From contig JBAZTO010000005.1 of the NCBI GenBank assembly GCA_041661865.1, positions 28,128 through 92,127 of the forward strand: DNA of 64,000 bases. The letters run 5' to 3'. This stretch comes from Phycisphaerae bacterium. Lineage in GTDB: Bacteria > Planctomycetota > Phycisphaerae > SM23-33. Numbering within the stretch: the first letter of the stretch is position 1; the number at the start of each line of letters is the position of its first letter. The position numbers and the translations under genes are program-made. The notes beneath the pieces were generated by a model. That model was not told the DNA's origin and ran no database searches. It worked only from the letters and a program-made list of their open reading frames with translations. This document shows positions 1 to 64,000 of this stretch, one piece after another.

Positions 1-1106
1 ACTTCACCGGCGACTTCGGCAATGCCGCCAGCCGCAACCACGTTTTCGGGTGGCGGGCGGAAGCGGCGGTGGAGAGCGCCCGCGAACAGATCGCGGCCCT
101 GATCGGGGCAACGGGCAAGGACATCGTCTGGACCAGCGGGGCCAGCGAGAGCGACAACCTGGCCATCAAGGGCGTTGCCGGCATGTACCGCGACAAGGGC
201 AACCACATCATCACCAACCTCATCGAGCACAAGGCCGTGATCGACCCCTGCAAGCGACTGGCCGAGCAGGGCTATGAAATCACCTGGCTCAAGCCCGACG
301 CGACGGGCCAGGTCTCGGCCGCCCAGGTGGCCGGCGCCATCACCGACAGGACCATCCTGGTCACCATCATGGCTGCCAACAACGAGATCGGCACGCTCAA
401 TCCGCTGGCCGAGATCGGCCAGGTCACGCGCCAACGGGGCGTGTTGTTCCACAGCGACGCCACGCAGGCGGTGGGCAAGATTCCGATCGACGTCGAGGCT
501 ATGAACCTCGACCTGCTGAGCGTCTCGGCCCACAAGATGTACGGGCCCAAGGGCGTGGGCTGCCTGTACGTGCGGCGGCACAACCCGCGCGTGCGGCTGG
601 TCTGCCAGATGGACGGCGGCGGGCACGAGCGGGGCATGCGGAGCGGCACGCTCAATGTGCCGGGCATCGTCGGCCTGGGCGCGGCGGCGGAGATTTGCGG
701 GCGCGAGATGGCCGAGGAGGCCGCCCGCGAGACGACCCTGCGCGACCGCCTGCAGCGGGGCCTGGAGGCCGGTCTGGATTACGTGCGGCTCAACGGCCAT
801 CCGACCCAGCGCCTGCCCAACACGCTGAACATGTCCTTCGCCTATGTCGAGGGCGAGGCGCTGATGATGAAGATCAAGAACATCGCCGTCTCTTCCGGCT
901 CGGCCTGCACCAGCGCGTCGCTGGAGCCCAGCTATGTCCTGCGGGCCATCGGCGTCAGCGACGACCTGGCCCACAGTTCAATCCGTTTCGGCCTGGGGCG
1001 CTGGACCACGGCCGAGGAGATCGACTACACCATCGAACAGGTGGTCAAGGGCGTTCGGGAGCTTCGGGAACTGAGCCCGCTTTATGACGAGGCCCGCGGG
1101 GCCTAG
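1..1106 (+). CDS. iscS: Cysteine desulfurase IscS, 5'-truncated at the window edge (reading frame starts at position 3)
   Basis: The translation matches the IscS/NifS family over its whole length ([56 protein letters not shown]). The protein continues upstream of position 1. Confidence 0.9.
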
Positions 1107-1123
1107 AAACGACAAGGTGAGTT

Positions 1124-1564
1124 ATGCCGTATAGCGACAAGGTCATGGACCATTTCACCAACCCGCGTAACGTCGGCAGCATGGACAAGAACGCTCCGGA
1201 CGTGGGCACCGGCATCGTCGGCGCGCCCGAGTGCGGGGACGTGATGAAGCTCCAGATCCAGGTCAGCGACGACGGGCGGATTCTGGACGCCAAGTTCAAG
1301 ACCTTCGGGTGCGGTTCAGCCATCGCGGCCAGTTCGCTGGCCACCGAGTGGCTCAAGGGCAGAACGGTCGAGCAGGCCACCGAGCTGAAGAACAATGACA
1401 TCGCCACCGAGCTGTCGCTGCCGCCGGTGAAAATTCACTGTTCGGTGCTGGCCGAGGACGCCGTCAAGGCAGCCATCGAGGACTGGAAGCGCAAGAACGG
1501 CAAGGCCGCCGCATCGCAGGCCCCTGCCGCCGCAGCCGAGCCCTCGGCAACGAAGAAAGAATAG
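1124..1564 (+). CDS. iscU: Fe-S cluster assembly scaffold IscU
   Basis: MPYSDKVMDHFTNPRNVG...GAPECGDVMKLQI...FGCGSAIASS is the canonical IscU sequence. It lies directly downstream of iscS. Confidence 0.92.
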   Translation: MPYSDKVMDHFTNPRNVGSMDKNAPDVGTGIVGAPECGDVMKLQIQVSDDGRILDAKFKTFGCGSAIAASSLATEWLKGRTVEQATELKNNDIATELSLPPVKIHCSVLAEDAVKAAIEDWKRKNGKAAASQAPAAAAEPSATKKE

Positions 1565-1611
1565 ACATCCCCGGGACCGATGCCGGGCATGAGTAATCCA
1601 AGGAGTGCATC

Positions 1612-1941
1612 ATGGCGATCACGATGACAGAACGTGCGGTCAAGCAGGTCAAGCGACTCTTCACCGAGGGCGGAATGCCCGAAGAGTCCTGCCTTCGCGT
1701 GGCCATCAAGGGCGGCGGCTGCTCGGGCTTCAATTATTTCCTCAGCGTGGCCACCGCGCCGGCCGACGAGGACGAAGTCTTCACCTGCCAGGAGGTGCGG
1801 CTGCTGTGCGACCCCAAGAGCTACCTGTATCTCAACGGGACCGAGATCGACTACGACGACTCGCTGATGAGCCGCGGATTCGTCTTCAAGAACCCCAACG
1901 CCAAGAACAGTTGCTCGTGCGGGGCGAGCTTCTCGGCCTGA
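1612..1941 (+). CDS. iscA: Iron-sulfur cluster insertion protein IscA/ErpA (HesB family)
   Basis: It has the HesB-family motif GGGCSGFNY and a C-terminal CSCGASF, and it is 109 aa long. Confidence 0.88.
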   Translation: MAITMTERAVKQVKRLFTEGGMPEESCLRVAIKGGGCSGFNYFLSVATAPADEDEVFTCQEVRLLCDPKSYLYLNGTEIDYDDSLMSRGFVFKNPNAKNSCSCGASFSA

Positions 1942-1958
1942 TGATCGAGGAAAACAGC

Positions 1959-2594
1959 ATGGATGAAACCGACCGCCAGGCTCCGCTCGTCAAGTGCCGC
2001 TTGTGCAGCAAGCCCATGGCCGAAGTTCTGGTGTGCGACTACTGCCACAGCCTCAATCCCGACGCAGCCACCATGGACCATTTCACGCTGCTGGGCCTGC
2101 CCCGCCAGTTCGACCTGGACGAGGAGACGATCCGCGCCAAGTTCCTGGCCCTCAATCGCGAGGCCCATCCCGACTTTCACATGGATCAGTCCGACGAGGT
2201 GCAACTGCTGGCCATGCAGATGTCCTCGGCCATCAACAACGCCTACCGCGCCCTTCGCGAGCCGGCTTCGCGGGCGGCCTACATGCTCGAACTGCTGGGC
2301 GGCAAGAGTTCCGCCGACGACAAGTCCGTGCCCGAGGGTTTCCTCTCGACGATCCTGATGCTCCAGGAGGCACTGGCCGAGGCCAAGGCCGGCGGCGACC
2401 AGGCCGAGTTGGAGCGGATGGGCGCCGTGCTCCGCACCCAGCATGACGGGCTGTTGCATCGGATCGCCGGGCTCTTTGGCGAGTTGGAGGAAGCCGCCGC
2501 CTGCCCTGCCGTGCGCCAGGATCTGCTGAGCGAACTCCGCCGGCAGATCAATGCCGTCTCCTACGTCAAGAAGCTGCTGTCGCAGGTGAATTGA
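1959..2594 (+). CDS. hscB: Co-chaperone HscB (J-domain) with an N-terminal CxxC...CxxC zinc-finger; alternative start at 1941
   Basis: It has a J-domain-like [32 protein letters not shown] segment preceded by CRLC...CDYC. It sits between iscA and hscA. Confidence 0.75.
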
Positions 2595-2595
2595 C

Positions 2596-4413
2596 ATGCC
2601 CCCCATCCTCGGAATCGACCTTGGCACGACCAACTCGCTGGCGGCCTACATGACGCCCGCCGGCCCGCGCATCGTCCGCGACGCCGCCGGCAACGCCCTG
2701 GTGCCCAGCGTGATCGCCTTCGCCTCCGGCGTGACCGTCGGCAGCGGCGCCCGCGCGCACGCCGTCGAGAACCCCCTGCGGACGGTCTACTCGGTCAAGC
2801 GGCTGATGGGCAAGGGCATCGACGACATTCACGACGACCTGAAATACCTGGCCTACCCGGTGACCAGCGGCCGGGGCGGGATCGTCTGCGTCAACGTGGA
2901 CGGGCGCGAGATGACGCCGCAGGAACTCTCAGCCATCATTCTGCGGGAGGTCAAGTCGCGGGCCGAGGCGGCCCTGGGCGAGACCATCACGCAGGCGGTC
3001 ATCACCGTGCCGGCGTACTTCGACGACAGCCAGCGGCAGGCCACCCGCGACGCGGGCCGGATTGCCGGGCTGGACGTCCGCCGCATCGTCAACGAGCCCA
3101 CCGCGGCGGCCCTGGCCTACGGGCTCGACCGCAAGGACGACGCCACCATCGCGGTGTACGACCTGGGCGGCGGGACCTTCGACGTCTCGATCCTGCGCGT
3201 GGCCGGCGGGGTCTTCCAGGTGCTCTCCACCGACGGCGACACGCACCTGGGCGGCGACGACCTGGACATGGAACTGATGGACCTGATTATCGGCGAGATT
3301 CGCAAGCGTTTCGGCGCCGGCCTGGAGTTCCCCCCTGCCACGCGGCAGGCGTTGCGGAACTTCGCCGAGGCGACCAAGATTCGCCTGTCCACCGAGGATC
3401 GCGCGACGGTGGAAGTGGACCTGGGCGGCGGCCGGCGTTTCGAGCGCGTGATTACGCGGGCGGAGTTCGAGGCCCGGGCAGGCCAGTGGATCGACCGCAC
3501 CCTCGGGCATTGTCGCGCCGCCCTGGCGGCTGCGGGCGTCAAGCCCAGCCAGATCGACCAGGTCGTCATGGTCGGCGGCTGCACGCGCATCCCGCTGGTC
3601 CTGGCCAAGGTGGGCGATTTCTTCGGCCGCACGCCCTACACGGCCATCAATCCCGACGAGGTGGTGGCGCTGGGGGCGGCCGTGCAGGCGGGCATCCTGG
3701 CCGGCCTGCAGCGCGACACGCTGCTGCTGGACGTCACGCCGCTGTCGCTGGGCATCGAGACTCTCGGCGGGGCGATGGGCAAGCTCATCATGCGCAACAG
3801 CACCGTGCCCTGCCAGGCCGGTGAGACCTTCACCACCTACGTCGACGGCCAGACGTCGGTGGATATCCACGTGCTCCAGGGCGAGCGCGAACTGGCCCGC
3901 GACTGCCGCAGCCTGGGGCGTTTCCAGCTCAAGGGCATCCCGGCCATGCCGGCGGGCATGCCGAGAATCCAGGTCGCCTTCCTCATCGACGCCAACGGGA
4001 TTCTCAACGTCTCAGCCCGCGAGCTTCGCAGCGGCAAGGCGGCGGCGGTTCAGATCACCCCCGCCCACGGCCTGACGCGCGAGGAGGTCACGGCCATGGT
4101 CAAGGACTCCTATGTCCACGCCGTCGAGGACCTGACGGCCCACCGGATGATCGACCTTCGCAACGAGGCCCATCGCGTGCTGGCCGCCATCGACAAGGCA
4201 TTGGCCGGCGCGCCGGGGGTACTCACCGCGCCGCAGCGGGCGGCGCTGGACGCGGCAGTGGCGGATGTGAAGGCCAGGATGGAAGGAACCGAGCCGGACG
4301 ATCTCTACGCGGCCATGCGTGCAGCCAATGACGCCGCCGCCCCGCTCACCCAGGCCCAGATGGACGAAGTCCTGCGAAAAACCGCGGTGGGCAAGAAGAT
4401 CGACGAGTTCTAG
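2596..4413 (+). CDS. hscA: Fe-S protein assembly chaperone HscA (Hsp70 family)
   Basis: [26 protein letters not shown] and the overall Hsp70 architecture are present. It is 605 aa and last in the isc operon. Confidence 0.9.
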
Positions 4414-4506
4414 CAGGTCGGCGCCTGGGCGAACTAGCCGCGAGCGTAAAGCGAGCGGTGTCTTGTCAGTCAACTGACGGCAGTTTGCGAACCCCAACTC
4501 GCGATT

Positions 4507-6315
4507 CTACTCTTCGCCCACTTCCAGCACGGCCAGGAACGCCTTCTGCGGGATTTCGACGTTGCCGACCATCTTCATCCGCTTCTTGCCTTCCTTTTGC
4601 TTCTCCAGCAGCTTGCGTTTTCGGCTGATGTCGCCGCCGTAGCACTTGGCCGTCACGTTCTTGCCCACGGCCTTGATGGTCTCGCGGGCAATCACGCGCG
4701 AACCGATGGCCGCCTGGAGCGGGATCTCGAACAGGTGGCGGGCGATCTCCTTCCGCAGGCGGGTGATCAGCCGCCGCCCGCGCACCTCGGCCATGTCGCG
4801 GTGGCAGATGAACGACAGCGCGTCGACGCGGTTGCCGTTGACCAGGATGTCCAGCTTCACCAGGTCGTTGGCGCGGAAGCCGATCAGCTCGTAATCCATC
4901 GTGCCGTAGCCGCGCGTGGCGGACTTGAGCTTGTCGTAGAAGTCGTAGATGATCTCCGCCAGCGGGAACTCGTAGGCCAGGATCACCCGGTCGGCCGAGA
5001 GGTGCTCCTGGGTCTTGTAGGTCGCGCGGCGTTCCTCGGCCAGCTTCATCACCGAGCCGATGGAATCGCCCGGGACGATCAGGTCCACGCGGACCATCGG
5101 CTCGCGGATTTCCTCGATGTAGTTGGGCTCGGGCAGCTCGCCGGCCGAGTCCACCATGAGCGTGGACTTGTCGGTCTTGAGCACCTCGTAGGGCACCGTC
5201 GGGGCCGTCTGCACGACCTCGACATTGTGCTCGCGCTCCAGCCGCTCCTGGACGATCTCCATGTGCAGCATGCCCAGAAAGCCGCAGCGGAAACCAAAGC
5301 CCAAGGCCTCGGAGTTAATGGCTGCAAAGGTCAGCGAGGCGTCGTTGAGCTGGAGCTTTTCCAGCGCGTCGCGCAGTTGGGGGAACTGCGTGGTCGGGCC
5401 GGGATAGAAGTCGCAGAAGACCATCTGCTGGGGCGGGCGATAGCCGGGCCACTGCTCGCCGGCGGGACGGTTGGCCAGCGTGACCGTGTCGCCCACGTGC
5501 ACGTCGGCGATGGTGCGGATGTTGGCCACCATGAAGCCCACTTCCCCGCAGCCCAGCGACGGCACGCTCGTGGCGAACGGGCAGAACTTGCCCATGTCGG
5601 AAATCTGGTAGACCCCGCCGGTGCCCATCATCCTGATCTTGTCGCCGACCTTGAGCTGGCCGTCGAAAACGCGGACGTAAACCACCACGCCGCGATAATC
5701 GTCGTAGGCACTGTCGAAGATCAGGGCCTTGGTCGGCCCGTCCGGGTCGCCCGAGGGCGGCGGAAGCTGATGAACGATGGCCTCCATCATGTCGTCGATG
5801 CCCGCGCCGGTCTTGGCCGAGGCGAAAATGCAATCCTCCGCCGGCGTGGCCAGAAGGTGCTCGACCTGCATGGCCGTGTCTTCCGGGCGCGCCGAGGGCA
5901 GGTCGATCTTGTTGATCACCGGCACGATCTTGAGGTTGTTCTTGCCGGCCAGGTGGGCATTGGCGACCGTCTGGGCCTCGACGCCCTGGGCGGCATCGAC
6001 CACCAGCAGCGCCCCCTCGCAGGCCGTCAGCGCCCGGCTGACCTCGTAGTGAAAGTCCACGTGGCCGGGGGTGTCGATGAGGTTGAGCATGTACGTCTGC
6101 CCGCCCGACTCGTAGGCGATGGTGACGGCCGAGGCCTTGATGGTGATGCCCCGCTCGCGCTCGAGGTCCATGTCGTCCAGCAGTTGCTCGCGCATCTGAC
6201 GCTGGGTGATGGCCCCGGTGCGAACCAGCATCCTGTCGGCCAGGGTGCTCTTGCCGTGGTCAATGTGGGCAATGATGCTGAAGTTGCGAATGTACTTCTG
6301 GTCCATTCCGGCCAT
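4507..6315 (-). CDS. lepA: Elongation factor 4 (LepA). The ORF extends in-frame to 6492, but homology begins at MAGMDQKYIRNFSIIAHIDHGKST
   Basis: It has the LepA GTPase N-terminus and the full-length domain order, ~603 aa from the ATG at 6315. Confidence 0.9.
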   Translation of the reverse strand: MAGMDQKYIRNFSIIAHIDHGKSTLADRMLVRTGAITQRQMREQLLDDMDLERERGITIKASAVTIAYESGGQTYMLNLIDTPGHVDFHYEVSRALTACEGALLVVDAAQGVEAQTVANAHLAGKNNLKIVPVINKIDLPSARPEDTAMQVEHLLATPAEDCIFASAKTGAGIDDMMEAIVHQLPPPSGDPDGPTKALIFDSAYDDYRGVVVYVRVFDGQLKVGDKIRMMGTGGVYQISDMGKFCPFATSVPSLGCGEVGFMVANIRTIADVHVGDTVTLANRPAGEQWPGYRPPQQMVFCDFYPGPTTQFPQLRDALEKLQLNDASLTFAAINSEALGFGFRCGFLGMLHMEIVQERLEREHNVEVVQTAPTVPYEVLKTDKSTLMVDSAGELPEPNYIEEIREPMVRVDLIVPGDSIGSVMKLAEERRATYKTQEHLSADRVILAYEFPLAEIIYDFYDKLKSATRGYGTMDYELIGFRANDLVKLDILVNGNRVDALSFICHRDMAEVRGRRLITRLRKEIARHLFEIPLQAAIGSRVIARETIKAVGKNVTAKCYGGDISRKRKLLEKQKEGKKRMKMVGNVEIPQKAFLAVLEVGEE

Positions 6316-6495
6316 TGTACAGCCGCGACGCGCCCAAACAAGGGGCGGGTTTGGGAATGTCGCCAGTGGCGAAGCTACCGCAGGTCGGAAAGGACGCTGT
6401 CCGACGAACTCCCAACGCCTCCGCGGCCGTCTGTGGGCTGGCAACATTCCCCGGCACTGCGGCCCAAGAGTGAGGAACATTTTTCTCGACATTCC

Positions 6496-6597
6496 TGTTG
6501 ACGCTCTGTTTCATGATGTCTATTATACGTTATAGTATTTTCTCACAGTGTATCGTTACTACTATAGTCTACTGTGCAAACACAAAGGGAGAACGTC
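6496..6597. promoter_or_regulatory. AT-rich divergent intergenic region between lepA (minus) and the HTH-GspE gene (plus)
   Basis: A local GC drop (ttattatacgttatagtattttctcacagtgtatcgttactactatagtctactgtg) with a tatagt/tactat repeat and a GGGAG RBS before the ATG at 6598. Confidence 0.5.
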
Positions 6598-8154
6598 ATG
6601 GCCGCCAAGAAACCCGCCAGGAAAGCATCCGGGCAGTCACCGACCCAGCCCCCCACCAAGCCGGCCAAGGTCGCCAACAGTGGGCCGCCTGCCAAGTCCG
6701 GCGACTTGCTGGAGATGGCCGACGCGATCGCCATGCTCAAGACGACCCGGCCGACGTTCTACCGTTGGCTGCGCGAGGGGAGGTTCCGCGGCATGAAGGT
6801 CGGGCGACAGTGGCGTTTCGAGCGAGGCGAGATTGATCGCTTCCTGCGGGGCGAGGAGCCGCGGATCGAGCTGCGCGGCGACATGAAGCCCCTGCTCAAG
6901 ACCTTGGAAGATCGTGCCAGGACGCACGGCATCAAGGCCACCTCGCTGCCGGCGGACAACGATGTCCAGCGGGCACTGAAGCTGATGCTGGAGTTGGGTG
7001 CGGCCATGGCTAGCGACTTCCATCTCTCGCCGCACATGTCGGAATCCTCTGACACCCGTATCGCGCACCTGCGTTACCGCATCGACGGCGTTCTCTACAC
7101 CATCGCACAGTTCGATGTGCGGTTGCTGCCGCCCATTATTGAACAATGGAAAATCGCCGCACGCATGAATCTTCACGAGTCGCGGCCCCAGGATGGAAGG
7201 CTGACTTTCAACGTGGCCGGCGAGTCCAAACCCGTGGACGTGCGGGTCTGTATCGTGCCCACGCAGATGGGCGATTCGCTGACGGCGCGAGTCCTGCGCG
7301 CCGATGCCACAGCCATCGCATTGGACAAGATCGACTACTCGCCGCGCGACCGCGAGAAAATACTCCGCGCGCTGCATCGGCCCTGGGGACTAATCCTCGT
7401 CACCGGGCCTACCGGCTGCGGAAAGACCACGGCGCTGTATTCATGCCTCTCGCATTACATAAGTCCCGAAGTCAAGATCATGACCATCGAGGATCCCGTG
7501 GAGTTCTCTTTCCCCTGGATGGAGCAGGTGTCGGTGAATCCAAAGGAGGGCGTGTCCTTCGCCTCGGCCATACGGGCGTTCCTGCGGTCGGCGCCCAACA
7601 TCATCATGGTAGGAGAAATCCGCGATCTCGATGTGCTGGGCATCTGCCAGCAAGCGGCGCTGACCGGCCACATGGTCCTGACGACATTGCACGCCGAGGA
7701 TGCCGTCAAGGCCCTTCAGCGGATGCTGGAGATGGGCAGCCCGCCCTTCCTGGTGGCCGACTGCACAAGACTTATCATCTCCCAACGTCTGGTCCGAAGG
7801 CTTTGCCCCTCCTGTAGCGTGAAGGCGGAACCGCCCGCGGCCACACTGCGGAAGGCCGAAACGCTCGCACGCTCGGGCGGGGTCGACTGGGACGCCATCG
7901 GGCATGATTTCCGCAAGGCCGTCGGCTGCATTAAGTGCAGGAAGCTGGGTTATATGGGCCGCAACGTCATCGCCGAAGTTCTCGAGATGACCCCCCAGAT
8001 TGCCGAGGCCCTGCGGCGGAAAGCGTCGCTGGACGAGTTGCGGACCATCGCCGTCGGTGAGGGAATGACCACGATGGCCGCTGACGGTGTGCGAAAGGCC
8101 GCCGCCGGTCTGACCACGCTGGATGAAGTCCTTGGGACGCTGTCGATCCTGTAG
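6598..8154 (+). CDS. GspE/PilB-type secretion ATPase with an N-terminal excisionase/MerR-like HTH DNA-binding domain
   Basis: The N-terminus DLLEMADAIAMLKTTRPTFYRWLREGRFRGMKVGRQWRFERGEIDRFL is an HTH_17-like domain. The C-terminal part has Walker A LILVTGPTGCGKTT, Asp-box MTIEDPVEF, and IMVGEIRD. Confidence 0.8.
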   Translation: MAAKKPARKASGQSPTQPPTKPAKVANSGPPAKSGDLLEMADAIAMLKTTRPTFYRWLREGRFRGMKVGRQWRFERGEIDRFLRGEEPRIELRGDMKPLLKTLEDRARTHGIKATSLPADNDVQRALKLMLELGAAMASDFHLSPHMSESSDTRIAHLRYRIDGVLYTIAQFDVRLLPPIIEQWKIAARMNLHESRPQDGRLTFNVAGESKPVDVRVCIVPTQMGDSLTARVLRADATAIALDKIDYSPRDREKILRALHRPWGLILVTGPTGCGKTTALYSCLSHYISPEVKIMTIEDPVEFSFPWMEQVSVNPKEGVSFASAIRAFLRSAPNIIMVGEIRDLDVLGICQQAALTGHMVLTTLHAEDAVKALQRMLEMGSPPFLVADCTRLIISQRLVRRLCPSCSVKAEPPAATLRKAETLARSGGVDWDAIGHDFRKAVGCIKCRKLGYMGRNVIAEVLEMTPQIAEALRRKASLDELRTIAVGEGMTTMAADGVRKAAAGLTTLDEVLGTLSIL

Positions 8155-8228
8155 CGAGGCGGGCGGCGGCGGGATATCATCAGCACGCGCGGCCGGTTGG
8201 CCGTAATAGCGACTAGCTCTGTCGCTCG

Positions 8229-8320
8229 TCAAACGATGGATCGGGTGCCACTGCTGCGGTGTTTGCAGCAGTGTCGACGCTATGCACGGCTGCACACGAC
8301 GCAGCCGTGGCACCCATCGC
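8229..8320. repeat. Left copy of a ~92-bp structured repeat with two internal hairpins; its inverted partner is at 10305-10394
   Basis: It is ~90% identical to the reverse complement of 10305-10394. It contains internal palindromes CTGCTGC-N7-GCAGCAG and CACGGCTGC-N7-GCAGCCGTG. Confidence 0.8.
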
Positions 8321-10274
8321 TTCATCTGCGACAGAGCACCAAAGGCGCTCGCGGCGTCACGATACCCAGGTGTGCGTGCCCAGGAACAGCGACACATTGC
8401 AGGTCGTGCCACAAACAGGCCCCAGAACCGTCGTGATCGCGGCGGCGCTGGTGACGTTGACGCTGGCTGCGTACGCTTCGGTGCTGGCCTGGGGCGGGTT
8501 TGTCTGGGACGACAACCTCCTGCTGACGGAGAACCGCGTCATCGCCTCCCCCGACGGCCTGGGCTTGTTCTGGGCCGCCGGAAAGTCCTTCGACTACCTC
8601 CCGCTGACCTGGAGCACGCTGTGGCTGGAGTGGCGGGCCTGGGGCGCCAGCCCCACCGGCTACCACGTGACCAATGTGCTCCTCCACGCCGCCAGCGTCG
8701 TCATGGTCTACCTACTGCTGCGGAGGCTCAAGGTCCCCGGCGCGATCCTGGCCGCGGCGATCTTCGCCGTCCACCCGGTCAACGTCGCCTCGGTGGCCTG
8801 GATCAGTGAGCGGAAGAACACGCTCTCGATGCTCCTGTACCTGCTGACGATCCTGGCGTTCCTGCGGTTTGATGATCGGCGTCGATGGACCGACTACGGC
8901 CTGGCCCTGCTGCTCTTTGCCGCCGCGCTGCTGTCGAAAAGCTCGGTGGTCTGTGCCCCGCTGGTGCTGGCGGCGATCCTGTGGTGGCGTCACAGCCGGC
9001 TCGCCTGGCGCGGTCTGCTGGCCGTCGCGCCCTTCCTGCTGCTCTCCGTGGCGGGCGCGATCGTGACGGTACACTTCCAGAACACCCAGGCCATCGGCGA
9101 GAGCACGCCCCGGCCTGAGGGGTTCCTCTCGCGCCTGGCCGTGGCGGGCATGGCCCCGTGGTTCTACCTATCCAAAGACCTGCTGCCGACGAACCTGGCG
9201 ATGATCTACCCGCGATGGACGGTCGCCGGGGACAGCGTCAGGGACTTTCTCCCCGGCCTGGCCATCCTCGCGGGCCTGGCCGCCCTGGTGATGCTCCGCA
9301 AAAAGCCCTGGGCCCGCGCGACGCTGCTGGCGGCGGTGTACTTCCTGCTCAGCCTGCTGCCGGTGCTGGGCTTCCTACAGATGTCCTTCCACGAGCACTC
9401 GCTGGTGGCTGACCACTGGCAATACCTGGCCATCCTGGGGCCCATCGCGCTGCTGTCGGCGGCGGCGTGGCGTTTCGCCTCGCGACTGCCCCGCGAGGGT
9501 CTCCGTCTGCTTTGCGTCGCCGGATTTAGCCTGATCGTCGCGATCCTGACGCTGCTGACCTGGCGGCAGGGACTGGCCTACCGCAACGCCAATGCCCTGT
9601 GGACCGACACGCTGAAGGCCAACCCCGCTTGCCCTGAGGCCTACTACGACCTCGGCCGAAGCATCAGCACCTCCGGCCTAGCCGACCGCTCGGTGGTTTA
9701 CTTCCTCAAGGCCATCGAGCTCCGCCCGCGATACTCCGAGGCCCACAACAACCTCGGGTACGACTACGTCACGCTGGGCATGACGGAGCTGGCGGCAGAG
9801 CATTTCGCCAGGGCGGTGGAATTCAATCCCTCCAACATCGAGGCCCGTTTCAACCTCGCCCAGACCCTGTGCGATCTGGGACGAACGAAGGAGGCGGCTG
9901 GGCAGTACCGCGAACTAAGCCGCCAGACCTCCAACTGGCTCGCCCGCCCGATGGCCAACTTCGCCAGAATCCTGGCCAGCGCCGACGATCCCTCCGAGCG
10001 AAACGGCGCCGAGGCGCTGCGATGGGCCCGGCGGGCCTGCCAGGTCAACAAGTATCAGAACCCGATGTATCTGGACACCCTTGCCATGGCCCTGGCCGAG
10101 ACGGGGCAATTCGACCAGGCTGTGCAGACCGCCAACCAGGCCCGCTCGATCGCCCAGCAAACCGGAAAGGCCAGCCTGGCCGGGGAAGTGTCCGCGCGGA
10201 TCGAACTGTACCGCCAGCATCGGCCCTATCGAGAGGGACGACCACAGACGCAACCGGCCCGGCAAGTTCCCTAG
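8259..10274 (+). CDS. TMTC/PMT-like GT-C membrane glycosyltransferase with C-terminal TPR repeats. The start is uncertain: the ATG at 8259 lies inside the repeat, and GTG at 8432 is an alternative
   Basis: It has multiple TM helices, an FVWDD motif near the N-terminus (the DD motif of GT-C O-mannosyltransferase-like enzymes), and C-terminal TPR-like repeats (AYYDLGRS, AHNNLGY, ARFNLAQ). Confidence 0.65.
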   Translation: MFAAVSTLCTAAHDAAVAPIASSATEHQRRSRRHDTQVCVPRNSDTLQVVPQTGPRTVVIAAALVTLTLAAYASVLAWGGFVWDDNLLLTENRVIASPDGLGLFWAAGKSFDYLPLTWSTLWLEWRAWGASPTGYHVTNVLLHAASVVMVYLLLRRLKVPGAILAAAIFAVHPVNVASVAWISERKNTLSMLLYLLTILAFLRFDDRRRWTDYGLALLLFAAALLSKSSVVCAPLVLAAILWWRHSRLAWRGLLAVAPFLLLSVAGAIVTVHFQNTQAIGESTPRPEGFLSRLAVAGMAPWFYLSKDLLPTNLAMIYPRWTVAGDSVRDFLPGLAILAGLAALVMLRKKPWARATLLAAVYFLLSLLPVLGFLQMSFHEHSLVADHWQYLAILGPIALLSAAAWRFASRLPREGLRLLCVAGFSLIVAILTLLTWRQGLAYRNANALWTDTLKANPACPEAYYDLGRSISTSGLADRSVVYFLKAIELRPRYSEAHNNLGYDYVTLGMTELAAEHFARAVEFNPSNIEARFNLAQTLCDLGRTKEAAGQYRELSRQTSNWLARPMANFARILASADDPSERNGAEALRWARRACQVNKYQNPMYLDTLAMALAETGQFDQAVQTANQARSIAQQTGKASLAGEVSARIELYRQHRPYREGRPQTQPARQVP

Positions 10275-10304
10275 CGGCGTCAGTATTGAACCTGCGATTT
10301 GGGT

Positions 10305-10394
10305 GCGATGGTGCCACGGCTGCGTCGTGTGCAGCCGTGCTTGACGCAGACACTGCTGCAAACACCGCAGCAGTGGCGCCCGATCCATCGTTTG
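10305..10394. repeat. Right copy (inverted) of the 8229-8320 repeat
   Basis: This is the reverse-complement match to the left copy. The spurious ORFs 9915..10400(-) and 8197..8436(+) translate to the same MDR.PLLRCLQQC peptide, which confirms the DNA identity. Confidence 0.8.
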
Positions 10395-10407
10395 AGTCAC
10401 CGATCGC

Positions 10408-13400
10408 TTACCCTTTGGGCGCGACCTCCAACGTCACGGGCGACATCAGGCCATGAGGGGTCAGTTGGTAATCGGTGATCCAATGTTTCTCGTTGGGCAT
10501 GAAGTTTTCCGGGCCGGTCCAGCGGGTCCAGGGCGTGTGGAGCGGGCCCAGGATGTTCTTGCGCCCGCCGATGACCTCGACGACCACTTCGTTCTCGCCC
10601 TCGGCCATCGCGTCGGTGATCTCCGCCACGAAAGGCGCCCACGGCATGGGCAGCACCTTTCCGTTGACATGCACCTCGGCGGCCGTGCATGCGACGTCCT
10701 TGAGGTTGATCCGCACGCGGCCGCGGGCGGGCTTGGTCACCCGCAGCTTGTATCGCACCGCCCCGCCGTAGAAGTCCAGCCCCTGGTTCAGCCAGGAACC
10801 CAGCTTCAGTTGCCCCGGCCGAGACACCAGCGTCATGTTGCCCGGGGCCGGGGAAGCCTGGCCTCGCCTGGCGACGCCGAAATCGCCCACCAGGTACAGG
10901 TCCTCGATCTCCATGTCGGCCCGGTAGTCCATGCTCAGCACGATCTCGTTGTCGCCGGCCTGGAGGCTCGATGCGATGTCGATGGTCTTGATGTCCTCGT
11001 CGATCCACCACCCATCGATGGCCCCGACCGGCTTGCCGTTGACAGTGATGCGATAGTTTCCGGGGCACTCCACCGCCAGCTTGCACTGGCGCGGCAGGAC
11101 GGTCACGTGGGCCATCCATCGCAACTGGACCGCTCCGCGGGGCTTGGTGTCCAGGACGCCGGTGGCGTACAGATACCACGGCTGGCAGAGGCCGTTGTCG
11201 CGCACGCCAAGGCCGAAGTGCTTGCGGATCAATTCCTCGGCCTTGAGCGTCGGCACGGGCTGGGAGAACTCCGCCTCGCCGATGCGGTACTGGCAGTAGT
11301 CCAGCGGCAGTGAGTTGGCCTCGGCCAGCTCGATGTCGAAGGGGCCGGCCAGGGACTTGGCCTCGCGCCAGACCGTTTCCTTCCTTGGCGCGGCGGCGTC
11401 GGGGCAGGCCAGACCCAGGCTGATCAGGGCCGAGCCGGTGGGGTCCAGGTGCAGATCGAACTCGACCCGCCCTGCCGCACTGTCGGCCTTGAGTCTCTTG
11501 CGCTGGCCCGTGACGGCGTCCCACAACACTACCGGCTTTCGCCCAGCCAGCGAGATGCGCACCTCCCTGGCGGCCTTGCGGTCGTGCGACTGGACGAACA
11601 GCAGTTGCCCGCCCTTGATCGTGCGCAGCATGGCCCAGACGTTACGCTCCTGCTTGCCGTCGGCGGCGGAGATTGAAACGCGCCGCGGCAGGACGGCCTC
11701 GATGGCGGGGATGAATTCCTCCACGCGGGCGCCGCAGCAGATCGCCTTGGCCGCCAGCGCGTCGCAGGCCGGGTCGGCCTGGCCGTCGATCCGATCGGGA
11801 CGCTGGCCGATGAAGACGACCTTGCCGCCCCCGGCGATGAAGCGCTCCAGCAGCCGCAGCGTCGTCTTGCAGATCGTCAGGCTCGGCGGAACGACCACCA
11901 GGCGGTAGGCCATCTTGCCGACCTTGATCTTGTCCTTGGCGGTCTTGCCGTGCCGGGCCAGCAGCGACTCGTCGGCAAAGTCCCAGTCGTAGTGCTCGCC
12001 CAGCAGGCCGTACATGATGGTGTTGAGCGATTCCTCCAGCATGTCCATCGTCTTCTTGGCCGCGGGGGCCATCACGCCCCAGGCGCTCTCGATGGGATGC
12101 AGCACCAGCACGTCGCGAACGGGCGCGCCCTGGGCGAGCATCAGGCTCAGGCGGCCGAAATAGTCCTCGACGATCTTGTACTGCTTCCACCACGGGCTGT
12201 GGTCGCAGATGCTGGCGGGATAGTCGCGCTTGGCCCCGCCGGCCAGGCTGTAGTGGAACAGGTGCGGGCAGCGGAAGTTGACGCCGACGGCGTACTGCCA
12301 GTCGCCGGTAAACTTGTGGCCTTCCAGCGGCCAGTCCCAGCCGGTGCAGCCGTACAACTCCGTCAGCACGCGATCGTGCCCCATCTGGTCGGCGACGCTG
12401 GTGCACTGCTTGGCCGTGATGAGTTCCTCAACCTGATCGCTCAGCAGGTCGATCCCCGGCCACTGCATGTGCTCGTAGTGCGGCATGCACGAGCCGACGT
12501 AGGTAGACTGGTAGCGAAGCCCGCCCTCGGCCAACTGGTGTCCCGTCAGTGCGAGGTTGTGCTCGACACACCACCGCCCGATCTGCACCGAGAAGCCCTC
12601 GACATACAACTCGGTGATGGTCAGGAAGTAGTCGCGAAGGACTTTGCTGAAGCCGCCGCCCACCGAGCCGTACGCCAATTCGGGCAGGTGGGCCAGCAGG
12701 TCGTAGCCGCGGCGGCGCTTGAACTCCTGCGGCAAGGCGGCCGTCCAGGGGAGGCGCGTGCCGGACGGGGTGCCGGGAAGACAAACCTGGCCGAAGTTGG
12801 GCTCGTCGGTGAAAATGGCCGGGATCACGCCGCCGGGATTGGCGAAATCCTTGCTGTATCGCTGGGCATACGCCTCGTGCGTCACGCGGATATACTCAGC
12901 CACCGCGGCGGGGTTCATCGTGTCCAGGTACGTGCCATCGTTGTGCCAGCCGATGGGCTGGTCACGAAGCAGGTCGAACGCCTCGCGCCGGAAGCCTTCC
13001 GGGGTCGGCGCGCCCTCGGCAGCCGGCGCGTAGGCCAAGACTTTGCCGTCGGAGGCCGTCTGAATTTCGAAGCTCGCCAGCCGCTGCGCCCCCTCGGCCG
13101 GGGCAGGCTCGGCGCTGAGCGTCACGTACGCGCTGCGGAACTCCGGGTGCGGGCGGGTCACCAACCCGCCGGCAGCGCCGCTGGGCCAGCGGTCCTCATC
13201 GTAGAGATAGGCCTTCATGCCCAGTTCGCGGGCCTTTTCCACGCACGCCGATACGCAGCGGAACCACTCCTCCGAGAGGTACTCGTTCTTCAGGCCGTAG
13301 CGGCTGTGCATGAAGAAGCCGCCCATGCCCGCGTCGTGCATGCTCTGGATCTGGCGGCAGAGGCGGTCGGGGACGAGTTTGTCGTTCCACGACCAGAAGG

Positions 13401-13464
13401 GCGCACTGCGGTAAATGGAAGGCGGGTTTTGCCACGCACTCAACAGGTCGGCCGGCTGCTCCAT
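10408..13464 (-). CDS. Large (~1018 aa) glycoside hydrolase, family not determined (possibly alpha-L-rhamnosidase/GH106-like)
   Basis: The N-terminus APFWSWNDKL...MHDAGMGGFFMHSRYGL...YLSEEWF and the long multi-domain body are typical of large GH enzymes. No signal peptide was confidently seen. Confidence 0.5.
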   Translation of the reverse strand: MEQPADLLSAWQNPPSIYRSAPFWSWNDKLVPDRLCRQIQSMHDAGMGGFFMHSRYGLKNEYLSEEWFRCVSACVEKARELGMKAYLYDEDRWPSGAAGGLVTRPHPEFRSAYVTLSAEPAPAEGAQRLASFEIQTASDGKVLAYAPAAEGAPTPEGFRREAFDLLRDQPIGWHNDGTYLDTMNPAAVAEYIRVTHEAYAQRYSKDFANPGGVIPAIFTDEPNFGQVCLPGTPSGTRLPWTAALPQEFKRRRGYDLLAHLPELAYGSVGGGFSKVLRDYFLTITELYVEGFSVQIGRWCVEHNLALTGHQLAEGGLRYQSTYVGSCMPHYEHMQWPGIDLLSDQVEELITAKQCTSVADQMGHDRVLTELYGCTGWDWPLEGHKFTGDWQYAVGVNFRCPHLFHYSLAGGAKRDYPASICDHSPWWKQYKIVEDYFGRLSLMLAQGAPVRDVLVLHPIESAWGVMAPAAKKTMDMLEESLNTIMYGLLGEHYDWDFADESLLARHGKTAKDKIKVGKMAYRLVVVPPSLTICKTTLRLLERFIAGGGKVVFIGQRPDRIDGQADPACDALAAKAICCGARVEEFIPAIEAVLPRRVSISAADGKQERNVWAMLRTIKGGQLLFVQSHDRKAAREVRISLAGRKPVVLWDAVTGQRKRLKADSAAGRVEFDLHLDPTGSALISLGLACPDAAAPRKETVWREAKSLAGPFDIELAEANSLPLDYCQYRIGEAEFSQPVPTLKAEELIRKHFGLGVRDNGLCQPWYLYATGVLDTKPRGAVQLRWMAHVTVLPRQCKLAVECPGNYRITVNGKPVGAIDGWWIDEDIKTIDIASSLQAGDNEIVLSMDYRADMEIEDLYLVGDFGVARRGQASPAPGNMTLVSRPGQLKLGSWLNQGLDFYGGAVRYKLRVTKPARGRVRINLKDVACTAAEVHVNGKVLPMPWAPFVAEITDAMAEGENEVVVEVIGGRKNILGPLHTPWTRWTGPENFMPNEKHWITDYQLTPHGLMSPVTLEVAPKG

Positions 13465-13540
13465 CGAATGTCTCCTTCAAGCACGCCCGCACGGGGCGGC
13501 GGTGAAGGTGACCATTCTCGTTAGTCGTGTCCGCAGATCA

Positions 13541-13580
13541 ATAAAAAAAGCTGCCGCCACGGCTGTGACGGCAGTTTTGC
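13541..13580 (-). terminator. Bidirectional intrinsic terminator (A-tract, hairpin ctgccg...cggcag, T-tract) downstream of the sigma factor gene
   Basis: aataaaaaaagCTGCCGccacggctgtgaCGGCAGtttt. Confidence 0.7.
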
Positions 13581-13637
13581 GCCTACTTCGCCGCACTGGA
13601 TCTTGTCTCAGCGCGGCGTGCACATTTATGAACAAAC

Positions 13638-14606
13638 TCAGGCAGCCAGGAAGTCCTCATCCAGAACCGATCTAATTTTGCCCAGGGCTAAGTTCTGGAT
13701 CTGGCGCACCCGTTCATTGGTCAGGCCGACCATCTTGCCCACCTCCGCCAACGTCCTGCCCTTGCCCCCGGAGGGAATGGCGAACCGTTCCATGATGATG
13801 GTCCGCTCCACGTCGGTCAGGTTCGCGCGGTTCTGGGCCAGGATCTCGCGCAGGGCGTCCACGGAGTCTTCCCGCTGCATGTCGTGCTTGAGCAGGTCGT
13901 AGTCGCTACGCTCCAGGTCCGGGTCGAACTCCATCGGAAAATGCTGGCGATACCTGCCGGTGTTGGTGGCCAGGCGATTGAAGCTCTTGAGGATCGCGCG
14001 GCAGGCATAGGTGGAGAACTTGAAGCCGCGGGCCACGTCGAACTTGTCGACGCTGCGAAGCAGGGCCATGTTGCCCTCGCTGACCAACTCGCTGAACTCC
14101 ACGTTGGGAATCCGCGTCCGCTTGGCCATCGCCAGCACCAGGGCCATGTTCGCCCCGATCAACTTGGCGTGGGTCGTCACGACGCGGCCATACCACATGA
14201 CCATCTGGCGGGCCCGGCCGGTGGAACGACGCCGGCTCTGGGCCACAAGCAGCTTTCCCAGACGGTAGCGGGCGTAGTTGTACTGAAGGAACAATTTCAC
14301 CTCGTCGCGAGCGCCCAAGATCGTCCGTTGGGACCGCGCCTGCGGAATGTCCTCCACCACCTCCGGAAAATGCGTCCAGGCCGGAACCACGATCTCCGGC
14401 ACGTCCGGGCCAAACAACTGCTCCTCCGCCTTGGCGGACTCAAACAATTTGTTGCGAACGCAGTCCACCTTCACGGGGATGCGGTTATATGTGGCCTGCT
14501 CCTGTTCATTCAGGCCGGGAATCGTCATGCTCAGTGTCAGTTCAGCCTTCTGCAAAGTTGTCGTCATCAAAGCTCTCATACGCACTCCGTCCTTTCTTAA
14601 GGACAT
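13638..14606 (-). CDS. Sigma-70 family RNA polymerase sigma factor (RpoD/RpoH/FliA-like)
   Basis: Region 2 is GNMALLRSVDKFDVARGFKFSTYA. Region 4 is the HTH LAEVGKMVGLTNERVRQIQNLALGKIR. Confidence 0.85.
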   Translation of the reverse strand: MSLRKDGVRMRALMTTTLQKAELTLSMTIPGLNEQEQATYNRIPVKVDCVRNKLFESAKAEEQLFGPDVPEIVVPAWTHFPEVVEDIPQARSQRTILGARDEVKLFLQYNYARYRLGKLLVAQSRRRSTGRARQMVMWYGRVVTTHAKLIGANMALVLAMAKRTRIPNVEFSELVSEGNMALLRSVDKFDVARGFKFSTYACRAILKSFNRLATNTGRYRQHFPMEFDPDLERSDYDLLKHDMQREDSVDALREILAQNRANLTDVERTIIMERFAIPSGGKGRTLAEVGKMVGLTNERVRQIQNLALGKIRSVLDEDFLAA

Positions 14607-14948
14607 CTGTTGTGCAGTGCCGGATCTTCGCTGCTGCCGGAGCGGCTTCCTGTTCCGCTGGCCGCCCCAGCTTCCATCTGCACACTTATGGTACGTCCAA
14701 ACCTATTCTGGGCAATCGGGGCATAACGAAAACATGCCTATGTTACACCACTATTGTTATATGGGGGAAACCCTTAGGGCGGCATGGGGGCTTCCTCTAC
14801 ATAGGTACTTATCATCTATTAGGTTATGACTTTTATCTATGCGAGATGATCTTGGAATGAAGCGTGAATTGATGACCAGAGGAGGAACAAGACATGACTA
14901 CCAGCGTAAAGCCGGCGGGACATCAGCATCAATCATCACTCAAACACC

Positions 14949-15050
14949 TCACAGAACCGTTATCGTTGCGGCCAATAGCGTCGCCACACCGGCCAGGAAT
15001 ACGAGTACTTCAAAGATGTTCGCGCCCAGGTCCAGTGCCTTGTTCAGCAT
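14949..15050 (-). CDS. Candidate small membrane peptide (33 aa, MLNKALDLGANIFEVLVFLAGVATLLAATITVL)
   Basis: It has a perfect AAGGAG RBS 6 nt upstream of the ATG and a hydrophobic C-terminal helix. It is not in the ORF track because it is shorter than 60 aa. Confidence 0.35.
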   Translation of the reverse strand: MLNKALDLGANIFEVLVFLAGVATLLAATITVL

Positions 15051-15180
15051 CGCCGTCTCCTTATCGTTGTCATCTGCCCTTGTTTGCCTTGCCGGTCGGT
15101 CCGGTCCACTATTCAGACCGACCGGCTACCGTCTGGTCCTCCGACGCCTCCGTCGCTTGCCGCTGAGCGGCCGTTAGCAG

Positions 15181-16539
15181 CTAGAACTTCCAGACCAGGT
15201 CAGCCAGCACGGTGGCGGTCATGTCTTCGTAAGGGCTCGACCCGCTGGTCGTGGTCGGCGAAAAGACCGGCTGGGTCAGGAAGACGTTCACGCCGATGGT
15301 CAGGTTGTCCATCAGGTTGTACTCGCCGCCGATAACGTGCCCCTTGCGGTTGGCGAAGCCGAAATCGCTGTCGACGAACTGTCCCGGCAACGCATTGGCC
15401 TGCACCACCGCGTAGCGGTACTTGAGCGACCAGTCGCCCTTTTTCTTGTTCTGGCCCCACTTCACGCCGGTTGCGAAGGCGTTCCGCTGGTCGTCGTAGT
15501 CGTTGCTGGAGTCGGTGGCGCCACAGTTGTGCGCCCAGTCGCCCATGAATGCCAGGGGCTTGCCCGCGACGGGCAATTCCAGGTTGTTGGACAGGTTGAT
15601 GACCTGGAAGCCCGGTACTTTCGTCAGCGGGCTGTCGTTGCCGTTGGCCGAGGCGCCACTGTCGTCGTAGTGGTCGAAGTCCTGCAGGTTGGCTGCAAAG
15701 GTGTACTTCACGTCCTTGGTGATGGCGGTCTTCACGCCGGCCTGGTAGATAGCCATCGTGGCGTCGTAAACATCCGCCGACTCCCGCAGGAGGAAGTAGC
15801 CGCTGCCGACGAACGGAGTGACCGGCCCCATCTTGGGCAACGTGTATTCCGCCCAGAAGCCTTCGGGGTTCACGTCGGTGTCCATGAAGATCTCGTTCTC
15901 AACCCACGGCTTGATCATCTTGCCGCCAATGATCGCCAGGCCTTTGATCTGCTTGGGCGAGTACTTGGCGTAGGCCAGGTCGATCCACACGGGCTTTTTC
16001 GACCAGTCGCCGTCGAAGGTCTGGTTGGTCGAGGTCGGGTCTGAGCCGTTCTTGTTGTAGGTGCTGTCGCCATTGCCGCTGGCCAGGCGGAAGCCGACTT
16101 CCATCTGGTCTTCCAGCCAGGTCTTGACGAAGCCCGCGCGCAGGCGGAAGCGGGCACGATTGCGATTCTTCTTGTCATCCCCCTGGTTCTTGCCCCAGTT
16201 GTAGAACTGCCCGTCGTACCGCAGCCGCAGGTCGCCGGCAAACTTCAGGTTGTCCAGCCAGCCGGGCATCTGGGGCCGATTCTTGGCAGCCTCGTCATTG
16301 AGCTCCTTGAAGACCCGCCGCATCTCCTCCTGCTGCAACGCCTGCGTCGAGGCCTGCGAGGTTGTCTGCCTGCTCTCCACCTCGGCCAGGCGGCGATCCT
16401 GATCCTTGATCCGCTGCTTGAGGGCAGCGATGGTGGTGGCCATGTCCTCCTTGTCCTCCGCCGTCTCGCCCAGCAGCGGCGAGGCCAGGCAGAAGAGCCA
16501 CATCAGAATTGCTGCTCCAATCAACAATCTCCTTTGCAT
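15181..16539 (-). CDS. Outer-membrane porin-like beta-barrel protein with an N-terminal coiled-coil segment
   Basis: It has a signal peptide and a coiled-coil (TIAALKQRIKDQDRRLAEVE). It has alternating amphipathic strands rich in Y/G/N/D and a C-terminal DLVWKF ending in Phe. Confidence 0.6.
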   Translation of the reverse strand: MQRRLLIGAAILMWLFCLASPLLGETAEDKEDMATTIAALKQRIKDQDRRLAEVESRQTTSQASTQALQQEEMRRVFKELNDEAAKNRPQMPGWLDNLKFAGDLRLRYDGQFYNWGKNQGDDKKNRNRARFRLRAGFVKTWLEDQMEVGFRLASGNGDSTYNKNGSDPTSTNQTFDGDWSKKPVWIDLAYAKYSPKQIKGLAIIGGKMIKPWVENEIFMDTDVNPEGFWAEYTLPKMGPVTPFVGSGYFLLRESADVYDATMAIYQAGVKTAITKDVKYTFAANLQDFDHYDDSGASANGNDSPLTKVPGFQVINLSNNLELPVAGKPLAFMGDWAHNCGATDSSNDYDDQRNAFATGVKWGQNKKKGDWSLKYRYAVVQANALPGQFVDSDFGFANRKGHVIGGEYNLMDNLTIGVNVFLTQPVFSPTTTSGSSPYEDMTATVLADLVWKF

Positions 16540-16640
16540 GCAAGCTCCTTTCGCGTTGAGGGTCGGCTTGACCTACACCGGTCGCGCCTGCCAAGGGAGA
16601 GTGTTGCGGCCGGGAGATAACGGGGCGTGAAGAAGAGATG

Positions 16641-16653
16641 AAGATCGCGCTAA
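16641..16653. promoter_or_regulatory. Recurrent 13-mer AAGAT(C/T)GCGCTAA, copy 1, upstream of the porin gene
   Basis: The same 13-mer recurs at 21927-21939 and 26811-26823. Every copy is intergenic, 80-150 nt upstream of a minus-strand gene start. Confidence 0.4.
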
Positions 16654-16797
16654 GAATATTAACAACGCTAGTATATGAGGCGGGCCTGCCGGGAAATATC
16701 CCAGTTGTTGTGTAACCGCGCAGAACCCCGCTTCATGACCTTCGCGGGATCACGTGCAGGTTATGAAACCAGTCCTGGAGATTGCCGGGGCAGGGAA

Positions 16798-17358
16798 TCA
16801 GAAGCCCCAAGTACTGGGGAGATAGAACTGGTACATGGTCTGGCCGAGGCGCTCGGCCAGCCGCGGAATGTCGCCGAGATTTTCGACCGTCCCCTTGGCC
16901 ACCACCTGGCTGTTCCAGTCGAGCAGGAAGACCTCGCCCGGCTTGGGATTCAGGTACGCGCAGGAGGCGATGCCGCTGGGGTCGCGGAGTACCGTCAGGT
17001 ATCGGGCGGGGCTGGATTCCTTCTCCAATATCCATCCGCTCGGACTCTTACGCGACTCTGCCGGGACGATCTGGACGACATCGACGGGAAGATCGACGAA
17101 CTTCAGGCCATTGGCAAGGTCTACCAGCACCGACTCGGCCACGCCGCGACCTTCATTGGTCGTGAAGGCCACGATAGTCACATCCAGACGCATCTTGTTG
17201 AACGTGGTGAACCTGCCGTCCGGGCGGGCCACCGGAACGTCCGGCACGTGGTAGCCAAGATATATCTCTTTGGGAGGCTGGACGGTTCCAACCTGGCTCT
17301 GCGAGCAACCGATCAGGATCATCAGTCCCAAGCAGGCCGCCATTGAGATCGTTTTCAT
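16798..17358 (-). CDS. Hypothetical lipoprotein
   Basis: It has a signal peptide with lipobox LIGC and no recognised domain. Confidence 0.55.
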   Translation of the reverse strand: MKTISMAACLGLMILIGCSQSQVGTVQPPKEIYLGYHVPDVPVARPDGRFTTFNKMRLDVTIVAFTTNEGRGVAESVLVDLANGLKFVDLPVDVVQIVPAESRKSPSGWILEKESSPARYLTVLRDPSGIASCAYLNPKPGEVFLLDWNSQVVAKGTVENLGDIPRLAERLGQTMYQFYLPSTWGF

Positions 17359-17542
17359 GGCCAGTCCTTCCTTTCTGTGGGCGTGTCCACAGCATTGTAG
17401 TCTTAATCATTCGCCATCGACAGGTGGCCGGGGGCAACTTAGCGCTATTTGAACCGGGCTTTCATGCCCACATAGTATTATCGTCGCATCATGTCATTGA
17501 GCAGCGGTCAAATAGTTCCTGCCGCGAGCACAAAGGAGTAAA

Positions 17543-17741
17543 CATGAAGCTCTGTGTCAGAGTGTCCAGAAACAAGTACGGATCTTTCGATGCATGGTCC
17601 GTGGAACTGCCCGGCTGCATGGGCCGGGGAGAAAACGCCGCCGAGGCCGCCCGGGATTTTGTCGAGGCTTCGCGCGGATACCTGGCCGCCCTCAACAACT
17701 TCGTGCCGGAGATAGTTCGAGACGATCCGGTCGTCATCTAG
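17543..17741 (+). CDS. HicB-like / UPF0150 family antitoxin-like protein, orphan
   Basis: It is 66 aa (MKLCVRVSRNKYGSFDAWSVELPGCMGRGENAAEAARDFVEA) with an [10 protein letters not shown]. There is no adjacent HicA-like ORF. Confidence 0.55.
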
Positions 17742-17990
17742 AGCAAGTCCACTCCAAACCCAGCCTCGGGGATATTCTTCCACTCGCCGCCGCCTCTCAG
17801 CCGTAACGGTTCTCTTGCAGCCCCCGCACGTTCCGGCGTTGTCCAGTATTTCATCCTTCCTCTCCCTCCGCGCAAAAAGAGAGCCCTGACACCGAGTCAG
17901 GGCTCATTCAGGCAGGGAATTGCTTCTTCTAAAACTCTTGCAACCTACAACGGATACGTCTTTCTCACAAACACGGCTGTGCGGCTACAA

Positions 17991-20606
17991 CTACTTGCGG
18001 CGGCGAATCAGTGCCAGCGCGCCAAGGCCCAGCAGGGTCATGGTCGCAGGCTCGGGAACCGACTGCATGTCCGGCGCCCAGGCGGGATGGCTCCAGCCCC
18101 AGTTGCCGGCCAGCAGAGACAGGTCGCCGGTGCCAACGACGCCGTCGCCGTTGAAGTCGCCATTGTCCCAGCCCTTGCCGCTCATGCCCCAGCTACCGGC
18201 CAGGAGGGAAAGGTCGCCGGTGCCGACAACACCGTCGAGATTCGAGTCGCCGCGAACGGTGCCCAGGACGCCCAGAACTTCATTCACGTCGTTGGCATCG
18301 ACCTTAAGGTCGCCGTTCATATCGCAACTGAGGTCCATCTTCACCGCCTGGTCCAGGTTGGCCCAGTCGCCGAAGTTGGCAGTGACATAGTTGATGTCAT
18401 TGGCATCCACCGAGTAGTCATGGCCGCGGGGATCGGCCCCGGCGGCAGTGGTCTTGCCGGCCACGTCGGCCATGGCAGCGCCGGCGGTGTAAGGCTTGCC
18501 GGTCCTCAGCGTCGTGCCCTTGGCCGTGAAGTTGGGATCGGTCACGGCCAGCTTGGCGTAGTTGGCGTCGGCGAAGAAGCAGGTGCCTTTCAGGGCCATC
18601 CACTTCTGATCGACCTGCGTGAAGGCCGCCTTGCGGTTGAGTTTGCCGTTGGCGTCAATCGCCAGGCCGTCGGCAAAATAGCGGATGTCCAGCGAATCGA
18701 AGTTGCCGTCGCCGTTGAAATCGCCCAGAACCTCGGTGATCGCGAAATCGCCGGCCTGGTCGCCACGGTTGCCGCCGTGGTTGATGTTCTGCTCGAAGGT
18801 GCGAGGAGAGTTCAGAGCCACCATCATCTGATTGGCGTCAGCAAGATTCCTGGCGCCGTTGTCATCGAAATCGCCCGCGATCTTGTTGCGTTCCGCCAGC
18901 TTCAAGCCGCCGGCATAGGTTCTGCCGTTGGCGTCGGTGTAAGCGCTGGTGCTGCCGTCGCTGTACAACGTGCCGCCGGTGAGGGTGGTCCGCACGGGGA
19001 TATACCCGTTGGGGGCCGAACTCGTGCCGATGTCGTTGACCACGATGGTGCTGTTGTTTTGGGTGTACGTCTGTAGGGCTTCATTGACGGTGTTGGCGCC
19101 GAAACTGGTGGGGTTCGTCGCATCGGGCACTGCATCGATCGCGGCCATCGGGAAGTAGCTGTAAGCCAGGTATTCGCCCGGCATGTTGTAACTGAGATTG
19201 GAATCGGGATTGCCCGCGAAGGCCGCGATGCTTTCGGTGATGTTGCGGATGTAGGCCGCCGCGGCGCGGTTGCTCATCTGCGGGTTGCTGTTAAGCGCGC
19301 CGTAGGTGCTGTTGATGGCGGTGGCCTGGGGATCCCCGACGGTCACGAACGTCTCGGGGCCGCCGACCTGGTAGCCGGTGTTGGGGTCAGAATTGTCCAG
19401 AACGGTGGACACGGTCGGCCGGACATAGGGAGCGCTGCCGCGGTTGGCATCCTTCACACCGTTGGCGTCAATGTCCTTCTGGACATTGAGGATGTCGAAA
19501 CTGCCGCCGTTGGCGGGCGTGGCGGCGGAATCCAAGCCGGCATAGCCCACCATCAAACGGTGGTTCTTGACGCCGGCAACCATATGGCTGGTGCTACCGT
19601 AGTTGCTCGTCTGCGTGTTCTTGCCGATATTGCCCGAGCTGCTCGAAGTGGTCTGGTTGCCGATGTTCTCGCCCGCGCCGAAGGCGGGGTCGACGCCGAT
19701 GCTGTTCATCGCGCCGTTGCGAGTGCCGGAAGCCGACTCGCGAGTGCCGGCCACCAGGTTCTCGCCGTTGGGCATTCTGCCCGTCACGTAGAGATGCTGC
19801 AACTCGGTCATCTTGACGTTGCCGTCCTGGATGCCCGTGCCCTGGTTGGCCATGAAGGCGGTGGCCACCCACGACACCGTGGTGTCATAGACGGAGGTGG
19901 AATTGGCCACGGTGTTGGAGTCCGTGTCCACGGCGTTGAGGTTCAGAGCGCCCAGGCTGACCAACTGGTTGGTGAAACCGGTGCTGCTGGTCTTGGTGTT
20001 CTGCCCGTAGCCGTCCTGAGTGGGCTTCTTGTTCCAGGCGGCGTTGGAGGAAGAACCCGCCTTGACGAACCACGTGGTCGGCACGTCCATGACGGCGATG
20101 TCCACGTTGTTGGGCGTGACCGGAGTGCCACCGGGGTGATTGTTGGGGTCGCCCGTGACGCCCGGGGGACTCGCAATGGTGCCACCCGCGGCGAACTGCG
20201 TGCGGTTAATTATTGCGAAGGATGTCGCCGGCTTGAAGAGCGCGGGCGGACCATTGGCCTCAACCGGCTGGGTGTTGTAATAGGCCACCAGTTCGTCCAG
20301 GCCGTTGCCCGAGCCGGTCGCGCGATACTGGACTGTCCAGTACGGGCTGGCAAGGTAATTGCTGTCGGCCAACTGGTCGACGTAGGGCGAAGATCCCCAA
20401 AAGCCCTTGTTGCCGTCAGTGTCGACGTCGATGAAGTCGTTGGTGCTGGCGGGGGACTTGAAGAAGTTCTGGAACAAAGTCGCGCCGCCAATGTTCACTT
20501 GGCCAGTGTTGACGTAATTTGGGTCCGATGCCCGGGCCGCACTGACGGTGGTCAGCATCGCCGCCGCCAGAATCAAGCCCAGAATGCCATTGTTCTTAGA
20601 TAACAC
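17991..20606 (-). CDS. Large secreted PEP-CTERM protein with dockerin-type repeats; GTG start
   Basis: It has a signal peptide and repeated DxNxDGxVxxxD dockerin-like Ca-binding loops (DFNGDGNFDSLD, DSNLDGVVGTGD, DFNGDGVVGTGD). The C-terminus VPEPATMTLLGLGALALIRRRK is a PEP-CTERM sorting signal. Confidence 0.85.
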   Translation of the reverse strand: MLSKNNGILGLILAAAMLTTVSAARASDPNYVNTGQVNIGGATLFQNFFKSPASTNDFIDVDTDGNKGFWGSSPYVDQLADSNYLASPYWTVQYRATGSGNGLDELVAYYNTQPVEANGPPALFKPATSFAIINRTQFAAGGTIASPPGVTGDPNNHPGGTPVTPNNVDIAVMDVPTTWFVKAGSSSNAAWNKKPTQDGYGQNTKTSSTGFTNQLVSLGALNLNAVDTDSNTVANSTSVYDTTVSWVATAFMANQGTGIQDGNVKMTELQHLYVTGRMPNGENLVAGTRESASGTRNGAMNSIGVDPAFGAGENIGNQTTSSSSGNIGKNTQTSNYGSTSHMVAGVKNHRLMVGYAGLDSAATPANGGSFDILNVQKDIDANGVKDANRGSAPYVRPTVSTVLDNSDPNTGYQVGGPETFVTVGDPQATAINSTYGALNSNPQMSNRAAAAYIRNITESIAAFAGNPDSNLSYNMPGEYLAYSYFPMAAIDAVPDATNPTSFGANTVNEALQTYTQNNSTIVVNDIGTSSAPNGYIPVRTTLTGGTLYSDGSTSAYTDANGRTYAGGLKLAERNKIAGDFDDNGARNLADANQMMVALNSPRTFEQNINHGGNRGDQAGDFAITEVLGDFNGDGNFDSLDIRYFADGLAIDANGKLNRKAAFTQVDQKWMALKGTCFFADANYAKLAVTDPNFTAKGTTLRTGKPYTAGAAMADVAGKTTAAGADPRGHDYSVDANDINYVTANFGDWANLDQAVKMDLSCDMNGDLKVDANDVNEVLGVLGTVRGDSNLDGVVGTGDLSLLAGSWGMSGKGWDNGDFNGDGVVGTGDLSLLAGNWGWSHPAWAPDMQSVPEPATMTLLGLGALALIRRRK

Positions 20607-20733
20607 GTTGCTTCTCCTTGATTGGTTGATTGCAAAGTTCTCTCCGGTATCCTCGTCTTACGCTTCTATGTGTTAAGACCTCGAGACCTCCTTTCGCCGC
20701 CAGGGGCGGCTGGTGGTTATCTTCTGATTTCTA

Positions 20734-21768
20734 TTACGGAAGAACCTGGTTCGCTCCGGTCAGCGAGTAGTAACGGTCGCCCCACTCCCGGCCGGCCAGG
20801 GTTGCCTTGACGGTTTTCCGGTCCACGTGGCCGTCGCAGTAAAGGAAGTTGGCTGCGCCACCGTACTTGTCGTTGCCACCGGCATGCCGGCGCGCCACCG
20901 TGTTGATCTCCGCGCCGGCGCTGCCGTCGATGAGACCCTGCATTTCCTTGGTCTGGTCGTAGGACAGCAGGCCGGAGTCGGTGCTTCCGGCGGCGCCGTA
21001 GATGAATCCCGGCGTATTCAGCGGGGCGGCGTATTCATTCGTGCCCGCTCCGACATGGGTGAAAGGATTGATCGGGCGGTGGCTCTTAAGGAGGAGTCCG
21101 CCACCTTCCTGGATTGCCATGGCCGGCCAGCTTTCGATCTCCGCGGACAGGATCACGCCGCTGGTCCCGCCGACTCTGTCAGGCGAGACGAACTGATTGA
21201 TCCGCTGCCCGCCGGACAAGGCCGTGGTGAACTTGTTGCGAGGCATGAGCGCGGCATTGGCGGCAAAGGCGACGCGTGGTGCCTGGAAGTCGGTCAGCGC
21301 GTTGGGTGTACTCTGGCCGTTCTGGTCAACCTGGCCGTCCCCCCAATCGCCTGCCTGAGGGCCCGGGTTGGTCCGGGGCGCCCCGCCGTTGGTAATGCCG
21401 GGGCATTGGAAGGCGTTGAAATTGGTGGATTGCCCCATGTTGTAGAGGGCATACGACCAGTGCAGATAACCATACGGATGGTCCGCCGGCTGGTCGAGCA
21501 GGTTAAAGCTGCCGTCGGGGTTGTTGGGATACACGTATGAGGCCGGGAAGACTTTGTAAGTCGTCGAGTAGACATTCACCGCCAGTCCGACATTGCGGAG
21601 GTTGCTGGAGCATACCGCAGCCTTGGCCAAGTCCTTCACTCCGGCCAGCGAGGGCGCCAGGATGGCGATGAGCATCGCGATGATCGAGATGACCACCAGT
21701 AACTCGACAAGTGTGAATGCCGATGCCGTAACGCATTCTTCAGTTTGTGCCACGTTCATTCCTTTCAT
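20734..21768 (-). CDS. DUF1559 / prepilin-type N-terminal cleavage-methylation domain protein (Planctomycete H-X9-DG family)
   Basis: FTLVELLVVISIIAMLIAIL is a class III signal-like N-terminus, and YCDGHV is present near the C-terminus. An AGGAG RBS precedes the ATG at 21768. Confidence 0.85.
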   Translation of the reverse strand: MKGMNVAQTEECVTASAFTLVELLVVISIIAMLIAILAPSLAGVKDLAKAAVCSSNLRNVGLAVNVYSTTYKVFPASYVYPNNPDGSFNLLDQPADHPYGYLHWSYALYNMGQSTNFNAFQCPGITNGGAPRTNPGPQAGDWGDGQVDQNGQSTPNALTDFQAPRVAFAANAALMPRNKFTTALSGGQRINQFVSPDRVGGTSGVILSAEIESWPAMAIQEGGGLLLKSHRPINPFTHVGAGTNEYAAPLNTPGFIYGAAGSTDSGLLSYDQTKEMQGLIDGSAGAEINTVARRHAGGNDKYGGAANFLYCDGHVDRKTVKATLAGREWGDRYYSLTGANQVLP

Positions 21769-21926
21769 GAGCCTGCTCCTTAATGAAACCACTGTTCGTT
21801 CACTTCCCGGTTGTGAAGACCTGCCCGCCGCTACGCGAGAGGGTCTGCAACGCCCCGACACTCGTCTTGCGTGTCTGGGCCTTCATCATGCTTCATGTCG
21901 ATGTGATTCATATGATGCCCGCTTGA

Positions 21927-21939
21927 AGATTGCGCTAAC
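21927..21939. promoter_or_regulatory. Recurrent 13-mer AAGATTGCGCTAA, copy 2, upstream of the DUF1559 gene
   Basis: Exact match to the copy at 26811. Confidence 0.4.
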
Positions 21940-21958
21940 TCCCGATCATGATGAAGAC

Positions 21959-22147
21959 CTATTCCTCGTCATCGAACGAACCGCTGGGCACCAGGCCCTG
22001 CTCGAACAATCGCAGGCCCTCGCTGACCATTCGGGCATAACGCCGAATGTTTTCGCGACGCGTGAGGTCGGCAAGAATGTTGCGATCGTTGACATCCGCA
22101 TACCAACTGGGCCGAAAAGCTCTCAGCGTTTCCTGTTGTGCCTGCAT
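21959..22147 (-). CDS. Small hypothetical protein (~62 aa from the RBS-supported ATG)
   Basis: A GGGAGAG RBS lies before MQAQQETLRAF..., and there is no family match. Confidence 0.3.
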   Translation of the reverse strand: MQAQQETLRAFRPSWYADVNDRNILADLTRRENIRRYARMVSEGLRLFEQGLVPSGSFDDEE

Positions 22148-22337
22148 GGGTTCTCTCCCAATCATGCTGATTCGTAGCCCTCGTTCTGCCCTCGATTGTG
22201 CCCGCTCATTGCTTGGTATTGATTAAGGCGGCGAGAAAGGGGCGCGAAAGCGTTTCCCTTCGCATGGCACAGCGTTACGAGACCCTGGCCGCGTCGACGT
22301 CCAGGCAGCCCCAGTTGAAATGGTCGAAAAAGGATCC

Positions 22338-23249
22338 TCAGCCAAACCGGCCGGTGACGTAGTCCTCGGTCTGCTTGTGGACGGGCTTGGTGAAGATGAC
22401 GCGGGTCAGGTCGTATTCGATGAGATTGCCCAGGCAGAAGAACGCGGCACGGTCGCTGACGCGGGCGGCTTGCTGCATGTTGTGCGTGACGATGACGATG
22501 GTGTACTCGTTCTTGAGGCTGGTGATGAGTTCTTCGATCTTGGCCGTGGCGATCGGGTCCAGCGCCGAGCAGGGCTCGTCCATCAGCAACACCTGCGGCC
22601 TGGTGGCCAGGGCGCGGGCGATGCACAACCGCTGCTGCTGACCGCCGGACAACGCCAGGGCGCTCTTCCGCAGCGTGTCCTTGACCTCATCCCAAATGGC
22701 TGCGTGCCTGAGGCAATTCTCGACGATCTCATCCAGGTCGTTGCCTCCGCGAATTCCCTGCAACCGCGGGCCATAGGCGATGTTGTCGTAGATGCTCTTG
22801 GGGAACGGGTTGGGCCGCTGGAAGACCATGCCCACCTGCTGGCGGAGATTGACCAGATTGATCCGACGGTCATAGGCGTCCACGCCGTTGACCGCCAGCG
22901 TGCCTTGCGTCCGCACACCGGGGATCAGGTCGTTCATGCGGTTGATGCCGCGGAGGAAGGTGCTCTTGCCGCAGCCGCTGGGGCCGATGATCGCCGTCAC
23001 CGAGCGCGGGTAGATGTCCATGGTGATGTCCCGCACGCCGGCCTTGGCTCCGTAGTACAGGCAGAATTTCTCCGAGCGGATGATGGGTGTCATGGCTACC
23101 TGCTCGTGCTGAAAGGCGCCGTCTTGAAGGGGCGGCAAGGCCTGATTGACCGGGGTCTCGCCAATGCCTGCCAGCGTGGCCTCGGCCAGTTGCTCTTCTT
23201 CCAGGCTCAACATGTTGGGAATCCTCTCATCGTTCATGGTCCGCCTCAT
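22338..23249 (-). CDS. pstB: Phosphate ABC transporter ATP-binding protein PstB
   Basis: It has Walker [10 protein letters not shown], the ABC signature [14 protein letters not shown], and Walker [12 protein letters not shown]. Its start is 8 nt after the pstA stop. Confidence 0.9.
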
Positions 23250-23256
23250 GCGATTA

Positions 23257-24882
23257 TCATTGGCCGCGCAGCCTCCTGGACACTCTCGCCCGCACGACAA
23301 TCGCGACCAGGTTCAGCACCAGCACCAGGCCCACCAGCGTCATGACGATGCCGTACTGGTTGTGCGGGGCCAGGGCGGCCATCTTGTCGCCGACGGCCAT
23401 GTCGTAGCTGCCGTAGGCCAGCGTCCGCGTCGGCTGGGCCAGCGAGGTCGGGATGGGCCCCATCGCCACGCCGGCGGTGAAGAGGATCGGCGCCGTCTCG
23501 CCGGCCGCCCGGCTCATGCTCAGGATCAGGCCCGTCAGGATGCCCGGCATGGCCGCCGGGAGCGTCACGGTCACAAAGCAGCGGAAGCGGCTGGCGCCCA
23601 GGGCCAACGAGGCCTCCTTGTACGCGCGCGGCACGGTGCGGATGGCCTCTTCGCTGGCGCGGATGACCACCGGCAGGACCAGCAAGGCCAGCGTCAACGC
23701 CCCGGCCAGGATGCTCGAACCTTCCGGCAGACCCAGACGCGGCAGCAGATAGATCACGAAGAACGCCAGCCCGAACAGACCGAACACGATGCTCGGCACG
23801 CCGGCCAGCGTATTGACGCACGTCCGCAGCACCCGCGTGAGCAGGTTGTCGCTCGCGCACTCGACCAGGTAGGCGGCCGCCACCACGCCGGTGGGCAACG
23901 CGAAGGCGATGGCCAGCAGGGTCACCAGCAGCGTGCCGATGATTTCCGGGCCCACGCCGCCGAAATAATGGCCGCTGATGTTGTCGTCGGTGAAGAACTG
24001 CCAATAGAAGGTCCGCTCCGGCAGCAGCATGGCGCGGAGGTTCTTGTACACATACGGGAACAGTTCCGCCATCTCCGTGCCGGCGAACTGGTCTGCCCGG
24101 CTGATACGCACCTTTCGTACCGGCTGGCCATCGCCTGGGCTCTCCCACTTCTCCGCCCACAGCAGCCGATCCAGTTGCTGCCCGGCCTGGTCCCAGCGCG
24201 TCGCGCCATACTGGTCCATCACCACCGCCGGCAGGCGATCGCCAGGCCGGGGGCCAAACAGACGCTTCACGGCCTCCTGCACTTCACCCAAGGCGACGGC
24301 GTACTCGCCCCGATAGGCCGGGTCCATCCTGATCAGGATCTGCCGGTACTGCCGGGCAACGTCGAAGTAGTTGGACGCGGCAGTGTCCTTGAGCGTCCCG
24401 TCTGTCGCATGGGCATCGACGCTGTCCAGGGCGGCCAACGCGACGGCCTTGTCCGTGGTCTCGAGGGCGGCCAGGAGTTGATCGCGGACCTGCTTGGATG
24501 TTTCCCGCGAGGAGGCGAGCGTCTGGGGCGGCAGATCGCGATTGTTCATCTGTAGGGTGAACTCGCGGTGAATCTGCCGCACGCGGGTCTGAAGCGCCGT
24601 CGTGTCGATGCCGGAGACGAAGCGGTCGAGAATCTCATAGGCCCGCGCGCGGACCTGGTTTGTGGCCTCGACCTGGGCAGCCAGGGCAGCCCGGTCTCCG
24701 CGATTGAACTGCTCCAATTGCATCCGGCGGAACTCCACCGTCCCGCCAAACACGACCGCGCCCGCCCCACGCCACATCATCGGCAACAGAATGGCCACCA
24801 GGGCCGTCACGATCATCGCCACCGCCAGTATCGCTGCCATCGTGAAGATGCGGTTGAGCCATTGGCGAAGGGCCACGTTCAT
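23257..24882 (-). CDS. pstA: Phosphate ABC transporter permease PstA, long form with an N-terminal extension
   Basis: It has a C-terminal permease core with the EAA-like region. Its ATGA start overlaps the pstC stop. Confidence 0.8.
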
Positions 24883-25859
24883 GCGTGCCCACCCCCCTTC
24901 GCGTGCGAGCGACGAAGCAGGTGTTCGCTCAGCAGATTGGTGGCGAAGGAGAACACCAGCAATATCAGGCCGACGGCGAACAGGGCGTGATAGTGGTCGC
25001 TGCCCTTGGGCGTTTCGCCCATCTCGCCGGCGATGGTGGCCGTCATGGTCCGCACCGACTGGCTCAGGTCCCACCAGGGCGTGGGGATCTGGCAGGCGTT
25101 GCCCGAGGCCATCCACACCAGCATCGTCTCGCCGATGGCCCGCATCATGCCCAGGATGATCGCCGCGATTATGCCGTTGTGAGCGGCCGGCACGACCACC
25201 TTCAGCAGCGTCTCGGCCCGCGTGGCCCCGCAGGCATACGACGCCTCGCGCAGGTCACGGCTGACGGCAGAGAGGGCATCCTCGGCCACGCTGACGATCG
25301 TCGGGATGGCCATGACCGCCAGCATCACCGCGGAGTTGAACGCGTTGGTGCCGGTGGGCAGGCCCAGGTATTGCTGCAAGGCCGGCGCGAGCACCAGGAC
25401 CGCGAAGAATCCGTAGGCAACCGACGGGATGGCCGCGAGAAGCTCGATGATCGGCTTGATCGCCTGGCGGGCGCGGAATGGGACGATGTCGCTCAGCAGC
25501 AAGGCCGCCAGGATGCCCGTCGGCACGGCCAGCAGCAGGGCTCCGATGGTCACATCGAGCGAACCGAAGATCAAGGCCAGCATGCCGAACTCTTCATGGC
25601 CGGCCGGCGCCTGCGGATACCATTGCGTCGAGCCCAGGGCCTCGCTGATGCCGCGGGACTGGAAAAACGGCAAGGCCTCACGGACGATGAAGATGAAGAT
25701 CAACCCCACCGCCACCACCGACGTGCCGGTGATGAGTGTCAGCAGGGCCTTGCCCGCGCGGGCTGCCAGCCACCCAACCCAATCCTGGGCGGGGGTAAGC
25801 AGCAGCGGCTGGTCGAAACCAGCCGCCGCCCGCTTATCGGGTTGTGATATCTGCGTCAT
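24879..25859 (-). CDS. pstC: Phosphate ABC transporter permease PstC
   Basis: It is a six-TM ABC permease and sits between pstS and pstA. Confidence 0.85.
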   Translation of the reverse strand: MTQISQPDKRAAAGFDQPLLLTPAQDWVGWLAARAGKALLTLITGTSVVAVGLIFIFIVREALPFFQSRGISEALGSTQWYPQAPAGHEEFGMLALIFGSLDVTIGALLLAVPTGILAALLLSDIVPFRARQAIKPIIELLAAIPSVAYGFFAVLVLAPALQQYLGLPTGTNAFNSAVMLAVMAIPTIVSVAEDALSAVSRDLREASYACGATRAETLLKVVVPAAHNGIIAAIILGMMRAIGETMLVWMASGNACQIPTPWWDLSQSVRTMTATIAGEMGETPKGSDHYHALFAVGLILLVFSFATNLLSEHLLRRSHAKGGGHA

Positions 25860-25880
25860 CCAAACCCCTCGGTACGACGC

Positions 25881-26726
25881 TTAATAGCTTGTCACCGGCA
25901 CGAAGCCCTTGGCCTCGATGATCTCCTGGCCCTTTTCGGTCAGGTAGAAGGTGCAGAAGGCATGCACGGCCGAGCCCAGGTCCGGGTAGCCGTTGGTGAA
26001 CAGGAACAGCGGCCGGCTGATCGGATAGACGCCGGTGGAAATGGTCTTCTTGTTGGGGGCGATGCCGTTGATTGGCAGGGCCTTGACCTTGTCATCCACG
26101 AAGCCGAGTCCGACATAGGCGATGGCGCCGGGCGTCGTGGTCACGCGGGCCTGGGCCTGCGGATTGGCGCTGACGTACTCGACCTTCTCGAACATCTTGG
26201 CCTTGCCCATGACGATGTGGTTGAAACTCTCGTAAGTGCCCGAGGAGGTGTCGCGGCTGATGACGACGATCGCCGCGTCAGCCCCGCCCAGTTCCTTCCA
26301 GTTGGCGATCTTGCCGGTGTAGATGTCGCGAACCTGCTCAAGGGTCAGGCCGGAGACCTGATTGGAGGGATGCACCACCACGCAGACGCCATCCATCGCG
26401 ATGGCGTGTGCGACAGGCATTCCTCCCTTATCCACGGCCTTCTTGAACTCCTCAGCCTTCATGAACCGGCTCATGGTCGCGATCTGGCAACGCCCGTCGA
26501 CCAGGGCGGCGGCGCCGTCGCCGCTGCCGGTCTTCTTGACGGTAATGGTGACATCAGGATACAGCCGCTTGAACGCCTCGGCGAAGGCGTCGGCAATCGG
26601 GCCAACTGTCGTGGAACCTTCAATCTGAAGTGTCCCCTTGACAGCCGCCGTCTTGGCCTCTTCCGCCACCGCCGTTGACGCCGCAACCATTGCCAGAGCC
26701 GCCACAACCGCCAGGTTTCTGATCAT
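25881..26726 (-). CDS. pstS: Phosphate-binding protein PstS
   Basis: It has a signal peptide and matches the PstS/PBP family (GSTTVGPIA, VISRDTSSGTYE). An AAGGAG RBS precedes the ATG at 26726. Confidence 0.88.
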   Translation of the reverse strand: MIRNLAVVAALAMVAASTAVAEEAKTAAVKGTLQIEGSTTVGPIADAFAEAFKRLYPDVTITVKKTGSGDGAAALVDGRCQIATMSRFMKAEEFKKAVDKGGMPVAHAIAMDGVCVVVHPSNQVSGLTLEQVRDIYTGKIANWKELGGADAAIVVISRDTSSGTYESFNHIVMGKAKMFEKVEYVSANPQAQARVTTTPGAIAYVGLGFVDDKVKALPINGIAPNKKTISTGVYPISRPLFLFTNGYPDLGSAVHAFCTFYLTEKGQEIIEAKGFVPVTSY

Positions 26727-26810
26727 CGTTCTCTCCTTGTAGGACTTTCTGTCATTGCTTCCCACGTTCATCATGCCCGGCCCGCGCTAAGCCCGCGCTG
26801 CGGCCGTATT

Positions 26811-26823
26811 AAGATTGCGCTAA
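26811..26823. promoter_or_regulatory. Recurrent 13-mer AAGATTGCGCTAA, copy 3, in the pstS-phoB divergent region
   Basis: It is 85-97 nt upstream of the pstS start. A TTGACA-N14-TACAAT element lies at 26843-26868 just before the phoB GTG. Confidence 0.4.
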
Positions 26824-26874
26824 GCCGCTACAGGAACCGTTGTTGACAGGATTGCAGGCCGTTACAATGGGGCC

Positions 26875-27594
26875 GTGGGAAAGAAGCGCATCGTCCTTAT
26901 AGAAGATGAACGTGACATGGCCGACCTGGTGGCCACTCGCCTCAAACGCGAAGGCTACAAGGTTGAAATCGCGCACGATGGGGGCGAGGGGTTGGAAATG
27001 GTTCGCTCCTCGCCGCCGGACCTGGTTCTGCTGGACCTCATGCTGCCGGGCCTGCCCGGCACTGACGTTGCCCGCCTGATGCGTGACGACGTGCGGACGG
27101 CCGGCGTGCCGATCATCATGCTCACGGCCAAGAGCGAGGAGAGCGACATCGTGGTCGGCCTGCGATTCGGGGCCGACGATTACGTGACCAAGCCCTTCAG
27201 CATGTCGGTGCTGGTGGCGCGAATCGACGCGGTGCTGCGGCGGGCCGCGGCCTCCCCCACTCCGGCCCAGGGCATTCTCAAGGCCGGGCCGCTCGTGATC
27301 GATCAGGGCCGGCACACGGTCGAATTGGAGGGTCAGATCCTGCCGCTGACACTAACCGAGTTCCGCCTGCTGACGGCCCTGGCGGCTGCCAGGGGACGGG
27401 TTCTCAATCGCAACCAGTTGATGGATCAGGCCCTTGGCGTCGACGTGATCGTCACCGACCGCACCATCGACGTGCATATGACAACCTTGCGGCGCAAACT
27501 CGGCGCCGCCCGCTCGTGCCTCCAGACTGTTCGCGGCGTGGGCTACCAATTTGAGGCCGGCTTGTCGGGTTCGGAGAACGATGAAGCCACATAG
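26875..27594 (+). CDS. phoB: OmpR/PhoB-family response regulator; GTG start, possibly leaderless
   Basis: It has a receiver domain (LIEDERDMADL...DLVLLDLMLPG) and a winged-helix C-terminus. It is adjacent to pst genes and a PhoR-like kinase. Confidence 0.8.
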   Translation: MGKKRIVLIEDERDMADLVATRLKREGYKVEIAHDGGEGLEMVRSSPPDLVLLDLMLPGLPGTDVARLMRDDVRTAGVPIIMLTAKSEESDIVVGLRFGADDYVTKPFSMSVLVARIDAVLRRAAASPTPAQGILKAGPLVIDQGRHTVELEGQILPLTLTEFRLLTALAAARGRVLNRNQLMDQALGVDVIVTDRTIDVHMTTLRRKLGAARSCLQTVRGVGYQFEAGLSGSENDEAT

Positions 27595-29371
27595 CACGTT
27601 CCTGAAGCTCTTCCTGGGCAACCTTCTGGTGATGGGTATCCTGCTCACCCTGGGAGGGTGGGTTGCCTTCAGCCGCCTCGACGCCGGTTACAAACACGAA
27701 TCCCAGCAGAACCAGGACCGAACCCTCCGCCTGGCGACACAGCATTTTGAAGAACTCTGGCCGCTGGAGCAGCCTCGGGTTGATCGCATTTGCAAGCAGA
27801 TGTTCCACGACCCGACTGAGCGGCTCACGGTGGTCGTCGCTGACGGAACAGTGCTGGGCGACAGCAGCGCCGACCCGCACACGATGACCAACCATCGCAC
27901 GCCCGACCGGCCGGAGATCCTGGCGGCACTCTCGGGCCAAGCCGGCAGCAACACGCGGCAAAGCGGCACCCTGGGCCTACCCATGCGATATGCGGCCTTG
28001 CCCCTGCGTCACGATGGGCAGGTCGTGGCGGCGATTCGGCTGGCCGTGCCGGTCAAGGCCATTGCGGAGGGCGAGTCATTCCTCCGCCAAACCCTGGTTT
28101 GGGCAGCCTTCGCCGGTATCGTGACGGCCGTCCTGCTGGGCCTGCTCATCAACTGGATCTGGTACGTCCCACTGCGGCGCGTGGCAATCGCGGCCCGGCA
28201 ACTGGCCTCGGGCGACCTGTCCAAACGGGCACGAGCCGGCGGCGGCGGCGAACTCGAAGAACTGGCCCGGTCGCTCAACGAAATGCGCGACCGCCTGCGC
28301 GAACAGATCAGCCGGCTGGACGCGCAAAGCCGCAATCTACAGACCGTCATGGCCAGCTTGCAGGAAGGCGTCATCGCCACCAATCCAGCCGGCGAGATCG
28401 TCATGATGAATCGGGCCGCCGGCGCCTTGTTGTCCGTCAGCGCCGATCAGGCATCCGGCAAGCGGTTGGACACAACCGTGCCGGTACCGGAGCTCATCAG
28501 CGTGCATGACCGCGCGGGCAAGATGGATAAGACGGTCAGCGGACAGTTTGATACGGACGCGCCCCAGGGCAGGCGATCCATTGAAGTTCACGCGATGCCG
28601 GTGGCTGACAGCGGGCCCGATGTCGCCTGCGTGCTGGTCATTCGCGACGTGACGGACCTGGCCCGCGCGACGGCCATGAAAAGCCAGTTCGTGGCCAATG
28701 CCTCCCACGAGCTTCGCACGCCGCTGGCGACGATCCGGGCGGCGGTGGATTCCCTCTCTGCCTCCGATCCTGGCGACAGTAATGAAGTCCGCAAGCTCTC
28801 AGCCGTGCTGGACCGCCACGTCTCGCGACTGGAGGGCATGACCAACGACTTGCTGGACCTGCACATGGTGGAGTCGGCCAAGGTCGCCCTTCGCCTTCAG
28901 GACATCACCCTCGGCGACCTGGCGGAGTGGGTGCGGGCACAATTTGCCACAACAGCCCAGGAAAAGGGGCTGACACTTGAAGTGGCCGCCGACCAGCGCG
29001 ACAACCGGCTTCGCAGTGATCGCAAGCTGCTGGAACTGATCCTCCGCAACCTGCTGGACAACGCCATTAAATTCACGCCCGCGGGCGGGCGCGTGGAGTG
29101 CCGTTTTGAGACAGCAGGCCAGGCCGTGACCCTCCGCGTTTGCGACACCGGCTGCGGCATCCGCCCGCAGGATCAGCCGCGGGTCTTTGAACGCTTCTTC
29201 CAGGGCGAAGCCTCCCGCACCGGCGATAGCCGCGTCCGAGGCACGGGCCTGGGCCTGGCCATTGTCAAACACGCCGCCGAACGTCTCGCCGCCCGCATCG
29301 AACTTCAGAGCGAACTCGGCAAGGGCACAAGTGTGCTCGTTCTTCTTGGCTCATCCGGCGCGACAGGTTAG
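27581..29371 (+). CDS. phoR: Sensor histidine kinase (PhoR-like: TM, HAMP, PAS, HisKA, HATPase)
   Basis: It has the H-box ASHELRTPLATI and the G-box GTGLGLAIVKH. Its start overlaps the phoB stop by 14 nt. Confidence 0.8.
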   Translation: MKPHSTFLKLFLGNLLVMGILLTLGGWVAFSRLDAGYKHESQQNQDRTLRLATQHFEELWPLEQPRVDRICKQMFHDPTERLTVVVADGTVLGDSSADPHTMTNHRTPDRPEILAALSGQAGSNTRQSGTLGLPMRYAALPLRHDGQVVAAIRLAVPVKAIAEGESFLRQTLVWAAFAGIVTAVLLGLLINWIWYVPLRRVAIAARQLASGDLSKRARAGGGGELEELARSLNEMRDRLREQISRLDAQSRNLQTVMASLQEGVIATNPAGEIVMMNRAAGALLSVSADQASGKRLDTTVPVPELISVHDRAGKMDKTVSGQFDTDAPQGRRSIEVHAMPVADSGPDVACVLVIRDVTDLARATAMKSQFVANASHELRTPLATIRAAVDSLSASDPGDSNEVRKLSAVLDRHVSRLEGMTNDLLDLHMVESAKVALRLQDITLGDLAEWVRAQFATTAQEKGLTLEVAADQRDNRLRSDRKLLELILRNLLDNAIKFTPAGGRVECRFETAGQAVTLRVCDTGCGIRPQDQPRVFERFFQGEASRTGDSRVRGTGLGLAIVKHAAERLAARIELQSELGKGTSVLVLLGSSGATG

Positions 29372-29524
29372 ATCCGCCAGACCTGCTTTTTCCCCGGTTG
29401 CCTCCAAACTGTGAGAATGGGGGCGGCGATAGGGCTTCCAGAGAACGGGAAGCAGAGGGCAAAGATCAGGGACAAGCGTCAGACTTTGCCTCCAGTGGCC
29501 TGCCGTCGCGTATCCATAAATCAA

Positions 29525-29560
29525 CGGACAACTGGAACCAGTTTCCTGGTTCCAGTTGTC
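29525..29560. terminator. Perfect 14-bp stem hairpin between the convergent phoR and lyase-like genes
   Basis: GGACAACTGGAACC-agtttcct-GGTTCCAGTTGTCC. Confidence 0.6.
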
Positions 29561-29597
29561 CGAGTTTACATCTCAACACATCCAACAACTTCCGCGG

Positions 29598-31820
29598 TTA
29601 GTGGCCCGCTGTGACGCTGTTGGGATCAACACGGTACTGGAGGTAACGCTCGAGGTTGGTGTACTCGTCGTTGGAATCCAGGTCGCCGTTGTTGTCGGCG
29701 GTGTTGGGATTGGTGCCGTACCAGTTCTCCCAACTGTCAGGCATGCCGTCAGCATCCGTGTCGGTCGGCGTGGTGCCGGTGGCCAACGACGGGAAGGCGG
29801 GCGTGCTGCTGATGATGCTGCCGTTACGGTTAGTCACGCTGTTGATGACACTCGTGTCACGGCTGTCACGCGCCGGAAGGGTTGCCCCGACGCCGGCCAG
29901 CACCGCCTGGTAGGCCGTGTTGGCGTCGGAGGCCGTGACGGCATAGGCCGAGTCGATCGCGAAGGCCGAGCCCACGATCGTCCTGCCACCCTTGAAGTTG
30001 TTGTTGGTCACGGCAACGCCGTCGTGGGAAGTGTCCTTGTCGGTGTCGATATAGTTGCCGGTATGATAGACACGGCAGGTGGCGCCGCTGGCACTGGTGT
30101 TCATTACCGTGTTGCAGTAGGAAGCGGCTCCCGTGTTGGAACCGGCGATGGCGTAGTTGCCAACCCAGTTGGTGTTGAGGTATTCCGCGCCTACGCAACC
30201 CCAGCAGCCCCAGTCCTGGGTGGTGCCCCAGTTGTACGTCACATTGTTGACGTAGTCCATCAGGAAATCATTAGCGCCATTCTGGGCGCCGGCGCGGGGC
30301 GTACGCCCAAGATGGTGCGCATAGAGGTTATGGTGCCAGCTCATCCGGACCCCGCTGGTCTGCGGGCCAATCAATGAGCCGTAGCCGTGCGCGGCGTCGT
30401 TGATGCCTTCGCTGATGATGTTCCAGGAGGCGGTGAGATTGGTCCCCCGGGCCGAGAAGCACTCATCTTTGCCCCAGGACACCGAGCAGTGGTCGATGAT
30501 CGAGTTGTAGCACGCCGTATCCAGGCTATCGTCAGTCTGGCCTGCATTGGTGCCGATACGGATACGCAGGTATCGCATGACCAGGTCATGGATTCCGGCG
30601 CCGGGGCGGATCTTGTAGTTCTTCGTGCAGATGCCGCCGCTGTCGCTGGGGGCCGTCTGGCCGGCAATGGTGAGGTTTCCATCGCCCCAGGGGTCGATAA
30701 AGAGCGTGCTGGCGAGCGTGATGGTCCCGCCGACGTCAAAGATAATCGTCCTGTTGCTGGCGATACCGTCACGGAACGAACCGGCGCCGCTGTCGTTGGT
30801 GTTCGTCACATGGTACACGTCACCGCCACGTCCGCCGGCGGCGAAGGCGCCGAAGCCCTCGGCCCCGGGGAAGGCACGCAACATGGTGTGGTAGATGGCC
30901 ACAAGCTGCGTGTTGCTGTTGCGCAGCTCGGTGGTCCAGCCCATCGGCAGATTGGTGAAGTTGCCGCTGATGGTCCCGCCACCAGTACACGAGATAATCG
31001 TGAATTCCTGGTGATTGGACGGCTCGTATCCGCCAATCAGGTTCACCACCAGCGTGCAGCCGCCGGTCAGCGTAACATTGCCCGACACGTCAACATACGT
31101 GCAGTCGCCGTTGGCGACTTCCGCCTTGAACACGCCATTGGCATTGACGGTCATGGCGCCGTTGACGTCGCAGGTGGCATCTTTGCCGACCTGTAGCGTG
31201 CCGCAAGTCGCATTCAGCCCGGTGCAGACTAGGTTCCCGCCAGTCAGGTTGTATTCGCAGGTTTTGTAGTTGGTATACCCAATCTCCACCGAACCGCTGG
31301 CATTGACATTACCGCCTGACTGGTACATGTACCCGCCGGCGTTGCGATCACCCATGATGATCGATCCAGCGGTTAGCGTCCCGCTGTTAAGGTAATAGTA
31401 ACCCCTGACGCCACTGTAACTGCTTGAGCCGCCATCAGCGATATAAAGCTGATTGCCGCCAAGATTCACTGTTCCCGTTTGCACCAGCTTTCCGCTGGCG
31501 GTGGAGGTCTTGGGATCCCCCACCCTCATGAAATTGGTGACGGTCAGGGTTCCCGCAACCGTCAGGGTGGGCATGGTCGACTGCCCGACATAAACACGAT
31601 AGATACTGTTGGTCGAATAGCCGCTGGGGACCGTGCAGGCGCCCCCAGCCTTGGCAATCTCCGCGTTATCCCCGCCGGAGGGAACGTTCGCGGGGTTCCA
31701 GTTCCCCGAGACGTTCCAGTTGCCGCTGGCCACGTTCCAAGTGTGGGTATCGGCCAGGCTCGTCCCGGCGGCGAGCGCCAGGGCAGCCAGGGCCACGACA
31801 AATGTAGTTGTAGCTTTCAT
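29598..31820 (-). CDS. Secreted pectate-lyase-like protein with autotransporter-associated beta-strand (PATR) repeats and a C-terminal TSP3-like Ca-binding region
   Basis: It has a signal peptide and N-terminal repeats with GG...T.SG motifs. The core AFPGAEGFGAFAAGGRGGDVYHVTNTNDSGAGSFRDG resembles PL1 pectate lyases. The C-terminus is DTDADGMPDSWE...NNGDLDSNDE. Confidence 0.6.
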   Translation of the reverse strand: MKATTTFVVALAALALAAGTSLADTHTWNVASGNWNVSGNWNPANVPSGGDNAEIAKAGGACTVPSGYSTNSIYRVYVGQSTMPTLTVAGTLTVTNFMRVGDPKTSTASGKLVQTGTVNLGGNQLYIADGGSSSYSGVRGYYYLNSGTLTAGSIIMGDRNAGGYMYQSGGNVNASGSVEIGYTNYKTCEYNLTGGNLVCTGLNATCGTLQVGKDATCDVNGAMTVNANGVFKAEVANGDCTYVDVSGNVTLTGGCTLVVNLIGGYEPSNHQEFTIISCTGGGTISGNFTNLPMGWTTELRNSNTQLVAIYHTMLRAFPGAEGFGAFAAGGRGGDVYHVTNTNDSGAGSFRDGIASNRTIIFDVGGTITLASTLFIDPWGDGNLTIAGQTAPSDSGGICTKNYKIRPGAGIHDLVMRYLRIRIGTNAGQTDDSLDTACYNSIIDHCSVSWGKDECFSARGTNLTASWNIISEGINDAAHGYGSLIGPQTSGVRMSWHHNLYAHHLGRTPRAGAQNGANDFLMDYVNNVTYNWGTTQDWGCWGCVGAEYLNTNWVGNYAIAGSNTGAASYCNTVMNTSASGATCRVYHTGNYIDTDKDTSHDGVAVTNNNFKGGRTIVGSAFAIDSAYAVTASDANTAYQAVLAGVGATLPARDSRDTSVINSVTNRNGSIISSTPAFPSLATGTTPTDTDADGMPDSWENWYGTNPNTADNNGDLDSNDEYTNLERYLQYRVDPNSVTAGH

Positions 31821-32242
31821 ATTCTCTTCTTCCTTTTGTGGGTGCAGCCTGTTGGCCGCAAAAATGATACGGCACTTCGTTTCTTCGCAACAATCACGAC
31901 AGGGTCTTCAAGAGCATTTGTCTCCTTACTCGAGCCCGCTCTCTGGCCAACATCCAGCCTCGGGCCGACTGCGCTGCCCCCCGTAGGGGAACGAACCTTC
32001 CTGGTCCATAACTGCCGTACTTTGAACTGCCTGTGATAACGACGAGTTAATCGCGGATAACCAACCGAAATGACGTGAGGCGATTGATGGCCTCTCTCAT
32101 TTACAAAACTGCGAATATCGTTGACCTGAACGGAAGATGAGGTGGACCCCATTCAGTAAGATCCACCTCATCCCTAGCGCAGCTTCATCATCGCCGTTCC
32201 GGACATCTGGAAAAGGAGACCAGTGTCCCGATTACCTCATGG

Positions 32243-34093
32243 TCACTTCGACCCACGACGACGAATCAGCGCCAAACCGCCCAGACCCAGCAGAGTCATA
32301 GTCGCCGGCTCGGGAACCTGCATGTCCGGAGCGGGAGCGGCCGACTGGCCGTTCCAGCCCCAGTTGCCGGCCAGCAGCGACAGGTCGCCGGTGCCGACCA
32401 CGCCGTCACCGTTGAAGTCGCCGTTGGTCCAGGTCTTGCCGCTCTGGCCCCAACTGCCGGCCAGCAGGGACAAGTCGCCGGTGGAAACCAGGCCGTCACG
32501 GTTGGCATCACCCTTGCGGGCATAAATATTGGTCTTCACCATGTAATTGGCCGTGGGGCCGCTGCCGCCCGGCCAATAGATGCTGCCGTTCCAGGCCAGC
32601 GCCGTCACGTTGGGGTCGATCAGCCCATTGGCGTCAGCGAACGCATAGTTGCTGGCGTTGACCGTCAGGTTGCTCGTGAAATTGGTGAAGTTGCCGCTGC
32701 TGCCGCTCCCGTTGAAGTTGGTAATGACCGCAAAGTCCTTGTTCGCATAGGGGACGTAGGAACTCGACAGCATCTGCACGTCGAGCGTTCTGCTGGCTAG
32801 GCCCGTAAGATCAAGGTCTGAACCGCTTATGTCGATGTTCGAGTAATCGGTGGCGCTGCCGATTTCGACACCGACCTTGACCGTGCCGGAGGTGTCGCTG
32901 TTGGCACTGGTCTCCAACCCGAAGATCTTCACCGTGGCATCCTTGCCGACATTCAAGGTGGCCTGGATCGGGTAAGCGCCAACGCCCAGGAAGACTCGCT
33001 TCGAGGTCAGCAGCGTGCCGGTGCCGGTCACTTCAATCAGGCCCTTGGAGATGCCGGTGCCACCGGCAGTGGGGTGATCGCCGACAATTATGCCGCACCA
33101 CCCTACGCTGACGTCGTGTTGGAAGGTGCCGCCGGAAATCTTCAGGGCGCCGTTGCCGTCATAGTTGAAGTTGTTCACCTGGCCAAGTATTAGCCACGGG
33201 CTGGCACTGGTGCTTGCCTGCCCCCAGACCATCGAGCCGCCGGTCACGTTGATCAAGCCCGTGGCGGTGCCGCTATAGAATCCCGGATTCCCCATCCCGG
33301 CTCCGCCGATCACCGGCGTACTGGGGCATTTGATGATGGCCTCTCCGGCGTTCATATTATAAATGCCGGTGCCGCCGTTCCTTCCAATGTAGGAAAAGCC
33401 GTTGGGCTCATACAAGCTGCCGCCGTTCTGGTTGAGGATGCCCAACCCGCCGGACATGCCGATCTCGCCTGCTTCAGCCATGCCGCTGATGAGATTGCCG
33501 CTCTGGAGATTGTATGTGCCTTTTGGAATATAGTAGCTGTTGCCGTCCGGAACGCCGGTATAGACGCCCCCAGTGAATCCCTCGCCGACGTACAGGCCGC
33601 CGTTAGTCAGTGTGACGTCGCCGTACTGGGTCACCGTTCCATCATACCGGGTTGCCACCTTCAGCTTATAACCTGCCGTCAGGCTGGCGCCACTTTGGAT
33701 CACCAGGCTGCTCGCGGCCTGATACAGGATCGGGTAGTCGGTGGTACCGGGGGCATAGCCTTCGATCAGCCCGACCCTTTCGCCGCCGACGATGGGCGAA
33801 TACGCCGTGGCGGATGTTCCGGACGTAATGGTGCAGGAAGCTCCATTACGCACATACACCTGGTCGCATGCATCAGGCGTCGCCGTCGGGAATTCCGGAT
33901 GGTCGGCGCCCAGGTAGGAGTCGGTAACCTTGTTTCCGCGGGCGCCGGGAAGCACGGTGAAGTTAGCGGTGCCCCAGGTGCCGTTGGTCGTGTTGAAATC
34001 AATACTATTGGAATCAAGGGCCAGGGCCGAACCACTGCCCACGGCGATCATCGCCACACAAGCAACCAGGCAAAGCCATAATTTGATACTCAT
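32243..34093 (-). CDS. Secreted PEP-CTERM protein with dockerin-type repeats, paralog of 17991..20606
   Basis: It has a signal peptide. The C-terminal cassette DANRDGLVSTGDLSLLAGSWG...DFNGDGVVGTGDLSLLAGNWG...VPEPATMTLLGLGGLALIRRRGSK is nearly identical to the other paralog. Confidence 0.85.
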   Translation of the reverse strand: MSIKLWLCLVACVAMIAVGSGSALALDSNSIDFNTTNGTWGTANFTVLPGARGNKVTDSYLGADHPEFPTATPDACDQVYVRNGASCTITSGTSATAYSPIVGGERVGLIEGYAPGTTDYPILYQAASSLVIQSGASLTAGYKLKVATRYDGTVTQYGDVTLTNGGLYVGEGFTGGVYTGVPDGNSYYIPKGTYNLQSGNLISGMAEAGEIGMSGGLGILNQNGGSLYEPNGFSYIGRNGGTGIYNMNAGEAIIKCPSTPVIGGAGMGNPGFYSGTATGLINVTGGSMVWGQASTSASPWLILGQVNNFNYDGNGALKISGGTFQHDVSVGWCGIIVGDHPTAGGTGISKGLIEVTGTGTLLTSKRVFLGVGAYPIQATLNVGKDATVKIFGLETSANSDTSGTVKVGVEIGSATDYSNIDISGSDLDLTGLASRTLDVQMLSSSYVPYANKDFAVITNFNGSGSSGNFTNFTSNLTVNASNYAFADANGLIDPNVTALAWNGSIYWPGGSGPTANYMVKTNIYARKGDANRDGLVSTGDLSLLAGSWGQSGKTWTNGDFNGDGVVGTGDLSLLAGNWGWNGQSAAPAPDMQVPEPATMTLLGLGGLALIRRRGSK

Positions 34094-34825
34094 TTTTCCA
34101 TCTCCTTTGATGTGTTGCAGTTGTTTCGCTCCTTTGACATGGCCGCCAAAGTCTTGCCATTGGAAAAGAACCCATTGCGAAACAGAATGGATGCCGATTT
34201 AGGCAGGGACCAGCGACACGACCACACATCGTCTCGCCGTGGGGCTTGTGACCCCAGAATCAACACCCGCTCCGTTCGCTAGAGATCCTTTCAAATCCTC
34301 ATTACCGAACAGCCAAGATCCAAAACTCAGGCGATTGTCCAGAACTCTGGGGTTTAGAATACCACACGACTGACCCTCGTGCAACAATATTCCCGGCACT
34401 GACCGCACTTTTTTTCAATCACAAAATTCAGACAATTTAATTGATTGCACTAAAACGGACCTATCAGCCCCATTATCGCGTCATCACGCAGTAGGTATTC
34501 TGAACAGCAATCTAATGAATACAAAACATAACATTATATAAATTAAAGTGTTGTGTACATTTACAAAAATAGTTTTCACCTATCGCTTCACAAATTCCCG
34601 GACATGACCGCACTTGTCCGCACAATTTCGTTGCTAAATACAGTGTGTGACGTTATACTGAATTCCTTAATCCTTAGGATGCCAAGATGAATGAAGAATG
34701 CGCAGGGTCCGCTGGAACGGCGGTAAGAACGAGTCCGTAAGTATTGAGGTCGGAGCCTTGAATGTTATCTTGCTTGTTGCCCAAGAGGAGTCTGGCTAAA
34801 CTCCTTTCAAGGGAGAAGCCCTTGT
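34094..34825. promoter_or_regulatory. Unusually long AT-rich intergenic region with two ~22-bp direct repeats (34389-34410 and 34593-34615)
   Basis: GC falls to ~40% against ~65% for the window. The repeats are attcccggcactgaccgcactt and aattcccggacatgaccgcactt. A TATACT -10-like hexamer is at ~34652. Confidence 0.5.
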
Positions 34826-34831
34826 TTGATT

Positions 34832-35890
34832 ATGATGGCGGAGAAATATATGAGCGATGCACTTGAGACAAGGGCAAGGCAGCAGGAGATCGCCTCTCTA
34901 TCAAAGGTGTCCCGGTCAACCGTATCCAGATGTCTTCGTGGGAAATCCGACGTTGACCTCGCGACCCGCGCCAAAGTGCTGAAAATCGCCAGCGAACTGG
35001 GCTATAGGCCCCCTGCCACGCGCGCCATGTCGGAATCCTGCATAACCCTGGGCGTGTTTATCGCCAACAAACCTCACCACGGAGACCTGAGCAGGACCTA
35101 TCTACAGGGAGCCAGTCTGGCGGCCGAAAAGCTTAACGCCCTGGTCACCGTCAGCTATACCTCCCCTTGTGAACAGGCAGTCCCCTCGGACGTTATTTTG
35201 TCCTCCCCTGCTCTTGAACCCGGCAGACTCAACGGCTCCATCCTGATCCATCATGATATTGCCGAACCTGTGGCCCGCCGCCTGGCTTCCCTGGCGCCTT
35301 GCGTGGCGATCGCTCATGAATATCCAGGGCTGGGCATCAGCCACGTTGAGGCTGATAATCTCGGCGGAATTCGCACCCTGATGGAACGGTTGCACGCGCT
35401 GGGACATACGCGGATCGGTTTTGCCGGAAGCTTCCCGTGTGATTTCCTCTGGTATCGCCGCCGTCTTGCCGCGTACCTGGAGTCCCGACTCTTCCTCGCT
35501 CTTCCGGAAGATCCCAGGTACTGCATCCGCGCCACCACAAGAACCCAGGCCGGTTACGACGAGTTGGTTTCGCAGCGGATCATCCCTCTGATCGAGGAGG
35601 GGGTCCGGGCCTGGATGTGCGTCAACGATCCAATGGCTGTTGATGTCTGCCGACGGTTGGTCGCCGCCGGCTATCGCATTCCGCAGGACGTGTCCATCAC
35701 CGGCTTTGATGGGTTGAAGTCGGTCCTGCCACAACCTCTTACCACAATACGTCTGCCGGCCAAAGCAATGGGGGCGGCGGCGGTCCAGTTGTTGGTGCAG
35801 CAGATCAGAAACACCGAGTGGGCCGCGCAAACGATGGTCGTGGGCGTGGAATGCATCGAGGGTGAGACGATCGGTCCCTGCCCCGTATGA
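34832..35890 (+). CDS. LacI-family transcriptional regulator. The start is ambiguous: TTG at 34826, ATG at 34832 or ATG at 34850
   Basis: The N-terminal HTH is IASLSKVSRSTVSRCLRG, followed by a periplasmic-binding-protein-like sugar-binding fold. Confidence 0.8.
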   Translation: MMAEKYMSDALETRARQQEIASLSKVSRSTVSRCLRGKSDVDLATRAKVLKIASELGYRPPATRAMSESCITLGVFIANKPHHGDLSRTYLQGASLAAEKLNALVTVSYTSPCEQAVPSDVILSSPALEPGRLNGSILIHHDIAEPVARRLASLAPCVAIAHEYPGLGISHVEADNLGGIRTLMERLHALGHTRIGFAGSFPCDFLWYRRRLAAYLESRLFLALPEDPRYCIRATTRTQAGYDELVSQRIIPLIEEGVRAWMCVNDPMAVDVCRRLVAAGYRIPQDVSITGFDGLKSVLPQPLTTIRLPAKAMGAAAVQLLVQQIRNTEWAAQTMVVGVECIEGETIGPCPV

Positions 35891-35905
35891 GACGTTAGCC
35901 TTCTT

Positions 35906-36008
35906 GGGAGCATTTCAGTTTCCGGGAAGCTCCGAAAAAGGGTCTTTCGGTGGCACAGCCAAGAAAGACTGTGCCACCAGCATTTTCCCGAAAACCGAAA
36001 TGCTCCCG
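35906..36008 (+). terminator. Nested inverted repeats downstream of the LacI gene and upstream of bglX
   Basis: Outer arms gggagcatttc/gaaatgctccc (11 bp) enclose the inner hairpin GGTGGCACAG-ccaagaaaga-CTGTGCCACC, followed by cattttc. Confidence 0.5.
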
Positions 36009-36206
36009 GTCCTCTTTTTTCCCCGCATTAACGGCCTGTGCGGCCAACACACAGGCTTCCTGCCGCATTAAAAACCTCGTGCGAAATTCATTGATGCGGT
36101 AGATAATGCTCCAGCCTGTGATGCCCGGATTCCTGGCGGCAGAACTCATCACCGTGGTGGCTGCGTTTCCAACCCCGGATAGCTAATTTGTCTTTGGAGA
36201 CTGTCG

Positions 36207-38333
36207 ATGGCCCTTCCTGTTGAAGAACGAGTTGAAGAGTTGCTCAAGAAGATGACGCTGGAGGAGAAGATTGGCCAGTTGAGCCAACTTGCGGGGAATG
36301 CCCCGAATCTCCTGGATTCCGTGCGGAAGGGACATCTCGGCTCTGTCCTCAATTGCGACAACGCCTATGCCGGCCAGGAACGTCAGACGCGGGTTCGCGC
36401 CGAATTGCTCAACGCCATCCAGCGGGTCGCCGTCGAGGAGACGCGCCTGGGCATTCCCTTACTGTTCGGCCGCGACGTGATTCATGGCCACCGCAGCGTA
36501 ATGCCCATTCCGTTGGGGCAGGCCGCCACCTGGTCGCCGGAGTTAGTGGAGGCCGGGGCGGAGGTCGCCGCTCGTGAGGCCACCGCCGACGGCCTGCACT
36601 GGACATTCGCCCCCATGCTGGACATTGCGCGCGATCCCCGTTGGGGGCGGGTGGCGGAAGGTTTCGGCGAAGACCCCTATCTCTGCGCGGCGATGGCTCG
36701 CGCAAGTGTGAAGGGTTTCCAGGGCGAGGACTTGTCCGATCCGGAGCGCATGCTGGCGTGCGCCAAGCATTTTGCCGGGTATGGCGCCGCCGAAGGCGGG
36801 CGCGACTACAACACAATGGAAATCTCCGAAAACACGATGCGCAATGTCTACCTGCCCTCCTTCGAGGCGGCAGTAAAGGCCGGCATTGGGACGCTCATGT
36901 CCGCCTTCAATGAAAACGGCGGGGTTCCGACCACAGCCAATCGGCACTTGCTGACGGAGATTCTTCGCGACGAATGGGGATTTGACGGCTTCGTCGTCAG
37001 CGACTGGGAGGCAGTTGAAGAGTTGATCCAGCACGGTGCAGCCGGCGACCGCATGCAGGCGGCGCGGATGGCGCTGACAGCCGGGGTTGACATGGAAATG
37101 TGCTCCAAGACCTACGCCGATCGTCTGGCCGATGCGGTGAAGCAGGGCTTGATTTCCGAGTCAACAATCGACCAGGCCGTGCGACGCGTCCTCCGCATCA
37201 AGTTCCGCATGGGCCTGTTCGAGAAACCCTACAAGGACGAGGCGCGGGTCGCCACCGTCATGCTGTGCGATGCCCACGTGGCCGTCGCCCGCGAGTCGGC
37301 ACGAAAGTCCATCATCCTGCTGAAGAACGACAAGGGCCTGCTGCCGCTGCCTCGGACCGACATCGCCCTGGGGCTGCTGGGGCCGCTGACCGACGTCAAG
37401 AAAGAACTACTGGGCACCTGGTGCTGTGATGGTCTGCCCGAGGACGTGGTGTCAGTGTCGGAGGGCGTGGAGGCCAAGATGGGCACCGGCGGACTCTTGC
37501 GGAAAGTCGCACTACAGGACGATTCCGTGCGGGTTCTCCGCTACTGCGACAAGGTGGTGGTCGTCGTCGGCGAGAGCCCCCGCCGCAGCGGCGAGGACGC
37601 CTGCATTACCACGCTGGACCTGCCGCCGGGACAACTGGAACTGCTCAAGGGCATCCACGAGTTCGGCCTGCCGATGGTGGTGGTCGTCATCGCCGGGCGG
37701 CCCCTGTCGCTGGGCTGGGTGATGGAACATGCCGACGCCGTGCTGATGGTCTTCCATCCCGGCGTCCAGGGCGGAAACGCCATCGCCGATGTGCTCTTCG
37801 GCGATGAGAACCCCAGCGGCAAGCTGCCTGTCACCCTGCCGCGATGCGTCGGCCAGGTGCCGATCTATTACAACTTCAAGCTCACCGGCCGACCGCTGCC
37901 CCGCAATGACCTCCATATTTCGCGCTATCAGGATTGCCCGGACACGCCGCTGCTGCCGTTTGGCTATGGCCTGAGCTACACCACGTTTTCCTATGCCAAC
38001 CTGCAGATCACGCCGGCGTCGGCCCCTGTCGGAGGCACGGTGACGGTCAGCGCCGAGGTGACCAATACCGGCCGGCGGTTTGGTGAAGAGATCGTCCAGT
38101 GCTACATTCGCGACCGCGTCGCCAGCACGACCCGGCCGGTGAAGGAACTGAAGGGCTTCGCCCGCATCGGGCTCCAGCCCGGACAGACGCAGCGAGTCAG
38201 TTTTGTTCTCGGCTTTGACGAGTTGTCCTTCTTCGGCCCCGACAATCGGCGAATCGTGGAACCCGGCGAGTTCACGATCTGGGTAGGCCCCAATTCCAAT
38301 GAAGGGCTACAGGGACAATTGACGCTCGAGTGA
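36207..38333 (+). CDS. bglX: GH3 family beta-glucosidase (BglX-like)
   Basis: It has the GH3 N-terminal TIM-barrel with GFDGFVVSDWEAVEEL (the catalytic Asp region) and a C-terminal fibronectin-like domain. A GGAGAC RBS precedes it. Confidence 0.85.
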   Translation: MALPVEERVEELLKKMTLEEKIGQLSQLAGNAPNLLDSVRKGHLGSVLNCDNAYAGQERQTRVRAELLNAIQRVAVEETRLGIPLLFGRDVIHGHRSVMPIPLGQAATWSPELVEAGAEVAAREATADGLHWTFAPMLDIARDPRWGRVAEGFGEDPYLCAAMARASVKGFQGEDLSDPERMLACAKHFAGYGAAEGGRDYNTMEISENTMRNVYLPSFEAAVKAGIGTLMSAFNENGGVPTTANRHLLTEILRDEWGFDGFVVSDWEAVEELIQHGAAGDRMQAARMALTAGVDMEMCSKTYADRLADAVKQGLISESTIDQAVRRVLRIKFRMGLFEKPYKDEARVATVMLCDAHVAVARESARKSIILLKNDKGLLPLPRTDIALGLLGPLTDVKKELLGTWCCDGLPEDVVSVSEGVEAKMGTGGLLRKVALQDDSVRVLRYCDKVVVVVGESPRRSGEDACITTLDLPPGQLELLKGIHEFGLPMVVVVIAGRPLSLGWVMEHADAVLMVFHPGVQGGNAIADVLFGDENPSGKLPVTLPRCVGQVPIYYNFKLTGRPLPRNDLHISRYQDCPDTPLLPFGYGLSYTTFSYANLQITPASAPVGGTVTVSAEVTNTGRRFGEEIVQCYIRDRVASTTRPVKELKGFARIGLQPGQTQRVSFVLGFDELSFFGPDNRRIVEPGEFTIWVGPNSNEGLQGQLTLE

Positions 38334-38388
38334 ACCCGACGCCGCTTCGTGAAATAGTGCCGCCCCGGAAGACCCAAAGGAGAGTTCG

Positions 38389-40329
38389 ATGCAACGCTGC
38401 CCGCTCGTCAATCTGAGCGCCCGGCCTAAGTGCGAGGTCCAGGAGATTCCCAGTGGATGGTTCGTTCCGGCCGCCAAAGGTCTGTCGGTCGACATCGCCG
38501 ACAGCGCCGAGGCCGTGATCGGGCGTGTCGCCGCCGGCTCCGACGTGGACGTGGTGCAACTGGGCATCGGTGCGGCTACCAGCCGGCTCTGCAACGCCGT
38601 CTTCCTGCCCCACCGCGACGAGGCTCTGGTCTTCCAGGCCGACGGGCTCAAAGTCAGCAAGGGCGACGGATCGGTCCGGGTCGAATGCACCGGGCCCTTG
38701 CGCGTGACGCTGATGCGCGACTACATGAAGGTACACCGCAATATCCCGTGGTATCAGCCGATGGACCGCCGAACGTTCCCCAAGCCGCCCGCGGGTTGGT
38801 GCTCGTGGTATTACTACTACAAGCTCATCACGGAGGAGGAGATCGTCCGCAACACCGACTGGCTGGCGGAGCACTTGCAGCCGTTCGGCTGCCAGTGGGT
38901 GCAGATCGACGACGGCTGGCAGGGACGAGGCAAGGGTCACGGCACCAATCGCGACTGGTTCGTCACGTGCAAGAGGAACTTTCCGCGCGGCATGAAGTTC
39001 ATCGCCGATTACATTCGCTCCAAGGGTCTTCTTGCGGGCATCTGGTGCATCCCCTTCACCCAGAGCGACACGGCGCTCTACAAGCGTCAACCGGACCTGT
39101 TCGTGCATCGCCCCGACGGCGGCTCTCCGGGCGAGCGCGACACGCCGCTGGATTATGACTGGATGCAGCCGGTCAGCGAACGCATGTTCGAATGGTGCGG
39201 CCGCTACCTCATCGACCCGACAGGCCGGGCCGGCGAACGCTATCTCCGCAAGCTCTTCGAGATGCTCTGCGATAAGTGGGGCTACCAGTACGTCAAGATC
39301 GACGCGCAGTCGGCCTTTCCGGGCCTCTATGCCGAGCATCGCCCGCGATTGGCCGACAGCTCGCTGGATGGCGAGCAGGCCTACCGCAAGGGCCTGGACA
39401 TCATCAAGGACGTGATGGGGCCCGAGAGGTTCCTGCTCAACTGCGGCAGCGCGTGGGCGTCGGCGGGACAGTGCGAGGGCATTCGCATCGGCGGCGACGT
39501 GACGGCCACCTGGTCGGGCGTGACCACGGCGGCTGAGTGTACGCTGCGATGGTTGTGGCTCAACACGCTGGCGTTCTATACCGACCCGGACGCCGTCTGC
39601 GTGCGCGACCCCCTGTCCTACGAGCAGGCCCGAACCTGGGCCGTGCTGGTGGGCATTACCGGGCAACTCATGATGACCAGCGACAAGATGTACGAATTGC
39701 CCGAGGACCGCGTTGAACTGCTCCGCCGGATTCTGCCCGTGGCCGACATCCATCCAATGGAACTCTACCCGCTGGATACGAAGGTCTGGCCGGGCATATT
39801 CGACCTGAAGGTCAACCTGCCGGGCATCGGCCGATGGGACGTGGTGGCCTGCTTTAACTGGAGCACGACCGAGACCCGCAAGGTGGAACTCTCGCCCCAG
39901 CGCCTGGGCCTGGAGGATGGGGAGTACCTGTGGCAGGACGTGTGGGCCGGGGCGATTCAGCAACCCAAGGACGGCAAGCTGACGCTCGAAGTCCCGCCCT
40001 GTTCGTGTCGCGTGTTGAGCGTCTGGCCCCGGTCAGATCATCCGCAGTTCATCGGCACCAACCGGCACCTGACGCAAGGCGCGGTGGACGTCGAGGCTGT
40101 GGAATGGGACGCCAAGGCGCTCAAGCTCCGTGGCCGGTCAAACGTGGTCGGCGGCGACGCCTACCGCATTCGCATGCACGTGCCCAAGGGCTATCGCGCC
40201 GTCGGCAACGGCGTGGAGCAGTACGGAGAGATGGCCGTCCTGACGCTCCGCAACAAACGGAGCAAGACGGTTCAGTGGGAGGCGGCATTCGAGCGAAGTG
40301 CCGGCAACGCCCGCACCCGGCAGCAATAG
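38389..40329 (+). CDS. Alpha-galactosidase-like glycoside hydrolase (GH36/GH27 clan)
   Basis: QWVQIDDGWQ and YVKIDAQS motifs are typical of melibiase-type TIM-barrel enzymes. An AAGGAG RBS precedes it. Confidence 0.6.
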   Translation: MQRCPLVNLSARPKCEVQEIPSGWFVPAAKGLSVDIADSAEAVIGRVAAGSDVDVVQLGIGAATSRLCNAVFLPHRDEALVFQADGLKVSKGDGSVRVECTGPLRVTLMRDYMKVHRNIPWYQPMDRRTFPKPPAGWCSWYYYYKLITEEEIVRNTDWLAEHLQPFGCQWVQIDDGWQGRGKGHGTNRDWFVTCKRNFPRGMKFIADYIRSKGLLAGIWCIPFTQSDTALYKRQPDLFVHRPDGGSPGERDTPLDYDWMQPVSERMFEWCGRYLIDPTGRAGERYLRKLFEMLCDKWGYQYVKIDAQSAFPGLYAEHRPRLADSSLDGEQAYRKGLDIIKDVMGPERFLLNCGSAWASAGQCEGIRIGGDVTATWSGVTTAAECTLRWLWLNTLAFYTDPDAVCVRDPLSYEQARTWAVLVGITGQLMMTSDKMYELPEDRVELLRRILPVADIHPMELYPLDTKVWPGIFDLKVNLPGIGRWDVVACFNWSTTETRKVELSPQRLGLEDGEYLWQDVWAGAIQQPKDGKLTLEVPPCSCRVLSVWPRSDHPQFIGTNRHLTQGAVDVEAVEWDAKALKLRGRSNVVGGDAYRIRMHVPKGYRAVGNGVEQYGEMAVLTLRNKRSKTVQWEAAFERSAGNARTRQQ

Positions 40330-40748
40330 CCTATCGGCCCGGCTTCGCAGACCGGCCAACCGTATGTCCGGTGGCCGCACGGACGCGCAGCGGAGTTCCC
40401 ACTCCGCCGCAAGGATGTTCGGGACGAACGAAAAGGAGGTGGAGTTGGAACTCCACCTCCCTGATAGTGCGTGGGGTGTGCATGCCTGCGCACGGAATGA
40501 AGTCCGGCGCCATGCTTCAGGCAAGCCCGATTCCGCGACACCCCTGTCAGGCCCGGCCGTGGATCAGAGATGCAATGCTCTGTAAACGAAATCCCAGGTG
40601 GCTGCCATGATGTTGAAACCGACGATTGCGGCGCCAACGCCGATCAATCCGGCATACCACCTGACAATAAACAAGAGGACGATACCTGCTCTTGACTCTT
40701 GCCGGGTCATGCCGTTTTGGCTTTTCCCTCCCGCCCATTGGCCTTAGG

Positions 40749-42161
40749 ATGATCCGCATGAACACGCGCACATTGACCCTCATCATTCTGGCGGCCTTGA
40801 TTGTGCGGCTGGCGCTGCTGGCGGGCATCTGGAACGACGGCGTCGGCGGGCCCCGCGGCGGCCAGCCGCGATACCTGATGCCCGATTCGGAGGGGTACAT
40901 CAAGTTGGCGGCCAGCCTGGCCGACTCGGCCAGGTTCGCGATGGACGACAAGCCGGAGATATTCCGCACGCCCGGCTATTCGCTGTTGCTGACCTTCGGG
41001 GCGCCCTTCGGTCAAAGCTGGTGGCGGGCGGTCATCGTCCTCCAGATCCTGCTGGACGTGGCGACGGTGTACCTGGCCTTCCTGCTGGGCTGGATGATGG
41101 TCGGCCAGCGGGCCGGGCTGTGGGCGGCGGCGCTGCAGGCCTTCTCGCCGCTGGCTATCGCCGCCAGCAACCGTATCCTCTCGGACACCGCCTTCGCGTT
41201 CCTGCTGGCCTGGACGCTGGTCCTGCTGGTCTTCCACCTCAAGAGCCGGCGGCTCTGGCCGCTGATCGCCGCGGCGGTTTTCCTGGGCGCCGCCTGCTAC
41301 GTCCGCCCGGTGGGGCTGGCGATGGCGGCGGTGTGCGCGGCGGTTCTGCTGGCCGATGGGCTTGTGCAAGGCCGCAAGCGGCGGGGCGCGGAGGACGCCG
41401 CAGAGACTCGTGACAGGCAAACTGTGCGTCGCGCGCGTCGCGCGCTGGGGCCCGCAGCCGCCTTTGGAGGGATCGTGATATTGTGCGTGGCGCCGTGGGT
41501 GGTCCGCAACGGCCTGGCGGCGCAATACTGGGGCTTTTCGAGCTTCGCCGGCGACGGCGCCTACTTCTTCGCCGTCCCGGAGTTGATCTCCGCCACCGAG
41601 GGCGTCCCGGCGGCGACCGCCCGCGAAATGATGAAGAGGGAGGACCAGCGAGACAACGAGGGCCTGTCCCCCGGAGCCGCTGCCCGCGCGCGGCGCAGCC
41701 GCGTTTGGCAAGCCATCGGCGAGCACCCGTGGCTGTACGCCAAGATCCACCTCAAGGGCTGCTGGGGGTTCTTCCTCCCCGGGGCCACGGACCTGCTGGA
41801 GATGGCTGGGCTGACGGCGGGCAATGCCGGCACGGTGGACGTGCTGCACAGGGAGGGCCTGGCCGCCGCGGTGAAGCATTACTTCGATGATCGGCAATGG
41901 GCGATGCTGCTGGCTGTGCCGCTGGCGGCGGTGCCGATGGTTCTGTACGCCGGCGTGCTGCTCTGCATCGTTCGGCGGCTGTCGTGGCGCATGCCCGCGG
42001 AGGTCTGGCTGCTGGCGGCGATAGTCATCGTGGCCATGCTGCTGCCGGGGCCCTTTGGCCTGCCGCGTTACCGCCTGCCCGTGCTGCCGGTGCTGGGAGT
42101 CGCCGCCGGGGCGGGCCTGACGAGTAGGAAGAAGCCCGCGTCACCGCCAGCGAAGGCGTGA
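40749..42161 (+). CDS. GT-C fold membrane glycosyltransferase (GT39/GT83 PMT/ArnT-like)
   Basis: It has ~11 predicted TM helices and a PMT/ArnT-like N-terminal loop (PDSEGY...FRTPGYSLLL). Its 3' end overlaps the convergent rnfD by ~20 nt. Confidence 0.6.
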   Translation: MIRMNTRTLTLIILAALIVRLALLAGIWNDGVGGPRGGQPRYLMPDSEGYIKLAASLADSARFAMDDKPEIFRTPGYSLLLTFGAPFGQSWWRAVIVLQILLDVATVYLAFLLGWMMVGQRAGLWAAALQAFSPLAIAASNRILSDTAFAFLLAWTLVLLVFHLKSRRLWPLIAAAVFLGAACYVRPVGLAMAAVCAAVLLADGLVQGRKRRGAEDAAETRDRQTVRRARRALGPAAAFGGIVILCVAPWVVRNGLAAQYWGFSSFAGDGAYFFAVPELISATEGVPAATAREMMKREDQRDNEGLSPGAAARARRSRVWQAIGEHPWLYAKIHLKGCWGFFLPGATDLLEMAGLTAGNAGTVDVLHREGLAAAVKHYFDDRQWAMLLAVPLAAVPMVLYAGVLLCIVRRLSWRMPAEVWLLAAIVIVAMLLPGPFGLPRYRLPVLPVLGVAAGAGLTSRKKPASPPAKA

Positions 42162-43382
42162 CTTGAGGTAGCTGATGCGTCGCTGGCCCAGGACCCTGGG
42201 CCGCCAGATCGCGTCGATGGCGGGCGTCAGCGTGTTCATCGCCAGCACGGCCATGTAGCTGGGGATGGGGACGTGGACGTAGAGCTTGAGCAGCATGGCG
42301 ATGATCCCGCAGCCGATGCCGAAAATCACCTGCCCGCCGGAAGTGACGGGGCGCGAGGTCATCTCGGGGGCCATGAAGAAGGCCGCCAGCAGCAGTTCGC
42401 CGCTGAGGAGTTGATAGTTGACGTAGGTGAAGCCGACGTCGCCGCCCTCAGCCAGCAGGGGCCACCACACCGTTCGTATCGAGTCAGCCGGCCCGGTCAA
42501 TTGGATCGGCGCCACCGCCGCGACGGCCCAGGCCGTCAGGATGAACGCCAGCGGAAGCTGCCACTTGACGTAGTTGCGATAGATCAGGTACAGCCCCGCG
42601 ATGACGATCACGATGGCGCAGGTCTCGCCGATGCCCCCGGGCGTGGCCCCGTAAAGCATTTCATTGATGGGCGGCAGACGCATCAGCAGTTGGCCGCCGG
42701 CGCCGCTGTCGTCGTCGGGATAGGCCAGTGCGCGGTACTCGGCCGTCTCGCCGGCGGTCAGTGCGGCCAGGGTCTCGCTGGGGCGGGTCAGGAGGAATGC
42801 GTCGGCGCCGGCCGGCGCGGGCCGGCCACGCCATTGACGGTAGTCATCGACCTGCTGGGCGCGGGTGATGTCGCCGACCATCAGCCTGTTCTGCGCCAGC
42901 AGCGGCCAGGAGGTGGGGTTCATGGTGGCCGGGAGCAGCACCGCCACGGCCAGCCGGCCCAGCAGCGCGGGCTGCCAGAGGAAGTGCCCCACGCCGCCGA
43001 AGATGGCTTTGCCCACGACGATGGCGAAGACCGCCGCGATGATCGGCACGTACCAGGGCACGAAGGCCGGCAGCGTCAAGGCCAGCAGAACGCCCGTCAT
43101 CGCCGCGTGCGAGCGGCCCAGCAGGGCGGGCGTCCGCGTGGAACGATAGTAGGCCTTCTCGATCAGCACGCACGAGGCCACGGAGATGGCCGCCACCAGC
43201 AGGCTCCGCCAGCCAAAGAGGATCACCCCGGCCGCCAGCGGCGCGCAGGCGGCAGCCAGCGTGACCAGGTAAATCGTCCGCACGCCTTCCATCGCGTGCA
43301 GGAAGGGGGCACGCGGCTGTGTGGCCTCCGCGGGCGAAGCGTGCCCGGATGCGGGGGGCGATTGCGTGTCGTGCTCAGCCAT
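42141..43382 (-). CDS. rnfD: RnfD/NqrB-family membrane subunit
   Basis: It is polytopic and has the FFMAPEMTSRPVTSGGQVIFGIGCG motif, matching the RnfD FMATDPVT FMN-binding region. Its start overlaps the rnfC stop (TGATG). Confidence 0.7.
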   Translation of the reverse strand: MAEHDTQSPPASGHASPAEATQPRAPFLHAMEGVRTIYLVTLAAACAPLAAGVILFGWRSLLVAAISVASCVLIEKAYYRSTRTPALLGRSHAAMTGVLLALTLPAFVPWYVPIIAAVFAIVVGKAIFGGVGHFLWQPALLGRLAVAVLLPATMNPTSWPLLAQNRLMVGDITRAQQVDDYRQWRGRPAPAGADAFLLTRPSETLAALTAGETAEYRALAYPDDDSGAGGQLLMRLPPINEMLYGATPGGIGETCAIVIVIAGLYLIYRNYVKWQLPLAFILTAWAVAAVAPIQLTGPADSIRTVWWPLLAEGGDVGFTYVNYQLLSGELLLAAFFMAPEMTSRPVTSGGQVIFGIGCGIIAMLLKLYVHVPIPSYMAVLAMNTLTPAIDAIWRPRVLGQRRISYLKSRLRWR

Positions 43383-44746
43383 CAGCGGCGCCCCCCGTGT
43401 CCGTCGAGAAATGTGGCGCCGGGGCCGCGGGCGATGGCCTTCTTCAATTCCTGTACGCGCCGGGTCAGCGGCAGGCGGGCCGGGCAGACGTACGAGCAGA
43501 TGCCGCACTCGATGCAGGCCACCGTGCCGCTCCGGCGGGCGTGGTCCAGCAGCGAAAGCTCGAAATCGTCATTCAACGCCGCCACGTTGAGGCGCGAGGG
43601 GCACAGGTCGGTGCACCAGCCGCAGCGGATGCAGGGCGTGGACGAACTGGCCGGGGCCTCGGCGACTGCCAGCACCGCGTCGGTGGTTGCGCCGACGGCT
43701 GCGCCGGCCGGGCAGCGCAGGCCCACCATCGGGCCGCCGTGGATCAGGCGGTCGTCCGTGCCGGCCAGCGCCTGGCAGCTCATGCCCAGCGGCGTCCAGA
43801 AGTTGCCTCCCTTGGCGATGCGTTCTCCCGAAACGGTGACCACGCGGTGCGTGGCGGGCTGGCCGCAGGCGACCCAGCGATAGGCGGCGAAACAGGCCGA
43901 GGCGTTGACCACCGCGGCCCCGACGTCCGTCGTCGCGGCCCCGACGGGCATCTGACGCCGCGTGAGCACCTTGACCAGCAAGGGGTCGGCCCCGGTGGGA
44001 TATTTGTGGGTCAGGGCGATGCGGGCGACCTTGTAGGCCTGCGCCGGGCCGATCAGCGAGCGGTAGTCGTCGGTCCAGCGACGGTCGACGGCCAGCATCA
44101 GCCGCCGCGCTCCGATGGCCCGCCCGATAATCGCCAGCCCGCGAATGACGTCCTCTCCGTGCTCGGCCAGCAGGCGATGGCCGGCCGTCACGTAAGGTTG
44201 GCCTTCCATGACGTTGGCGATGAGAACGTCGCAGTCCTTCCGCACGGCGCGTTCGACCCATCCGGCCAGGGGTTCCAATGGGTTTCGGAAAGTTGTCAGG
44301 CCTCCGCCGGCCAGCGCCGCCCGCAGGTTGGAGCGGCTCAGCTTGGCCCATTCGGTCACGGATGGGGCGGAAAGCAGGGGAGTGGGATCGGCCAGATCAG
44401 CCAGTTCGATGCCGGGCGACAAAACGAACTCGCCCTTGCCCGCTGTCAAGGCCTGGGCCTGTACTGAGACCACCCGCCCACCCGCGGGGGCATAAATATC
44501 GATCGGGTTGTCGCCGGTTCCTTCAGCCAGTTTTTGCCCGGCACTGACAAGCTGGCCGGCACTGACCAGGGGCCTGGCCAGGCTTCCGCCGCAAGGCGCC
44601 AGCGGCAGGACGAGGCGCTCACAGGCGCGCGCGGCGGCAATGGGCTCGCCCAGGGTGGCACGTTTCTCGTCGGGCAGGTCGATCCCGCCGGCAAACGTGC
44701 CGTAGCGATCAAACAGCATGCCGGCGATGCGGTTCATCAATGCCAA
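43382..44746 (-). CDS. rnfC: RnfC-like subunit (SLBB, NADH/FMN-binding-like domain, two 4Fe-4S ferredoxin motifs)
   Basis: The N-terminus is F.GGIDLPDEKR. It has CIRCGWCTDLCP and CIECGICSYVCP cluster motifs. Confidence 0.7.
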   Translation of the reverse strand: MALMNRIAGMLFDRYGTFAGGIDLPDEKRATLGEPIAAARACERLVLPLAPCGGSLARPLVSAGQLVSAGQKLAEGTGDNPIDIYAPAGGRVVSVQAQALTAGKGEFVLSPGIELADLADPTPLLSAPSVTEWAKLSRSNLRAALAGGGLTTFRNPLEPLAGWVERAVRKDCDVLIANVMEGQPYVTAGHRLLAEHGEDVIRGLAIIGRAIGARRLMLAVDRRWTDDYRSLIGPAQAYKVARIALTHKYPTGADPLLVKVLTRRQMPVGAATTDVGAAVVNASACFAAYRWVACGQPATHRVVTVSGERIAKGGNFWTPLGMSCQALAGTDDRLIHGGPMVGLRCPAGAAVGATTDAVLAVAEAPASSSTPCIRCGWCTDLCPSRLNVAALNDDFELSLLDHARRSGTVACIECGICSYVCPARLPLTRRVQELKKAIARGPGATFLDGHGGRR

Positions 44747-44794
44747 GAACGTCTGTCTCCATGTGCCGCGACAGGATGCGGCCCCGGCGGCTGG

Positions 44795-45859
44795 CTACTG
44801 ACCCTTGCCGCGATCCCCGGCCGCCTGCATCTGGCTGCTGAGCACCGGGTCAACATAACGAATCTGTTTTTCGTCCTCGGCCTTGCGGAACAGGTCCACA
44901 AGGATCTGCTGGCGGGCGACGCCGGCCTTGCGATTCGTGATCGTCGTGATGAGCTTTTCCCGCACATCAGACAACTTGACGTCCTGTGGCGGGATGAGAC
45001 GTTCCAACTTCAGGACATGGAAGGCCGTCTCGACCTGCACGGGATTTGAAATCTCCCCGGGCTTCTTCATGGCCAGGGCGGCCTGTCGGATGGCCGGCGG
45101 GATCGGGCGGGTGTTGGCGCCGATAGCCGGCAACAATCCGCCGTCGGCGGCGGTGGTGGAATTGATAGACATCTTGCGGGCCAGGTCGGCGAAGTCGGCG
45201 CCATCCTGAAGCTTCTTGATCACGTCCTGGGCGGCCGCCAGCGAGGCAACCTGGATGTGCCGCACTTCCACCTTGCCGCCGTATTCCTGGGCGAATTCAT
45301 CGTTGATCTCCTCGTCGGTGACGGCAAGCTCGCCCTCGGCCATCTTCCGCAGCATGGCGTTGCGCTGCATGATCACCCGCCATTGATCGGCGGACATGTT
45401 CTTCTGGGCCAGCATCTGTTCCAGCAGCCGCTCGCGCTGCCCGGCCTCTTCGACCTGGGGGAACATTTCGCGGAGAATCTCGACGCTCTCAGCCCGGATG
45501 TCGCCCTCGCTGACTGTGATGCCTTTGGCGTCGGCGGCCTGGCGGACCAGTTCGCTGGCGATGAGCTGCTTGGCCAGGGCCATGCCGTAACTTCGCACCA
45601 GCAGGTCATTCAACTCGCTCATGTAAACGGGCTGGCCGTTGATGTAGGCCATGACAGGCCCGCCGGCCGGCTGCGACGTTGACGGCGAGGGGGCGTTATC
45701 CGCCTGGGCCGGTCTGGATGCAGCCGGCTTGGAGGTGGCGGCGCCGCCGGGCGCAGCCTTGACCTGCCCATGTCCCGCCTTAGCCTGCCAAGAGGCACCA
45801 GTCCCAGAGCAGCCCATCAACAATGCACAAATCGTAGCCAAGGCAAACAACGGTCTCAT
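44795..45859 (-). CDS. SurA/PpiD-like parvulin-type peptidyl-prolyl isomerase lipoprotein
   Basis: It has the lipobox LLMGCSG, a SurA-N-like chaperone region and a parvulin domain (VRHIQV...FADLARKMS). GGAAGGA is the RBS. The listed ORF runs on across the tRNA gene, which is spurious. Confidence 0.7.
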   Translation of the reverse strand: MRPLFALATICALLMGCSGTGASWQAKAGHGQVKAAPGGAATSKPAASRPAQADNAPSPSTSQPAGGPVMAYINGQPVYMSELNDLLVRSYGMALAKQLIASELVRQAADAKGITVSEGDIRAESVEILREMFPQVEEAGQRERLLEQMLAQKNMSADQWRVIMQRNAMLRKMAEGELAVTDEEINDEFAQEYGGKVEVRHIQVASLAAAQDVIKKLQDGADFADLARKMSINSTTAADGGLLPAIGANTRPIPPAIRQAALAMKKPGEISNPVQVETAFHVLKLERLIPPQDVKLSDVREKLITTITNRKAGVARQQILVDLFRKAEDEKQIRYVDPVLSSQMQAAGDRGKGQ

Positions 45860-46014
45860 GGCGGTATCCTTCCACATTATCATGGGTAGTGAAGCCGCAA
45901 TGTTACTGCGCCGCGACGGACCAACCAAGGAGATTAACGCGCTTTCGCACCGGCCTGGGCCTGCCCCAAAAACAAAACCGCCCGTAAGCTCCTGGCCTAC
46001 AGGCGGTTTTCTAC

Positions 46015-46087
<73 letters not shown>

Positions 46088-46233
46088 TTCATCTTTTTTA
46101 CGGAATCGAAGCCAATGAGGAGATGGAACTTTAACAATCCTGGCGGGAACGTCAAGCCAAAAGTTGCCCACAAAAGTTGCCCACACTTGCTCGCGACGGC
46201 CGTGAGTGACCTGATTTTCTGGCGGGGGGTCAG

Positions 46234-46445
46234 GCGGCGCGTTGCTTGGCCCAGTAGTTCTGCCAGAGATTGGAGTAGTACAGGCTGGCCAGGGCCACCA
46301 TCGACTCGGCGTTGTCCTTGTCCCAGTGCATTCCGTGGCCCTTGAGACGCCGGGTCAGCGTCCCGCAGAACAACTCCGTTGGCCCGCTGCCGCAGTCGTA
46401 GCCCTGTGGCTTGACGTGGTCGGCGACTGCGCCTCTTTCACCTGT
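46234..46445 (-). pseudogene. 3'-terminal gene fragment without a start codon (possible mobile-element remnant next to tRNA-Lys)
   Basis: The in-frame translation ...GYDCGSGPTELFCGTLTRRLKGHGMHWDKDNAESMVALASLYYSNLWQNYWAKQRAA* is bounded upstream by a stop, with no plausible start. The family was not identified. Confidence 0.3.
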
Positions 46446-46476
46446 TCATCTGCTCCACGACTCACCTGCTCTATTT

Positions 46477-46502
46477 GAAAAGCCCGCTTTCGCGGGCTTT
46501 TC
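46477..46502. terminator. Bidirectional intrinsic terminator
   Basis: gaaaAGCCCGCtttcGCGGGCTtttt is a perfect palindrome flanked by A- and T-tracts. Confidence 0.8.
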
Positions 46503-46557
46503 GACTCGGGGTGGGTGGACAGTTTTAGAACTGCGGTCGCAAGCCATTCGGTCGATC

Positions 46558-46938
46558 CTACCCCCTCTTTGCCTCACGAGAGATGGGGGCGGCGGCCAGC
46601 GTGAAGAGTACGACCTTCTCGCCGGTTATGGTGCTGATGTCGTGGTGCAGGCTTACCACCCTGGTCCCTGTGACGCCTTCAACCATGGCCTCCAGCGCCG
46701 GCCGTGCCGTCTCGGTCAACTGGGTCCGCACCTGTTTGAGCAGGTCCCGGCCCGTCTCGGGCGCGAGTTGGGCGACCAAATGCTGCTCGGCCGATGTCAG
46801 CACGCCGTGGAGACGCACCAGGAGAAGATCACCAAAGAGGTGGGCGTGGATGTCCTTGGGGCCACGGCCCATGTACTCCTGCTCAAAGCGGCTGATCCCT
46901 TCGCAGATAGCGGCTTCGATTTCGCCCTGTGTCTTCAT
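46558..46938 (-). CDS. DUF2294 (MpsC-like) family protein, paralog 1
   Basis: It is 126 aa (MKTQGEIEAAICEGISRFEQEYMGRGPKDIHAHL...). It is 85% identical to 55593..55979 and related to 58136..58594. Confidence 0.75.
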   Translation of the reverse strand: MKTQGEIEAAICEGISRFEQEYMGRGPKDIHAHLFGDLLLVRLHGVLTSAEQHLVAQLAPETGRDLLKQVRTQLTETARPALEAMVEGVTGTRVVSLHHDISTITGEKVVLFTLAAAPISREAKRG

Positions 46939-47149
46939 AGAGCACCATCGAACCTGCCGTGACTGGCGGCTTCAAGACCCGCGAGCCAACGCGCGTAACG
47001 CGTTGCTGTAGCAGCAAACAACGGCTGGCCGGCAGTCTCACGTATGTCATTCATCTTAGGAGGCGCCAAATGCGATTTCCTGAATTATCTGCTTTCGGGC
47101 GCCCACCGCGCTACAATGCCCACGTGGCGGAGCGTGCATGAATGCATGG

Positions 47150-47262
47150 GCTCCGGAGTCGGATGACTAGATAAAGGGCAGCCCGGCGCATCGGGAGGCC
47201 CGTTGACGAGTAAGCCGACGCGGTTCTTCACCTTTGGGTGTTAAGCCGCGTCGGCTTTTTTT
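47150..47262 (+). ncRNA. Candidate structured cis-regulatory RNA or small RNA, copy A, with intrinsic terminator
   Basis: It has the conserved core TCGGATGACTAGAtgAAGGGCAGCC-hairpin-GGGAGGCCCGTTGACGAGTAAGCCGACG and a terminator gccgacgcgg...ccgcgtcggc plus T8. A TACAAT -10-like hexamer lies at 47111. Confidence 0.65.
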
Positions 47263-47342
47263 TCTTGGCCGTGCAATCGACAAGTAGGAGTGAAGCTTGA
47301 CGAACCGGCAGCAGAGTAAGCTGAGTCCAGAAAGGGTAAATC

Positions 47343-47594
47343 ATGGCAAAGTTTCTGAACAGAATCATGATGGTCTTGGTGGTAGTGATGATCGCCTGCG
47401 CCTCCAGTGGCTGCAAGACCACCAAGAAAACAGAGGTCAAGGATAAGTTCTTTGGCGGCACACAGATCAAGGAAACGACCGCGACGGAACACGGCGACAA
47501 AGTCACCGTGACCGAGAAGAAGACCGACTACGACACCAAGGGCGATAAGGTCAAGACGGAGACAAAGACCACGGGCGATACAGGCTCTCCGTAA
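47343..47594 (+). CDS. Small Lys/Thr-rich lipoprotein (83 aa)
   Basis: It has the lipobox MIACASSGC and is followed by a KTTKK/TETKT low-complexity region. Confidence 0.6.
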   Translation: MAKFLNRIMMVLVVVMIACASSGCKTTKKTEVKDKFFGGTQIKETTATEHGDKVTVTEKKTDYDTKGDKVKTETKTTGDTGSP

Positions 47595-47735
47595 GCAGCC
47601 AGGCCGTTCCAAGGGCGAGCCGGAGGTGACGATCCGGCCCGATTGCCGTCGCGGATCGGCGGCCCGTCCGAGTGTCTCTCGGAATAAGTGGCAAGAAAGC
47701 TCTATGTCGGCACCTTCTATTCAAGGAGTCTTACG

Positions 47736-47858
47736 ATGTTTACTGCTCTCGCAAATGCTCTTACGCCTGTTCTCGCCGATGGCACGTACATCTACTGGGG
47801 CGGCGGGCTGGGAACCATTCTCATCATCGTGGTGATTGTGCTCGTGCTTCGCCGTTGA
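47736..47858 (+). CDS. Small membrane protein (40 aa, MFTALANALTPVLADGTYIYWGGGLGTILIIVVIVLVLRR)
   Basis: An AAGGAG RBS lies 8 nt upstream, and the protein has a single TM helix. Confidence 0.5.
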   Translation: MFTALANALTPVLADGTYIYWGGGLGTILIIVVIVLVLRR

Positions 47859-47951
47859 GCACTCACAAGACCACCATTGGTCCTCGGATGCTCAAAGAAG
47901 CCCGATGCGGGCTTATGACGGCGTCCGTGGCAGCATTGGAAGGAGTCTTTT

Positions 47952-48115
47952 ATGGGACTGATTCTACTGATCGTGTTGATCCTGCTGCTCGTCGGTGGCC
48001 TGCCGACCTGGCCCCACAGTCGCAGCTGGGGTTATCGACCCACTGGGATTCTCGGAGTGCTGCTGGTGATCCTGGTTGTGCTGCTGATCCTCGACGTCAT
48101 CCCACGCGGATTCTG
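47952..48115 (+). CDS. DUF3309-family small membrane protein (54 aa)
   Basis: MGLILLIVLILLLVGGLPTWPHSRSWGYRPTGILGVLLVILVVLLIL matches the DUF3309 pattern (PxWP.SR.WGY.P.G). A GGAGGAG RBS precedes it. Confidence 0.6.
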
Positions 48116-48190
48116 AGCGACCCGGTGACGGTTAAGAGCCTGCTGTTCCCGCTCTTCCAGGGCCGGCTCGCCGTCATAAAAAGGACCGAC

Positions 48191-48685
48191 ATGAATAAAC
48201 ATCCGCCGTTGACAGGTCAGGCCAGCAGACCCGCCATGGCACTGGGTCTGCTCGCATTTCTGCTTCTCTGGGGCTGCGCCGGGTGCTCTCCGAGCGCCAG
48301 AGCTCCCTCCGTGGCGGTCGAGGCGCCCGGTGCCCTGGCGGCACCGCCTGCTGCCCCGGCCACGCCGCCGGTGGTGCAGGTCACGGGCGAGCGGTCCGAG
48401 TTCGACTTGGGCACTATCAAGGTCGGCAGCAGGCACCGGGTGATCTTCGCCATCCACAACGATTCCGACAAGCCGCTGAAGATCAGAGAGATCCGAGGCG
48501 ACTGCCCCTGCATTACCTCCGCCGAGTCACCCGAGTACATAGCCGCGGGCCAGGTCGCGCGAGTGGTTGCTCTCTTTGAGGCGCCGGACGTTAACGTGCT
48601 TTACGGCTCCGAGCTGATCGTTGTGACCGACGACCCACTACGGAAGATAATCCGCCTGGCGGTGCGGGCCAACATCCGCCGGTAG
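48191..48685 (+). CDS. DUF1573-domain lipoprotein
   Basis: It has the lipobox LLWGCAGCS. The DUF1573-like region is FDLGTIKVGSRHRVIFAIHNDSDKPLKIREIRGDCPCIT. Confidence 0.6.
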   Translation: MNKHPPLTGQASRPAMALGLLAFLLLWGCAGCSPSARAPSVAVEAPGALAAPPAAPATPPVVQVTGERSEFDLGTIKVGSRHRVIFAIHNDSDKPLKIREIRGDCPCITSAESPEYIAAGQVARVVALFEAPDVNVLYGSELIVVTDDPLRKIIRLAVRANIRR

Positions 48686-48714
48686 CGGGTTTCCCGGCAC
48701 ACGGAGGACCAGTG

Positions 48715-49470
48715 ATGCCATTGCGCGACATATCCAAGACGAGAAGGACTTGTTTCGCAACCGCGACGGCTCGGGGTTTCGCCCTGTGGGCGTGCTCCCT
48801 GGCTGCGATCGGCCTGGCCTCGGCCGGTTGCACGTCGTCGGGCATCTCCTCCTCCAGGCTCGACGCCCTGTTCAGGGAGGTCCAGACCCGTGGTGTGTTC
48901 GTTGGGCTGGAGGGCCTCCAGCCATTCTCGGGGTTTCGCGCGGACCAGGTGGTCGGGACCGTTGGCGACGAGTTGGGTCTGGCGCACTCCACCACGTCGG
49001 GAAACTATAGAGTCCACATGCCAATCATCGAACAGGCCAACAAGAGCGGCTGGCCGATCTATCTCCTGGGCTACAGCCTCGGCGGCGACCAGGCCCGGCT
49101 GCTGGCGGAGGCGTGCAACGAACGCGGCATCACCATCCGCATCCTGTTCCTTCTGGATCCGCACTATATGGCCGCTGACGTCCCCGGCAAGATTCCCAGG
49201 AATGTGCAACGGGTGGTCTTCTGTACGAGCCGCAGTTACGACGACGACATCGCGGTGGTTCCAACGGCTGACAATCTCGCCGACGCCAGCCGGACAGTGC
49301 TGCTTGTCGAGGATATTCCGGCCACCGGGCACATGGACCTTCCGGAGTACGTGACCCAACGAATCCGTGTAGAAATCGCCAAGGACTTACAGCAGGCCAG
49401 CGTCCCGGCGGCGCCTCCCTCGCGCCGCGTCCCTGGCGACGGCACACAGGCAAGGAGTGGAAAACGATAA
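48715..49470 (+). CDS. Alpha/beta-hydrolase-like lipoprotein (putative esterase/lipase)
   Basis: It has the lipobox LASAGCTS and the nucleophile-elbow motif GYSLGG. A GGAGGA RBS precedes it. Confidence 0.55.
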   Translation: MPLRDISKTRRTCFATATARGFALWACSLAAIGLASAGCTSSGISSSRLDALFREVQTRGVFVGLEGLQPFSGFRADQVVGTVGDELGLAHSTTSGNYRVHMPIIEQANKSGWPIYLLGYSLGGDQARLLAEACNERGITIRILFLLDPHYMAADVPGKIPRNVQRVVFCTSRSYDDDIAVVPTADNLADASRTVLLVEDIPATGHMDLPEYVTQRIRVEIAKDLQQASVPAAPPSRRVPGDGTQARSGKR

Positions 49471-49496
49471 GTACTCGCCAACACCTGGCCGCGTTT

Positions 49497-49979
49497 GTGA
49501 ATCGTGCCGGTCGCATGGTCGCTTGCGCCATGCTGTGCGCTGTGGCGGGAGGCTGCGACGGCGGCCAGGTGACACACCTGCGCAATGATGCGGAATTCAA
49601 CCAGGTCGTTCTCCAGAGCGACAAACCGGTCCTCGTGGACTTCTACAAGGGCGGGTGCCCGACGTGCATTCGAGTGGATGGCATGATGGGCCAACTGGCC
49701 GAGGAGTACAAGGGCCGGGTAATCGTCGCCAAGTTCATGCTGATGCAGCCGTACTTCGTGGTCACCTCGCCGGAGCTCAAGAGGCAGTATGGCATCGATT
49801 TCTTCCCGACGGTGATCCTGTTCGTCAATGGAAAGGAGACGTGGCGCCTTCTCAGGGACTACGAGCTCGACGACTACCGCAGGGTAATGGACCAGGCTCT
49901 TGGCGTTCCGAGGGCGCCGGTGACTTCCCTCGACACGGGCAAGCCATCGGGCAAATACCCGGCCAACGTCTCGCAATAA
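49497..49979 (+). CDS. Thioredoxin-like lipoprotein; start GTG at 49497 or ATG at 49515
   Basis: It has the lipobox AVAGGCDG and the thioredoxin motif VLVDFYKGGCPTC within the fold. Confidence 0.6.
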   Translation: MNRAGRMVACAMLCAVAGGCDGGQVTHLRNDAEFNQVVLQSDKPVLVDFYKGGCPTCIRVDGMMGQLAEEYKGRVIVAKFMLMQPYFVVTSPELKRQYGIDFFPTVILFVNGKETWRLLRDYELDDYRRVMDQALGVPRAPVTSLDTGKPSGKYPANVSQ

Positions 49980-50076
49980 CATTGGCCCAGATAGATATTT
50001 ATTCTGTATTCCATTTGATTCGGGCGTATTGGGCGCTAGGATGGGGTTTCCGCAGAGCGATAGAGCCGTTCGCACG

Positions 50077-50158
50077 CTCTGTGTCGGATGACTAGATGAA
50101 GGGTAGCCTGGCCCGGCCGGGAGGCCCGTTGGAGAGTAAACCGGCGTGGAAGGTGTCC
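50077..50158 (+). ncRNA. Candidate structured cis-regulatory RNA, copy B, without a terminator; its 3' end is the RBS of the downstream gene
   Basis: It has the same conserved core (TCGGATGACTAGATGAAGGGTAGCC-hairpin-GGGAGGCCCGTTGGAGAGTAAACCGGCG). It is followed by GGAAGG-5 nt-GTG of the DUF1570 lipoprotein. A TAGGAT -10-like hexamer lies at 50037. Confidence 0.55.
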
Positions 50159-51157
50159 GTGCGTTTGTACCTCGCAACGATCGTGGTGGCGACCGGCCTG
50201 ACCCTGGGGGGCTGCGCGCCTGATTCCCAGAGGCAGGCGCTCAATGCCACCCCTGCAAGCAACGCGCCCCCCTGTGCTGCCCTCGCCTCTCAAGTCGGCC
50301 AGACCCTCCAGGTCCACGAGACGGATAGGTTCCTTGTGCTGTCGGCCGCGAACGACGCCTCCGCGGCCGCGACCGGGCAGTTCCTGGAGCAGGCCTATCT
50401 CCGGTTTTACGAGCAGTTCACCCTGGCCGGCTTTGAGCCCAAGCCTCCACGGGACAAATTGACCTGGGTGTGCCTCAACTCCTACGGCGCCCTGGAGGCC
50501 TACGGTCGGGCTGCGGACGGCGCGGACGTGTCGTGGATGGATGCGTACTACTCGCACCGCACCAACCGTGTGGCGGCGGCCATGGCGGCCGGTCGCCCGG
50601 CGCCACAGGCAAGAGTCCGCTCATCGGGTTCCCCTGGCAAGATCGCCGCCTTCAGCGATCCGGGCGGCGGCCAGATCGCCTCCGGCAGCCTTAACATCAG
50701 GACCATCACCCACGAATTGACCCACCAGTTGGCCTTCAACACTGGACTGCAAAGGCGTGGCGTGACCTATCCCTTCTGGCTCACAGAGGGACTGGCCACG
50801 AACTTCGAGGCCGATTCCCCGAAGTCGGTCGGCCTGGGTCGACACGACAGCCGCTATGGCCCGCGACTGGTCGAGGCCAAGGCCGGCGGCAGGTTGATCT
50901 CGCTGGAACAGTTCGTTGGGATGACGGAGTGGTCCGCCGGCCAGGGGACCGCTACGCGTGATGCCTATGCGGAATCGTGGGGGTTATTCCGCTACCTGCT
51001 GGAGCGGCATCCTGTCGCTCTCAAGAAGTATATGGCCGAGATTTCATCGGTGTGGCTCCCGCCGCAGAACAGTGAGTCTCTACGCCGGCGATTCATCGCC
51101 GCTTTCGGCCCCATCAAGCCGCTGGAGGCGAACTTCCTGCGGTCCGTTGACAAGTAG
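50159..51157 (+). CDS. DUF1570-family lipoprotein with an HExxH motif (start taken as GTG at 50159; the listed ORF starts at 50096 inside the RNA element)
   Basis: It has the signal and lipobox LTLGGC, ITHELTHQ as a putative zinc-binding HExxH, and Planctomycete DUF1570-like architecture. Confidence 0.6.
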   Translation: MRLYLATIVVATGLTLGGCAPDSQRQALNATPASNAPPCAALASQVGQTLQVHETDRFLVLSAANDASAAATGQFLEQAYLRFYEQFTLAGFEPKPPRDKLTWVCLNSYGALEAYGRAADGADVSWMDAYYSHRTNRVAAAMAAGRPAPQARVRSSGSPGKIAAFSDPGGGQIASGSLNIRTITHELTHQLAFNTGLQRRGVTYPFWLTEGLATNFEADSPKSVGLGRHDSRYGPRLVEAKAGGRLISLEQFVGMTEWSAGQGTATRDAYAESWGLFRYLLERHPVALKKYMAEISSVWLPPQNSESLRRRFIAAFGPIKPLEANFLRSVDK

Positions 51158-51282
51158 CCCGCGCAGACTGAAACGTCTGAATTCTGAATCGTGCGTGTCC
51201 TTGATCCCATTCCTGGCAATACGCCTGGCGACGCCGTGTGTCGCCATGAAAGGCCACAGCCCCCTCAACTTGCCTCGAAAAA

Positions 51283-51367
51283 CAGGTCACATGACCTGAA
51301 AAAGCAGGTCACCTGCTCAATTGCCCCACAAACACAAAGAGCCGCAACCTTTTCGGGTCACGGCTCT
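51283..51367 (-). terminator. Three consecutive intrinsic terminators downstream of tRNA-Pro on the minus strand
   Basis: The minus strand reads aagagccg...cggctcttTGTGTTTG, then agcaggtgacctgcTTTTT, then caggtcatgtgacctgTTTTT. Confidence 0.6.
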
Positions 51368-51376
51368 TATGTCACT

Positions 51377-51450
51377 CGGGGCGAGAGGATTTGAACCTCC
51401 GACCCCCTGGTCCCAAACCAGGTGCTCTAGCCAAGCTGAGCTACGCCCCG
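51377..51450 (-). tRNA. tRNA-Pro (anticodon TGG)
   Basis: CGGGGCG acceptor pairs with CGCCCCG, the D-arm is GCTCAGCTTGGCTAGAGC, the anticodon loop is TTTGGGA, and the T-arm is GGTTCAAATCC. Confidence 0.9.
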
Positions 51451-51658
51451 TGCGTTCAGCCCAAAGGCCGACAGGGGCATTGTGGCACACGCCTGCCGGT
51501 CCGTCAAGCTAAACGCCCCGAGCGGTTGGGCTGCATTTCAGGTAATCGTGGCAGTGGTGCCGTCGCGGGCGAGGCAATTGTCGCGCGGGCCGGTGTTCGC
51601 GTCGCCGGAATGGACGCAGCCGGCTGCGAAATTAACCGCGACCAACCGGATTAATTGT

Positions 51659-51687
51659 TTTGACTTTGCCCCCCGCAAGCAGGACAA
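51659..51687 (+). promoter_or_regulatory. Sigma-70-like promoter (TTGACT-N17-GACAAT) with a ~190-nt 5' UTR before cspA
   Basis: The hexamer spacing is 17. Cold-shock protein genes typically have long structured 5' UTRs. Confidence 0.45.
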
Positions 51688-51884
51688 TCAGACAGTTAGG
51701 GCTGGCGGGCGTTGGGAGAAGTGCTCCCAGGACACCAGCGAATCCGGTTGGCGACCGTGTTCTTTTGCAGCTTGCACCCAGGTTCTAGCCGCATCGTGAG
51801 TGAACAACTCTTCACAGCGGGTCAGTTCGGCTTGGATGACGCTTGCGAATCCCAAGTGCCGGTTTTTCTCAAGGAGCCATTGTT

Positions 51885-52085
51885 ATGGCAAACGGCAAAG
51901 TGAAGTGGTTTAACGACACCAAGGGTTTCGGGTTCATCACGGGCGAGGACGGCACCGACGCGTTCGTGCATCATGGTGACATCCAGGGCGAAGGCTTCAA
52001 GAGCCTGGCCGAGGGTGAGTCTGTCACGTTCGATATGACCCAGGGCCCCAAGGGCCCCAAGGCCATCAACGTTCGCAAGGCATAA
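51885..52085 (+). CDS. cspA: Cold-shock protein (CspA family)
   Basis: [15 protein letters not shown] and [20 protein letters not shown] are RNP1/RNP2-like motifs. An AAGGAG RBS precedes it. Confidence 0.9.
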
Positions 52086-52215
52086 GCCGCAAGCAAACGT
52101 GAATCACGCGGGCGCCGCCCCTCAAAAGGCGGCGCCTTCTTTTTGCGCCGATCCGCCCGAAGGAGCGCCTCCCAGCCGCCCTCGGCTGGGAGAACCTGCC
52201 CTCCGCCCTTCGCTC

Positions 52216-53235
52216 TCAGCGGATGCGGAAGGCCCGTCGCAGGACCGGCTCGGGGCCGGAGTAGAACTTGACCTCATAGTCTCCCGGCCCGCCGCCCTTG
52301 GCTGCAATCTCGCTGGGGTCAAAGTCATAGCCGAAGCTCTTGTGCTCCTTGCTCCAGCGGATGTCCCTCTCGGCCAGGTCGGTGCGACCCTCCTTGCGGA
52401 CGATGGTCAACCGGAACTGGTTGCGGTCGCACACGGGCGGCAGCTCGACGACGACGAACATTTTCTTGTCGCCGACCTTGTAGGTGTCCTGGAACGTCCA
52501 GCGGTTGTCATACAGCTCGCTGGCCAGCCGAATGGTGTTGGTCGCGTCGATCTTGACCTGCTTGCGCACCGGGGCGAACCACTCCACCAGTTGCACGGCC
52601 ACGCCGTCGGAGGCCTCGGCCAGGCAGGCGTGGGGATCCTTGGAGGGGGGCGAGCCCTCGGCCCAGGCCTGCGACATCGGCGGCCTGGCCGTGGTGGCAA
52701 TGACCGTGCCGTCACTGACGCGGATGAGATTGGCCGTCACCGAGACATTCCCCTCGTTGCGCGTCCAGACGTAGTTGCGATACCCCGAAATGTACATATT
52801 GCCTCTGGAGTCGAAGGCGTAGATCGGATCCTGTCGCGGCTGGCTGTTGGAGGTGCTGTCATAGGTCGCGACGGTTCCCACGAGAATGGCCTGCACGTTG
52901 GTGAGTTTCTGCCGCTGGGCGGCAGAGGCGGCCGCGTCGCTGCCCAGAGCGATCTGAAGATCCTTCTCATCCATGACGGCCTTGAGGTCGTTACGGTTGA
53001 AGACCTTGTACGTGCCGTTGCCGACCAGGCAGGCAGACACCTTGTCGGAGATGATATCCCCGGCCCCCTGATGGCTGGTCTGGTTGCGGAAGGGAGCGAC
53101 CGCGACGGTCTTGAGGTCGGGACTGTAGAAGTCAGGTGTCTGGATGACCGAGATCGTCTTGCTGCAGCCGGTGAGCATCGACAGGGCTGTGGCCAGGACC
53201 AACACGCCGACGTAAGAAACCTTGCACATTCTCAT
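52216..53235 (-). CDS. CsgG-family-like lipoprotein
   Basis: It has the lipobox LTGCS, then VAVAPFRNQTSHQGAGDIISDKV...FKVFNRNDLKAVMDEKDLQ, which resembles the CsgG/LpoB-like N-terminal pattern. Confidence 0.4.
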   Translation of the reverse strand: MRMCKVSYVGVLVLATALSMLTGCSKTISVIQTPDFYSPDLKTVAVAPFRNQTSHQGAGDIISDKVSACLVGNGTYKVFNRNDLKAVMDEKDLQIALGSDAAASAAQRQKLTNVQAILVGTVATYDSTSNSQPRQDPIYAFDSRGNMYISGYRNYVWTRNEGNVSVTANLIRVSDGTVIATTARPPMSQAWAEGSPPSKDPHACLAEASDGVAVQLVEWFAPVRKQVKIDATNTIRLASELYDNRWTFQDTYKVGDKKMFVVVELPPVCDRNQFRLTIVRKEGRTDLAERDIRWSKEHKSFGYDFDPSEIAAKGGGPGDYEVKFYSGPEPVLRRAFRIR

Positions 53236-53362
53236 CGAGTTCTCCTGTTACGTGCATCGGCCGGTTTGGACCCTGCGGCCGGCTGAATATGGCCATTATG
53301 GTAATGGGCGGGAGTCTCGATGACAAGGCCTCAATGGGCCTCAAGATGATCCGAAAGGCCGG

Positions 53363-53704
53363 CTACTCCGGGCGCGGAGACAACTGAATGGTCGCCAGGG
53401 CCGTGGAAACATCCTGGGTGAACTCGAAGGTCTTGTCCAGACCCGTGACCTGGAAGAGGCCCCATGCGTGCGGGCTGATCCCGCACAGAACCATCCGCCG
53501 CCGCCCCGCGTGGAGCAACTTCCGCACGCGAAGCAGCGCGGCGATATTGGAACTGTTGATGAAGCCGACGGTCGAGAAATTCAGCACCACGTCAGTGGTC
53601 TTGGCCTCCAGCGCCGACGCCAGCGCCTCCAGGTCCTCGGAAAACTGGGGGTCTTCCATCAGCTCGACCACGGTAATCTCGTCTGACCAATTCTGAATTC
53701 CCAT
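53363..53704 (-). CDS. STAS-domain anti-sigma-factor antagonist (SpoIIAA/RsbV-like)
   Basis: It is 113 aa with the STAS pattern VVLNFSTVGFINSSNIAALL. Confidence 0.65.
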   Translation of the reverse strand: MGIQNWSDEITVVELMEDPQFSEDLEALASALEAKTTDVVLNFSTVGFINSSNIAALLRVRKLLHAGRRRMVLCGISPHAWGLFQVTGLDKTFEFTQDVSTALATIQLSPRPE

Positions 53705-53728
53705 CGCCGTCGATTCCTTTCACTCACG

Positions 53729-54400
53729 CTAGCCCAGACCCGGACCATCCAGGGGCCCCAGGTCGCTCTCATCCTTATCGGCCATCGCGGCCTCTTTGTT
53801 CTCATCGCCGAGCACACCTTTTGCCACGTGCTGGGCAATGGTCCCCAGGGCCGTGTCGAGAATGACATGGCAGGCCAGCAGGATCGCCAGCGGAATGGCC
53901 AGTTTCTGCATCGTGTCATAAAACGGGCCCGACACGTAGGTGCGCAGGATCAGGCACAGTGCGAAGCCGAACGCCGCCATCACGCCAAAGAGCATCAGCC
54001 CCCACGCGATCATGCGCCGCCCGTAGCTCATCAGGCGGAGAATCATGATGCTCCCGCAGCCGGTGATGATCGTGGCGACGAGGATGCAGGCCATGGTCAT
54101 CCCGGTGGCCGATGCACTGTTGAAGATCACCGCGCTGGAGGGGTTGGTGGCCAGGGCCATCGCCCAGACCACCAGGATCGCCAGGTGCGCCGTCGCCCAG
54201 ACGATGCCGACCCAGCCGACCAGCTCCACCCCCGCCGTGCGAACGGTGAAAGGCTCGGGCGGGTTGACCGGCTTGATGGCCGCGAACCGGGCCTTGCTCA
54301 GTTGCCCGCTTCGCAGCAGCCCGCGAAACAGGGACATCGCAGCCAGAACCGCCAGCGCGACGATGAACGAGGCAAAGATGATCGGTACCAGTGATGCCAT
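53729..54400 (-). CDS. Polytopic membrane protein of unknown function
   Basis: It has 5-6 predicted TM helices and no motif was recognised. Confidence 0.5.
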   Translation of the reverse strand: MASLVPIIFASFIVALAVLAAMSLFRGLLRSGQLSKARFAAIKPVNPPEPFTVRTAGVELVGWVGIVWATAHLAILVVWAMALATNPSSAVIFNSASATGMTMACILVATIITGCGSIMILRLMSYGRRMIAWGLMLFGVMAAFGFALCLILRTYVSGPFYDTMQKLAIPLAILLACHVILDTALGTIAQHVAKGVLGDENKEAAMADKDESDLGPLDGPGLG

Positions 54401-54428
54401 AAACGCTCCTTATTTCCGCCCGACGGCG

Positions 54429-55397
54429 TCACCTCATCCGGTACACCAGGCGGTGGTCCAGACCCATCGCCCGCACCGTCGGCAGGATGTCCTTAAAGAA
54501 CCGGTTCCCATCTTGATAATAGCCCGCCGTGGGCAGGAGATCGGGTACATGTTCAGCCCAATATGCGTTGAGGACCTCCATGAGCATCTCGCGGAGGTAC
54601 TTGCTGGCCATGGACGCCAGCGCGACGGGAAGCTGCTTTTCCTCGGCGGCGACGGAGAAATGCATCTCGGCCCAGCGCCGGCCGTCGGCGATGCGATAGG
54701 AACTGCTGGTCTCGCTCTCGTCGATGATCTTGAACGAGCAGCCGGCAAAGGCCCGCTGCAGGCCCTCCAGGTAGTGCATGCGTCCGCCCTGGCGATCGAC
54801 GAAAATGCGGATGTTCTGCCCGCCGGCGAGGTTCCACAGGAACATCAGCAGGCGACAGGCGACGTCGAAGAGCATGGTGGACTTGTTGCCCGCGTCGGTC
54901 AGGCGATTGAATTCCTCCTCCAGCACGACCTCGCTGCGCAGGGCCAGCAGTTCGACGCCGGCTTTCCGCATCGACTCGCCCAGGCTGTTGCACGCCAGGC
55001 CGGCTGTGGTGGCCGACATGCTGCGCGGCAGGGGCAGGTCCAGCCCGCGATACCAATTACACGCCGATGCCCTGGCCACAGCGGCGGGAGAAAGTTCCTC
55101 CAGCAGGCCTCGCAGGGTCGGGGGCAGCGGGCGCGTCGTGCCCAGCATGGCCAGCACGCCGCGCTCCAGGTTGGACAGCCCGGCCGGGCCTCGCATGCCG
55201 CCGTAGAGTTTCTTGGAGTCGCCGATGGCGATGCGGCTGGGGCGCTTGGGCACGCGGCGGGTGACCGCGCCCGACAGGAGCTGCCACATCGAGGCCTCGG
55301 CCGGCTCGTCGGGAATGGAAAATGCGGCGGCCGAAACCACCAGCGGGCCCAGCACCGGGCCCAGACCTGCCTCGTCGATGCCTGCAATAATCGCCAA
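54429..55397 (-). CDS. rnhB: Ribonuclease HII-like (RnhB) with a C-terminal extension
   Basis: The N-terminus IAGIDEAGLGPVLGPLVVSAAAF and the IGDSKKL motif are the RNase HII signatures. At 322 aa it is longer than typical RnhB. Confidence 0.6.
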   Translation of the reverse strand: MAIIAGIDEAGLGPVLGPLVVSAAAFSIPDEPAEASMWQLLSGAVTRRVPKRPSRIAIGDSKKLYGGMRGPAGLSNLERGVLAMLGTTRPLPPTLRGLLEELSPAAVARASACNWYRGLDLPLPRSMSATTAGLACNSLGESMRKAGVELLALRSEVVLEEEFNRLTDAGNKSTMLFDVACRLLMFLWNLAGGQNIRIFVDRQGGRMHYLEGLQRAFAGCSFKIIDESETSSSYRIADGRRWAEMHFSVAAEEKQLPVALASMASKYLREMLMEVLNAYWAEHVPDLLPTAGYYQDGNRFFKDILPTVRAMGLDHRLVYRMR

Positions 55398-55592
55398 GGA
55401 AACTCCCCTACTGCCTAAAGACGTAACACCTTCGTGGCGTTGTAGTGCCAGACCCTCGGACCCCGCCGGGGCCCAATGAGAGAGGATTATAGAGTGCAGG
55501 GCATGGATAACAACAGGATTGCGCGGGGAGCGGACAGGCCCGCGGCCGCTGGATCGTGCCAGGAGCTTGGGCGCGGGGCAGGCAGCCCCGCC

Positions 55593-55979
55593 CTACAGTT
55601 GCTTCTTCGGCTCGCGAGAAACAGAGGGTGCGGCCAGCGTGAAGAGCACGACCTCCTCGCCGGTTACGGTGCTGATGTCATGGTGCAGGCTTACCACCTT
55701 GGCCCCGGTGATTCCGTGGATCATGGCCTCCAAGGCCGGCCTGGCGGTTTCCACCAACTGGGTCCGCACTTGCTTAAGCAGGTCGCGGCCCTTCTCGGCG
55801 GAGAGCTTGGCGACCAGATGCTGTTCGGCCGCCGTCGGGACGCCGTGGAGACGCACCAGGAGAAGATCGCCGCCAATCAGGTGGGCATGGATGTCCTTGG
55901 GACCACGGCCCATATATTCCTGTTCAAAGCGGCTGATCCCTTCGCAGATAGCCGCTTCGATCTCGCCCTGCGTCTTCAT
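55593..55979 (-). CDS. DUF2294 (MpsC-like) family protein, paralog 2
   Basis: It is near-identical to 46558..46938 over ~120 aa. A GAGGTG RBS precedes it. Confidence 0.75.
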   Translation of the reverse strand: MKTQGEIEAAICEGISRFEQEYMGRGPKDIHAHLIGGDLLLVRLHGVPTAAEQHLVAKLSAEKGRDLLKQVRTQLVETARPALEAMIHGITGAKVVSLHHDISTVTGEEVVLFTLAAPSVSREPKKQL

Positions 55980-56194
55980 AAGCACCTCAAATGCGCCGCA
56001 GTTCAAGAAACCAGAGGCAGGGAGGCACCCATCCCGATGCCCTGACAGAACAGAGACCTACATCTTTCCGGCCAGCCCGGATTCCATAGCCATGATAGCA
56101 GGCGCGGAACGCGATTTCCGGAATTAGCATATTTCGGTCACTCGCCGCGCTATGATATGACATGAGTTTAGCGGGGCGTATGCTGAAGCGTGTG

Positions 56195-56306
56195 CTCCGA
56201 ATCGGATGACTAGACGAAGGGCATCCCTGCCAAGCGGGGAGGCCTGTTGACGAGTAAGCCGATGTGGTTTTGCACCCTTGGGTGCGTAACCGCGTCGGCT
56301 TTTTTT
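56195..56306 (+). ncRNA. Candidate structured cis-regulatory RNA or small RNA, copy C, with intrinsic terminator
   Basis: It has the conserved core with ACGAAGG rather than ATGAAGG, hairpin ccctgccaagcgggg, and terminator gccgatgtgg...ccgcgtcggc plus T7. A TATGAT -10-like hexamer lies at 56151. Confidence 0.65.
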
Positions 56307-56359
56307 ATGGCTTGATGGCCCAGGAAGCGATGGCGGCGATGGATGATAGGAGAACAAAC

Positions 56360-56494
56360 ATGAACAGGACTTGGCTCGGCGTTATCGGCGCAATTCTGGC
56401 GGTTGTTGTCCTGGCGTGGCTGCTCGGCAGCAAGATGAGCTGCCATGAGAGCTTCTGGAACAAGGACAAGCAGGTCATCGAGATTAATCGGTGA
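56360..56494 (+). CDS. Small membrane protein (44 aa, MNRTWLGVIGAILAVVVLAWLLGSKMSCHESFWNKDKQVIEINR)
   Basis: It has a single TM helix and a weak GGAGAA RBS. It lies just downstream of RNA copy C. Confidence 0.4.
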   Translation: MNRTWLGVIGAILAVVVLAWLLGSKMSCHESFWNKDKQVIEINR

Positions 56495-56535
56495 GCTGGT
56501 TCTGCCCCCTGCACGAAGGCAACAGGAGCATGACC

Positions 56536-57714
56536 ATGGAAACTCGAACCCTCCCATCGCGGGGGCCGCCCGTGGCCCCAGGCAGGACTGGGCGTTGGAA
56601 GAGTGCGGCGCCAAGGCCTCTACCCTTCGCGAAGACTCCGCGGGAAGGCGAAACAGAAAGAGTTCCGGCGGCGGAAGGCGCGGATTCGCGGGAACAACCC
56701 ACGCCAGTTCGGTTCAAACCGAGCGAAGCTTATGAACTGTCCGGCGACCAGGTGGACGGCGCGGCCATTGCCCGAGCTGTCGACGCCATCGAGATCACCT
56801 GCGGCTATCGCTTCCTCCATGACTGGCTGGTCGTGCAAGGCTTCATCGAGGCCAGGCCGGGAGGCTTGCACCTGAGCCGATGGGACACCCTGCCGGAGTC
56901 GGGGCTTTTCCTGGCCTGGGCAGGGTCCAAACTGGTTGCGGTCCAGGCCGCCGTTCCAGAAGGACAGGACAAGGGCCTCCCGTCCGCCGGGCCGTTCTAC
57001 ATCGAGATCGGCAACCTTCGCCGCCGAGGGAGCCGGCTTTGCGAACTGGGCATGTCAGCCGTCACGCCGGCACTTCAGAAGAGCGTCCTCCCGGCGGAGA
57101 TGATTCGCTGCTGCGTGGCCCACGCCGTGGCCGCGGGATGCAGCCAGGTCGTCGCCACGGTCGATCCGTCGAAGGCGCGGCAATACTCCGACTGGGGCTT
57201 CAGTATCGCCAATCCCATCCGCGTGTTCTCCAGCGACATGCCTTTTCCAGCCGTGTTGGCCAGTCTGGACCTGGAGGCCCTTGCCAGGGCCGGGGGTGAG
57301 TCGGAAGTCTTCGCGGGTGGCCTGTCGCCACGGGATTACTACATAGATCGCAACCCCTACCTTCGCCACGCCGAACGGTGGTCGGTGCAGGCGGGTGACA
57401 CCTTCGGCAGCGCGGAATTTCTTCGCGAGTTGTTCGTGAGGCGGAGCGGCCTGCTGGAGCGGTGCAACGAAGAAGAATTGGCAACGATCTGCCGGGAGTG
57501 GGGCCGATCGTTGTTCGATCAGGTATGGACGGGGCCCGCGATCCCGGCATGGCGATCCGAGATGAGCGAGTCCGAACCGACCACGGGGCCGCGGGTTGCC
57601 GCGGTCGGCCGTCGCGGTCCAGCGTCGGGAAGCAGGCCACGTCCTCAACGCGGCAACCCGTCGCCCGTGGAGATGCATGCCGCACTGCTGCTGGCGGCTG
57701 GGAGCGTCTCGTAG
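56536..57714 (+). CDS. Hypothetical protein (~392 aa)
   Basis: A CAGGAG RBS lies 7 nt before the ATG at 56536. No family was recognised. Confidence 0.45.
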   Translation: METRTLPSRGPPVAPGRTGRWKSAAPRPLPFAKTPREGETERVPAAEGADSREQPTPVRFKPSEAYELSGDQVDGAAIARAVDAIEITCGYRFLHDWLVVQGFIEARPGGLHLSRWDTLPESGLFLAWAGSKLVAVQAAVPEGQDKGLPSAGPFYIEIGNLRRRGSRLCELGMSAVTPALQKSVLPAEMIRCCVAHAVAAGCSQVVATVDPSKARQYSDWGFSIANPIRVFSSDMPFPAVLASLDLEALARAGGESEVFAGGLSPRDYYIDRNPYLRHAERWSVQAGDTFGSAEFLRELFVRRSGLLERCNEEELATICREWGRSLFDQVWTGPAIPAWRSEMSESEPTTGPRVAAVGRRGPASGSRPRPQRGNPSPVEMHAALLLAAGSVS

Positions 57715-57806
57715 AAGGGTCGGAAACATTAAATTGATTAATAACCCTTTTGACCCGACTCCGCTGCCTACAATGGCACATCTGGAGATCAGGCCAAGCG
57801 AGCCGG

Positions 57807-57920
57807 CTCCGGGTCGGATGACTAGATGAAGGGCAGCCCCGTTGTGACGGGAGGCCCGTTGACGAGTAAGCCGACGTGGTTTTACACCCTTGGGTGTTCA
57901 GCCGCGTCGGCTCTTTTTTT
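57807..57920 (+). ncRNA. Candidate structured cis-regulatory RNA or small RNA, copy D, with intrinsic terminator
   Basis: It has the conserved core, hairpin cccgttgtgacggg, and terminator gccgacgtgg...ccgcgtcggc plus T7. A TTGACC-N12-TACAAT element lies at 57751-57774. Confidence 0.65.
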
Positions 57921-58135
57921 GTTTCAGGCCGGTGCGAAACGTCGCGGTGGCAAAAGACTGAAGCCTATGATCGCATATAGATTTACCATAACGCAGCAGG
58001 TCGCCCAGGCGGCTGTCGCATACCGGCGGCGGAGCGCGGGTTACGTGTGTGCGTCGGCGGCCTTGAGCGTTCAAACCTCCACAATCCTGTTTACTCGGTG
58101 GTACGGGGGCCCCGTGACCACCCATGAGGAGTCCA

Positions 58136-58594
58136 ATGGACACGTCCCAATCAAATATGGCGCAGCAGGTGGCACAGGCTGTGATGGCCTTCCAGCAGAA
58201 GATGACCGGCCATGCGCCTAAGGCGGTCACCGTGGTCCTGAGTCAGGACACTCTGGTGGTCACGCTGCACGAGGCCCTGTCGCCGGCAGAGAGAGACATG
58301 GCCAAGAGCCCCTCAGGCGCCGCGACGGTGCAGGAGTTTCACCGCCAGCTCTTCTTCAATTCCTCCCAGTCGTTGCGGGAGGAGATCAAGAGGATCACCG
58401 GCGTGGAAGTGCGGGAAGTTGTCGCGGAAGTCGAGCCTTCGACGGGGGCGATGGTGTGCGCCTTCGCGAGCGGGACCATGGTGCAGGTGTTCCAACTCGC
58501 CCAGGGCATCCCCGCGGACACCTGGAACAAGAGCGGATCAACGGATCAGCCGGGTTCCATGCGGGACAAACCGAAAGAGGCAGGTGCAAGATGA
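58136..58594 (+). CDS. DUF2294 (MpsC-like) family protein, paralog 3 (divergent)
   Basis: It shares the family core VTVVLSQDTLVVTLHEALSPAERDMAKSPSGAATVQEFHRQLF. A GAGGAG RBS precedes the ATG at 58136. Confidence 0.7.
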   Translation: MDTSQSNMAQQVAQAVMAFQQKMTGHAPKAVTVVLSQDTLVVTLHEALSPAERDMAKSPSGAATVQEFHRQLFFNSSQSLREEIKRITGVEVREVVAEVEPSTGAMVCAFASGTMVQVFQLAQGIPADTWNKSGSTDQPGSMRDKPKEAGAR

Positions 58595-58631
58595 AGCCTA
58601 TGATGAGAGGGACAGGTGCAAGATGAAGCCT
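58578..58631 (+). repeat. 23-nt tandem duplication spanning the DUF2294-3 stop codon and creating the start codon of the next gene
   Basis: caggtgcaagatgaagcctatga occurs at 58578-58600 and again at 58609-58631. Confidence 0.7.
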
Positions 58632-58841
58632 ATGACAATTATCGGTATTGTTCTCATAGTCCTGGGCGTGGCCGGCCTGGTCTTCCAGGGCATCAGTTAC
58701 ACGACGACCGAGAAGGTCGTGGACCTCCCGGGCCTCCAGGTCAATGCCGAAAAGGAAAAGACGATCCCAATTCCGGCCATCGTGGGCGGGTTGGCGCTGG
58801 CCGGCGGCGTGGCAATCGTGGTCGCGTCGCGGAAGACGTAG
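58623..58841 (+). CDS. Small membrane protein (72 aa)
   Basis: MKPMTIIGIVLIVLGVAGLVF...IVGGLALAGGVAIVVASRKT has two hydrophobic helices. A GAGAGGGA RBS precedes it. Confidence 0.5.
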   Translation: MKPMTIIGIVLIVLGVAGLVFQGISYTTTEKVVDLPGLQVNAEKEKTIPIPAIVGGLALAGGVAIVVASRKT

Positions 58842-59044
58842 CGCGGCGAGAGTGGTCTGTCAGGCATGGATTGATGGGTGGCACAGGCTTTCGAGCCTGT
58901 GTATGCACAGCCTGGAAAGGCTGTGCCACCGGGCATGCCCATCAGTTGACGGCTGACAGACCAGTGGAACGTCGCGGCGAGATCCGGGAAGAACCGGACA
59001 GCCGGGTGACGAGGAATGCGACGTCATAACAGAAAGGGCTACAC

Positions 59045-59266
59045 ATGAGTACGATCGGCAAGAGATTACTGGGTCTCCTTTTGATCCTGATGGTAGCGAT
59101 ACCGCTGGGGTGCGTGAACATCAACGACGGCCCGCGGGAACATCGATCGGAACGACATACGGAAGTCGGCGGCCGACATGGTGTCGTCGTGGATCGCTCG
59201 GACTCCGGAACTGACGTAAAGGTCGGTGGCGACCACGGCGTCGTTGTGGATCATCCGCGGGACTAG
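59045..59266 (+). CDS. Small lipoprotein (73 aa) with a repeated HGVVVD motif
   Basis: It has the lipobox IPLGC and a duplicated GGRHGVVVDRSDSG / GGDHGVVVDHPRD segment. Confidence 0.45.
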   Translation: MSTIGKRLLGLLLILMVAIPLGCVNINDGPREHRSERHTEVGGRHGVVVDRSDSGTDVKVGGDHGVVVDHPRD

Positions 59267-59372
59267 ACGGCTGGAGACCGGCGACGACGCCGGCAACTCC
59301 GAGTATCAGCGGGAGTTGCGGTCCGGGAAGCCGCATATCAGTTCCCCTAATCCCATTTGAAGGAGAAGCACC

Positions 59373-59771
59373 ATGAACAAGCTTGTGGTAGTAGCGTTAA
59401 TGGCCGCGGTCGCTCTTGTGGGCTGCAAGAAGAGCGAAGAGGGCGGCCGAGCCGGGAACGACACGTTCAAGGTCGTCGTCCCAGCCATGTCCACCGATGT
59501 CAAGCAGGGTGAGTTTCAAAGCGTCCGCGTGTCGGTGGAGCGAGGCGAGGGATTCAAGCAGGCGGTCAAACTGGAAGTGAAAGCCCCCACGGGTCTGCAA
59601 GTTGATCCCGATAGCACCACGGTGCAGCCAGGCGACAAGGGCGAGGTGCAATTGAAGATCACGGCCGCCAAGGACGCCCCCCTGGGCGATCAGAAGATCA
59701 TGGTCAAAGGCACGCCGGACAAGGGCGAGTCCGTGGAACTGGAGTTCAAGGTTACAGTCGGCGCCAAGTGA
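59373..59771 (+). CDS. Lipoprotein, paralog A of a tandem pair
   Basis: It has the lipobox LVGC and a shared architecture with 59842..60243 (FKV..P.....VKQGE..SV..SV.RG..FK..V.LE......G..V.P....V....). An RBS is present. Confidence 0.55.
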   Translation: MNKLVVVALMAAVALVGCKKSEEGGRAGNDTFKVVVPAMSTDVKQGEFQSVRVSVERGEGFKQAVKLEVKAPTGLQVDPDSTTVQPGDKGEVQLKITAAKDAPLGDQKIMVKGTPDKGESVELEFKVTVGAK

Positions 59772-59841
59772 CGCTGCCGCCGTCCCTCGATGGGCAACGG
59801 CGATTATTGGGCAAGGTCCATTTTGAGAAAGGGAAGTAAGT

Positions 59842-60243
59842 ATGAAAACGACACTACTGATCGTGATGGCACTGGCCGTGACAGTCGCACTGGGTTGCGA
59901 GAGCCCCCGAGGCGGGGGCATGTCCGGTGGCGAAGGGTTCAAGATCGGCACTCCGACCTTCACCACACAGGTCAAGCAGGGCGAAACCGAAAGCGTGACC
60001 ATCTCGGTGAACAGAGGTAAGTATTTCAAGCGGGACGTGACCCTGGAAATCAATGCGTCCAAGGGCATCAGCGTCGAACCGACCCAGGCCACGGTTAAAG
60101 GGAACGAGACACCGGACGTGCATCTTCGGATTACGGCGGCCAAGGACGCGGATCTTGGCGAATACAAGGTCTATGTGAAGGGCACGCCGGAAAGCGGAGA
60201 GGCGACCTCGACGGAGATCACGGTGAAGGTCGTCTCCCCGTAA
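59842..60243 (+). CDS. Lipoprotein, paralog B of a tandem pair
   Basis: It has the lipobox ALGC and the same pattern as paralog A (...ITAAKDA.LG..K..VKGTP..GE...E..V.V). Confidence 0.55.
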   Translation: MKTTLLIVMALAVTVALGCESPRGGGMSGGEGFKIGTPTFTTQVKQGETESVTISVNRGKYFKRDVTLEINASKGISVEPTQATVKGNETPDVHLRITAAKDADLGEYKVYVKGTPESGEATSTEITVKVVSP

Positions 60244-60350
60244 TCGCCGGCAGGCCGTTTCGGCACGGCCGGATGAATAGCGCGGATAGGTCCGTCGCCG
60301 AATCGCACCCTGTGCGATGAACGGGCAGAACTGCGGAAAGGAACGTCATC

Positions 60351-60503
60351 ATGCTTTGGACGTTAGTCGTCATATTGCTGGTGTTGTGGCTGTTGGGAAT
60401 GATCACGTCCTACACGCTCAGCGGGTTTATCCACATCCTGCTGGTGGTGGCGCTGATCGTCGTGCTGGTGCGGGTGATCCAGGGGCGGCGGGTGATACCG
60501 TAG
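60351..60503 (+). CDS. Lmo0937-family small membrane protein (50 aa)
   Basis: MLWTLVVILLVLWLLGMITSYTLSGFIHILLVVALIVVLVRVIQGRR matches the Lmo0937 family pattern. Confidence 0.6.
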   Translation: MLWTLVVILLVLWLLGMITSYTLSGFIHILLVVALIVVLVRVIQGRRVIP

Positions 60504-60568
60504 GGCCGGCCTCGGACGCCCGGAAACATACACCGCGTGGAAAATGATCGCACTGAGGAGAATGTCTT

Positions 60569-62278
60569 ATGACTCATAACCGTGTCACATTGGCCATGAT
60601 GGGCGTGTTCATAGTCGTCGTCTGTGGGCAATGGGCGGGCCAGGCCGTCGGGGACGTGAATGTTGATGTGGGCGGGGTCCGTGTTCACGTCGGAGAGGGC
60701 CAGCCGCCCCCTCCGGAGGAAATCGTGGTGCTGACACGCGGCCCGCTTCATGAGGCCTTCGCCCAGCCCGTCATATTGGACGAGGGGGAGGCCTTCATGA
60801 TCGCCAACAGGCCGCCGGCGCCGCTGGATGAGATGGTTCCCGACGAGAAGCCCGAGGGCAACCACATCGTCTGGATCCCGGGATATTGGAGTTGGGACAC
60901 AGATCGCAACGACTTCATCTGGGTCTCCGGCTGCTGGCGCGCCGTTCCGCCCAACAGAAGTTGGGTTCCAGGCTATTGGGCCCAGGTCAGGGGAGGCTAC
61001 CAGTGGATCGCCGGCTTCTGGACCACGGCCGATGCCGAGGAGATCGAATACCTCCCAACGCCGCCGGCAACTCTGGAAGAAGGTCCGCCACCCGGCGAGG
61101 GTTCCCCCAGCGGCATCTGGATACCGGGCTGCTGGGTCCGTCACGACGGCCGTTACGCCTGGCGTCCGGGATTCTGGGAGCCCGCTCGACCCCATTGGGT
61201 TTGGCAGCCGGCGTATTACGTCGCCACGCCGCGCGGATGGGTCTATGTGGAGGGCTATTGGGACTATTCGCTCGATCGTCGAGGCGTGGCGTTTCTGCCG
61301 ATCTATGCCCCTTCCCGCCTGTATGGCCGGTCGGACTTCCGGTACTCCCCCGATATGGTTCTCGACCTGAATACCCTGATGCTCAACCTGTTCATCTCGC
61401 CGCGGCGGCATCATTACTACTACGGCGACTACTACGGAGCGGAGTACTCGCGGGAAGGCTACCGTCCGTGGTATGAAGTGCGCGATCATCACGACTGGTA
61501 TGACCCGATCTATGTCCACCAGCGGTGGGAACATCGTGATGACCACCAATGGGGCGAGCATCAGCGCGAGGGATATGACCGCCGCCGTGACAACAAGGAT
61601 CTCCGTCCGGCCAGGACCTACGAAGCCATGAGGACTCAGTCCGCCCACCTGCCGGAGAAAGACCGCAGGGAGGTGCAACTGGCCCGGCCGATGAGGGAAG
61701 TTGTCTCGGAAAAGACCACGCCGTTCAAGTACGAGAAGCTCGACACAAAACGTCGCGATGAAGCCGTCAGTCGCGAAAAGGAAGTGCATGCCTACAAGGA
61801 CAAGCGAGCGCAGTGGGAATCGACTTCCGCGGTGTCCAAGGATGGGCGGGAACCCAGGGAACGCACTGTGCAAAGGGACGTCGTAACGTCCAAGGAACCG
61901 GATCGCACGTCCCCCAGGGAATCGCAGAAACAACCCGTGAAGGACGTAACGCCGGATGACAAATCGCGGACGCTCAACCGGGGCGATGTGGCCGGGGATC
62001 AGTCTGCCGCGCGGGATGCTCAGCCCCAGAAGGTGAAGATTCCCAAGTCGCCGACGGTGGTCCGTGAATCGGTGCGCGATAAGGATCTGACGGCTCCGCC
62101 CAAGCCGAAGGAACCCAAGGCCGATCCGGAGGCCCGACAAAAGAATGCGAAGGATGCGACGGATCGTTCAAAGGATAATGAACGCTCGGCCAAGGACAAA
62201 TCGGACAAAGATAACACAGACAAAGACAACTCAGACAAGGATAAGTCGGATAAGGACAAGTCTGAGTCGAAAAAGTAG
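60569..62278 (+). CDS. Secreted Trp-rich repeat protein with a long Lys/Asp/Glu-rich disordered C-terminal tail
   Basis: It has a signal peptide and at least five W.PG.W-type repeats (WIPGYWSW, WVPGYWAQ, WIPGCWVRH, WRPGFWEP, YVEGYWDY). It has a Tyr-rich HHYYYGDYYG segment and an SDKDK repeat tail. The antisense ORF 60410..62140 is judged spurious. Confidence 0.6.
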   Translation: MTHNRVTLAMMGVFIVVVCGQWAGQAVGDVNVDVGGVRVHVGEGQPPPPEEIVVLTRGPLHEAFAQPVILDEGEAFMIANRPPAPLDEMVPDEKPEGNHIVWIPGYWSWDTDRNDFIWVSGCWRAVPPNRSWVPGYWAQVRGGYQWIAGFWTTADAEEIEYLPTPPATLEEGPPPGEGSPSGIWIPGCWVRHDGRYAWRPGFWEPARPHWVWQPAYYVATPRGWVYVEGYWDYSLDRRGVAFLPIYAPSRLYGRSDFRYSPDMVLDLNTLMLNLFISPRRHHYYYGDYYGAEYSREGYRPWYEVRDHHDWYDPIYVHQRWEHRDDHQWGEHQREGYDRRRDNKDLRPARTYEAMRTQSAHLPEKDRREVQLARPMREVVSEKTTPFKYEKLDTKRRDEAVSREKEVHAYKDKRAQWESTSAVSKDGREPRERTVQRDVVTSKEPDRTSPRESQKQPVKDVTPDDKSRTLNRGDVAGDQSAARDAQPQKVKIPKSPTVVRESVRDKDLTAPPKPKEPKADPEARQKNAKDATDRSKDNERSAKDKSDKDNTDKDNSDKDKSDKDKSESKK

Positions 62279-62433
62279 TACGAGTTTTCTCGTTTTCGAT
62301 CAACGCAAGGTGGAGGCGACCCACGTGTCGCCTCCACCCACCCCTGCCACGGATGGCGCGCCCGACGAAGGGGCGACGGATGTCGCTGTCCGCCGTTGGC
62401 CTGTCTCTGACAGCGACCAAGGCAGGATGTGCC

Positions 62434-63600
62434 ATGACTCAATGCATTTTCATAACCGGAGCACGAGGTTTTCTGGGGCGGAACCTGTTGCAGGCGGCGG
62501 CGAAGCGGTTCCCGCGGGCCTCTTTCGTCCTGCTGGCCAGGTCCGTGCAGGCCGCTGAAGATCTCCGCGGCAGGTTCAGATGGCTTGGCCGCGACAGACT
62601 CAAGATCCTCCAGGGCGATATTCTTCATTCGGGCCTCGGCCTGGCCTCCGGCGAGTCCGCAATGCTGGCCTCGGTGAACGAGGTGTGGCACCTGGCGGCA
62701 TCGACCAGCTTCGACGACCGGGAAACGGCGGCCACCCACCAGAGCAATGTCGTCGGCACACAGAACGTGCTGGCGGTCGCCTGTGGCCTGAGGAAACTCG
62801 ATCGATTCGTGTACGTCAGCACTGCCTATGTTGCAGGGACCAATCCGGGGCCCATTGCGGAGGACGAACTGCCTTCCCGCGGCGGCTTCAGGAACGCCTA
62901 TGAGGCTACCAAGTGGGAGGCGGAGCGGACCGTTCGGCAATCCCCCTTGCCTTACACGATTTTTCGGCCCAGCATCATCATGGGAAACTCGCGGACCTAC
63001 GATCCGCAGGGCGAGCGGCGGATGATCTACGGATACCTGCTGGGCATCTATTATTCCGTGCTTCGCGAGTGCAAGAGGCGACGGATCGACTTCGCCCGCG
63101 GGTGGCGCGGTGGGCGCGATCTGGAACTGGATCTGCGGCTGCTGGGGAACGAAGCGGCGACCAAGAACTTTGTCTGTATCGACGACGTGACGTCCAGCAT
63201 GCTGCATATTCTCGACACGGCGACCGTCCTGAAGTCGTACCACCTGACCAGCGCCCGGCCGATTGAAGGGCTGGCCCTGTGGCGGTGCATCGAAAAAGCG
63301 ATGAGGATCCGCGGAGTCCGTTACGTGGGGGAGACGATCGAGAATCCCACCTCGCTTGAGCGTAATGTCATGAGCTACACGGCTCCGTTCCTGCCCTATA
63401 GCATCAATCCCGACCCCGTGTGGCTGTTGACCAACACGGACAAGGCCCTGGGCTGGCAGCACGCCCGCACACCGATGAACGAGACCGTTCTGGCGGGCCT
63501 GCTGGAACACTTCATGGCGGAGGAAGTGTCCACGCGGCAAGTGATGGCTGAGGAAGCCACGGCAGTCCCCGATGAGGCGGTCATGCTGGCCAGCGCCTGA
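62434..63600 (+). CDS. NAD(P)-dependent epimerase/reductase (SDR superfamily, thioester-reductase-like)
   Basis: It has the Rossmann motif ITGARGFLG, the YVSTAYV region and a Y...K catalytic pair (YEATK). Confidence 0.7.
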   Translation: MTQCIFITGARGFLGRNLLQAAAKRFPRASFVLLARSVQAAEDLRGRFRWLGRDRLKILQGDILHSGLGLASGESAMLASVNEVWHLAASTSFDDRETAATHQSNVVGTQNVLAVACGLRKLDRFVYVSTAYVAGTNPGPIAEDELPSRGGFRNAYEATKWEAERTVRQSPLPYTIFRPSIIMGNSRTYDPQGERRMIYGYLLGIYYSVLRECKRRRIDFARGWRGGRDLELDLRLLGNEAATKNFVCIDDVTSSMLHILDTATVLKSYHLTSARPIEGLALWRCIEKAMRIRGVRYVGETIENPTSLERNVMSYTAPFLPYSINPDPVWLLTNTDKALGWQHARTPMNETVLAGLLEHFMAEEVSTRQVMAEEATAVPDEAVMLASA

Positions 63601-63620
63601 ACTCCACGCGCGGGAGCCCA

Positions 63621-64000
63621 ATGCGACTTTATCTGATCAACCCGAATAACCCGCTGGTCAGCCTGGCCAAGGTCAAGGAAAGCCGGTGGAATCGCTACCG
63701 TATCTGGAAACCTCTGGGGCTTCTGGTGTTGGCGGGTCTGACGCCGTCGGATTGGGAGATCACCGTCATCGATGAAAACCTGCGCGTGCCGGACTACTCG
63801 GCCATGCCTCGCCCGGACCTGGTGGGGATTACCGCCTTCACGTCGCAGGCCAGCCGGGCGTACGAGCTGGCGGAAGAGTTTCGCGGCCGCGGCGTGTGCG
63901 TGGTCATGGGCGGGATTCATGCCACCATGTGCAGCGAGGAAGCCCTGCGCCATGTCGATTTGGTTGTCACGGGCGAGGCCGAGAGCGTCTGGGCACACGT
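63621..64000 (+). CDS. B12-binding-domain radical SAM protein, 3'-truncated at the window edge
   Basis: The N-terminal B12-binding-like domain (LGLLVLAGLTPSDWEITVIDENL...GITAFTSQASRAYELAEEFR...VVMGGIHATM) is typical of class B radical SAM enzymes. The radical SAM core would lie beyond the window. Confidence 0.5.
   Translation, partial: MRLYLINPNNPLVSLAKVKESRWNRYRIWKPLGLLVLAGLTPSDWEITVIDENLRVPDYSAMPRPDLVGITAFTSQASRAYELAEEFRGRGVCVVMGGIHATMCSEEALRHVDLVVTGEAESVWAH

Follow-up and report, generated by a model that had tools for sequence, protein, structure and literature searches.

The closest described counterparts of the repeats analysed here are REP/BIME sequences and RAYT-associated REPINs of E. 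coli, Pseudomonas and Stenotrophomonas. These are imperfect palindromes of 20–40 nt with an unpaired conserved head, arranged in inverted unit pairs of variable spacing, mostly heterodimers. MITEs, such as Correia/NEMIS of Neisseria, ERIC/IRU, RUP and Nezha, are intergenic elements of ~70–130 nt with terminal inverted repeats (TIRs), which fold into a single long hairpin. Invertons (fim, hin, Bacteroides) have repeats of ~10–30 bp, usually around a promoter, and a dedicated recombinase. Di Nocera et al. 2013 (PMC3733652) describe REP dimers that sit inside longer palindromes, as well as “TIRYTs”, Y1 transposases flanked by long TIRs and no REPs.

We analysed a 64-kb stretch of planctomycete DNA (the window), in which a GT-C-type glycosyltransferase gene stands between two inverted repeats. 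With a probability of roughly 0.8, both repeats belong to a family of small nested palindromes, of the REP-dimer, REPIN or MITE kind, that is dispersed between the genes of Phycisphaerae-type planctomycetes. A full-text literature search found no account of such a repeat family in Phycisphaerae or Planctomycetota, and this hairpin-repeat family of Phycisphaerae-type planctomycetes is previously undescribed.

A repeat search of the window gave inverted arms of 86 nt at 8229–8314 and 10310–10395, 93% complementary and 1995 nt apart, which are the longest inverted repeat of the 64 kb. Pairwise alignment of the copies placed their common block at TCAAACG (8229) through ATCGC (8320) in the left one and at 10305–10395 in the right one. 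The two cores differed by six substitutions and one indel, five of the substitutions being within the 11-nt spacer. The first-pass annotation had described inverted repeats of ~92 bp at 8229–8320 and 10305–10394 with two palindromes in each copy, and both the repeats and the palindromes are real. The palindromes, CCACTGCTGC-GGTGTTT-GCAGCAGTG (8248–8273 and 10351–10376) and CACGGCTGC-ACACGAC-GCAGCCGTG (8285–8309 and 10315–10339), have the same sequence in the left and right copies, with 0 matches expected by chance for either (dinucleotide shuffles). The extent given for the left repeat was right for the core but too short for the whole element, because outer arms at 8216–8239 and 8314–8337 (79% complementary) carry it to about 8214–8341. 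Folded as RNA or DNA, 8215–8340 formed a long hairpin (−73 kcal/mol, z −7.5), and the right copy folded with a z of −3 to −4. No convincing outer arms were found for the right copy at 10305–10395.

With a covariance model built for the 30-nt unit, exactly four units (E 1e-8 to 2e-7) stood out from the noise in the 64 kb. Exact and mismatch searches, a repeat finder and the unfiltered covariance model found no further copies in the window. The T-type and G-type units differ at 5/30 positions. Each copy is near-palindromic, yet the inverted relation stands because the T-type unit and its flank TCAAACGATGGATCG are outermost in both; a same-strand alignment of the copies would match T-type against G-type unit. 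The two window copies agree fully in their units and inner flanks and differ at 5 of the 11 spacer positions. This shows constraint or homogenisation and no simple neutral decay, and it counts against the dispersed-repeat view. The left element lies 60 nt past the stop of the T2SSE ATPase gene; the right copy follows the stop of the glycosyltransferase gene (10274) by 31 nt and that of the convergent GH106 gene (10408) by 13 nt.

Table 1 Coordinates of the features at the locus, as positions of the window.
Feature	Position	Strand	Evidence
Upstream neighbour, T2SSE-family secretion ATPase with N-terminal HTH_17 domain	6574–8154	+	Pfam
Full-length left element (outer palindromic arms and core doublet), ~128 nt	8214–8341		Complementarity, fold
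Left core: TCAAACGATGGATCG, T-type unit, 11-nt spacer, G-type unit, CATCGC	8229–8320	+	Repeat search, alignment
T-type 30-nt hairpin unit GGTGCCACTGCTGCGGTGTTTGCAGCAGTG	8244–8273	+	Pattern match; covariance model 49.9 bits, E 2.4e-8
11-nt spacer TCGACGCTATG	8274–8284		Only part substantially different between copies (5/11)
G-type 30-nt hairpin unit GGTGCCACGGCTGCGTCGTGTGCAGCCGTG	8285–8314	-	Covariance model 51.8 bits, E 9.8e-9
Bracketed GT-C-type glycosyltransferase, 613 aa	8433–10274	+	Pfam, identical database protein, alignment, log-odds gene call
Right core copy, inverted	10305–10395	-	Alignment, repeat search, fold
G-type 30-nt unit, identical to the unit at 8285–8314	10310–10339	+	Covariance model 51.8 bits
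T-type 30-nt unit, head GGCGCC in place of GGTGCC	10351–10380	-	Covariance model 45.6 bits
Downstream convergent neighbour, GH106-like glycoside hydrolase	10408–13464	-	Pfam

The unit has the consensus GGTGCC-AC-N-GCTGCG-NNGTN-TGCAGC-N-GTG, with a 5-nt head (GGTGC), a 10-bp stem (CAC-N-GCTGCG / TGCAGC-N-GTG, with a G.T closing pair) and a 5-nt loop (YNGTK). Two units with their heads outward make a doublet, with a spacer of 8–130 nt in the family and 11 nt in the window copies. Because the units stand back to back, the doublet can adopt two folds, a pair of small hairpins or a single long one. Outer arms are an addition seen in many copies, the left window copy among them. By an exact-pattern scan of GTDB genomes, the unit was found on 15 contigs of five planctomycete/Phycisphaerae MAGs. 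Phycisphaerae genomes with the unit include DASRZG01, CAZNSB01, CAITIS01, PMYD01 and JBEKZI01. Another 12 matches, from Streptomyces, cyanobacteria and other non-planctomycetes, had no GGT head, loop consensus or partner unit and were set aside as chance hits. At least 120 metagenome contigs matched a degenerate unit pattern, and among the matches listed there were 230 units in 155 elements. Within these 155 elements we counted 68 head-out doublets versus eight other nearby arrangements, the doublet spacers having modes of 16 and 11 nt. Most doublets (60/68) were heterodimers.

The loop was conserved at positions that the search pattern had left free (G15 in 227/230 units, T19 in 229/230, T21 in 211/230). 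The head was similarly constant (G1 229/230, G2 230/230, T3 226/230, G4 229/230, C5 229/230), at positions fixed by the search pattern. For the pattern-free stem pair 9–27, 72 distinct units had G-C in 55 cases, U-A in 14, A-U in two and no pairing in one. Overall, 97.5% of the stem cells were paired and there were 27 double changes in the stem, compared with 4.2 in shuffles (0/500); the pairing collapsed once the partner was slid. This shows that the predicted stem has been kept through compensatory changes.

The family occurs in many genomes and loci, is strongly intergenic, lies beside unrelated genes and breaks short-read assemblies, and at one orthologous site the element is there in one sequence and missing from another. 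Gene calls for these context counts came from a home-made log-odds caller. Intergenic positions held 134 of the 155 elements (86%), against ~81% coding sequence by this rough caller, and sites between tandem, divergent and convergent genes (46, 17 and 12) were proportional to intergenic length. The elements adjoin unrelated housekeeping genes: 142 neighbouring genes matched 177 Pfam families, none of them found in more than three genes. Transposases were absent from the 25 most frequent neighbour families, which include all those common to at least two genes. Elements were enriched about three-fold at contig ends (37/134 within 100 nt of an end, ~13 expected), suggesting several copies within genomes. 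One doublet present in a contig (L080) was missing at the orthologous intergenic site of another (L053), the indel of ~108 nt being larger than the 78-nt doublet, with imprecise boundaries. In a further contig (L026), three doublets formed a tandem cluster with a period of 157 nt and no genes between them.

Of the roles proposed by the first-pass annotation, a REP/MITE-like extragenic pair is the one supported, by a dispersed, intergenic and structure-conserving family across many planctomycete genomes. It had also named many copies without gene bracketing as the mark of a generic REP, which applies at the level of the family, the source organism itself being seen only as the 64-kb window. Counting against a dispersed repeat, the window has only two copies, placed around a single gene. 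A second element turned up a few kb away at a rate of about one per 37 kb, compared with 2 elements in the 64 kb of the window. Because of this frequency, and because other unrelated single genes are bracketed alike, namely a B12-binding radical SAM gene (L011), a prepilin-type N_methyl protein gene (L125) and a gene with no Pfam match (L075), the bracketing of the glycosyltransferase is probably incidental. Two other classes of repeat were considered and rejected. Integron attC sites do not fit, as the copies are inverted and not direct, neither has GTTRRRY / RYYYAAC ends, and the tandem copies of L026 enclose no genes. A CRISPR does not fit two copies here and arrays elsewhere that consist of whole doublets at the 157-nt period.

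Such copies would have spread, now or formerly, as non-autonomous elements, with an enzyme acting in trans that recognises the hairpin together with its conserved head and loop. Analogy would suggest a RAYT-like HUH/Y1 transposase working on single-stranded DNA; should the TA at the flanks be a target duplication, a DDE transposase would be the alternative. A search for HUH/Y motifs in the window and in 759 kb of element-bearing loci gave no cognate transposase, which also counts against the dispersed-repeat view, and a single Y1_Tnp gene (L135, Pfam 4.7e-13). As a candidate for the mobilising enzyme, this Y1 clade was ruled out: the gene is flanked by a 13-bp inverted repeat, GGGGACACAATAC, with no GGTGCC units, and its relatives P0172, P0234 and P0122 (13 loci) have the same flanking GGGGACACAATAC repeats. 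Nor did the window, the loci and the neighbouring genes reveal an autonomous IS that shares these termini and could be the parent.

As an alternative to REP mobility through an HUH/Y1 enzyme, a possible but tentative reading takes the full-length form of ~130 nt for a classical MITE with TIRs GTAGTCCGTCAAC..., which a DDE transposase (IS630/Tc1-like or IS5-like) would move with duplication of TA or CTAG. The outer arms of the other full-length copies read GTAGTCCGTCAAC... and ...GTGACAGGCTAC. Those of the left window element resemble them (cTA-G..GTCAA..-doublet-..GACAG.GC.AC), so that TIRs combined with a small size (50–500 bp) are seen in the ~130-nt copies and in the left window copy at 8214–8341. 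Full-length copies are flanked in the manner cTA-GTAG...CTAC-TAg, and the left window copy starts with cTA followed by GCTCTGTC. In 12 full-length copies, the flanks were TA/TA in five and tc/tc in one, the latter a non-palindromic direct repeat. The flanks of another were ctg/cag, an inverted repeat, which agrees with the opposite view that TA and CTAG, being palindromic, may just as well belong to the inverted repeat as its terminal bases. The arms were nearly always attached to units (31/32 and 20/22 cases), suggesting that arms and doublet act as one element, but many doublets, the right window copy among them, have no arms. Nor did the neighbouring genes include a DDE transposase with such ends.

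The bracketed gene encodes a PMT_2 domain (Pfam 3e-9) and C-terminal TPRs, an architecture in agreement with the “TMTC-like” label of the first-pass annotation. Its start, as judged from homology, is most likely GTG 8433, 113 nt 3' of the shared core and about 92 nt 3' of the full left element. A 100% identical database protein (P0001) has 613 aa, a length that places the start at this codon, and in an N-terminal alignment the homology to relatives begins at about codon 55 of the longest ORF. That mechanical longest ORF (GTG 8259) is the only version of the gene starting within the repeat. The left copy had been said to overlap the predicted start; this was not supported, GTG 8433 being outside the repeat. 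The first-pass annotation had also mentioned an annotated ATG between the repeats, but the gene has no in-frame ATG near its 5' end, ATG 8282 being in another frame (ORF 8282–8809).

Pfam searches of the genes from 3 to 16503 recognized isc genes, HscA/B, LepA, T2SSE, the GT-C gene, GH106, a sigma-70 factor and a porin. No recombinase, transposase, invertase or integrase was found between 1 and 16.5 kb, within about 8 kb, as the first-pass annotation had noted for recombinases. The GC content of the gene is that of its neighbours, and with no GC anomaly its horizontal acquisition was rejected. The only related contig compared for synteny (L077, LepA 74% identical in amino acids) had no T2SSE, glycosyltransferase or GH106 gene beside LepA. 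Rfam 15 at the gathering threshold gave only two tRNAs in the window, and a permissive scan of 8150–10450 gave hairpin look-alikes of at most 17 bits, against thresholds of 84–100.

The suggestion of an invertible cassette found no support, with no recombinase or transposase between 1 and 16.5 kb and unrelated genes bracketed alike elsewhere. It would have the pair flip 8321–10304, for phase variation of a surface glycosyltransferase, or form the ends of a composite transposon, and we give it hardly any credence. Repeats of 86 nt with 93% identity suffice for RecA-dependent inversion, and the outermost units, both T-type with heads outward, resemble transposon ends. In L001, a small DUF4160/DUF2442-like gene pair (named from its translation) lies within 190-nt unit-bearing repeats, there in direct orientation. 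But an inversion here would leave the relation of promoter and gene unchanged, because the 5' region and the stop are both inside the bracket. The unremarkable GC content speaks against a cassette as well, and the closest glycosyltransferase homologs are ~52% identical, hence no sign of recent spread. A Logan contig of the same organism (L148, 10.7 kb) carries GH106 and ends inside the right copy; it and the window have a single orientation, which is uninformative since this short-read contig breaks in the repeat.

Pairing of the two copies at the RNA level is very unlikely too. Here a transcript starting upstream of 8229, e.g., by read-through from T2SSE, and continuing past 10395 would pair its 86-nt segments into a panhandle, the duplex controlling the stability (as an RNase III target) or the translation of the glycosyltransferase mRNA. 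The computed energy of the inter-copy duplex is −187.5 kcal/mol, as opposed to −51.8 plus −46.3 kcal/mol for the local hairpins, but such energetics hold for any two inverted REP copies. T2SSE and the glycosyltransferase are co-directional, with no sigma-70-like promoter or U-tract terminator predicted between them, and the units are perfectly conserved between the copies. Against this, each copy would self-fold once transcribed, given the fold scores above, ~2 kb before its partner exists, and the left hairpin itself may stop or process transcripts. Most family members are moreover single, beside unrelated genes. It is very improbable that the stem-identical pair acts jointly on the GT-C gene in either way, by an 86-bp RNA duplex gating expression or by occasional RecA-mediated inversion; if true, this would be a planctomycete REP-based on/off switch for a surface-glycosylation enzyme. 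Most likely, the pair is not a switch built for the glycosyltransferase gene.

A function of the single copies for the host is compatible with an origin as mobile DNA. On this doubtful though conceivable reading, the elements are selectively maintained RNA signals or binding sites, such as bidirectional factor-independent terminators, stabilisers of mRNA 3' ends or sites for nucleoid or topology proteins, and the pair simply insulates the gene from its neighbours. Across genomes down to 74% LepA amino-acid identity, strong conservation is seen in the head and in the asymmetric loop, and the right copy is exactly between convergent stop codons, the left one following a stop. There is also a precedent in enterobacteria, where REP/BIME elements act as such sites according to the passages of PMC3733652 concerned with them. 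No intrinsic terminator was called at 8214–8341 or 10305–10395, and no U/T tract stands behind either copy (post-hairpin sequences CATCGCTT... and CCATCGTTTGAG...). Terminators would be unexpected between divergent genes, where 17 of 75 classifiable elements are located. The distribution of the elements simply tracks intergenic length, and the contig-end enrichment and presence/absence polymorphism point to repeat dynamics.

As members of a dispersed family, the two window copies would be independent landings in the intergenic regions that flank the glycosyltransferase gene, making a bracket without designed function. Each might incidentally be a stable RNA hairpin that protects 3' ends or hinders transcription behind T2SSE, the glycosyltransferase and GH106. 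For annotation, the glycosyltransferase should begin at GTG 8433, not within the repeat, and only experimental evidence would justify calling the flanking repeats a regulatory switch. The repeats account for the short-read assembly breaks of the source organism at this place. The family is a potential marker for strain typing or assembly gaps in a phylum with almost no genetics, and a test case for REP-like spread without an evident flanking RAYT gene. The same question on spread is raised for CGTC-tagged REPs in the part of PMC3733652 that treats them.

Compared with known systems, the locus is like an inverton in having inverted repeats around a DNA segment, but its repeats are copies of a dispersed family, placed around a whole gene and its own 5' region, with no recombinase between 1 and 16.5 kb. 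The likeness to MITEs includes the size of ~70–130 nt, the TIRs, the single long hairpin, the intergenic location, possible co-transcription with neighbours and possibly a TA duplication, as in Correia and IS630-derived MITEs. The paired autonomous small hairpins and the freely variable spacer are REP-like instead, and a parent IS did not turn up in the sequences searched. L135 and its relatives resemble TIRYTs, as these are characterised in the relevant section of PMC3733652. With the GTAG- and CGTC-tagged super-families of that paper the family shares the general anatomy, and the GTAGTCCGTCAAC outer arms contain GTAG and CGTC strings. These strings are in the outer arms, 20–28 nt off the units, and are not a tag abutting the stem; stem and loop do not match either, judged from the consensus features quoted in the text of PMC3733652. 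The unit has no unpaired GTAG or GT[AG]G tag next to its stem, GTAG being confined to the outer arms that some copies carry, and the missing canonical REP tag counts against the dispersed-repeat view. Further differences from REPs and REPINs are the head GGTGC, the outward direction of the heads, the conserved loop sequence and the lack of a RAYT gene flanked by units in the loci scanned. The family is like REP/BIME and REPIN elements in these features: an imperfect palindrome of 20–40 nt with an unpaired conserved head, inverted unit pairs that are mostly heterodimers, with a variable spacer and a possible long hairpin, tandem clusters (here L026), intergenic sites regardless of gene function, and genome-specific subfamilies.

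The glycosyltransferase gene is enclosed by a real inverted repeat, far above chance. In a repeat search its arms, 8229-8314 and 10310-10395 (86 nt, 93% complementary, separated by 1995 nt), were the top-ranked inverted repeat across the 64-kb window. Alignment of the left and right copies gave a common block (8229-8320 vs 10305-10395) with six substitutions and one indel; five of the six substitutions lay within the 11-nt spacer separating the two hairpins. The two palindromes named in the first-pass annotation were present and identical in both copies, each exactly twice in the window, where shuffles expect zero.

Each copy consisted of two related 30-nt units, one per strand, arranged as a doublet with the heads outward (unit consensus GGTGCC-AC-N-GCTGCG-NNGTN-TGCAGC-N-GTG). 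With a covariance model of the unit, the window yielded four hairpin units, and no others. Because the units are mutually complementary, each doublet has two possible folds, a pair of small hairpins or a single long one. The left copy was nested in an outer palindrome, GCTCTGTCGC...GCGACAGAGC (8216-8239 / 8314-8337), and the whole left element therefore spans ~8214-8341, with a predicted folding of -73 kcal/mol (z -7.5). The right copy had no convincing outer arms, and the Logan contig of the window organism terminated within it. Neither a sigma-70-like promoter nor a U-tract terminator was predicted at either window element.

Hairpin units, neighbours of the glycosyltransferase gene and single genes bracketed by elements in comparison contigs
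Feature	Sequence	Position	Strand	Remark
T-type unit, left copy	window	8244-8273	+	
G-type unit, left copy	window	8285-8314	-	
G-type unit, right copy	window	10310-10339	+	
T-type unit, right copy	window	10351-10380	-	
isc operon (IscS, IscU, IscA, HscB, HscA)	window			upstream of bracketed gene
LepA	window		-	upstream of bracketed gene
T2SSE-family ATPase with HTH_17 domain	window	6574-8154		upstream of bracketed gene
GH106-like hydrolase	window	ending 10408		downstream, convergent
sigma-70 factor, porin	window			downstream, beyond GH106-like hydrolase
B12-binding radical-SAM gene	L011			bracketed single gene
prepilin-type N_methyl protein	L125			bracketed single gene
unknown ORF	L075			bracketed single gene

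The bracketed gene had a PMT_2 domain and C-terminal TPRs (Pfam), which makes its earlier label, TMTC-like GT-C, a fair one. Its GC content (63-70%) matched that of its neighbours. The longest ORF started at GTG 8259, within the left copy, and its first ~55 codons had no counterpart in homologs. A database protein from a 106-kb JGI contig (P0001, 613 aa) was 100% identical to the product, with a length fitting GTG 8433, and a codon-usage gene call also selected this codon. The coding start is therefore most likely GTG 8433, ~92 nt downstream of the full left element. The first-pass annotation had placed an ATG start overlapped by the left copy. No in-frame ATG occurs near the 5' end (ATG 8282 belongs to another frame, ORF 8282-8809), and the repeat is intergenic or 5'-untranslated, off the start codon. 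The HTH_17 domain of the upstream secretion ATPase is N-terminal (excisionase-type helix-turn-helix, 2.4e-11), an unusual fusion.

An exact scan with the T-type hairpin of one genome per species (GTDB) gave 27 stretches, 15 of them in five planctomycete MAGs labelled Phycisphaerae, Phycisphaerales, 'Planctomycetaceae' or 'planctomycete'. The GGT head and the loop consensus were present in these 15, usually with a partner unit as well; the remaining 12 were without these features and look like chance matches. A degenerate unit pattern matched at least 120 metagenome contigs. The 135 loci compared (759 kb) contained 230 units in 155 elements, with 68 head-out doublets vs 8 other close arrangements. 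Doublet spacers measured 8-130 nt, most often 16 nt (30 doublets). A second mode lay at 11 nt, with 8 doublets, two of which are the window copies. One contig, L026, carried three doublets in a tandem array. Most doublets (60/68) were heterodimers, and the partner of a T-type unit was always G-type. Among copies of one MAG (e.g., L011, L018), as in the two window copies, spacers and flanks were subfamily-specific, a sharing that suggests spread or homogenisation inside genomes. In a large subfamily the doublet was embedded in cTA/GTAGTCCGTCAACTTTGATTATGTG-doublet-CGCAGATTCAATTGTGACAGGCTAC/TAg, and the arms of the left window copy, cTA/GCTCTGTCGCTCGTCAAACGATGGATCG ... CATCGCTTCATCTGCGACAGAGCAC, were recognisably akin to these. 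Units accompanied the outer arms in 31/32 and 20/22 cases; as arms almost never occur without units, arms and doublet form one ~130-nt element.

Both stem and loop were conserved. Pair 9-27, free in the search pattern, was paired in 71 of 72 distinct units (G-C 55, U-A 14, A-U 2), and stem pairs 10-26 and 11-25 showed double changes too. Overall 97.5% of cells were paired, and double-change cells numbered 27 vs 4.2 in shuffles (0/500 shuffles reached the observed value). Sliding the 3' partner by 1-3 columns made the pairing collapse. The search pattern prescribed the rest of the stem, whose invariance is therefore uninformative. The loop, also free in the pattern, was asymmetric and conserved (G15 227/230, T19 229/230, T21 211/230), which points to sequence-specific recognition, beyond structure alone.

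The family is a structured, dispersed repeat that is gained and lost. Elements were intergenic in 134/155 cases, though ~81% of the sequence was coding (rough gene caller), and the tandem/divergent/convergent split of gene pairs (46/17/12) tracked intergenic length. The 142 nearest genes carried 177 Pfam families, with no family recurring in over three of them; these were housekeeping genes such as purA, ispD, recA, dnaB and pheS, and the 25 most frequent Pfam families included no transposase. On whole contigs, 37 of 134 elements had a contig end at most 100 nt away (~13 expected). At an orthologous convergent intergenic site, L080 had a doublet (5793-5870) that was absent in L053 (~2243-2311), a natural filled/empty pair; the extra segment was ~108 nt, with approximate, not base-exact, boundaries. 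These observations match the behaviour of a dispersed selfish repeat, and the REP/MITE-like option among the three roles first proposed is supported.

The bracket itself is most likely coincidental. In the comparison loci a second element was met, on average, every ~37 kb of additional sequence; the 64-kb window contains two. At this density roughly one element in ten is expected to have a partner within ~2 kb, and other single genes were enclosed as well (table), so the bracket is unremarkable, with no tie to glycosyltransferases. In L001 a small gene pair, resembling DUF4160/DUF2442 (toxin-antitoxin-like) in translation, lay between two 190-nt direct repeats (567-756, 2104-2293; 92% identity), each with a hairpin unit. 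The second proposed role, an mRNA panhandle, is energetically possible: one RNA spanning both copies could form an 86-bp duplex, modelled at -187.5 kcal/mol vs -98 kcal/mol in total for two local hairpins, but local folding precedes it during transcription and nothing sets the window pair apart. The third, inversion, is possible in principle by homologous recombination between the 86-nt repeats, but the gene's own 5' region would travel along and a dedicated recombinase is missing; as noted before, none lies nearby, and positions 1-16.5 kb of the window encode neither a recombinase nor a transposase.

By analogy with REP/REPIN, the leading candidate for the mobiliser would be an HUH/Y1 (RAYT-like) enzyme that recognises the hairpin and works on single-stranded DNA. 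It is favoured because the hairpins are autonomous with a conserved unpaired head, and form head-out heterodimers, variable spacers and tandem clusters. No Y1 gene adjoining units was found in the comparison loci; their sole Y1_Tnp was in L135 (Pfam 4.7e-13), and we rejected it as mobiliser, as it has its own, different 13-bp inverted repeat, GGGGACACAATAC, the same in 13 loci of three relatives. A live alternative is a DDE transposase with TA duplication moving the full-length form. In 12 full-length copies, flanks were TA on both sides in five, direct tc/tc in one and inverted ctg/cag in one; the TA may be a target duplication or the last palindrome bases. Whatever moves it, each copy may incidentally form a stable hairpin in RNA, where the T2SSE, glycosyltransferase and GH106 messages end.

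The L135 gene (7059-7742, minus strand, within 7043-7788) encodes a PVC-group, IS200-like transposase of ~222 aa. It is very widespread, the database containing at least 8000 relatives with E<1e-10. The gene and its relatives (L149-L161) were consistently flanked by the inverted repeat GGGGACACAATAC / GTATTGTGTCCCC, with additional solo copies of the 13-mer in L041 and L049. Another palindromic family, core ~CACGGCTGG.TTGCC.AGCCGTG, recurred in many of these element-bearing contigs (L055, L052, L095, L079, L120, L140, L071 and L093). In L055 its copies (~7020-7075, 7152-7210) directly flank a full-length GGTGCC element, indicating that several nested hairpin-repeat families coexist in these genomes.

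The window held further repeats. Four direct ~116-nt copies (47150-47265, 50076-50191, 56194-56309, 57806-57921; 60-83% identity) were unrelated to the GGTGCC units; at least three contained a 46-nt palindrome, AAGCCGACGCGGTT...AACCGCGTCGGCTT, and they may represent a further element of this genome, REP-like or terminator-like in kind. One copy followed each of two direct repeats (46566-46939, 55604-55980; 268 nt + 108 nt, 82-91% identity), which overlap ORFs 46411-46962 and 55476-56045, probably therefore paralogous genes; tRNA genes lay nearby (46015-46087, 51376-51450). Direct repeats at 17998-18251 and 32256-32512 (63 nt + 160 nt, 82-83% identity, 14.3 kb apart) are presumably paralogous gene ends with a PEP-CTERM-type sorting-signal-like region, a guess from sequence alone.

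In its working, the GGTGCC family resembles REP dimers/REPINs. Like the tagged REPs presented in PMC3733652, it forms heterodimers and clusters and can be nested in longer palindromes. The term 'TIRYT' in that paper denotes an arrangement fitting the L135-type Y1_Tnp with its 13-bp repeat, which is a 'TIRYT'-type element separate from the GGTGCC units. Unlike RAYT-REPs, the GGTGCC family has no GTAG tag. As, in addition, a RAYT link is unproven, we file it as REP-like/MITE-like only, not as RAYT-REP. A full-text literature search returned no such repeat family described for Phycisphaerae, and Rfam gave no match. The GGTGCC hairpin family thus appears to be undescribed in Phycisphaerae, while belonging to a general REP-like/MITE-like kind that is already known.

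Follow-up and report, generated by a model that had tools for sequence, protein, structure and literature searches.

Within a 64,000-nt stretch of a Phycisphaerae genome (hereafter the window), three genes of the DUF2294 family lie beside copies of one RNA element, and the question raised by this locus is whether RNA and protein form a regulatory pair or were brought together by local duplication. The genes were found where the initial annotation had placed them, each adjoining an RNA copy, and all score well above the Pfam cutoff of 23 bits for PF10057 (MpsC/DUF2294; named YbcI by JGI): paralog 1 (46558-46938, minus strand; 126 aa, starting MKTQGEIEAA; 123.8 bits), paralog 2 (55593-55979, minus strand; 115.6 bits) and paralog 3 (58136-58594, plus strand, in an ORF from 58124/58136; 79 bits). 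The three had been treated as equivalent; they instead fall into two subfamilies that are ~22% identical, d1 (paralogs 1 and 2), which is divergent from the RNA leader and outside it, and d3 (paralog 3), which lies under the leader. The best 120 homologues of paralog 1 are ~75-83% identical to it, those of paralog 3 68-87%, and both types retain ~70-85% identity across their best 120 homologues; paralog 1 is 100% identical to a protein (P0001) from a Phycisphaerae MAG. The two types are old, deep subfamilies, each with its own fixed position relative to the RNA.

In a covariance-model scan with filters off, the RNA element was detected four times in the window and no more, always on the plus strand: copy A (47150-47264, 110 bits), copy B, without a terminator (50075-50173, 57 bits), copy C (56193-56308, 112 bits) and copy D (57805-57920, 111 bits). 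Four exact matches to the core word TCGGATGACTAGA are present, where shuffled sequences are expected to give 0.97 matches even with up to two mismatches allowed. The leader is ~115 nt long, and its core is a rod composed of a 5-bp P1, two 3x3 near-invariant internal loops around an ACU/AGU mini-helix, and P2 with its hairpin. In copy A, the core (47158-47219) has P1 GUCGG/CCGAC and, folded alone, takes the rod shape at -28.9 kcal/mol (z = -3.0); it runs into an intrinsic terminator (47213-47263) whose 5′ arm reuses the P1 3′ strand and which ends in U8. An optional 5′ hairpin, GGAGC...GCUCC, precedes it (47128-47155, in the fold of 47120-47266); many loci have this hairpin, and in the ones without it the -10 box lies ~10 nt before P1. 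The core of copy B (50083-50145) has the same fold shape, with P1 followed directly by a Shine-Dalgarno sequence, GGAAGG (50148-50153), in place of the terminator, an arrangement with an orthologous counterpart in locus L054. Copy C (56201-56305) comprises a core (56201-56263) with P1 AUCGG/CCGAU, where an A-U closing pair replaces G-C, and then the terminator, and the copy D unit (57769-57920) begins with a -10 box TACAAT (57769-57774), followed by the 5′ hairpin, the core (57813-57875) and a terminator reaching 57920.

Covariation argues for much of this structure. RNAalifold pairs alignment columns 82-99 with 129-146 in the terminator, with compensatory changes present, and such changes occur in 23 of the 34 predicted pairs. 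Of the cells in the P1-P2 model, 96.8% pair, against 25-50% in shifted registers, and 86 carry double changes compared with 6.0 in shuffles, none of 500 of which reached the observed value. P1 itself is nearly invariant (double changes in two of six pairs; one pair unpaired in 28 of 124 sequences), and its covariation support is therefore weak. The analysis shows that the RNA element exists and that its P2 and terminator structures are real. All four cores from the window give the same rod when folded alone, while the minimum-free-energy fold of the full-length window RNAs forms the terminator and breaks P1. No Rfam 15 family matched the RNA, even at E ≤ 10, including the Na+ (DUF1646) and Li+ (nhaA-I) riboswitch models; it is an undescribed leader RNA.

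Upstream of the RNA, a promoter consensus CTTGC(A/T)T-N17-TAcAAT is conserved in other loci. The sequence of copy A reads accordingly, with -35 CTGCTT, a 17-nt spacer and -10 TACAAT (47089-47117, plus strand; -10 at 47112-47117), and that of copy B suggests TTGATT, a 16-nt spacer and TAGGAT (50015-50042, plus strand). On the opposite strand, the probable -10 box of paralog 1, TAAGAT (47053-47058, minus), lies at the position where a (T/C)ATGATAC block is conserved in 21 aligned d1-RNA spacers. A palindromic box between these back-to-back promoters, GCGATTTCCTGAATTA (47072-47087), may be an operator. In module C, the corresponding block (56092-56156) runs from the paralog 2 -10 box TATCAT (56092-56097, minus strand) to the RNA -10 box TATGAT (56151-56156, plus strand) and encloses the palindrome at 56111-56126. 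The intergenic strings quoted in the initial annotation are all present: GCGATTTCCTGAATTA and GCGATTTCCGGAATTA at the two palindrome positions, then CCGCGCTACAAT and CCGCGCTATGAT.

These two modules, 9 kb apart, had been described as a ~700-bp unit duplicated as a block, and a recent local duplication with no functional coupling was the earlier reading's own refutation scenario. Two copies of one module are indeed present, and the similarity of paralogs 1 and 2, put at ~85%, was measured at 83.3% for protein and 83.6% for DNA. The homology is patchy, not continuous: identity is 83% across the coding sequence, 49% (chance level) over the next 106 nt, 68% in the promoter block, 45% in the 5′ hairpin, 82.5% in the RNA core and terminator, and 44% beyond it. 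Only functional blocks can be aligned, and the paralogs differ by a dS of ~0.58 (dN/dS 0.16), an ancient divergence; paralog 2 resembles proteins from other metagenomes (84.9%) more than it does paralog 1 (83.3%). The dS, the chance-level spacers (45-49%), these outside relatives and the occurrence of the same module in dozens of genomes of several orders together rule out a recent, uncoupled duplication. The two modules are old paralogs, instances of an ancient module.

Beyond the window, copies of the RNA turned up at over 118 genome loci, nearly all of them from Planctomycetota (Pirellulales, Gemmatales, Isosphaerales, Phycisphaerae and Tepidisphaerales), with ~5 or more copies per genome heading several operons. 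Across the loci examined, nhmmer detected 190 copies, 183 of which have the same terminator; in two, copy B and that of L054, the terminator is absent and a Shine-Dalgarno sequence abuts the core. In loci chosen by the RNA, d1 genes were divergent in 35 cases, downstream in one, tandem in four and far in 23, and d3 genes were downstream in 28, divergent in none and far in nine. With the more sensitive nhmmer detection, a divergent RNA lies within 450 nt of 51 of 68 d1 genes (11 of the 68 have none within 1.8 kb upstream), and a same-strand RNA lies within 450 nt of 37 of 46 d3 genes and within 1.8 kb of seven more (44 of 46). Loci chosen by protein only had the RNA in the expected place at six of six d1 loci and at all four distinct d3 loci. 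Spacing is similarly constrained: the d1-RNA distance has a median of 215 nt (interquartile range 192-222 nt), d3 starts at a median of 48 nt past the U-tract (26 of 37 starts within 19-50 nt), and in several loci (e.g. L009, L082, L090 and L021) the U-tract runs straight into a Shine-Dalgarno sequence. The window genes belong to a Planctomycetota-wide module in which a leader RNA fronts stress genes and is nearly always accompanied by the two DUF2294 types at fixed positions. The functional pairing first suggested from the window alone is well supported and was, if anything, understated, and the comparative check then proposed, a search for the RNA at DUF2294 genes elsewhere, found it across the phylum.

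The genes led by the RNA look, from their domains, like a general-stress or envelope-stress set. The first ORFs downstream encode MpsC (21), DUF3309 (6), Transgly_assoc (6), DUF1328 (5), CsbD (4), Hsp20 (3), CsrA (3), YflT (2) and Hsp70 (1), d3 being the commonest first gene, and the set also includes GlsB/YeaQ. In the window, copy A leads an 83-aa Lys/Thr/Glu-rich lipoprotein (47343-47594, plus strand; lipobox SSGC, GC3 0.77) with no Pfam family above cutoff, and copy B a DUF1570 lipoprotein with an HExxH motif (50159-51157, plus strand; PF07607, 64.8 bits; signal peptide ending in lipobox LGGC), whose reading frame is open from 50096, within the RNA, and whose start is likely GTG 50159. Copy C precedes two plus-strand genes, one for a membrane peptide of 44 aa (56360-56494) and one, ending at 57714, for a FeeM-like N-acyl amino acid synthase (PF21926, 59.6 bits). 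The placing of paralog 3 was also confirmed: it shares the strand of copy D, begins 215 nt past the U-tract and is the foremost intact gene in the operon that this copy leads. The gap arises because a decayed d3 N-terminus (MIAYRFTITQQVAQAAVAY..., 57967-58050, plus strand), indicated by a 72% identical direct repeat (57992-58027 against 58161-58196), occupies the usual d3 position ~45 nt past the terminator; at 215 nt, the intact d3 could have a promoter of its own. The operon probably continues over 58625-62278 in same-strand ORFs with coding signature: a 72-aa two-TM protein, three small lipoproteins (59045-59266, 59373-59771 and 59842-60243) and a 569-aa protein. Strings of small genes similarly follow d3 in L123, L125, L128 and L129.

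We put the probability at about one half that these parts make up a conserved Planctomycetota gene-control module with a conditional-terminator leader, in which d1 is the most likely acting factor. A strong sigma-70-type promoter (~TTGCAT-N17-TACAAT) would drive the ~115-nt leader, in which the P1 3′ strand (CCGAC) doubles as the opening of the long terminator's 5′ arm. By default the terminator would form and transcription would stop; were P1 held closed, the terminator could not form and RNA polymerase would read into the genes a few tens of nucleotides downstream, making the leader an ON switch. Both this P1/terminator switch and the dependence of expression on readthrough are inferred. The d1 gene, transcribed from the back-to-back promoter ~215 nt away and outside the leader, would be constitutively expressed, and its protein is, tentatively, a candidate factor with an effect on the leader, whether by acting directly or by serving as sensor; feedback would then come from the d3 paralog, itself under leader control. 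The d1 protein is neutral to acidic and matches PF10057 as its sole Pfam family; its AlphaFold model is confident (pLDDT 91.9), and a Foldseek search of the PDB with this model gave no match at E ≤ 0.001 (best TRAPPC3/Bet3, TM 0.38). As the trigger of readthrough, d1 is the leading candidate and a small ligand a close rival.

On that rival account, which we regard as possible, if somewhat less likely, the leader is a classical riboswitch that binds a small molecule or ion (a stress alarmone, second messenger or cation) directly, and the DUF2294 proteins are not the trigger, d3 being mere cargo and d1 a neighbour under common regulation. Its build is that of a typical riboswitch: the bases of the internal loops are invariant, the stems on either side covary, and P1 overlaps with the terminator. 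In copy B and L054 this core has another expression platform, the Shine-Dalgarno sequence, and the regulon of several operons resembles known riboswitch regulons. Neither Pfam matches nor the Foldseek search of the model gave DUF2294 an RNA-binding signature, and the motifs conserved in both subfamilies (G-x-x-P-K, T-G and T-G) look more like a small-ligand site. An RNA-binding regulator, moreover, has no obvious need of a divergent promoter, which counts against the d1 reading. Direct ligand binding, however, leaves unexplained why d1, outside the leader, keeps its divergent position at 192-222 nt in 75-100% of cases, and regulons for general stress usually combine more than one signal. Among known riboswitch models there is no match from which homology could propose a ligand. 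A near-identical terminator in 183 of 190 copies is also unusual for the expression platform of a riboswitch; it would suit a stable small RNA as well, which counts against the conditional-leader reading too.

Free-standing, trans-acting small RNA genes, their proximity to DUF2294 and stress genes reflecting co-inheritance or a chaperone role of DUF2294, would account for the individual promoter and efficient-looking terminator of every copy, the length of ~110-150 nt, the multiple copies and the strong sequence conservation, which extends to the terminator hairpin. They are nonetheless very improbable given the two terminator-less copies and the same-strand genes 19-50 nt past the U-tract, where an often immediate Shine-Dalgarno sequence leaves no promoter room; the terminated product might additionally act as a small RNA. 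Scarcely less doubtful is that d1 regulates the shared back-to-back promoter as a DNA-binding protein, for instance at a TTCCnGAA palindrome, with the RNA constitutive or otherwise regulated. A divergent regulator-target pair at fixed spacing is the classic transcription-factor layout, the spacer blocks are conserved, and in one clade the palindrome keeps a fixed position (-68 to -85). It occurs, however, in only 10 of 185 RNA instances (background 0.5%), the d1 model has no helix-turn-helix or other DNA-binding fold, most RNA copies have the same consensus sigma-70-like promoter yet no adjoining d1, and conservation is strongest in the transcribed RNA, not the promoter.

The preferred reading, a conditional-terminator leader with d1 as its candidate factor, shares features with several known systems. 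Like the guanidine-I (ykkC) and Na+ (DUF1646 motif) ON riboswitches, the element is a same-strand 5′ leader that heads several operons per genome; its conserved core combines stems that covary with loops of invariant bases, and an intrinsic terminator makes use of the P1 3′ strand, so that a closed P1 should permit readthrough. It differs in lacking an Rfam 15 match, in its nearly invariant expression platform and in its tie to a protein gene at a fixed divergent position outside the regulated transcript; we know of no riboswitch class with such a gene. In antitermination leaders (BglG/LicT/SacY-RAT, HutP-hut, PyrR and ANTAR), an RNA site likewise overlaps a terminator with the regulator gene beside its target, and in several of them the regulator also controls other operons with the same site. 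DUF2294, in contrast, has no CAT/PRD, HutP, PyrR or ANTAR domain and no fold match, and the candidate regulator d1 is divergent and not within the operon.

The MpsABC system of Staphylococcus aureus and ndhF-ybcCFHI of Bacillus subtilis share the family PF10057, which was named from that context, whereas here two deep PF10057 subfamilies are tied to an RNA leader and stress genes. The literature consulted has little on MpsC itself. The suggestion of an ion or CO2-transport signal drew only on the family name and is not supported: the annotated neighbours of the examined loci include no NuoL-like MpsA and no DUF2309/DabA-like MpsB, the regulon resembles a general-stress set, and the Na+ and Li+ riboswitch models gave no match. 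In content, there is overlap with the sigma-B (Bacillus) and EcfG/PhyR (Alphaproteobacteria) regulons, in CsbD, YflT, Hsp20, GlsB/YeaQ/YmgE, small membrane proteins and STAS/PAS signalling proteins. The promoters here are, however, of the housekeeping type and unlike the sigma-B and EcfG consensuses, and what the genes have in common is an RNA, transcribed and carrying a terminator, which points to control after initiation.

The window holds four copies of the leader RNA and no more, each of them on the plus strand (copy A at 47150-47264, copy B at 50075-50173, copy C at 56193-56308 and copy D at 57805-57920), and a covariance-model scan with filters off returned nothing else credible. On the minus strand, a weak terminator-like match to the RNA model (21.7 bits) was seen at 29516-29594; the region 29400-35000 holds no ORF of at least 100 aa with a strong GC3 coding signature, and the GC content falls to 0.46-0.49 at 34.0-35.0 kb. 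Each RNA copy has its own housekeeping-type promoter, with the cross-locus consensus CTTGC(A/T)T-N17-TAcAAT, followed in many copies by an optional 5′ hairpin, GGAGC...GCUCC. A simple promoter and terminator scan missed these promoters because their -35 element departs from TTGACA, and detected sub-hairpins alone of the long terminators. Genes for a cold-shock protein (CSD, 90 bits) and for a STAS anti-sigma-antagonist-like protein are also found between the RNA copies, together with two tRNA genes, listed at 51843-52085, 53363-53704, 46015-46087 and 51376-51450.

The alignment of 124 distinct instances, analysed with RNAalifold and explicit pair counts, describes a conserved structured domain backed by covariation. 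Helix P1 pairs (G/A)UCGG with CCG(A/G)(C/U) and leads into two 3x3 internal loops, near-invariant as AUG/AAG and AGA/A(C/A)G, on either side of an invariant ACU/AGU mini-helix. Helix P2 pairs U-R-R and GRGC with GYYC and UUG, one of its pairs swapping G-C for A-U in 44 sequences, and the core is capped by a hairpin with several compensated pairs. The terminator is a long hairpin followed by U6-9. The P1-P2 model shows pairing in 96.8% of cells and 86 double-change cells, against 6.0 in shuffles (0/500 shuffles reach 86), while shifted registers pair in 25-50% of cells only; double changes fall in 8 of the 11 P2 pairs, and RNAalifold finds compensation in 23 of the 34 predicted pairs of the leader RNA. 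The support for P2 and for the terminator is therefore good. Being near-invariant, P1 is weakly tested by covariation, the closing pair in copy C being A-U in place of G-C, and its 3′ strand forms the first five bases of the terminator 5′ arm.

Folded alone, the cores of all four window copies adopt the same rod, and copies A and D folded at full length form the terminator and lose P1, so the default state would be termination. The terminator is the same, or cut by a contig end, in 183 of the 190 RNA instances found in the loci examined by the more sensitive nhmmer detection. Copy B and its ortholog at locus L054, both preceding a DUF1570 lipoprotein gene, are without a terminator, and P1 is there immediately followed by GGAAGG and the start codon. 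We infer, with a probability of roughly 0.8, that the leader is a conditional-terminator ON switch, in which the closure of P1 by some factor would prevent terminator formation and allow readthrough.

The invariant core GAUGACUAGAUGA (47163-47174, 50088-50099 and 57818-57829) has stop codons in all three frames, and most copies hold within it a three-codon mini-ORF, AUG-ACU-AGA-stop. Not every copy has this mini-ORF, the stop position being CGA in copy C (56206-56217) and UUG in others. A coding reading of the core, in which an ATG at 50096 (copy B) and 57826 (copy D) opens an ORF, was ruled out by ATA and ACG at that site in copies A and C and by stems that covary as RNA. A K-turn or sarcin-ricin identity of the internal loops was likewise rejected, the sequence fit being inconsistent. 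Two copies elsewhere (L048, 5859-6012; L077, 57-230) carry an extra hairpin of ~40 nt in the apical loop of the terminator.

Searched against Rfam 15 at the gathering score, the window yielded two tRNAs and nothing else. With copy A no relevant family came up at E <= 10, the Na+ DUF1646, Li+ nhaA-I, ykkC and ydaO families being among those unmatched, and six loci from four orders gave no relevant match at E <= 0.01; chance matches such as mir-8303 and Pxr lay on the terminator hairpin. Full-text literature searches with family names and core sequence words found no description of the leader RNA, and searches on DUF2294/MpsC/COG5609 ybcI and on Planctomycetes riboswitches found nothing relevant. 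As far as these tools show, the RNA belongs to no described family.

The three DUF2294 genes reported in the initial annotation all match Pfam PF10057 (MpsC/DUF2294/COG5609 YbcI; gathering cutoff 23 bits), namely paralog 1 (46558-46938, minus strand, 123.8 bits), paralog 2 (55593-55979, minus strand, 115.6 bits) and paralog 3 (58136-58594, plus strand, ~79.1 bits). An RNA copy does lie beside each of them: paralogs 1 and 2 are transcribed away from copies A and C, respectively, and paralog 3 follows copy D, both being on the plus strand. The intergenic strings quoted for the first two are both present in the sequence, and the identity put at ~85% for these paralogs measures 83.3% in protein and 83.6% in DNA. 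Treated there as one set, the three fall into two subfamilies, d1 (the 126-aa type of paralogs 1 and 2), divergent from the RNA, and d3 (the type of paralog 3), under the leader. None of the DUF2294 genes, nor the small genes downstream of them, is covered by an NCBIfam model, and a PDB sequence search gave no significant match for a single DUF2294 protein or for the profile.

A duplication of ~700 bp as one block had also been proposed. The modules around copies A and C are indeed homologous, but in their functional blocks only: the coding sequences are 83% identical, the promoter blocks 68% and the RNAs 82.5%, whereas the segments between and beyond them are at 44-49%, which is chance level. 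Paralogs 1 and 2 differ by a dS of ~0.58 with a dN/dS of 0.16, and paralog 2 resembles proteins of other samples more (84.9%) than it does paralog 1. A recent segmental duplication without functional coupling is refuted by this dS and these spacers, in place of a high identity running continuously through neutral sites. The two modules are old paralogs, retained by selection, of a unit far older than this genome, and not a recent copy of one block.

The pairing of RNA and DUF2294 extends beyond this genome, as a comparative test in other Planctomycetota demonstrates. A survey of one genome per GTDB species, using a pattern built from the two invariant loop strands, found, among the matches listed, at least 118 RNA-bearing loci, almost all in Planctomycetota (Pirellulales, Gemmatales, Isosphaerales, Planctomycetales, Phycisphaerae and Tepidisphaerales), in many cases with several copies per contig or genome. 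The few bins labelled otherwise are probably mis-binned, because they too contain planctomycete-type DUF2294 genes. An HMM built from the three window proteins and searched on loci of up to 8 kb each returned, among the matches listed, ~100 DUF2294 ORFs in RNA-selected loci, and DUF2294 lies within 600 nt of ~49 of 134 RNA instances. Two tight families emerge, with homologues of paralog 1 at 75-83% identity and those of paralog 3 at 68-87% (best 120 each), and d1 and d3 share ~22% only.

The two families differ in their position relative to the RNA. Among RNA-selected loci, d1 genes are divergent upstream in 35 cases, downstream on the same strand in 1, tandem in 4 and far in 23; the corresponding numbers for d3 are 0, 28, 0 and 9. 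With nhmmer detection, a divergent RNA is found within 450 nt of 51 of 68 d1 genes, and a same-strand RNA within 450 nt upstream of 37 of 46 d3 genes, with 7 more within 1.8 kb, at a later position in that operon, and the remaining two on contigs whose end truncates the RNA. The same holds in an RNA-unbiased test, for which six d1-type and three d3-type proteins were located on long metagenome contigs: the RNA is divergently upstream of 6/6 d1 genes, and all four distinct d3 loci are RNA-led operons, in two of which one gene intervenes (an MscS-like channel at L128 and a 231-aa ORF at L129). Genes for signalling and osmotic functions thus belong to the module in some other genomes. The order at L128 (1090-3477) is RNA, MscS-like channel and d3; elsewhere, d1 is followed by KaiC, KaiB, a PAS protein and a second MpsC (L120, 1181-4561) or by a second RNA copy and a PAS protein (L122, 3001-4147).

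A median of 215 nt (interquartile range 192-222) separates the d1 start codon from the RNA, and the conserved blocks of this spacer read as two back-to-back promoters and the d1 ribosome-binding site. A palindrome, (A/T)TTCCnGAAT, has a fixed place 68-85 nt ahead of the point where the RNA model begins, in 10/185 instances against a background of 0.5%. Present in the window at 47072-47087 and 56111-56126 and also at L034, L070, L074, L084, L110 and L129, it is confined to the clade whose leaders have the GGAGC...GCUCC hairpin, and may be an operator common to both divergent promoters.

On the d3 side, the start codon follows the U-tract at a median of 48 nt (26 of 37 starts at 19-50 nt), and in several loci the Shine-Dalgarno sequence is directly 3′ of the U-tract, therefore leaving no space for a separate downstream promoter. 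As a same-strand 5′-UTR element immediately preceding the ORF, the leader RNA appears to act in cis. In d3-led operons, a further conserved hairpin, GGUGGn...ACCACC, and then an AGGGA Shine-Dalgarno sequence stand between terminator and start codon (~50 nt after the terminator at L119, L121, L106, L045, L024, L052, L005 and L087). The gap between copy D and paralog 3 is unusual, at 215 nt, because local rearrangement has apparently left a decayed second version of the d3 5′ end (57959-58050) within it. The segment 57992-58027 is 72% identical to 58161-58196, the decayed fragment, taken from the ATG at 57967, reads MIAYRFTITQQVAQAAVAY, the word TGAAGCCTATGA is present at 57959, 58592 and 58624, and a 31-nt tandem repeat covers the d3 stop codon and the beginning of the following ORF (58573-58636); duplicate and repeats together point to such a rearrangement.

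The first ORF downstream of 119 RNA instances was assigned to Pfam families, of which MpsC is the most frequent (21/119), followed by DUF3309 and Transgly_assoc (GlsB/YeaQ/YmgE; 6 each), DUF1328 and GT4 glycosyltransferases (5 each), CsbD (4), Hsp20, CsrA and response regulators (3 each), YflT, sigma-70 family, PAS/histidine kinase and DUF1570 (2 each) and Hsp70 (1). Several of these families are regularly part of the general-stress regulons of other bacteria. Within the window, copy A leads a gene for a small Lys/Thr/Glu-rich lipoprotein, copy B one for a DUF1570 metalloprotease-like lipoprotein, copy C genes for a 44-aa membrane peptide and a FeeM-like acyltransferase, and copy D d3 and then a string of small membrane protein and lipoprotein genes. 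The leader contains CGGAUGAC, which we take to resemble the CsrA SELEX consensus; CsrA was rejected as a partner of the RNA, with csrA downstream in just 3/119 and a single invariant GGA.

The hint of an ion or CO2 signal, drawn from the name MpsC, found no support in the neighbourhoods. MpsABC-type cation/bicarbonate systems form an operon with MpsA and MpsB, unlike the window DUF2294 genes, and neither NuoL-like MpsA nor DUF2309 MpsB/DabA appears among the 25 most frequent families of the 119 first downstream ORFs, in 13 annotated loci or in the scanned window neighbours. The Pfam name is therefore no guide to DUF2294 function here.

What holds P1 closed is a matter of weighing candidates. 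We tentatively put forward the d1 protein, at somewhat less than even odds, because it is the sole gene fixed beside the RNA yet outside the leader, is expressed from a housekeeping-type promoter and is as strongly conserved as the RNA, and because a leader-controlled d3 fits the look of a feedback loop. It would then work on the leader itself or serve as the sensor, with the d3 paralog providing feedback. This assignment is weakened because the protein is neutral to acidic and has no known RNA-binding domain or fold, and because a confident AlphaFold model (pLDDT 91.9, order a-b-b-a-a-a-b-b) gave no informative match in a fold search. A divergent promoter is, moreover, of no obvious use to an RNA-binding protein; that d1 is instead a regulator at the promoter level is considered very unlikely.

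A true small-ligand riboswitch with DUF2294 as its cargo is a close alternative, if less likely than not, and would agree with the covarying structured domain and with its same-strand 5′-UTR position directly before the ORF. A promoter and terminator of its own, as the RNA has, would suit a family of free-standing, trans-acting small RNA genes, a reading made most improbable by the d3 starts lying so close to the U-tract and by the missing terminator in two copies. The conditional-terminator switch could be part of a broader scheme, which we regard as rather unlikely, in which Planctomycetota would run general stress mainly after initiation, through phylum-wide conditional-terminator leaders rather than an alternative sigma factor, with d1 as antiterminator, d3 as feedback and a first role for PF10057.

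Gene regulation in Planctomycetota is poorly charted, and the leader RNA is phylum-wide, multi-copy and without a prior description that we could find. It offers a new class of orphan, riboswitch-like RNA for which a trigger can be looked for, and the widespread, uncharacterised DUF2294/MpsC family gains a testable role unrelated to its Pfam name. Should the broader scheme be true, one short RNA would tag a whole stress regulon across a phylum and provide a ready list of its genes, and d1 would found a new class of sensor/antiterminators that work by closing P1, giving PF10057 (MpsC/YbcI) its first molecular role. The two-paralog geometry suggests a sensor-plus-feedback circuit; to our knowledge, a design with one paralog outside and one under the leader has not been reported for known leader RNAs, and we know of none tied to a protein family in this manner. 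The divergent d1 gene is unlike the geometry of known protein-dependent antitermination systems, and the regulators of the BglG/LicT, HutP, PyrR and ANTAR systems have an RNA-binding domain, whereas DUF2294 is without a known antiterminator domain. In its mode of working, the leader resembles an ON-type transcriptional riboswitch or a RAT-type antitermination leader, and d1, like the regulators of those four systems, lies beside an RNA, here its candidate target, that overlaps a terminator.

Follow-up and report, generated by a model that had tools for sequence, protein, structure and literature searches.

What is the short sequence that recurs four times on one strand of a 64,000-nucleotide stretch of DNA (hereafter, the window) from a Phycisphaerae bacterium, and does it act on the genes beside it? 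An earlier note, made from the sequence alone, had read it as a structured RNA with its own promoter and an intrinsic terminator, and had left the choice between a riboswitch-like element, an attenuator and a small RNA. Here, we examine the four copies and their relatives.

Results

Four copies of one element

Two blocks of sequence define the copies, which we call A to D. The first, TCGGATGACTAGAYRAAGGG, matches at positions 47159, 50084, 56202 and 57814 (0.01 matches expected in the 64-kb window), and the second, GGGAGGCCYGTTGRMGAGTAARCCG, matches at 47193, 50119, 56237 and 57849 (none expected), in each case on the plus strand. The invariant blocks common to copies A-D are thus beyond chance and lie where the earlier note had placed them (Table 1), and no fifth copy was found in the window by nhmmer with a profile of the four. 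Comparison of the copies also bears out the description of an internal hairpin that varies from copy to copy yet still pairs, of a flanking GGGY/GCCY helix with wobble-compatible changes, and of a long hairpin followed by T7-8 into which copies A, C and D run. Copy B has no long hairpin or T-run and continues into a DUF1570 open reading frame. The peptides that begin MKGS... are, as had been proposed, translations of the element, as their ATG is not conserved (ATA in copy A, ACG in copy C) and changes in hairpin length move their reading frame across the RNA family.

The order of parts is promoter, optional 5' hairpin (P0), irregular rod of ~62 nt and 20-bp intrinsic terminator. The motif gCTCcg, which had been assigned to the core, is present, but it is the 3' half of P0 (GGAGC...GCUCC), a separate hairpin that is absent from the earlier note. 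At least 79 of the 145 family members carry P0 ahead of the rod. The -10-like hexamers TACAAT, TAGGAT, TATGAT and TACAAT were located before copies A to D, as claimed; a strict scan with the E. coli consensus did not call them as promoters. Across the family, a TTGCtT -35 motif and a TAnAAT -10 motif recur upstream of the element, with P0 starting 9-12 nt past the -10. This recurrence supports the element's predicted promoter, which would be sigma-70-like.

Table 1. Coordinates of the element copies and adjoining genes in the window.
Feature	Position	Strand	Basis or detail
Copy A, full extent	47129-47263	+	shared invariant blocks
Copy A -10-like TACAAT	47112..47117	+	read from sequence; weak -35 CTGCTT 17 nt upstream
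Copy A P0 (GGAGC...GCUCC)	47129..47154	+	read from sequence
Copy A rod	47158..47219	+	MFE fold without terminator 3' arm; upper-helix covariation; cmsearch (116.8 bits)
Copy A terminator AAGCCGACGCGG...CCGCGUCGGCUU + U8	47212..47263	+	sequence, fold; 5' arm overlaps P1 3' strand
Copy B, full extent	50053-50161	+	shared invariant blocks
Copy B -10-like TAGGAT	50037..50042	+	read from sequence
Copy B P0, compensated stem (CAGAGCG...CGCUCUG)	50053..50081	+	read from sequence; folded
Copy B rod (GUCGG...CCGGC), no terminator behind	50083..50145	+	fold; cmsearch (63 bits)
Copy B alternative hairpin CGUUGGAGAGUA...UACCUCGCAACG	50128..50183	+	MFE folds
Copy C, full extent	56173-56306	+	shared invariant blocks
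Copy C -10-like TATGAT	56151..56156	+	read from sequence
Copy C P0 (GGGGC...GCUCC)	56173..56198	+	read from sequence; family comparison
Copy C rod (AUCGG...CCGAU)	56201..56263	+	fold; cmsearch (121.9 bits)
Copy C terminator + U7	56256..56306	+	sequence, fold, covariation
Copy D, full extent	57784-57920	+	shared invariant blocks
Copy D -10-like TACAAT	57769..57774	+	read from sequence
Copy D P0 (GGAGA...GCUCC)	57784..57810	+	read from sequence; family comparison
Copy D rod (GUCGG...CCGAC)	57813..57875	+	fold; cmsearch (118.6 bits)
Copy D terminator + CU7	57868..57920	+	sequence, fold, covariation
mpsC_A1, 126-aa DUF2294/MpsC, divergent from copy A	46558..46938	-	PF10057, E = 4e-36
First gene after copy A, 83-aa lipoprotein	47343..47594	+	gene calls, including same DNA in locus L130
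mpsC_A2, DUF2294/MpsC paralog, divergent from copy C	55593..56006	-	PF10057, E = 2e-33
mpsC_D, DUF2294/MpsC, downstream of copy D	58124..58594	+	PF10057, E = 3e-22

A family found across the Planctomycetota

The copies in the window belong to a family of ~150 copies across 129 fetched loci, nearly all of them from Planctomycetota (Phycisphaerae and Planctomycetia). An RNA-based collection contributed ~80 copies from 49 genome loci, and 70 further copies adjoining mpsC_A were collected without selection on the RNA. Copies cluster within loci, with up to 4-5 in 8-11 kb, and viral contigs searched for the element gave no matches. In Rfam 15 (4227 covariance models, with membership defined by a score that reaches the gathering threshold of the family), a search of the whole window matched only two tRNAs and left the element without a match. 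Scans by E-value over copy A and over positions 56100-58000, which hold copies C and D, returned only chance-level matches (mir-8303 at 21.8 bits vs a threshold of 90; Cis90 at 15 vs 50), and a scan of six homologous loci returned none. The earlier view of the element as undescribed therefore agrees with the absence of a matching Rfam 15 family.

A conserved rod with covarying helices

In copy A, the rod is built from the helix P1 (GUCGG/CCGAC), a 3x3 loop (AUG/AAG), ACU/AGU, UAA/UUG, GGGC/GCCC and CCCG/CGGG. In its general form, P1 is followed by the 3x3 loop AUG/AAG, ACU/AGU, a second 3x3 loop, URA/UUG and GGGC/GCCC, and the rod is topped by an apical stem. Along it lie five A.G or G.A oppositions that are conserved, and its fold contains no multi-helix junction or pseudoknot. 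Covariation was assessed in an alignment gathered through the neighbouring protein mpsC_A and not through the RNA. Both-sided changes occur in 8 of 10 pairs of the upper rod and, family-wide, in 12 of 20 pairs of the terminator, so that the covarying helices reported earlier hold in the wider sample. In these regions, 96-97% of cells are paired vs ~45% after a one-column shift of the partner (95.7% vs ~47% for the upper rod), none of 500 shuffles reached the observed covariation score in the tests of upper rod and terminator, and mutual information independently recovered the same pairs.

The same alignment, although not selected on the RNA, contains ~35 near-invariant positions. P1, at the base of the rod, is invariant across the family and for that reason has no covariation support, and pairing is lost at 12-97 in 15/69 sequences and at 18-91 in 14/69. 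Within the 5' strand of P1, a GGA (columns 15-17) is conserved in 66/70 copies. The A of a second GGA, in GGGAGG, is present in 34/70, and about half of the copies have an extra GGAG in the P0 stem.

The rod and terminator share a strand

Copies A, C and D end in a 20-bp G+C-rich hairpin followed by U7-8, the features of an intrinsic terminator, and the covariation in this hairpin substantiates the earlier assignment. Clean U-tracts follow 140 of 152 cores; among the other 12, five lie at contig ends, five have interrupted U-tracts and two, copy B and its ortholog in locus L009, are truly without the hairpin. Both of these retain GUCGG and CCGRC. When the window copies were folded without the terminator 3' arm, GUCGG/CCGAC closed the minimum free energy (MFE) structure in all four, and when the arm was included the terminator formed in A, C and D. 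The strand AAGCCGAC has two possible partners, the 5' GUCGG..U and the terminator 3' arm, and all three strands are invariant. C93, C94, G95 and the bases that they pair with on either side are unchanged in 70/70 copies, which fits a strand with a role in two helices. Because this 3' strand of P1 is also the base of the terminator 5' arm, the folds predict that rod and terminator are mutually exclusive. Competition between the leader ..GTCGG and the terminator, suggested in the earlier note, is supported by the predicted folds, with GUCGG complementary to the CCGAC at the base of the terminator 5' arm.

In copy B, an alternative hairpin takes in an SD-like GGAAGG at 50148-50153 as well as the GTG at 50159-50161 with which the DUF1570 lipoprotein gene (Pfam PF07607) probably starts, and in the MFE folds this hairpin excludes the lower helices of the rod. 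The frames of copy B and the L009 ortholog converge only from ..TGGAAGGTG on. We infer that in both the rod may be coupled to the translation start of this gene; folding of the L009 ortholog did not reproduce the mutual exclusivity predicted for copy B. The family does not fit an RNA thermometer (ROSE, fourU), in which a hairpin over the SD sequence or start codon melts with temperature: a fold that covers both occurs in copy B only, and in almost every copy the terminator comes well ahead of the ribosome binding site.

Genes around the element

The element is tightly linked to DUF2294/MpsC genes and often to CsrA-like genes, an association that the earlier note did not contain. In the window, mpsC_A1 and mpsC_A2 diverge from copies A and C. 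The former is identical to a protein named as from a Phycisphaerae MAG (P0001); the latter, 83% identical to mpsC_A1, was also seen as repeat families D2 and D4. MpsC_A is extremely conserved, and a protein-anchored search found the divergent RNA upstream of its gene in 56/72 loci, at a distance of 138-495 nt. Downstream of the element, the best coding frame is co-oriented with it in 112/122 cases, and genes start ~20-140 nt past the U-tract, most with SD-like sequences. The commonest class of first downstream gene is mpsC_D (40/122); in the window its probable start is at 58157, matching the 145-aa protein P0121. Among the operons predicted to be under its control, that of mpsC_D is the most frequent, and a CsrA paralog (PF02599) often comes after mpsC_D and lies within the operon in ~19 loci. 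No CsrA gene was detected in the 64-kb window, and most copies and many loci have none nearby. Other putative targets are DUF3309, YeaQ/GlsB, YflT, Host_attach, desaturase and ice-binding-like genes. After copy A, the 83-aa lipoprotein gene, a homolog of which follows an element in locus L033, is succeeded by genes for a 40-aa peptide, DUF3309, DUF1573, a 251-aa protein and thioredoxin. Pfam assigned MpsC, DUF1570, DUF1573, thioredoxin, FeeM, CsrA and other domains to the neighbouring genes but no CAT or PRD domain, and no recognisable RNA-binding fold was found in the neighbouring proteins.

Discussion

Our preferred reading, to which we assign a probability of roughly 55%, is that the element is a cis-acting conditional terminator in the 5' leader, which an effector turns ON by stabilising the rod. 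The switching, its direction and the effector are the parts that we infer. Transcription would begin a few bases ahead of the optional P0, and the next ~62 nt would form the rod closed by P1. Without the effector, the terminator would win and a short RNA of ~130-170 nt would be released (OFF); an effector that binds and locks the rod would block the base of the terminator, so that RNA polymerase enters the downstream genes (ON). The leading candidate for the effector is a protein encoded beside the element (MpsC_A, its paralog MpsC_D or the CsrA paralog of the operon), with a small molecule or ion nearly as likely. Of the choices named in the earlier note, a cis-acting attenuator or riboswitch-like element is favoured over a free-standing small RNA because of the 112/122 co-orientation and the terminator-less 5'-UTR variant. 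Several points weigh against the preferred reading: P1 is invariant, two rod pairs are open in some sequences, only one GGA is conserved, the L009 ortholog does not reproduce the exclusive fold of copy B, a very efficient terminator with clustered multi-copy genes would suit an abundant small RNA too, and a straight rod is atypical as a small-molecule pocket.

With a neighbouring protein as effector, the system would resemble BglG, SacY and LicT acting on the RAT hairpin. In these systems of Bacillus and E. coli, the 3' strand of an imperfect hairpin overlaps the 5' arm of a terminator, stabilisation of the hairpin leads to read-through, and the gene for the regulator may lie downstream of the hairpin on which it acts. 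The element, too, appears to be an imperfect hairpin with conserved internal loops and a terminator overlap. However, it probably does not resemble RAT in sequence, the Rfam scans having returned no match over it, its rod is about twice as long (~62 nt vs ~29 nt), and its neighbours are DUF2294 and CsrA-like proteins rather than CAT/PRD proteins. In the trp leader with TRAP and the pyr leader with PyrR, a protein whose gene is nearby likewise decides whether antiterminator or terminator forms, and the element may be analogous in its leader choice and nearby candidate regulator. Those proteins, which are unrelated to the ones here, promote termination when they bind, and the element lacks (G/U)AG repeats and a PyrR-type binding loop.

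That the rod loops instead bind a stress-raised metabolite, second messenger or metal ion directly, as an ON-type riboswitch that blocks the terminator, is a tentative alternative. As in riboswitches generally, a conserved, covarying structured domain lies in the 5' UTR on the strand of the downstream genes, and, as in the ON riboswitches pbuE adenine, fluoride and guanidine-I, P1 has its 3' strand in common with the terminator, termination is the predicted default and one kind of sensor precedes more than one expression platform (here, the terminator and the predicted SD-sequestering fold of copy B). The ~35 near-invariant nucleotides in internal loops across two classes of one phylum, a heterogeneous stress-like regulon resembling those of second-messenger riboswitches, and neighbouring proteins without a recognisable RNA-binding fold fit such a sensor. 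Against it, the element consists of one rod, with no junction, no pseudoknot and no Rfam match, a metabolite sensor would not need the tight mpsC_A synteny, and no downstream pathway or transporter names a ligand. It is rather unlikely that the terminated ~130-170 nt RNA is itself the functional product, acting in trans with read-through incidental, for example as a sponge in which the 5' GGAUGA, freed once the terminator forms, would bind CsrA paralogs. The predicted promoter, the very strong terminator, the clustering of copies, the conserved GGA and the CsrA paralogs in the same loci are what such an RNA would have, and it may coexist with cis control. A free-standing gene would be co-oriented with its downstream frame in about half of cases rather than in 112/122, genes begin directly past the U-tract, and terminator-less 5'-UTR variants exist.

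The CsrB/CsrC and RsmX/Y/Z RNAs and CsrA-bound leaders resemble the element in having GGA within a conserved 5' segment that may be single-stranded, CsrA-family genes in the same loci and multiple RNA genes, but these small RNAs carry 5-22 GGA motifs where the element conserves one, fewer than the five or more, mostly in hairpin loops or single strands, that define a CsrB/RsmZ-type sequestering RNA; its conservation is spread over a long helix instead of being confined to loop GGAs, and it sits in co-oriented 5' UTRs. The same GGA, within the 5' strand of P1, could allow CsrA to keep P1 open and promote termination, with the default rod otherwise preventing it; this would repress the operon and regulon as negative feedback analogous to TRAP on the trp leader. 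We consider it improbable: a CsrA gene does lie inside the controlled operon and P1 forms before the terminator 3' arm is made, yet in the predicted folds the terminator already wins at equilibrium without a factor, the second GGA is not conserved and most copies have no CsrA gene nearby. Least probable is that the element is no regulator but a REP- or MITE-like repeat, or else a stabiliser of the 5' end that acts constitutively and has a leaky terminator. Its multi-copy, clustered and palindromic character recalls such repeats, but it is syntenic beside mpsC_A in many unrelated metagenomes, its helices are preserved by compensatory changes, its strand is fixed relative to the downstream genes, a repeat search saw no terminal inverted repeats or flanking repeats, and the viral contigs searched gave no matches.

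The repeats of the window are copies of an undescribed, phylum-wide leader RNA of the Planctomycetota that stands before stress-type genes: a new RNA family, probably of a regulatory kind that is already known.

A structured, probable leader RNA in four copies

The element lies at all four places previously listed, on the plus strand: its 5' block matches there (4 matches against 0.01 expected), its 3' block follows in each copy (4 against 0 expected), and a profile derived from the four copies returned no fifth in the 64 kb. As the earlier note had claimed, a long hairpin with T7-8 runs on from copies A, C and D, and copy B leads into an ORF. The proposed -10-like hexamers could also be located, and a strict promoter scan with the E. 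coli consensus did not call them. Rfam 15 returned no match for the window at gathering thresholds or for copies A, C and D in permissive scans, and scans that included the homologous loci place the element in no Rfam family. The view of the element as a structured RNA with a terminator was essentially right, and the finding is genuine. A peptide (MKGS...) had already been discounted, and we reject it because the ATG is not conserved, the hairpin varies in length, and the frames of copy B and of its ortholog in locus L009 differ inside the element. A Shine-Dalgarno sequence with a TTG start (GGGAGG..UUG) fares no better, as half of the unbiased copies have G, C or U in place of the A of GGGAGG, and UUA, UUC or UUU can stand for UUG.

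Upstream of the rod, at least 79 of 145 copies carry a hairpin, P0 (GGAGC...GCUCC), whose stem is compensated in copy B (AGAGC/GCUCU). The 'gCTCcg' assigned to the core in the earlier note is present, and is explained as part of this separate hairpin. P0 begins 9-12 nt past a TAnnnT hexamer, itself preceded by TTGCtT, so that transcription would start immediately upstream of P0. The distance from P0 to UCGG is either 3 nt or ~12-24 nt, dividing the copies into two subfamilies.

Features of the element (alignment columns of A5) and of the window and related loci (nucleotide positions)
Feature	Position	Detail
-10-like hexamers, copies A-D	47112-47117; 50037-50042; 56151-56156; 57769-57774
P0, copies A-D	47129-47154; 50053-50081; 56173-56198; 57784-57810	separate from core
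5' block TCGGATGACTAGAYRAAGGG, copies A-D	47159; 50084; 56202; 57814
3' block GGGAGGCCYGTTGRMGAGTAARCCG, copies A-D	47193; 50119; 56237; 57849
P1	G12UCGG16 with C93CGAC97
First 3x3 loop	A17-U18-G19 opposite A90-A91-G92
Helix	A20CU22 with A87GU89
Second 3x3 loop	A23-G24-A25 opposite N84-N85-G86
Helix	U26-R-A28 with U81-U-R83
Opposition	A29 facing G80
Helix	G30GGC33 with G76CCY79
Opposition	A34-R35 facing R74-G75
Apical stem of rod		loop length variable
Purine pair	A17.G92	kept 61/69
Purine pair	G19.A90	kept 69/69
Purine pair	A23.G86	kept 58/69
Purine pair	A29.G80	kept 63/69
Purine pair	A34.G75	kept 61/69
Genes behind copy A		83-aa lipoprotein, 40-aa peptide, DUF3309, DUF1573, 251-aa protein, thioredoxin
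Genes behind copy B		DUF1570
Genes behind copy C		54-aa membrane protein, FeeM-like acyltransferase
Genes behind copy D		mpsC_D, 68-aa membrane protein
mpsC_A (DUF2294) paralogs	46566-46939; 55604-55980	divergent from copies A and C
mpsC_D	58124-58594	D-type DUF2294/MpsC
40-aa peptide gene (MFTALANALTPVLADGTYIYWGGGLGTILIIVVIVLVLRR)	~47690-47812	homolog in L048, ~4625-4750
31-nt direct duplicate (GAAAGAGGCAGGTGCAAGATGAAGCCTATGA)	58573-58635	copies 90% identical
Adjacent lipoprotein genes	59373-59771; 59842-60243	132 and 133 aa
STAS-domain protein	53363-53704 (-)	PF01740
Cold-shock protein	51885-52085 (+)	PF00313
tRNA, probably Lys(CUU)	46015-46087 (-)	72 bits in Rfam
tRNA, probably Pro(UGG)	51376-51450 (-)	65 bits in Rfam
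~250-nt segments	17998-18251; 32256-32512	14.3 kb apart
Tandem CsrA-family paralogs	L035 5134-5337, 4460-4645; L024 5861-6043, 1-150	behind element and mpsC_D

Distribution of the family

A pattern scan of species-representative genomes yielded 49 loci, all of them in MAGs and nearly all from Planctomycetota of the Phycisphaerae and Planctomycetia (Thermoguttaceae, Pirellulales, Gemmataceae and Planctomycetaceae). Across these loci and the window, a covariance model (A2, R1) built from 54 copies identifies ~80 copies, ~23 of them outside the scan pattern. They occur in clusters of up to five within 8 kb, and the copies in the window are clustered too. One locus labelled Nitrospira (L014) fits the pattern but not the model and was dismissed as a chance match. 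Genuine copies also occur in L002 (three copies), L030 and L042, contigs whose MAGs bear the labels delta proteobacterium, Actinomycetota and Actinomycetes; either the contigs were mis-binned or the host range is wider. A scan of viral contigs found none. Searches of the accessible literature (DUF2294, MpsC, CsrA, Planctomycetes riboswitch/small RNA), whose coverage excludes most subscription journals, returned neither an account of the motif nor one of a general stress response for Planctomycetota. The element is a new RNA family of an already known regulatory kind, and it is among the most conserved non-coding sequences found in Planctomycetota.

Divergent from copies A and C (at 46558-46938 beside copy A) lies a gene for MpsC_A, a 126-aa DUF2294/MpsC protein (PF10057) with 70-85% identity across genome loci. 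This protein alone served as the query against metagenome contigs, and we looked for the RNA afterwards. Among 72 loci whose sequence extends 330 nt or more upstream of the gene, 56 have the element on the opposite strand, with its start 138-495 nt (median ~220) from the mpsC_A start codon. The 70 copies from these loci form alignment A5, which is free of RNA-pattern bias because the loci were picked via the protein. In the window, the two mpsC_A segments are 82-91% identical; the gene-plus-leader module has therefore been duplicated inside the locus.

Base pairing and covariation in the rod

In A5, both sides change in 8 of 10 pairs of the upper rod and in 12 of 20 terminator pairs, pairing is kept in 96-97% of cells as compared to ~45% when partners are slid by one column, and none of 500 shuffles reached the observed covariation score. 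Across 143 distinct full-length copies, mutual information recovered identical pairs and revealed no pseudoknot. Five purine-purine oppositions are conserved along the rod, and UCGGAUGACU and GAGUAAGCCGACG are almost invariant in this unbiased set. At columns 24 and 83 (G47170 and G47205 in copy A), a G24-to-A change accompanies G83-to-A (8/11 versus 15/58, Fisher p = 0.005, uncorrected for phylogeny); this link is not Watson-Crick and could stem from a non-canonical contact or from a shifted register in the second internal loop. Mimicry of 5S rRNA loop E or the sarcin-ricin motif was rejected, as the AGUA/GAA register does not fit and the Rfam 5S models returned no match.

A strand shared by P1 and the terminator

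The sequence AAGCCGAC does double duty, as P1's 3' strand and as the base of the terminator 5' arm, which fits the earlier suggestion of a competing anti-terminator pairing: the predicted fold depends on whether the terminator 3' arm is present. When this arm is omitted, the rod closed by GUCGG/CCGAC is the minimum-free-energy structure of all four window copies, whereas over the whole length the terminator forms in A, C and D. C93, C94 and G95 never vary in the 70 copies, and neither do the bases they face in the 5' strand and in the terminator, as should be the case for a strand that serves two helices, whereas the remainder of the terminator varies freely with compensation. Because its strands are invariant, P1 gives no covariation signal. 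The outermost of its pairs, 12-97, does not form in 15 of 69 copies, and 18-91 does not form in 14 of 69. Copies B and L009 retain GUCGG and CCGRC without a terminator, so P1 is conserved independently of it.

These overlapping helices, the fold preference and the gene context make a conditional terminator the best-supported reading, from which we infer the switching and its direction. Termination would be the default state, and an effector, whatever its nature, would lock the rod and hold AAGCCGAC off the terminator 3' arm, permitting read-through. We assign this effector-stabilised antiterminator a probability of roughly 0.55. Its working would resemble an ON riboswitch or RAT/LicT-type antitermination, although a CAT-PRD protein was not found nearby.

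The best coding frame 60-600 nt past the U-tract is on the same strand in 112 of the 122 copies with enough sequence (the ten exceptions are mostly weak calls), and genes start ~20-140 nt past the U-tract, most with SD-like sequences. A clean U-tract follows 140 of 152 cores; five others are truncated by contig ends, five have interrupted U-tracts, and the hairpin is truly absent only in B and L009. The co-orientation, the nearby gene starts and these two terminator-less copies favour a cis-acting leader and make a primarily trans-acting sRNA unlikely, though the terminated RNA, which would be abundant, may also have a trans role; a repeat of no regulatory function is scarcely credible. Copy B has GGAAGG immediately after the rod, then a GTG (50159) as the start of a lipoprotein signal peptide, and a predicted alternative fold, CGUUGGAGAGUA...UACCUCGCAACG, would bury both and exclude the lower rod helices. 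The point carries little weight, as L009 lacks the same exclusivity. A CsrA-type hairpin, GUC-GGAU-GAC, is conceivable in the element but conflicts with the invariant ACU/AGU helix. The element lacks the multiple GGA motifs of CsrB/Rsm RNAs. We regard termination promoted by CsrA as very unlikely.

Genes behind the element

A D-type DUF2294/MpsC gene, mpsC_D, is the first downstream gene in 40 of 122 cases, and a CsrA-family gene (PF02599, E = 3e-14) follows it, or the element directly, in ~19 loci. Judged from gene context, the element would have unusual partners in DUF2294 and CsrA genes. Some loci, L035 and L024 among them, carry tandem CsrA paralogs (MLVLSRK...VHRxEVWERI) with an insertion of 6-8 residues relative to E. 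coli CsrA. Other first genes encode DUF3309, Transgly_assoc (YeaQ/GlsB), YflT, Host_attach/baeRF, fatty-acid desaturase, ice-binding-like and HicB-like proteins, response regulators, KaiC-like proteins and small lipoproteins. This set resembles the general-stress regulons of other phyla (sigma-B, EcfG), and the element-marked genes look like a co-regulated stress-type set across two classes of Planctomycetota.

The 40-aa peptide gene of the copy A operon, which precedes a 54-aa DUF3309 gene (gene calls in L130, the same DNA), has a close homolog directly behind the element in another locus. Behind mpsC_D, the 68-aa membrane protein gene has its RBS and start region repeated in a 31-nt duplication, and downstream of the copy D operon lie two paralogous lipoprotein genes with an NPCBM_assoc-like Ig fold. 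Genes for a STAS-domain protein with an anti-sigma-antagonist-like fold and a cold-shock protein, between copies B and C, fit a stress-related neighbourhood. Two tRNA genes, with identities read from their anticodon loops, flank the first two copies. Two ~250-nt segments elsewhere are 82-83% identical; they probably represent paralogous genes, with no apparent relation to the element.

Candidate effectors and significance

For the effector of the proposed antiterminator, a protein is slightly ahead, given that mpsC_A is exceptionally syntenic and conserved, that the RNA is rod-shaped with purine mismatches at regular spacing, and that mpsC_D and CsrA genes sit behind a leader of their own, as bglG does. 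A riboswitch for a small molecule or ion is almost as probable, and a small-molecule riboswitch specifically is doubtful. Our tentative proposal, possible at best, is a stress-responsive clamp: MpsC_A, with or without MpsC_D and the CsrA paralog, would perceive a stress signal and hold the purine-mismatch rod in place. The idea that MpsC_A has a known RNA-binding fold was rejected; no PDB sequence matched it. Alternatively, the rod would itself respond to a stress signal, as a new riboswitch class whose chief targets are DUF2294 genes.

If true, the MpsC clamp would be an RNA-binding antiterminator of a class not known before, and it would turn on a phylum-wide general-stress regulon in Planctomycetota. 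More generally, an effector that is DUF2294 or CsrA would define a new protein-RNA antitermination system, and a small molecule a new riboswitch class. Gene regulation in Planctomycetota is poorly characterised. The value of the finding lies in phylum-wide conservation, an apparent stress-type regulon, and access to DUF2294, a family with at least 8000 and at least 6640 matches in two protein searches. The element offers a handle on the roles of the DUF2294/MpsC family and the extra CsrA paralogs, and on how planctomycetes turn on stress genes.
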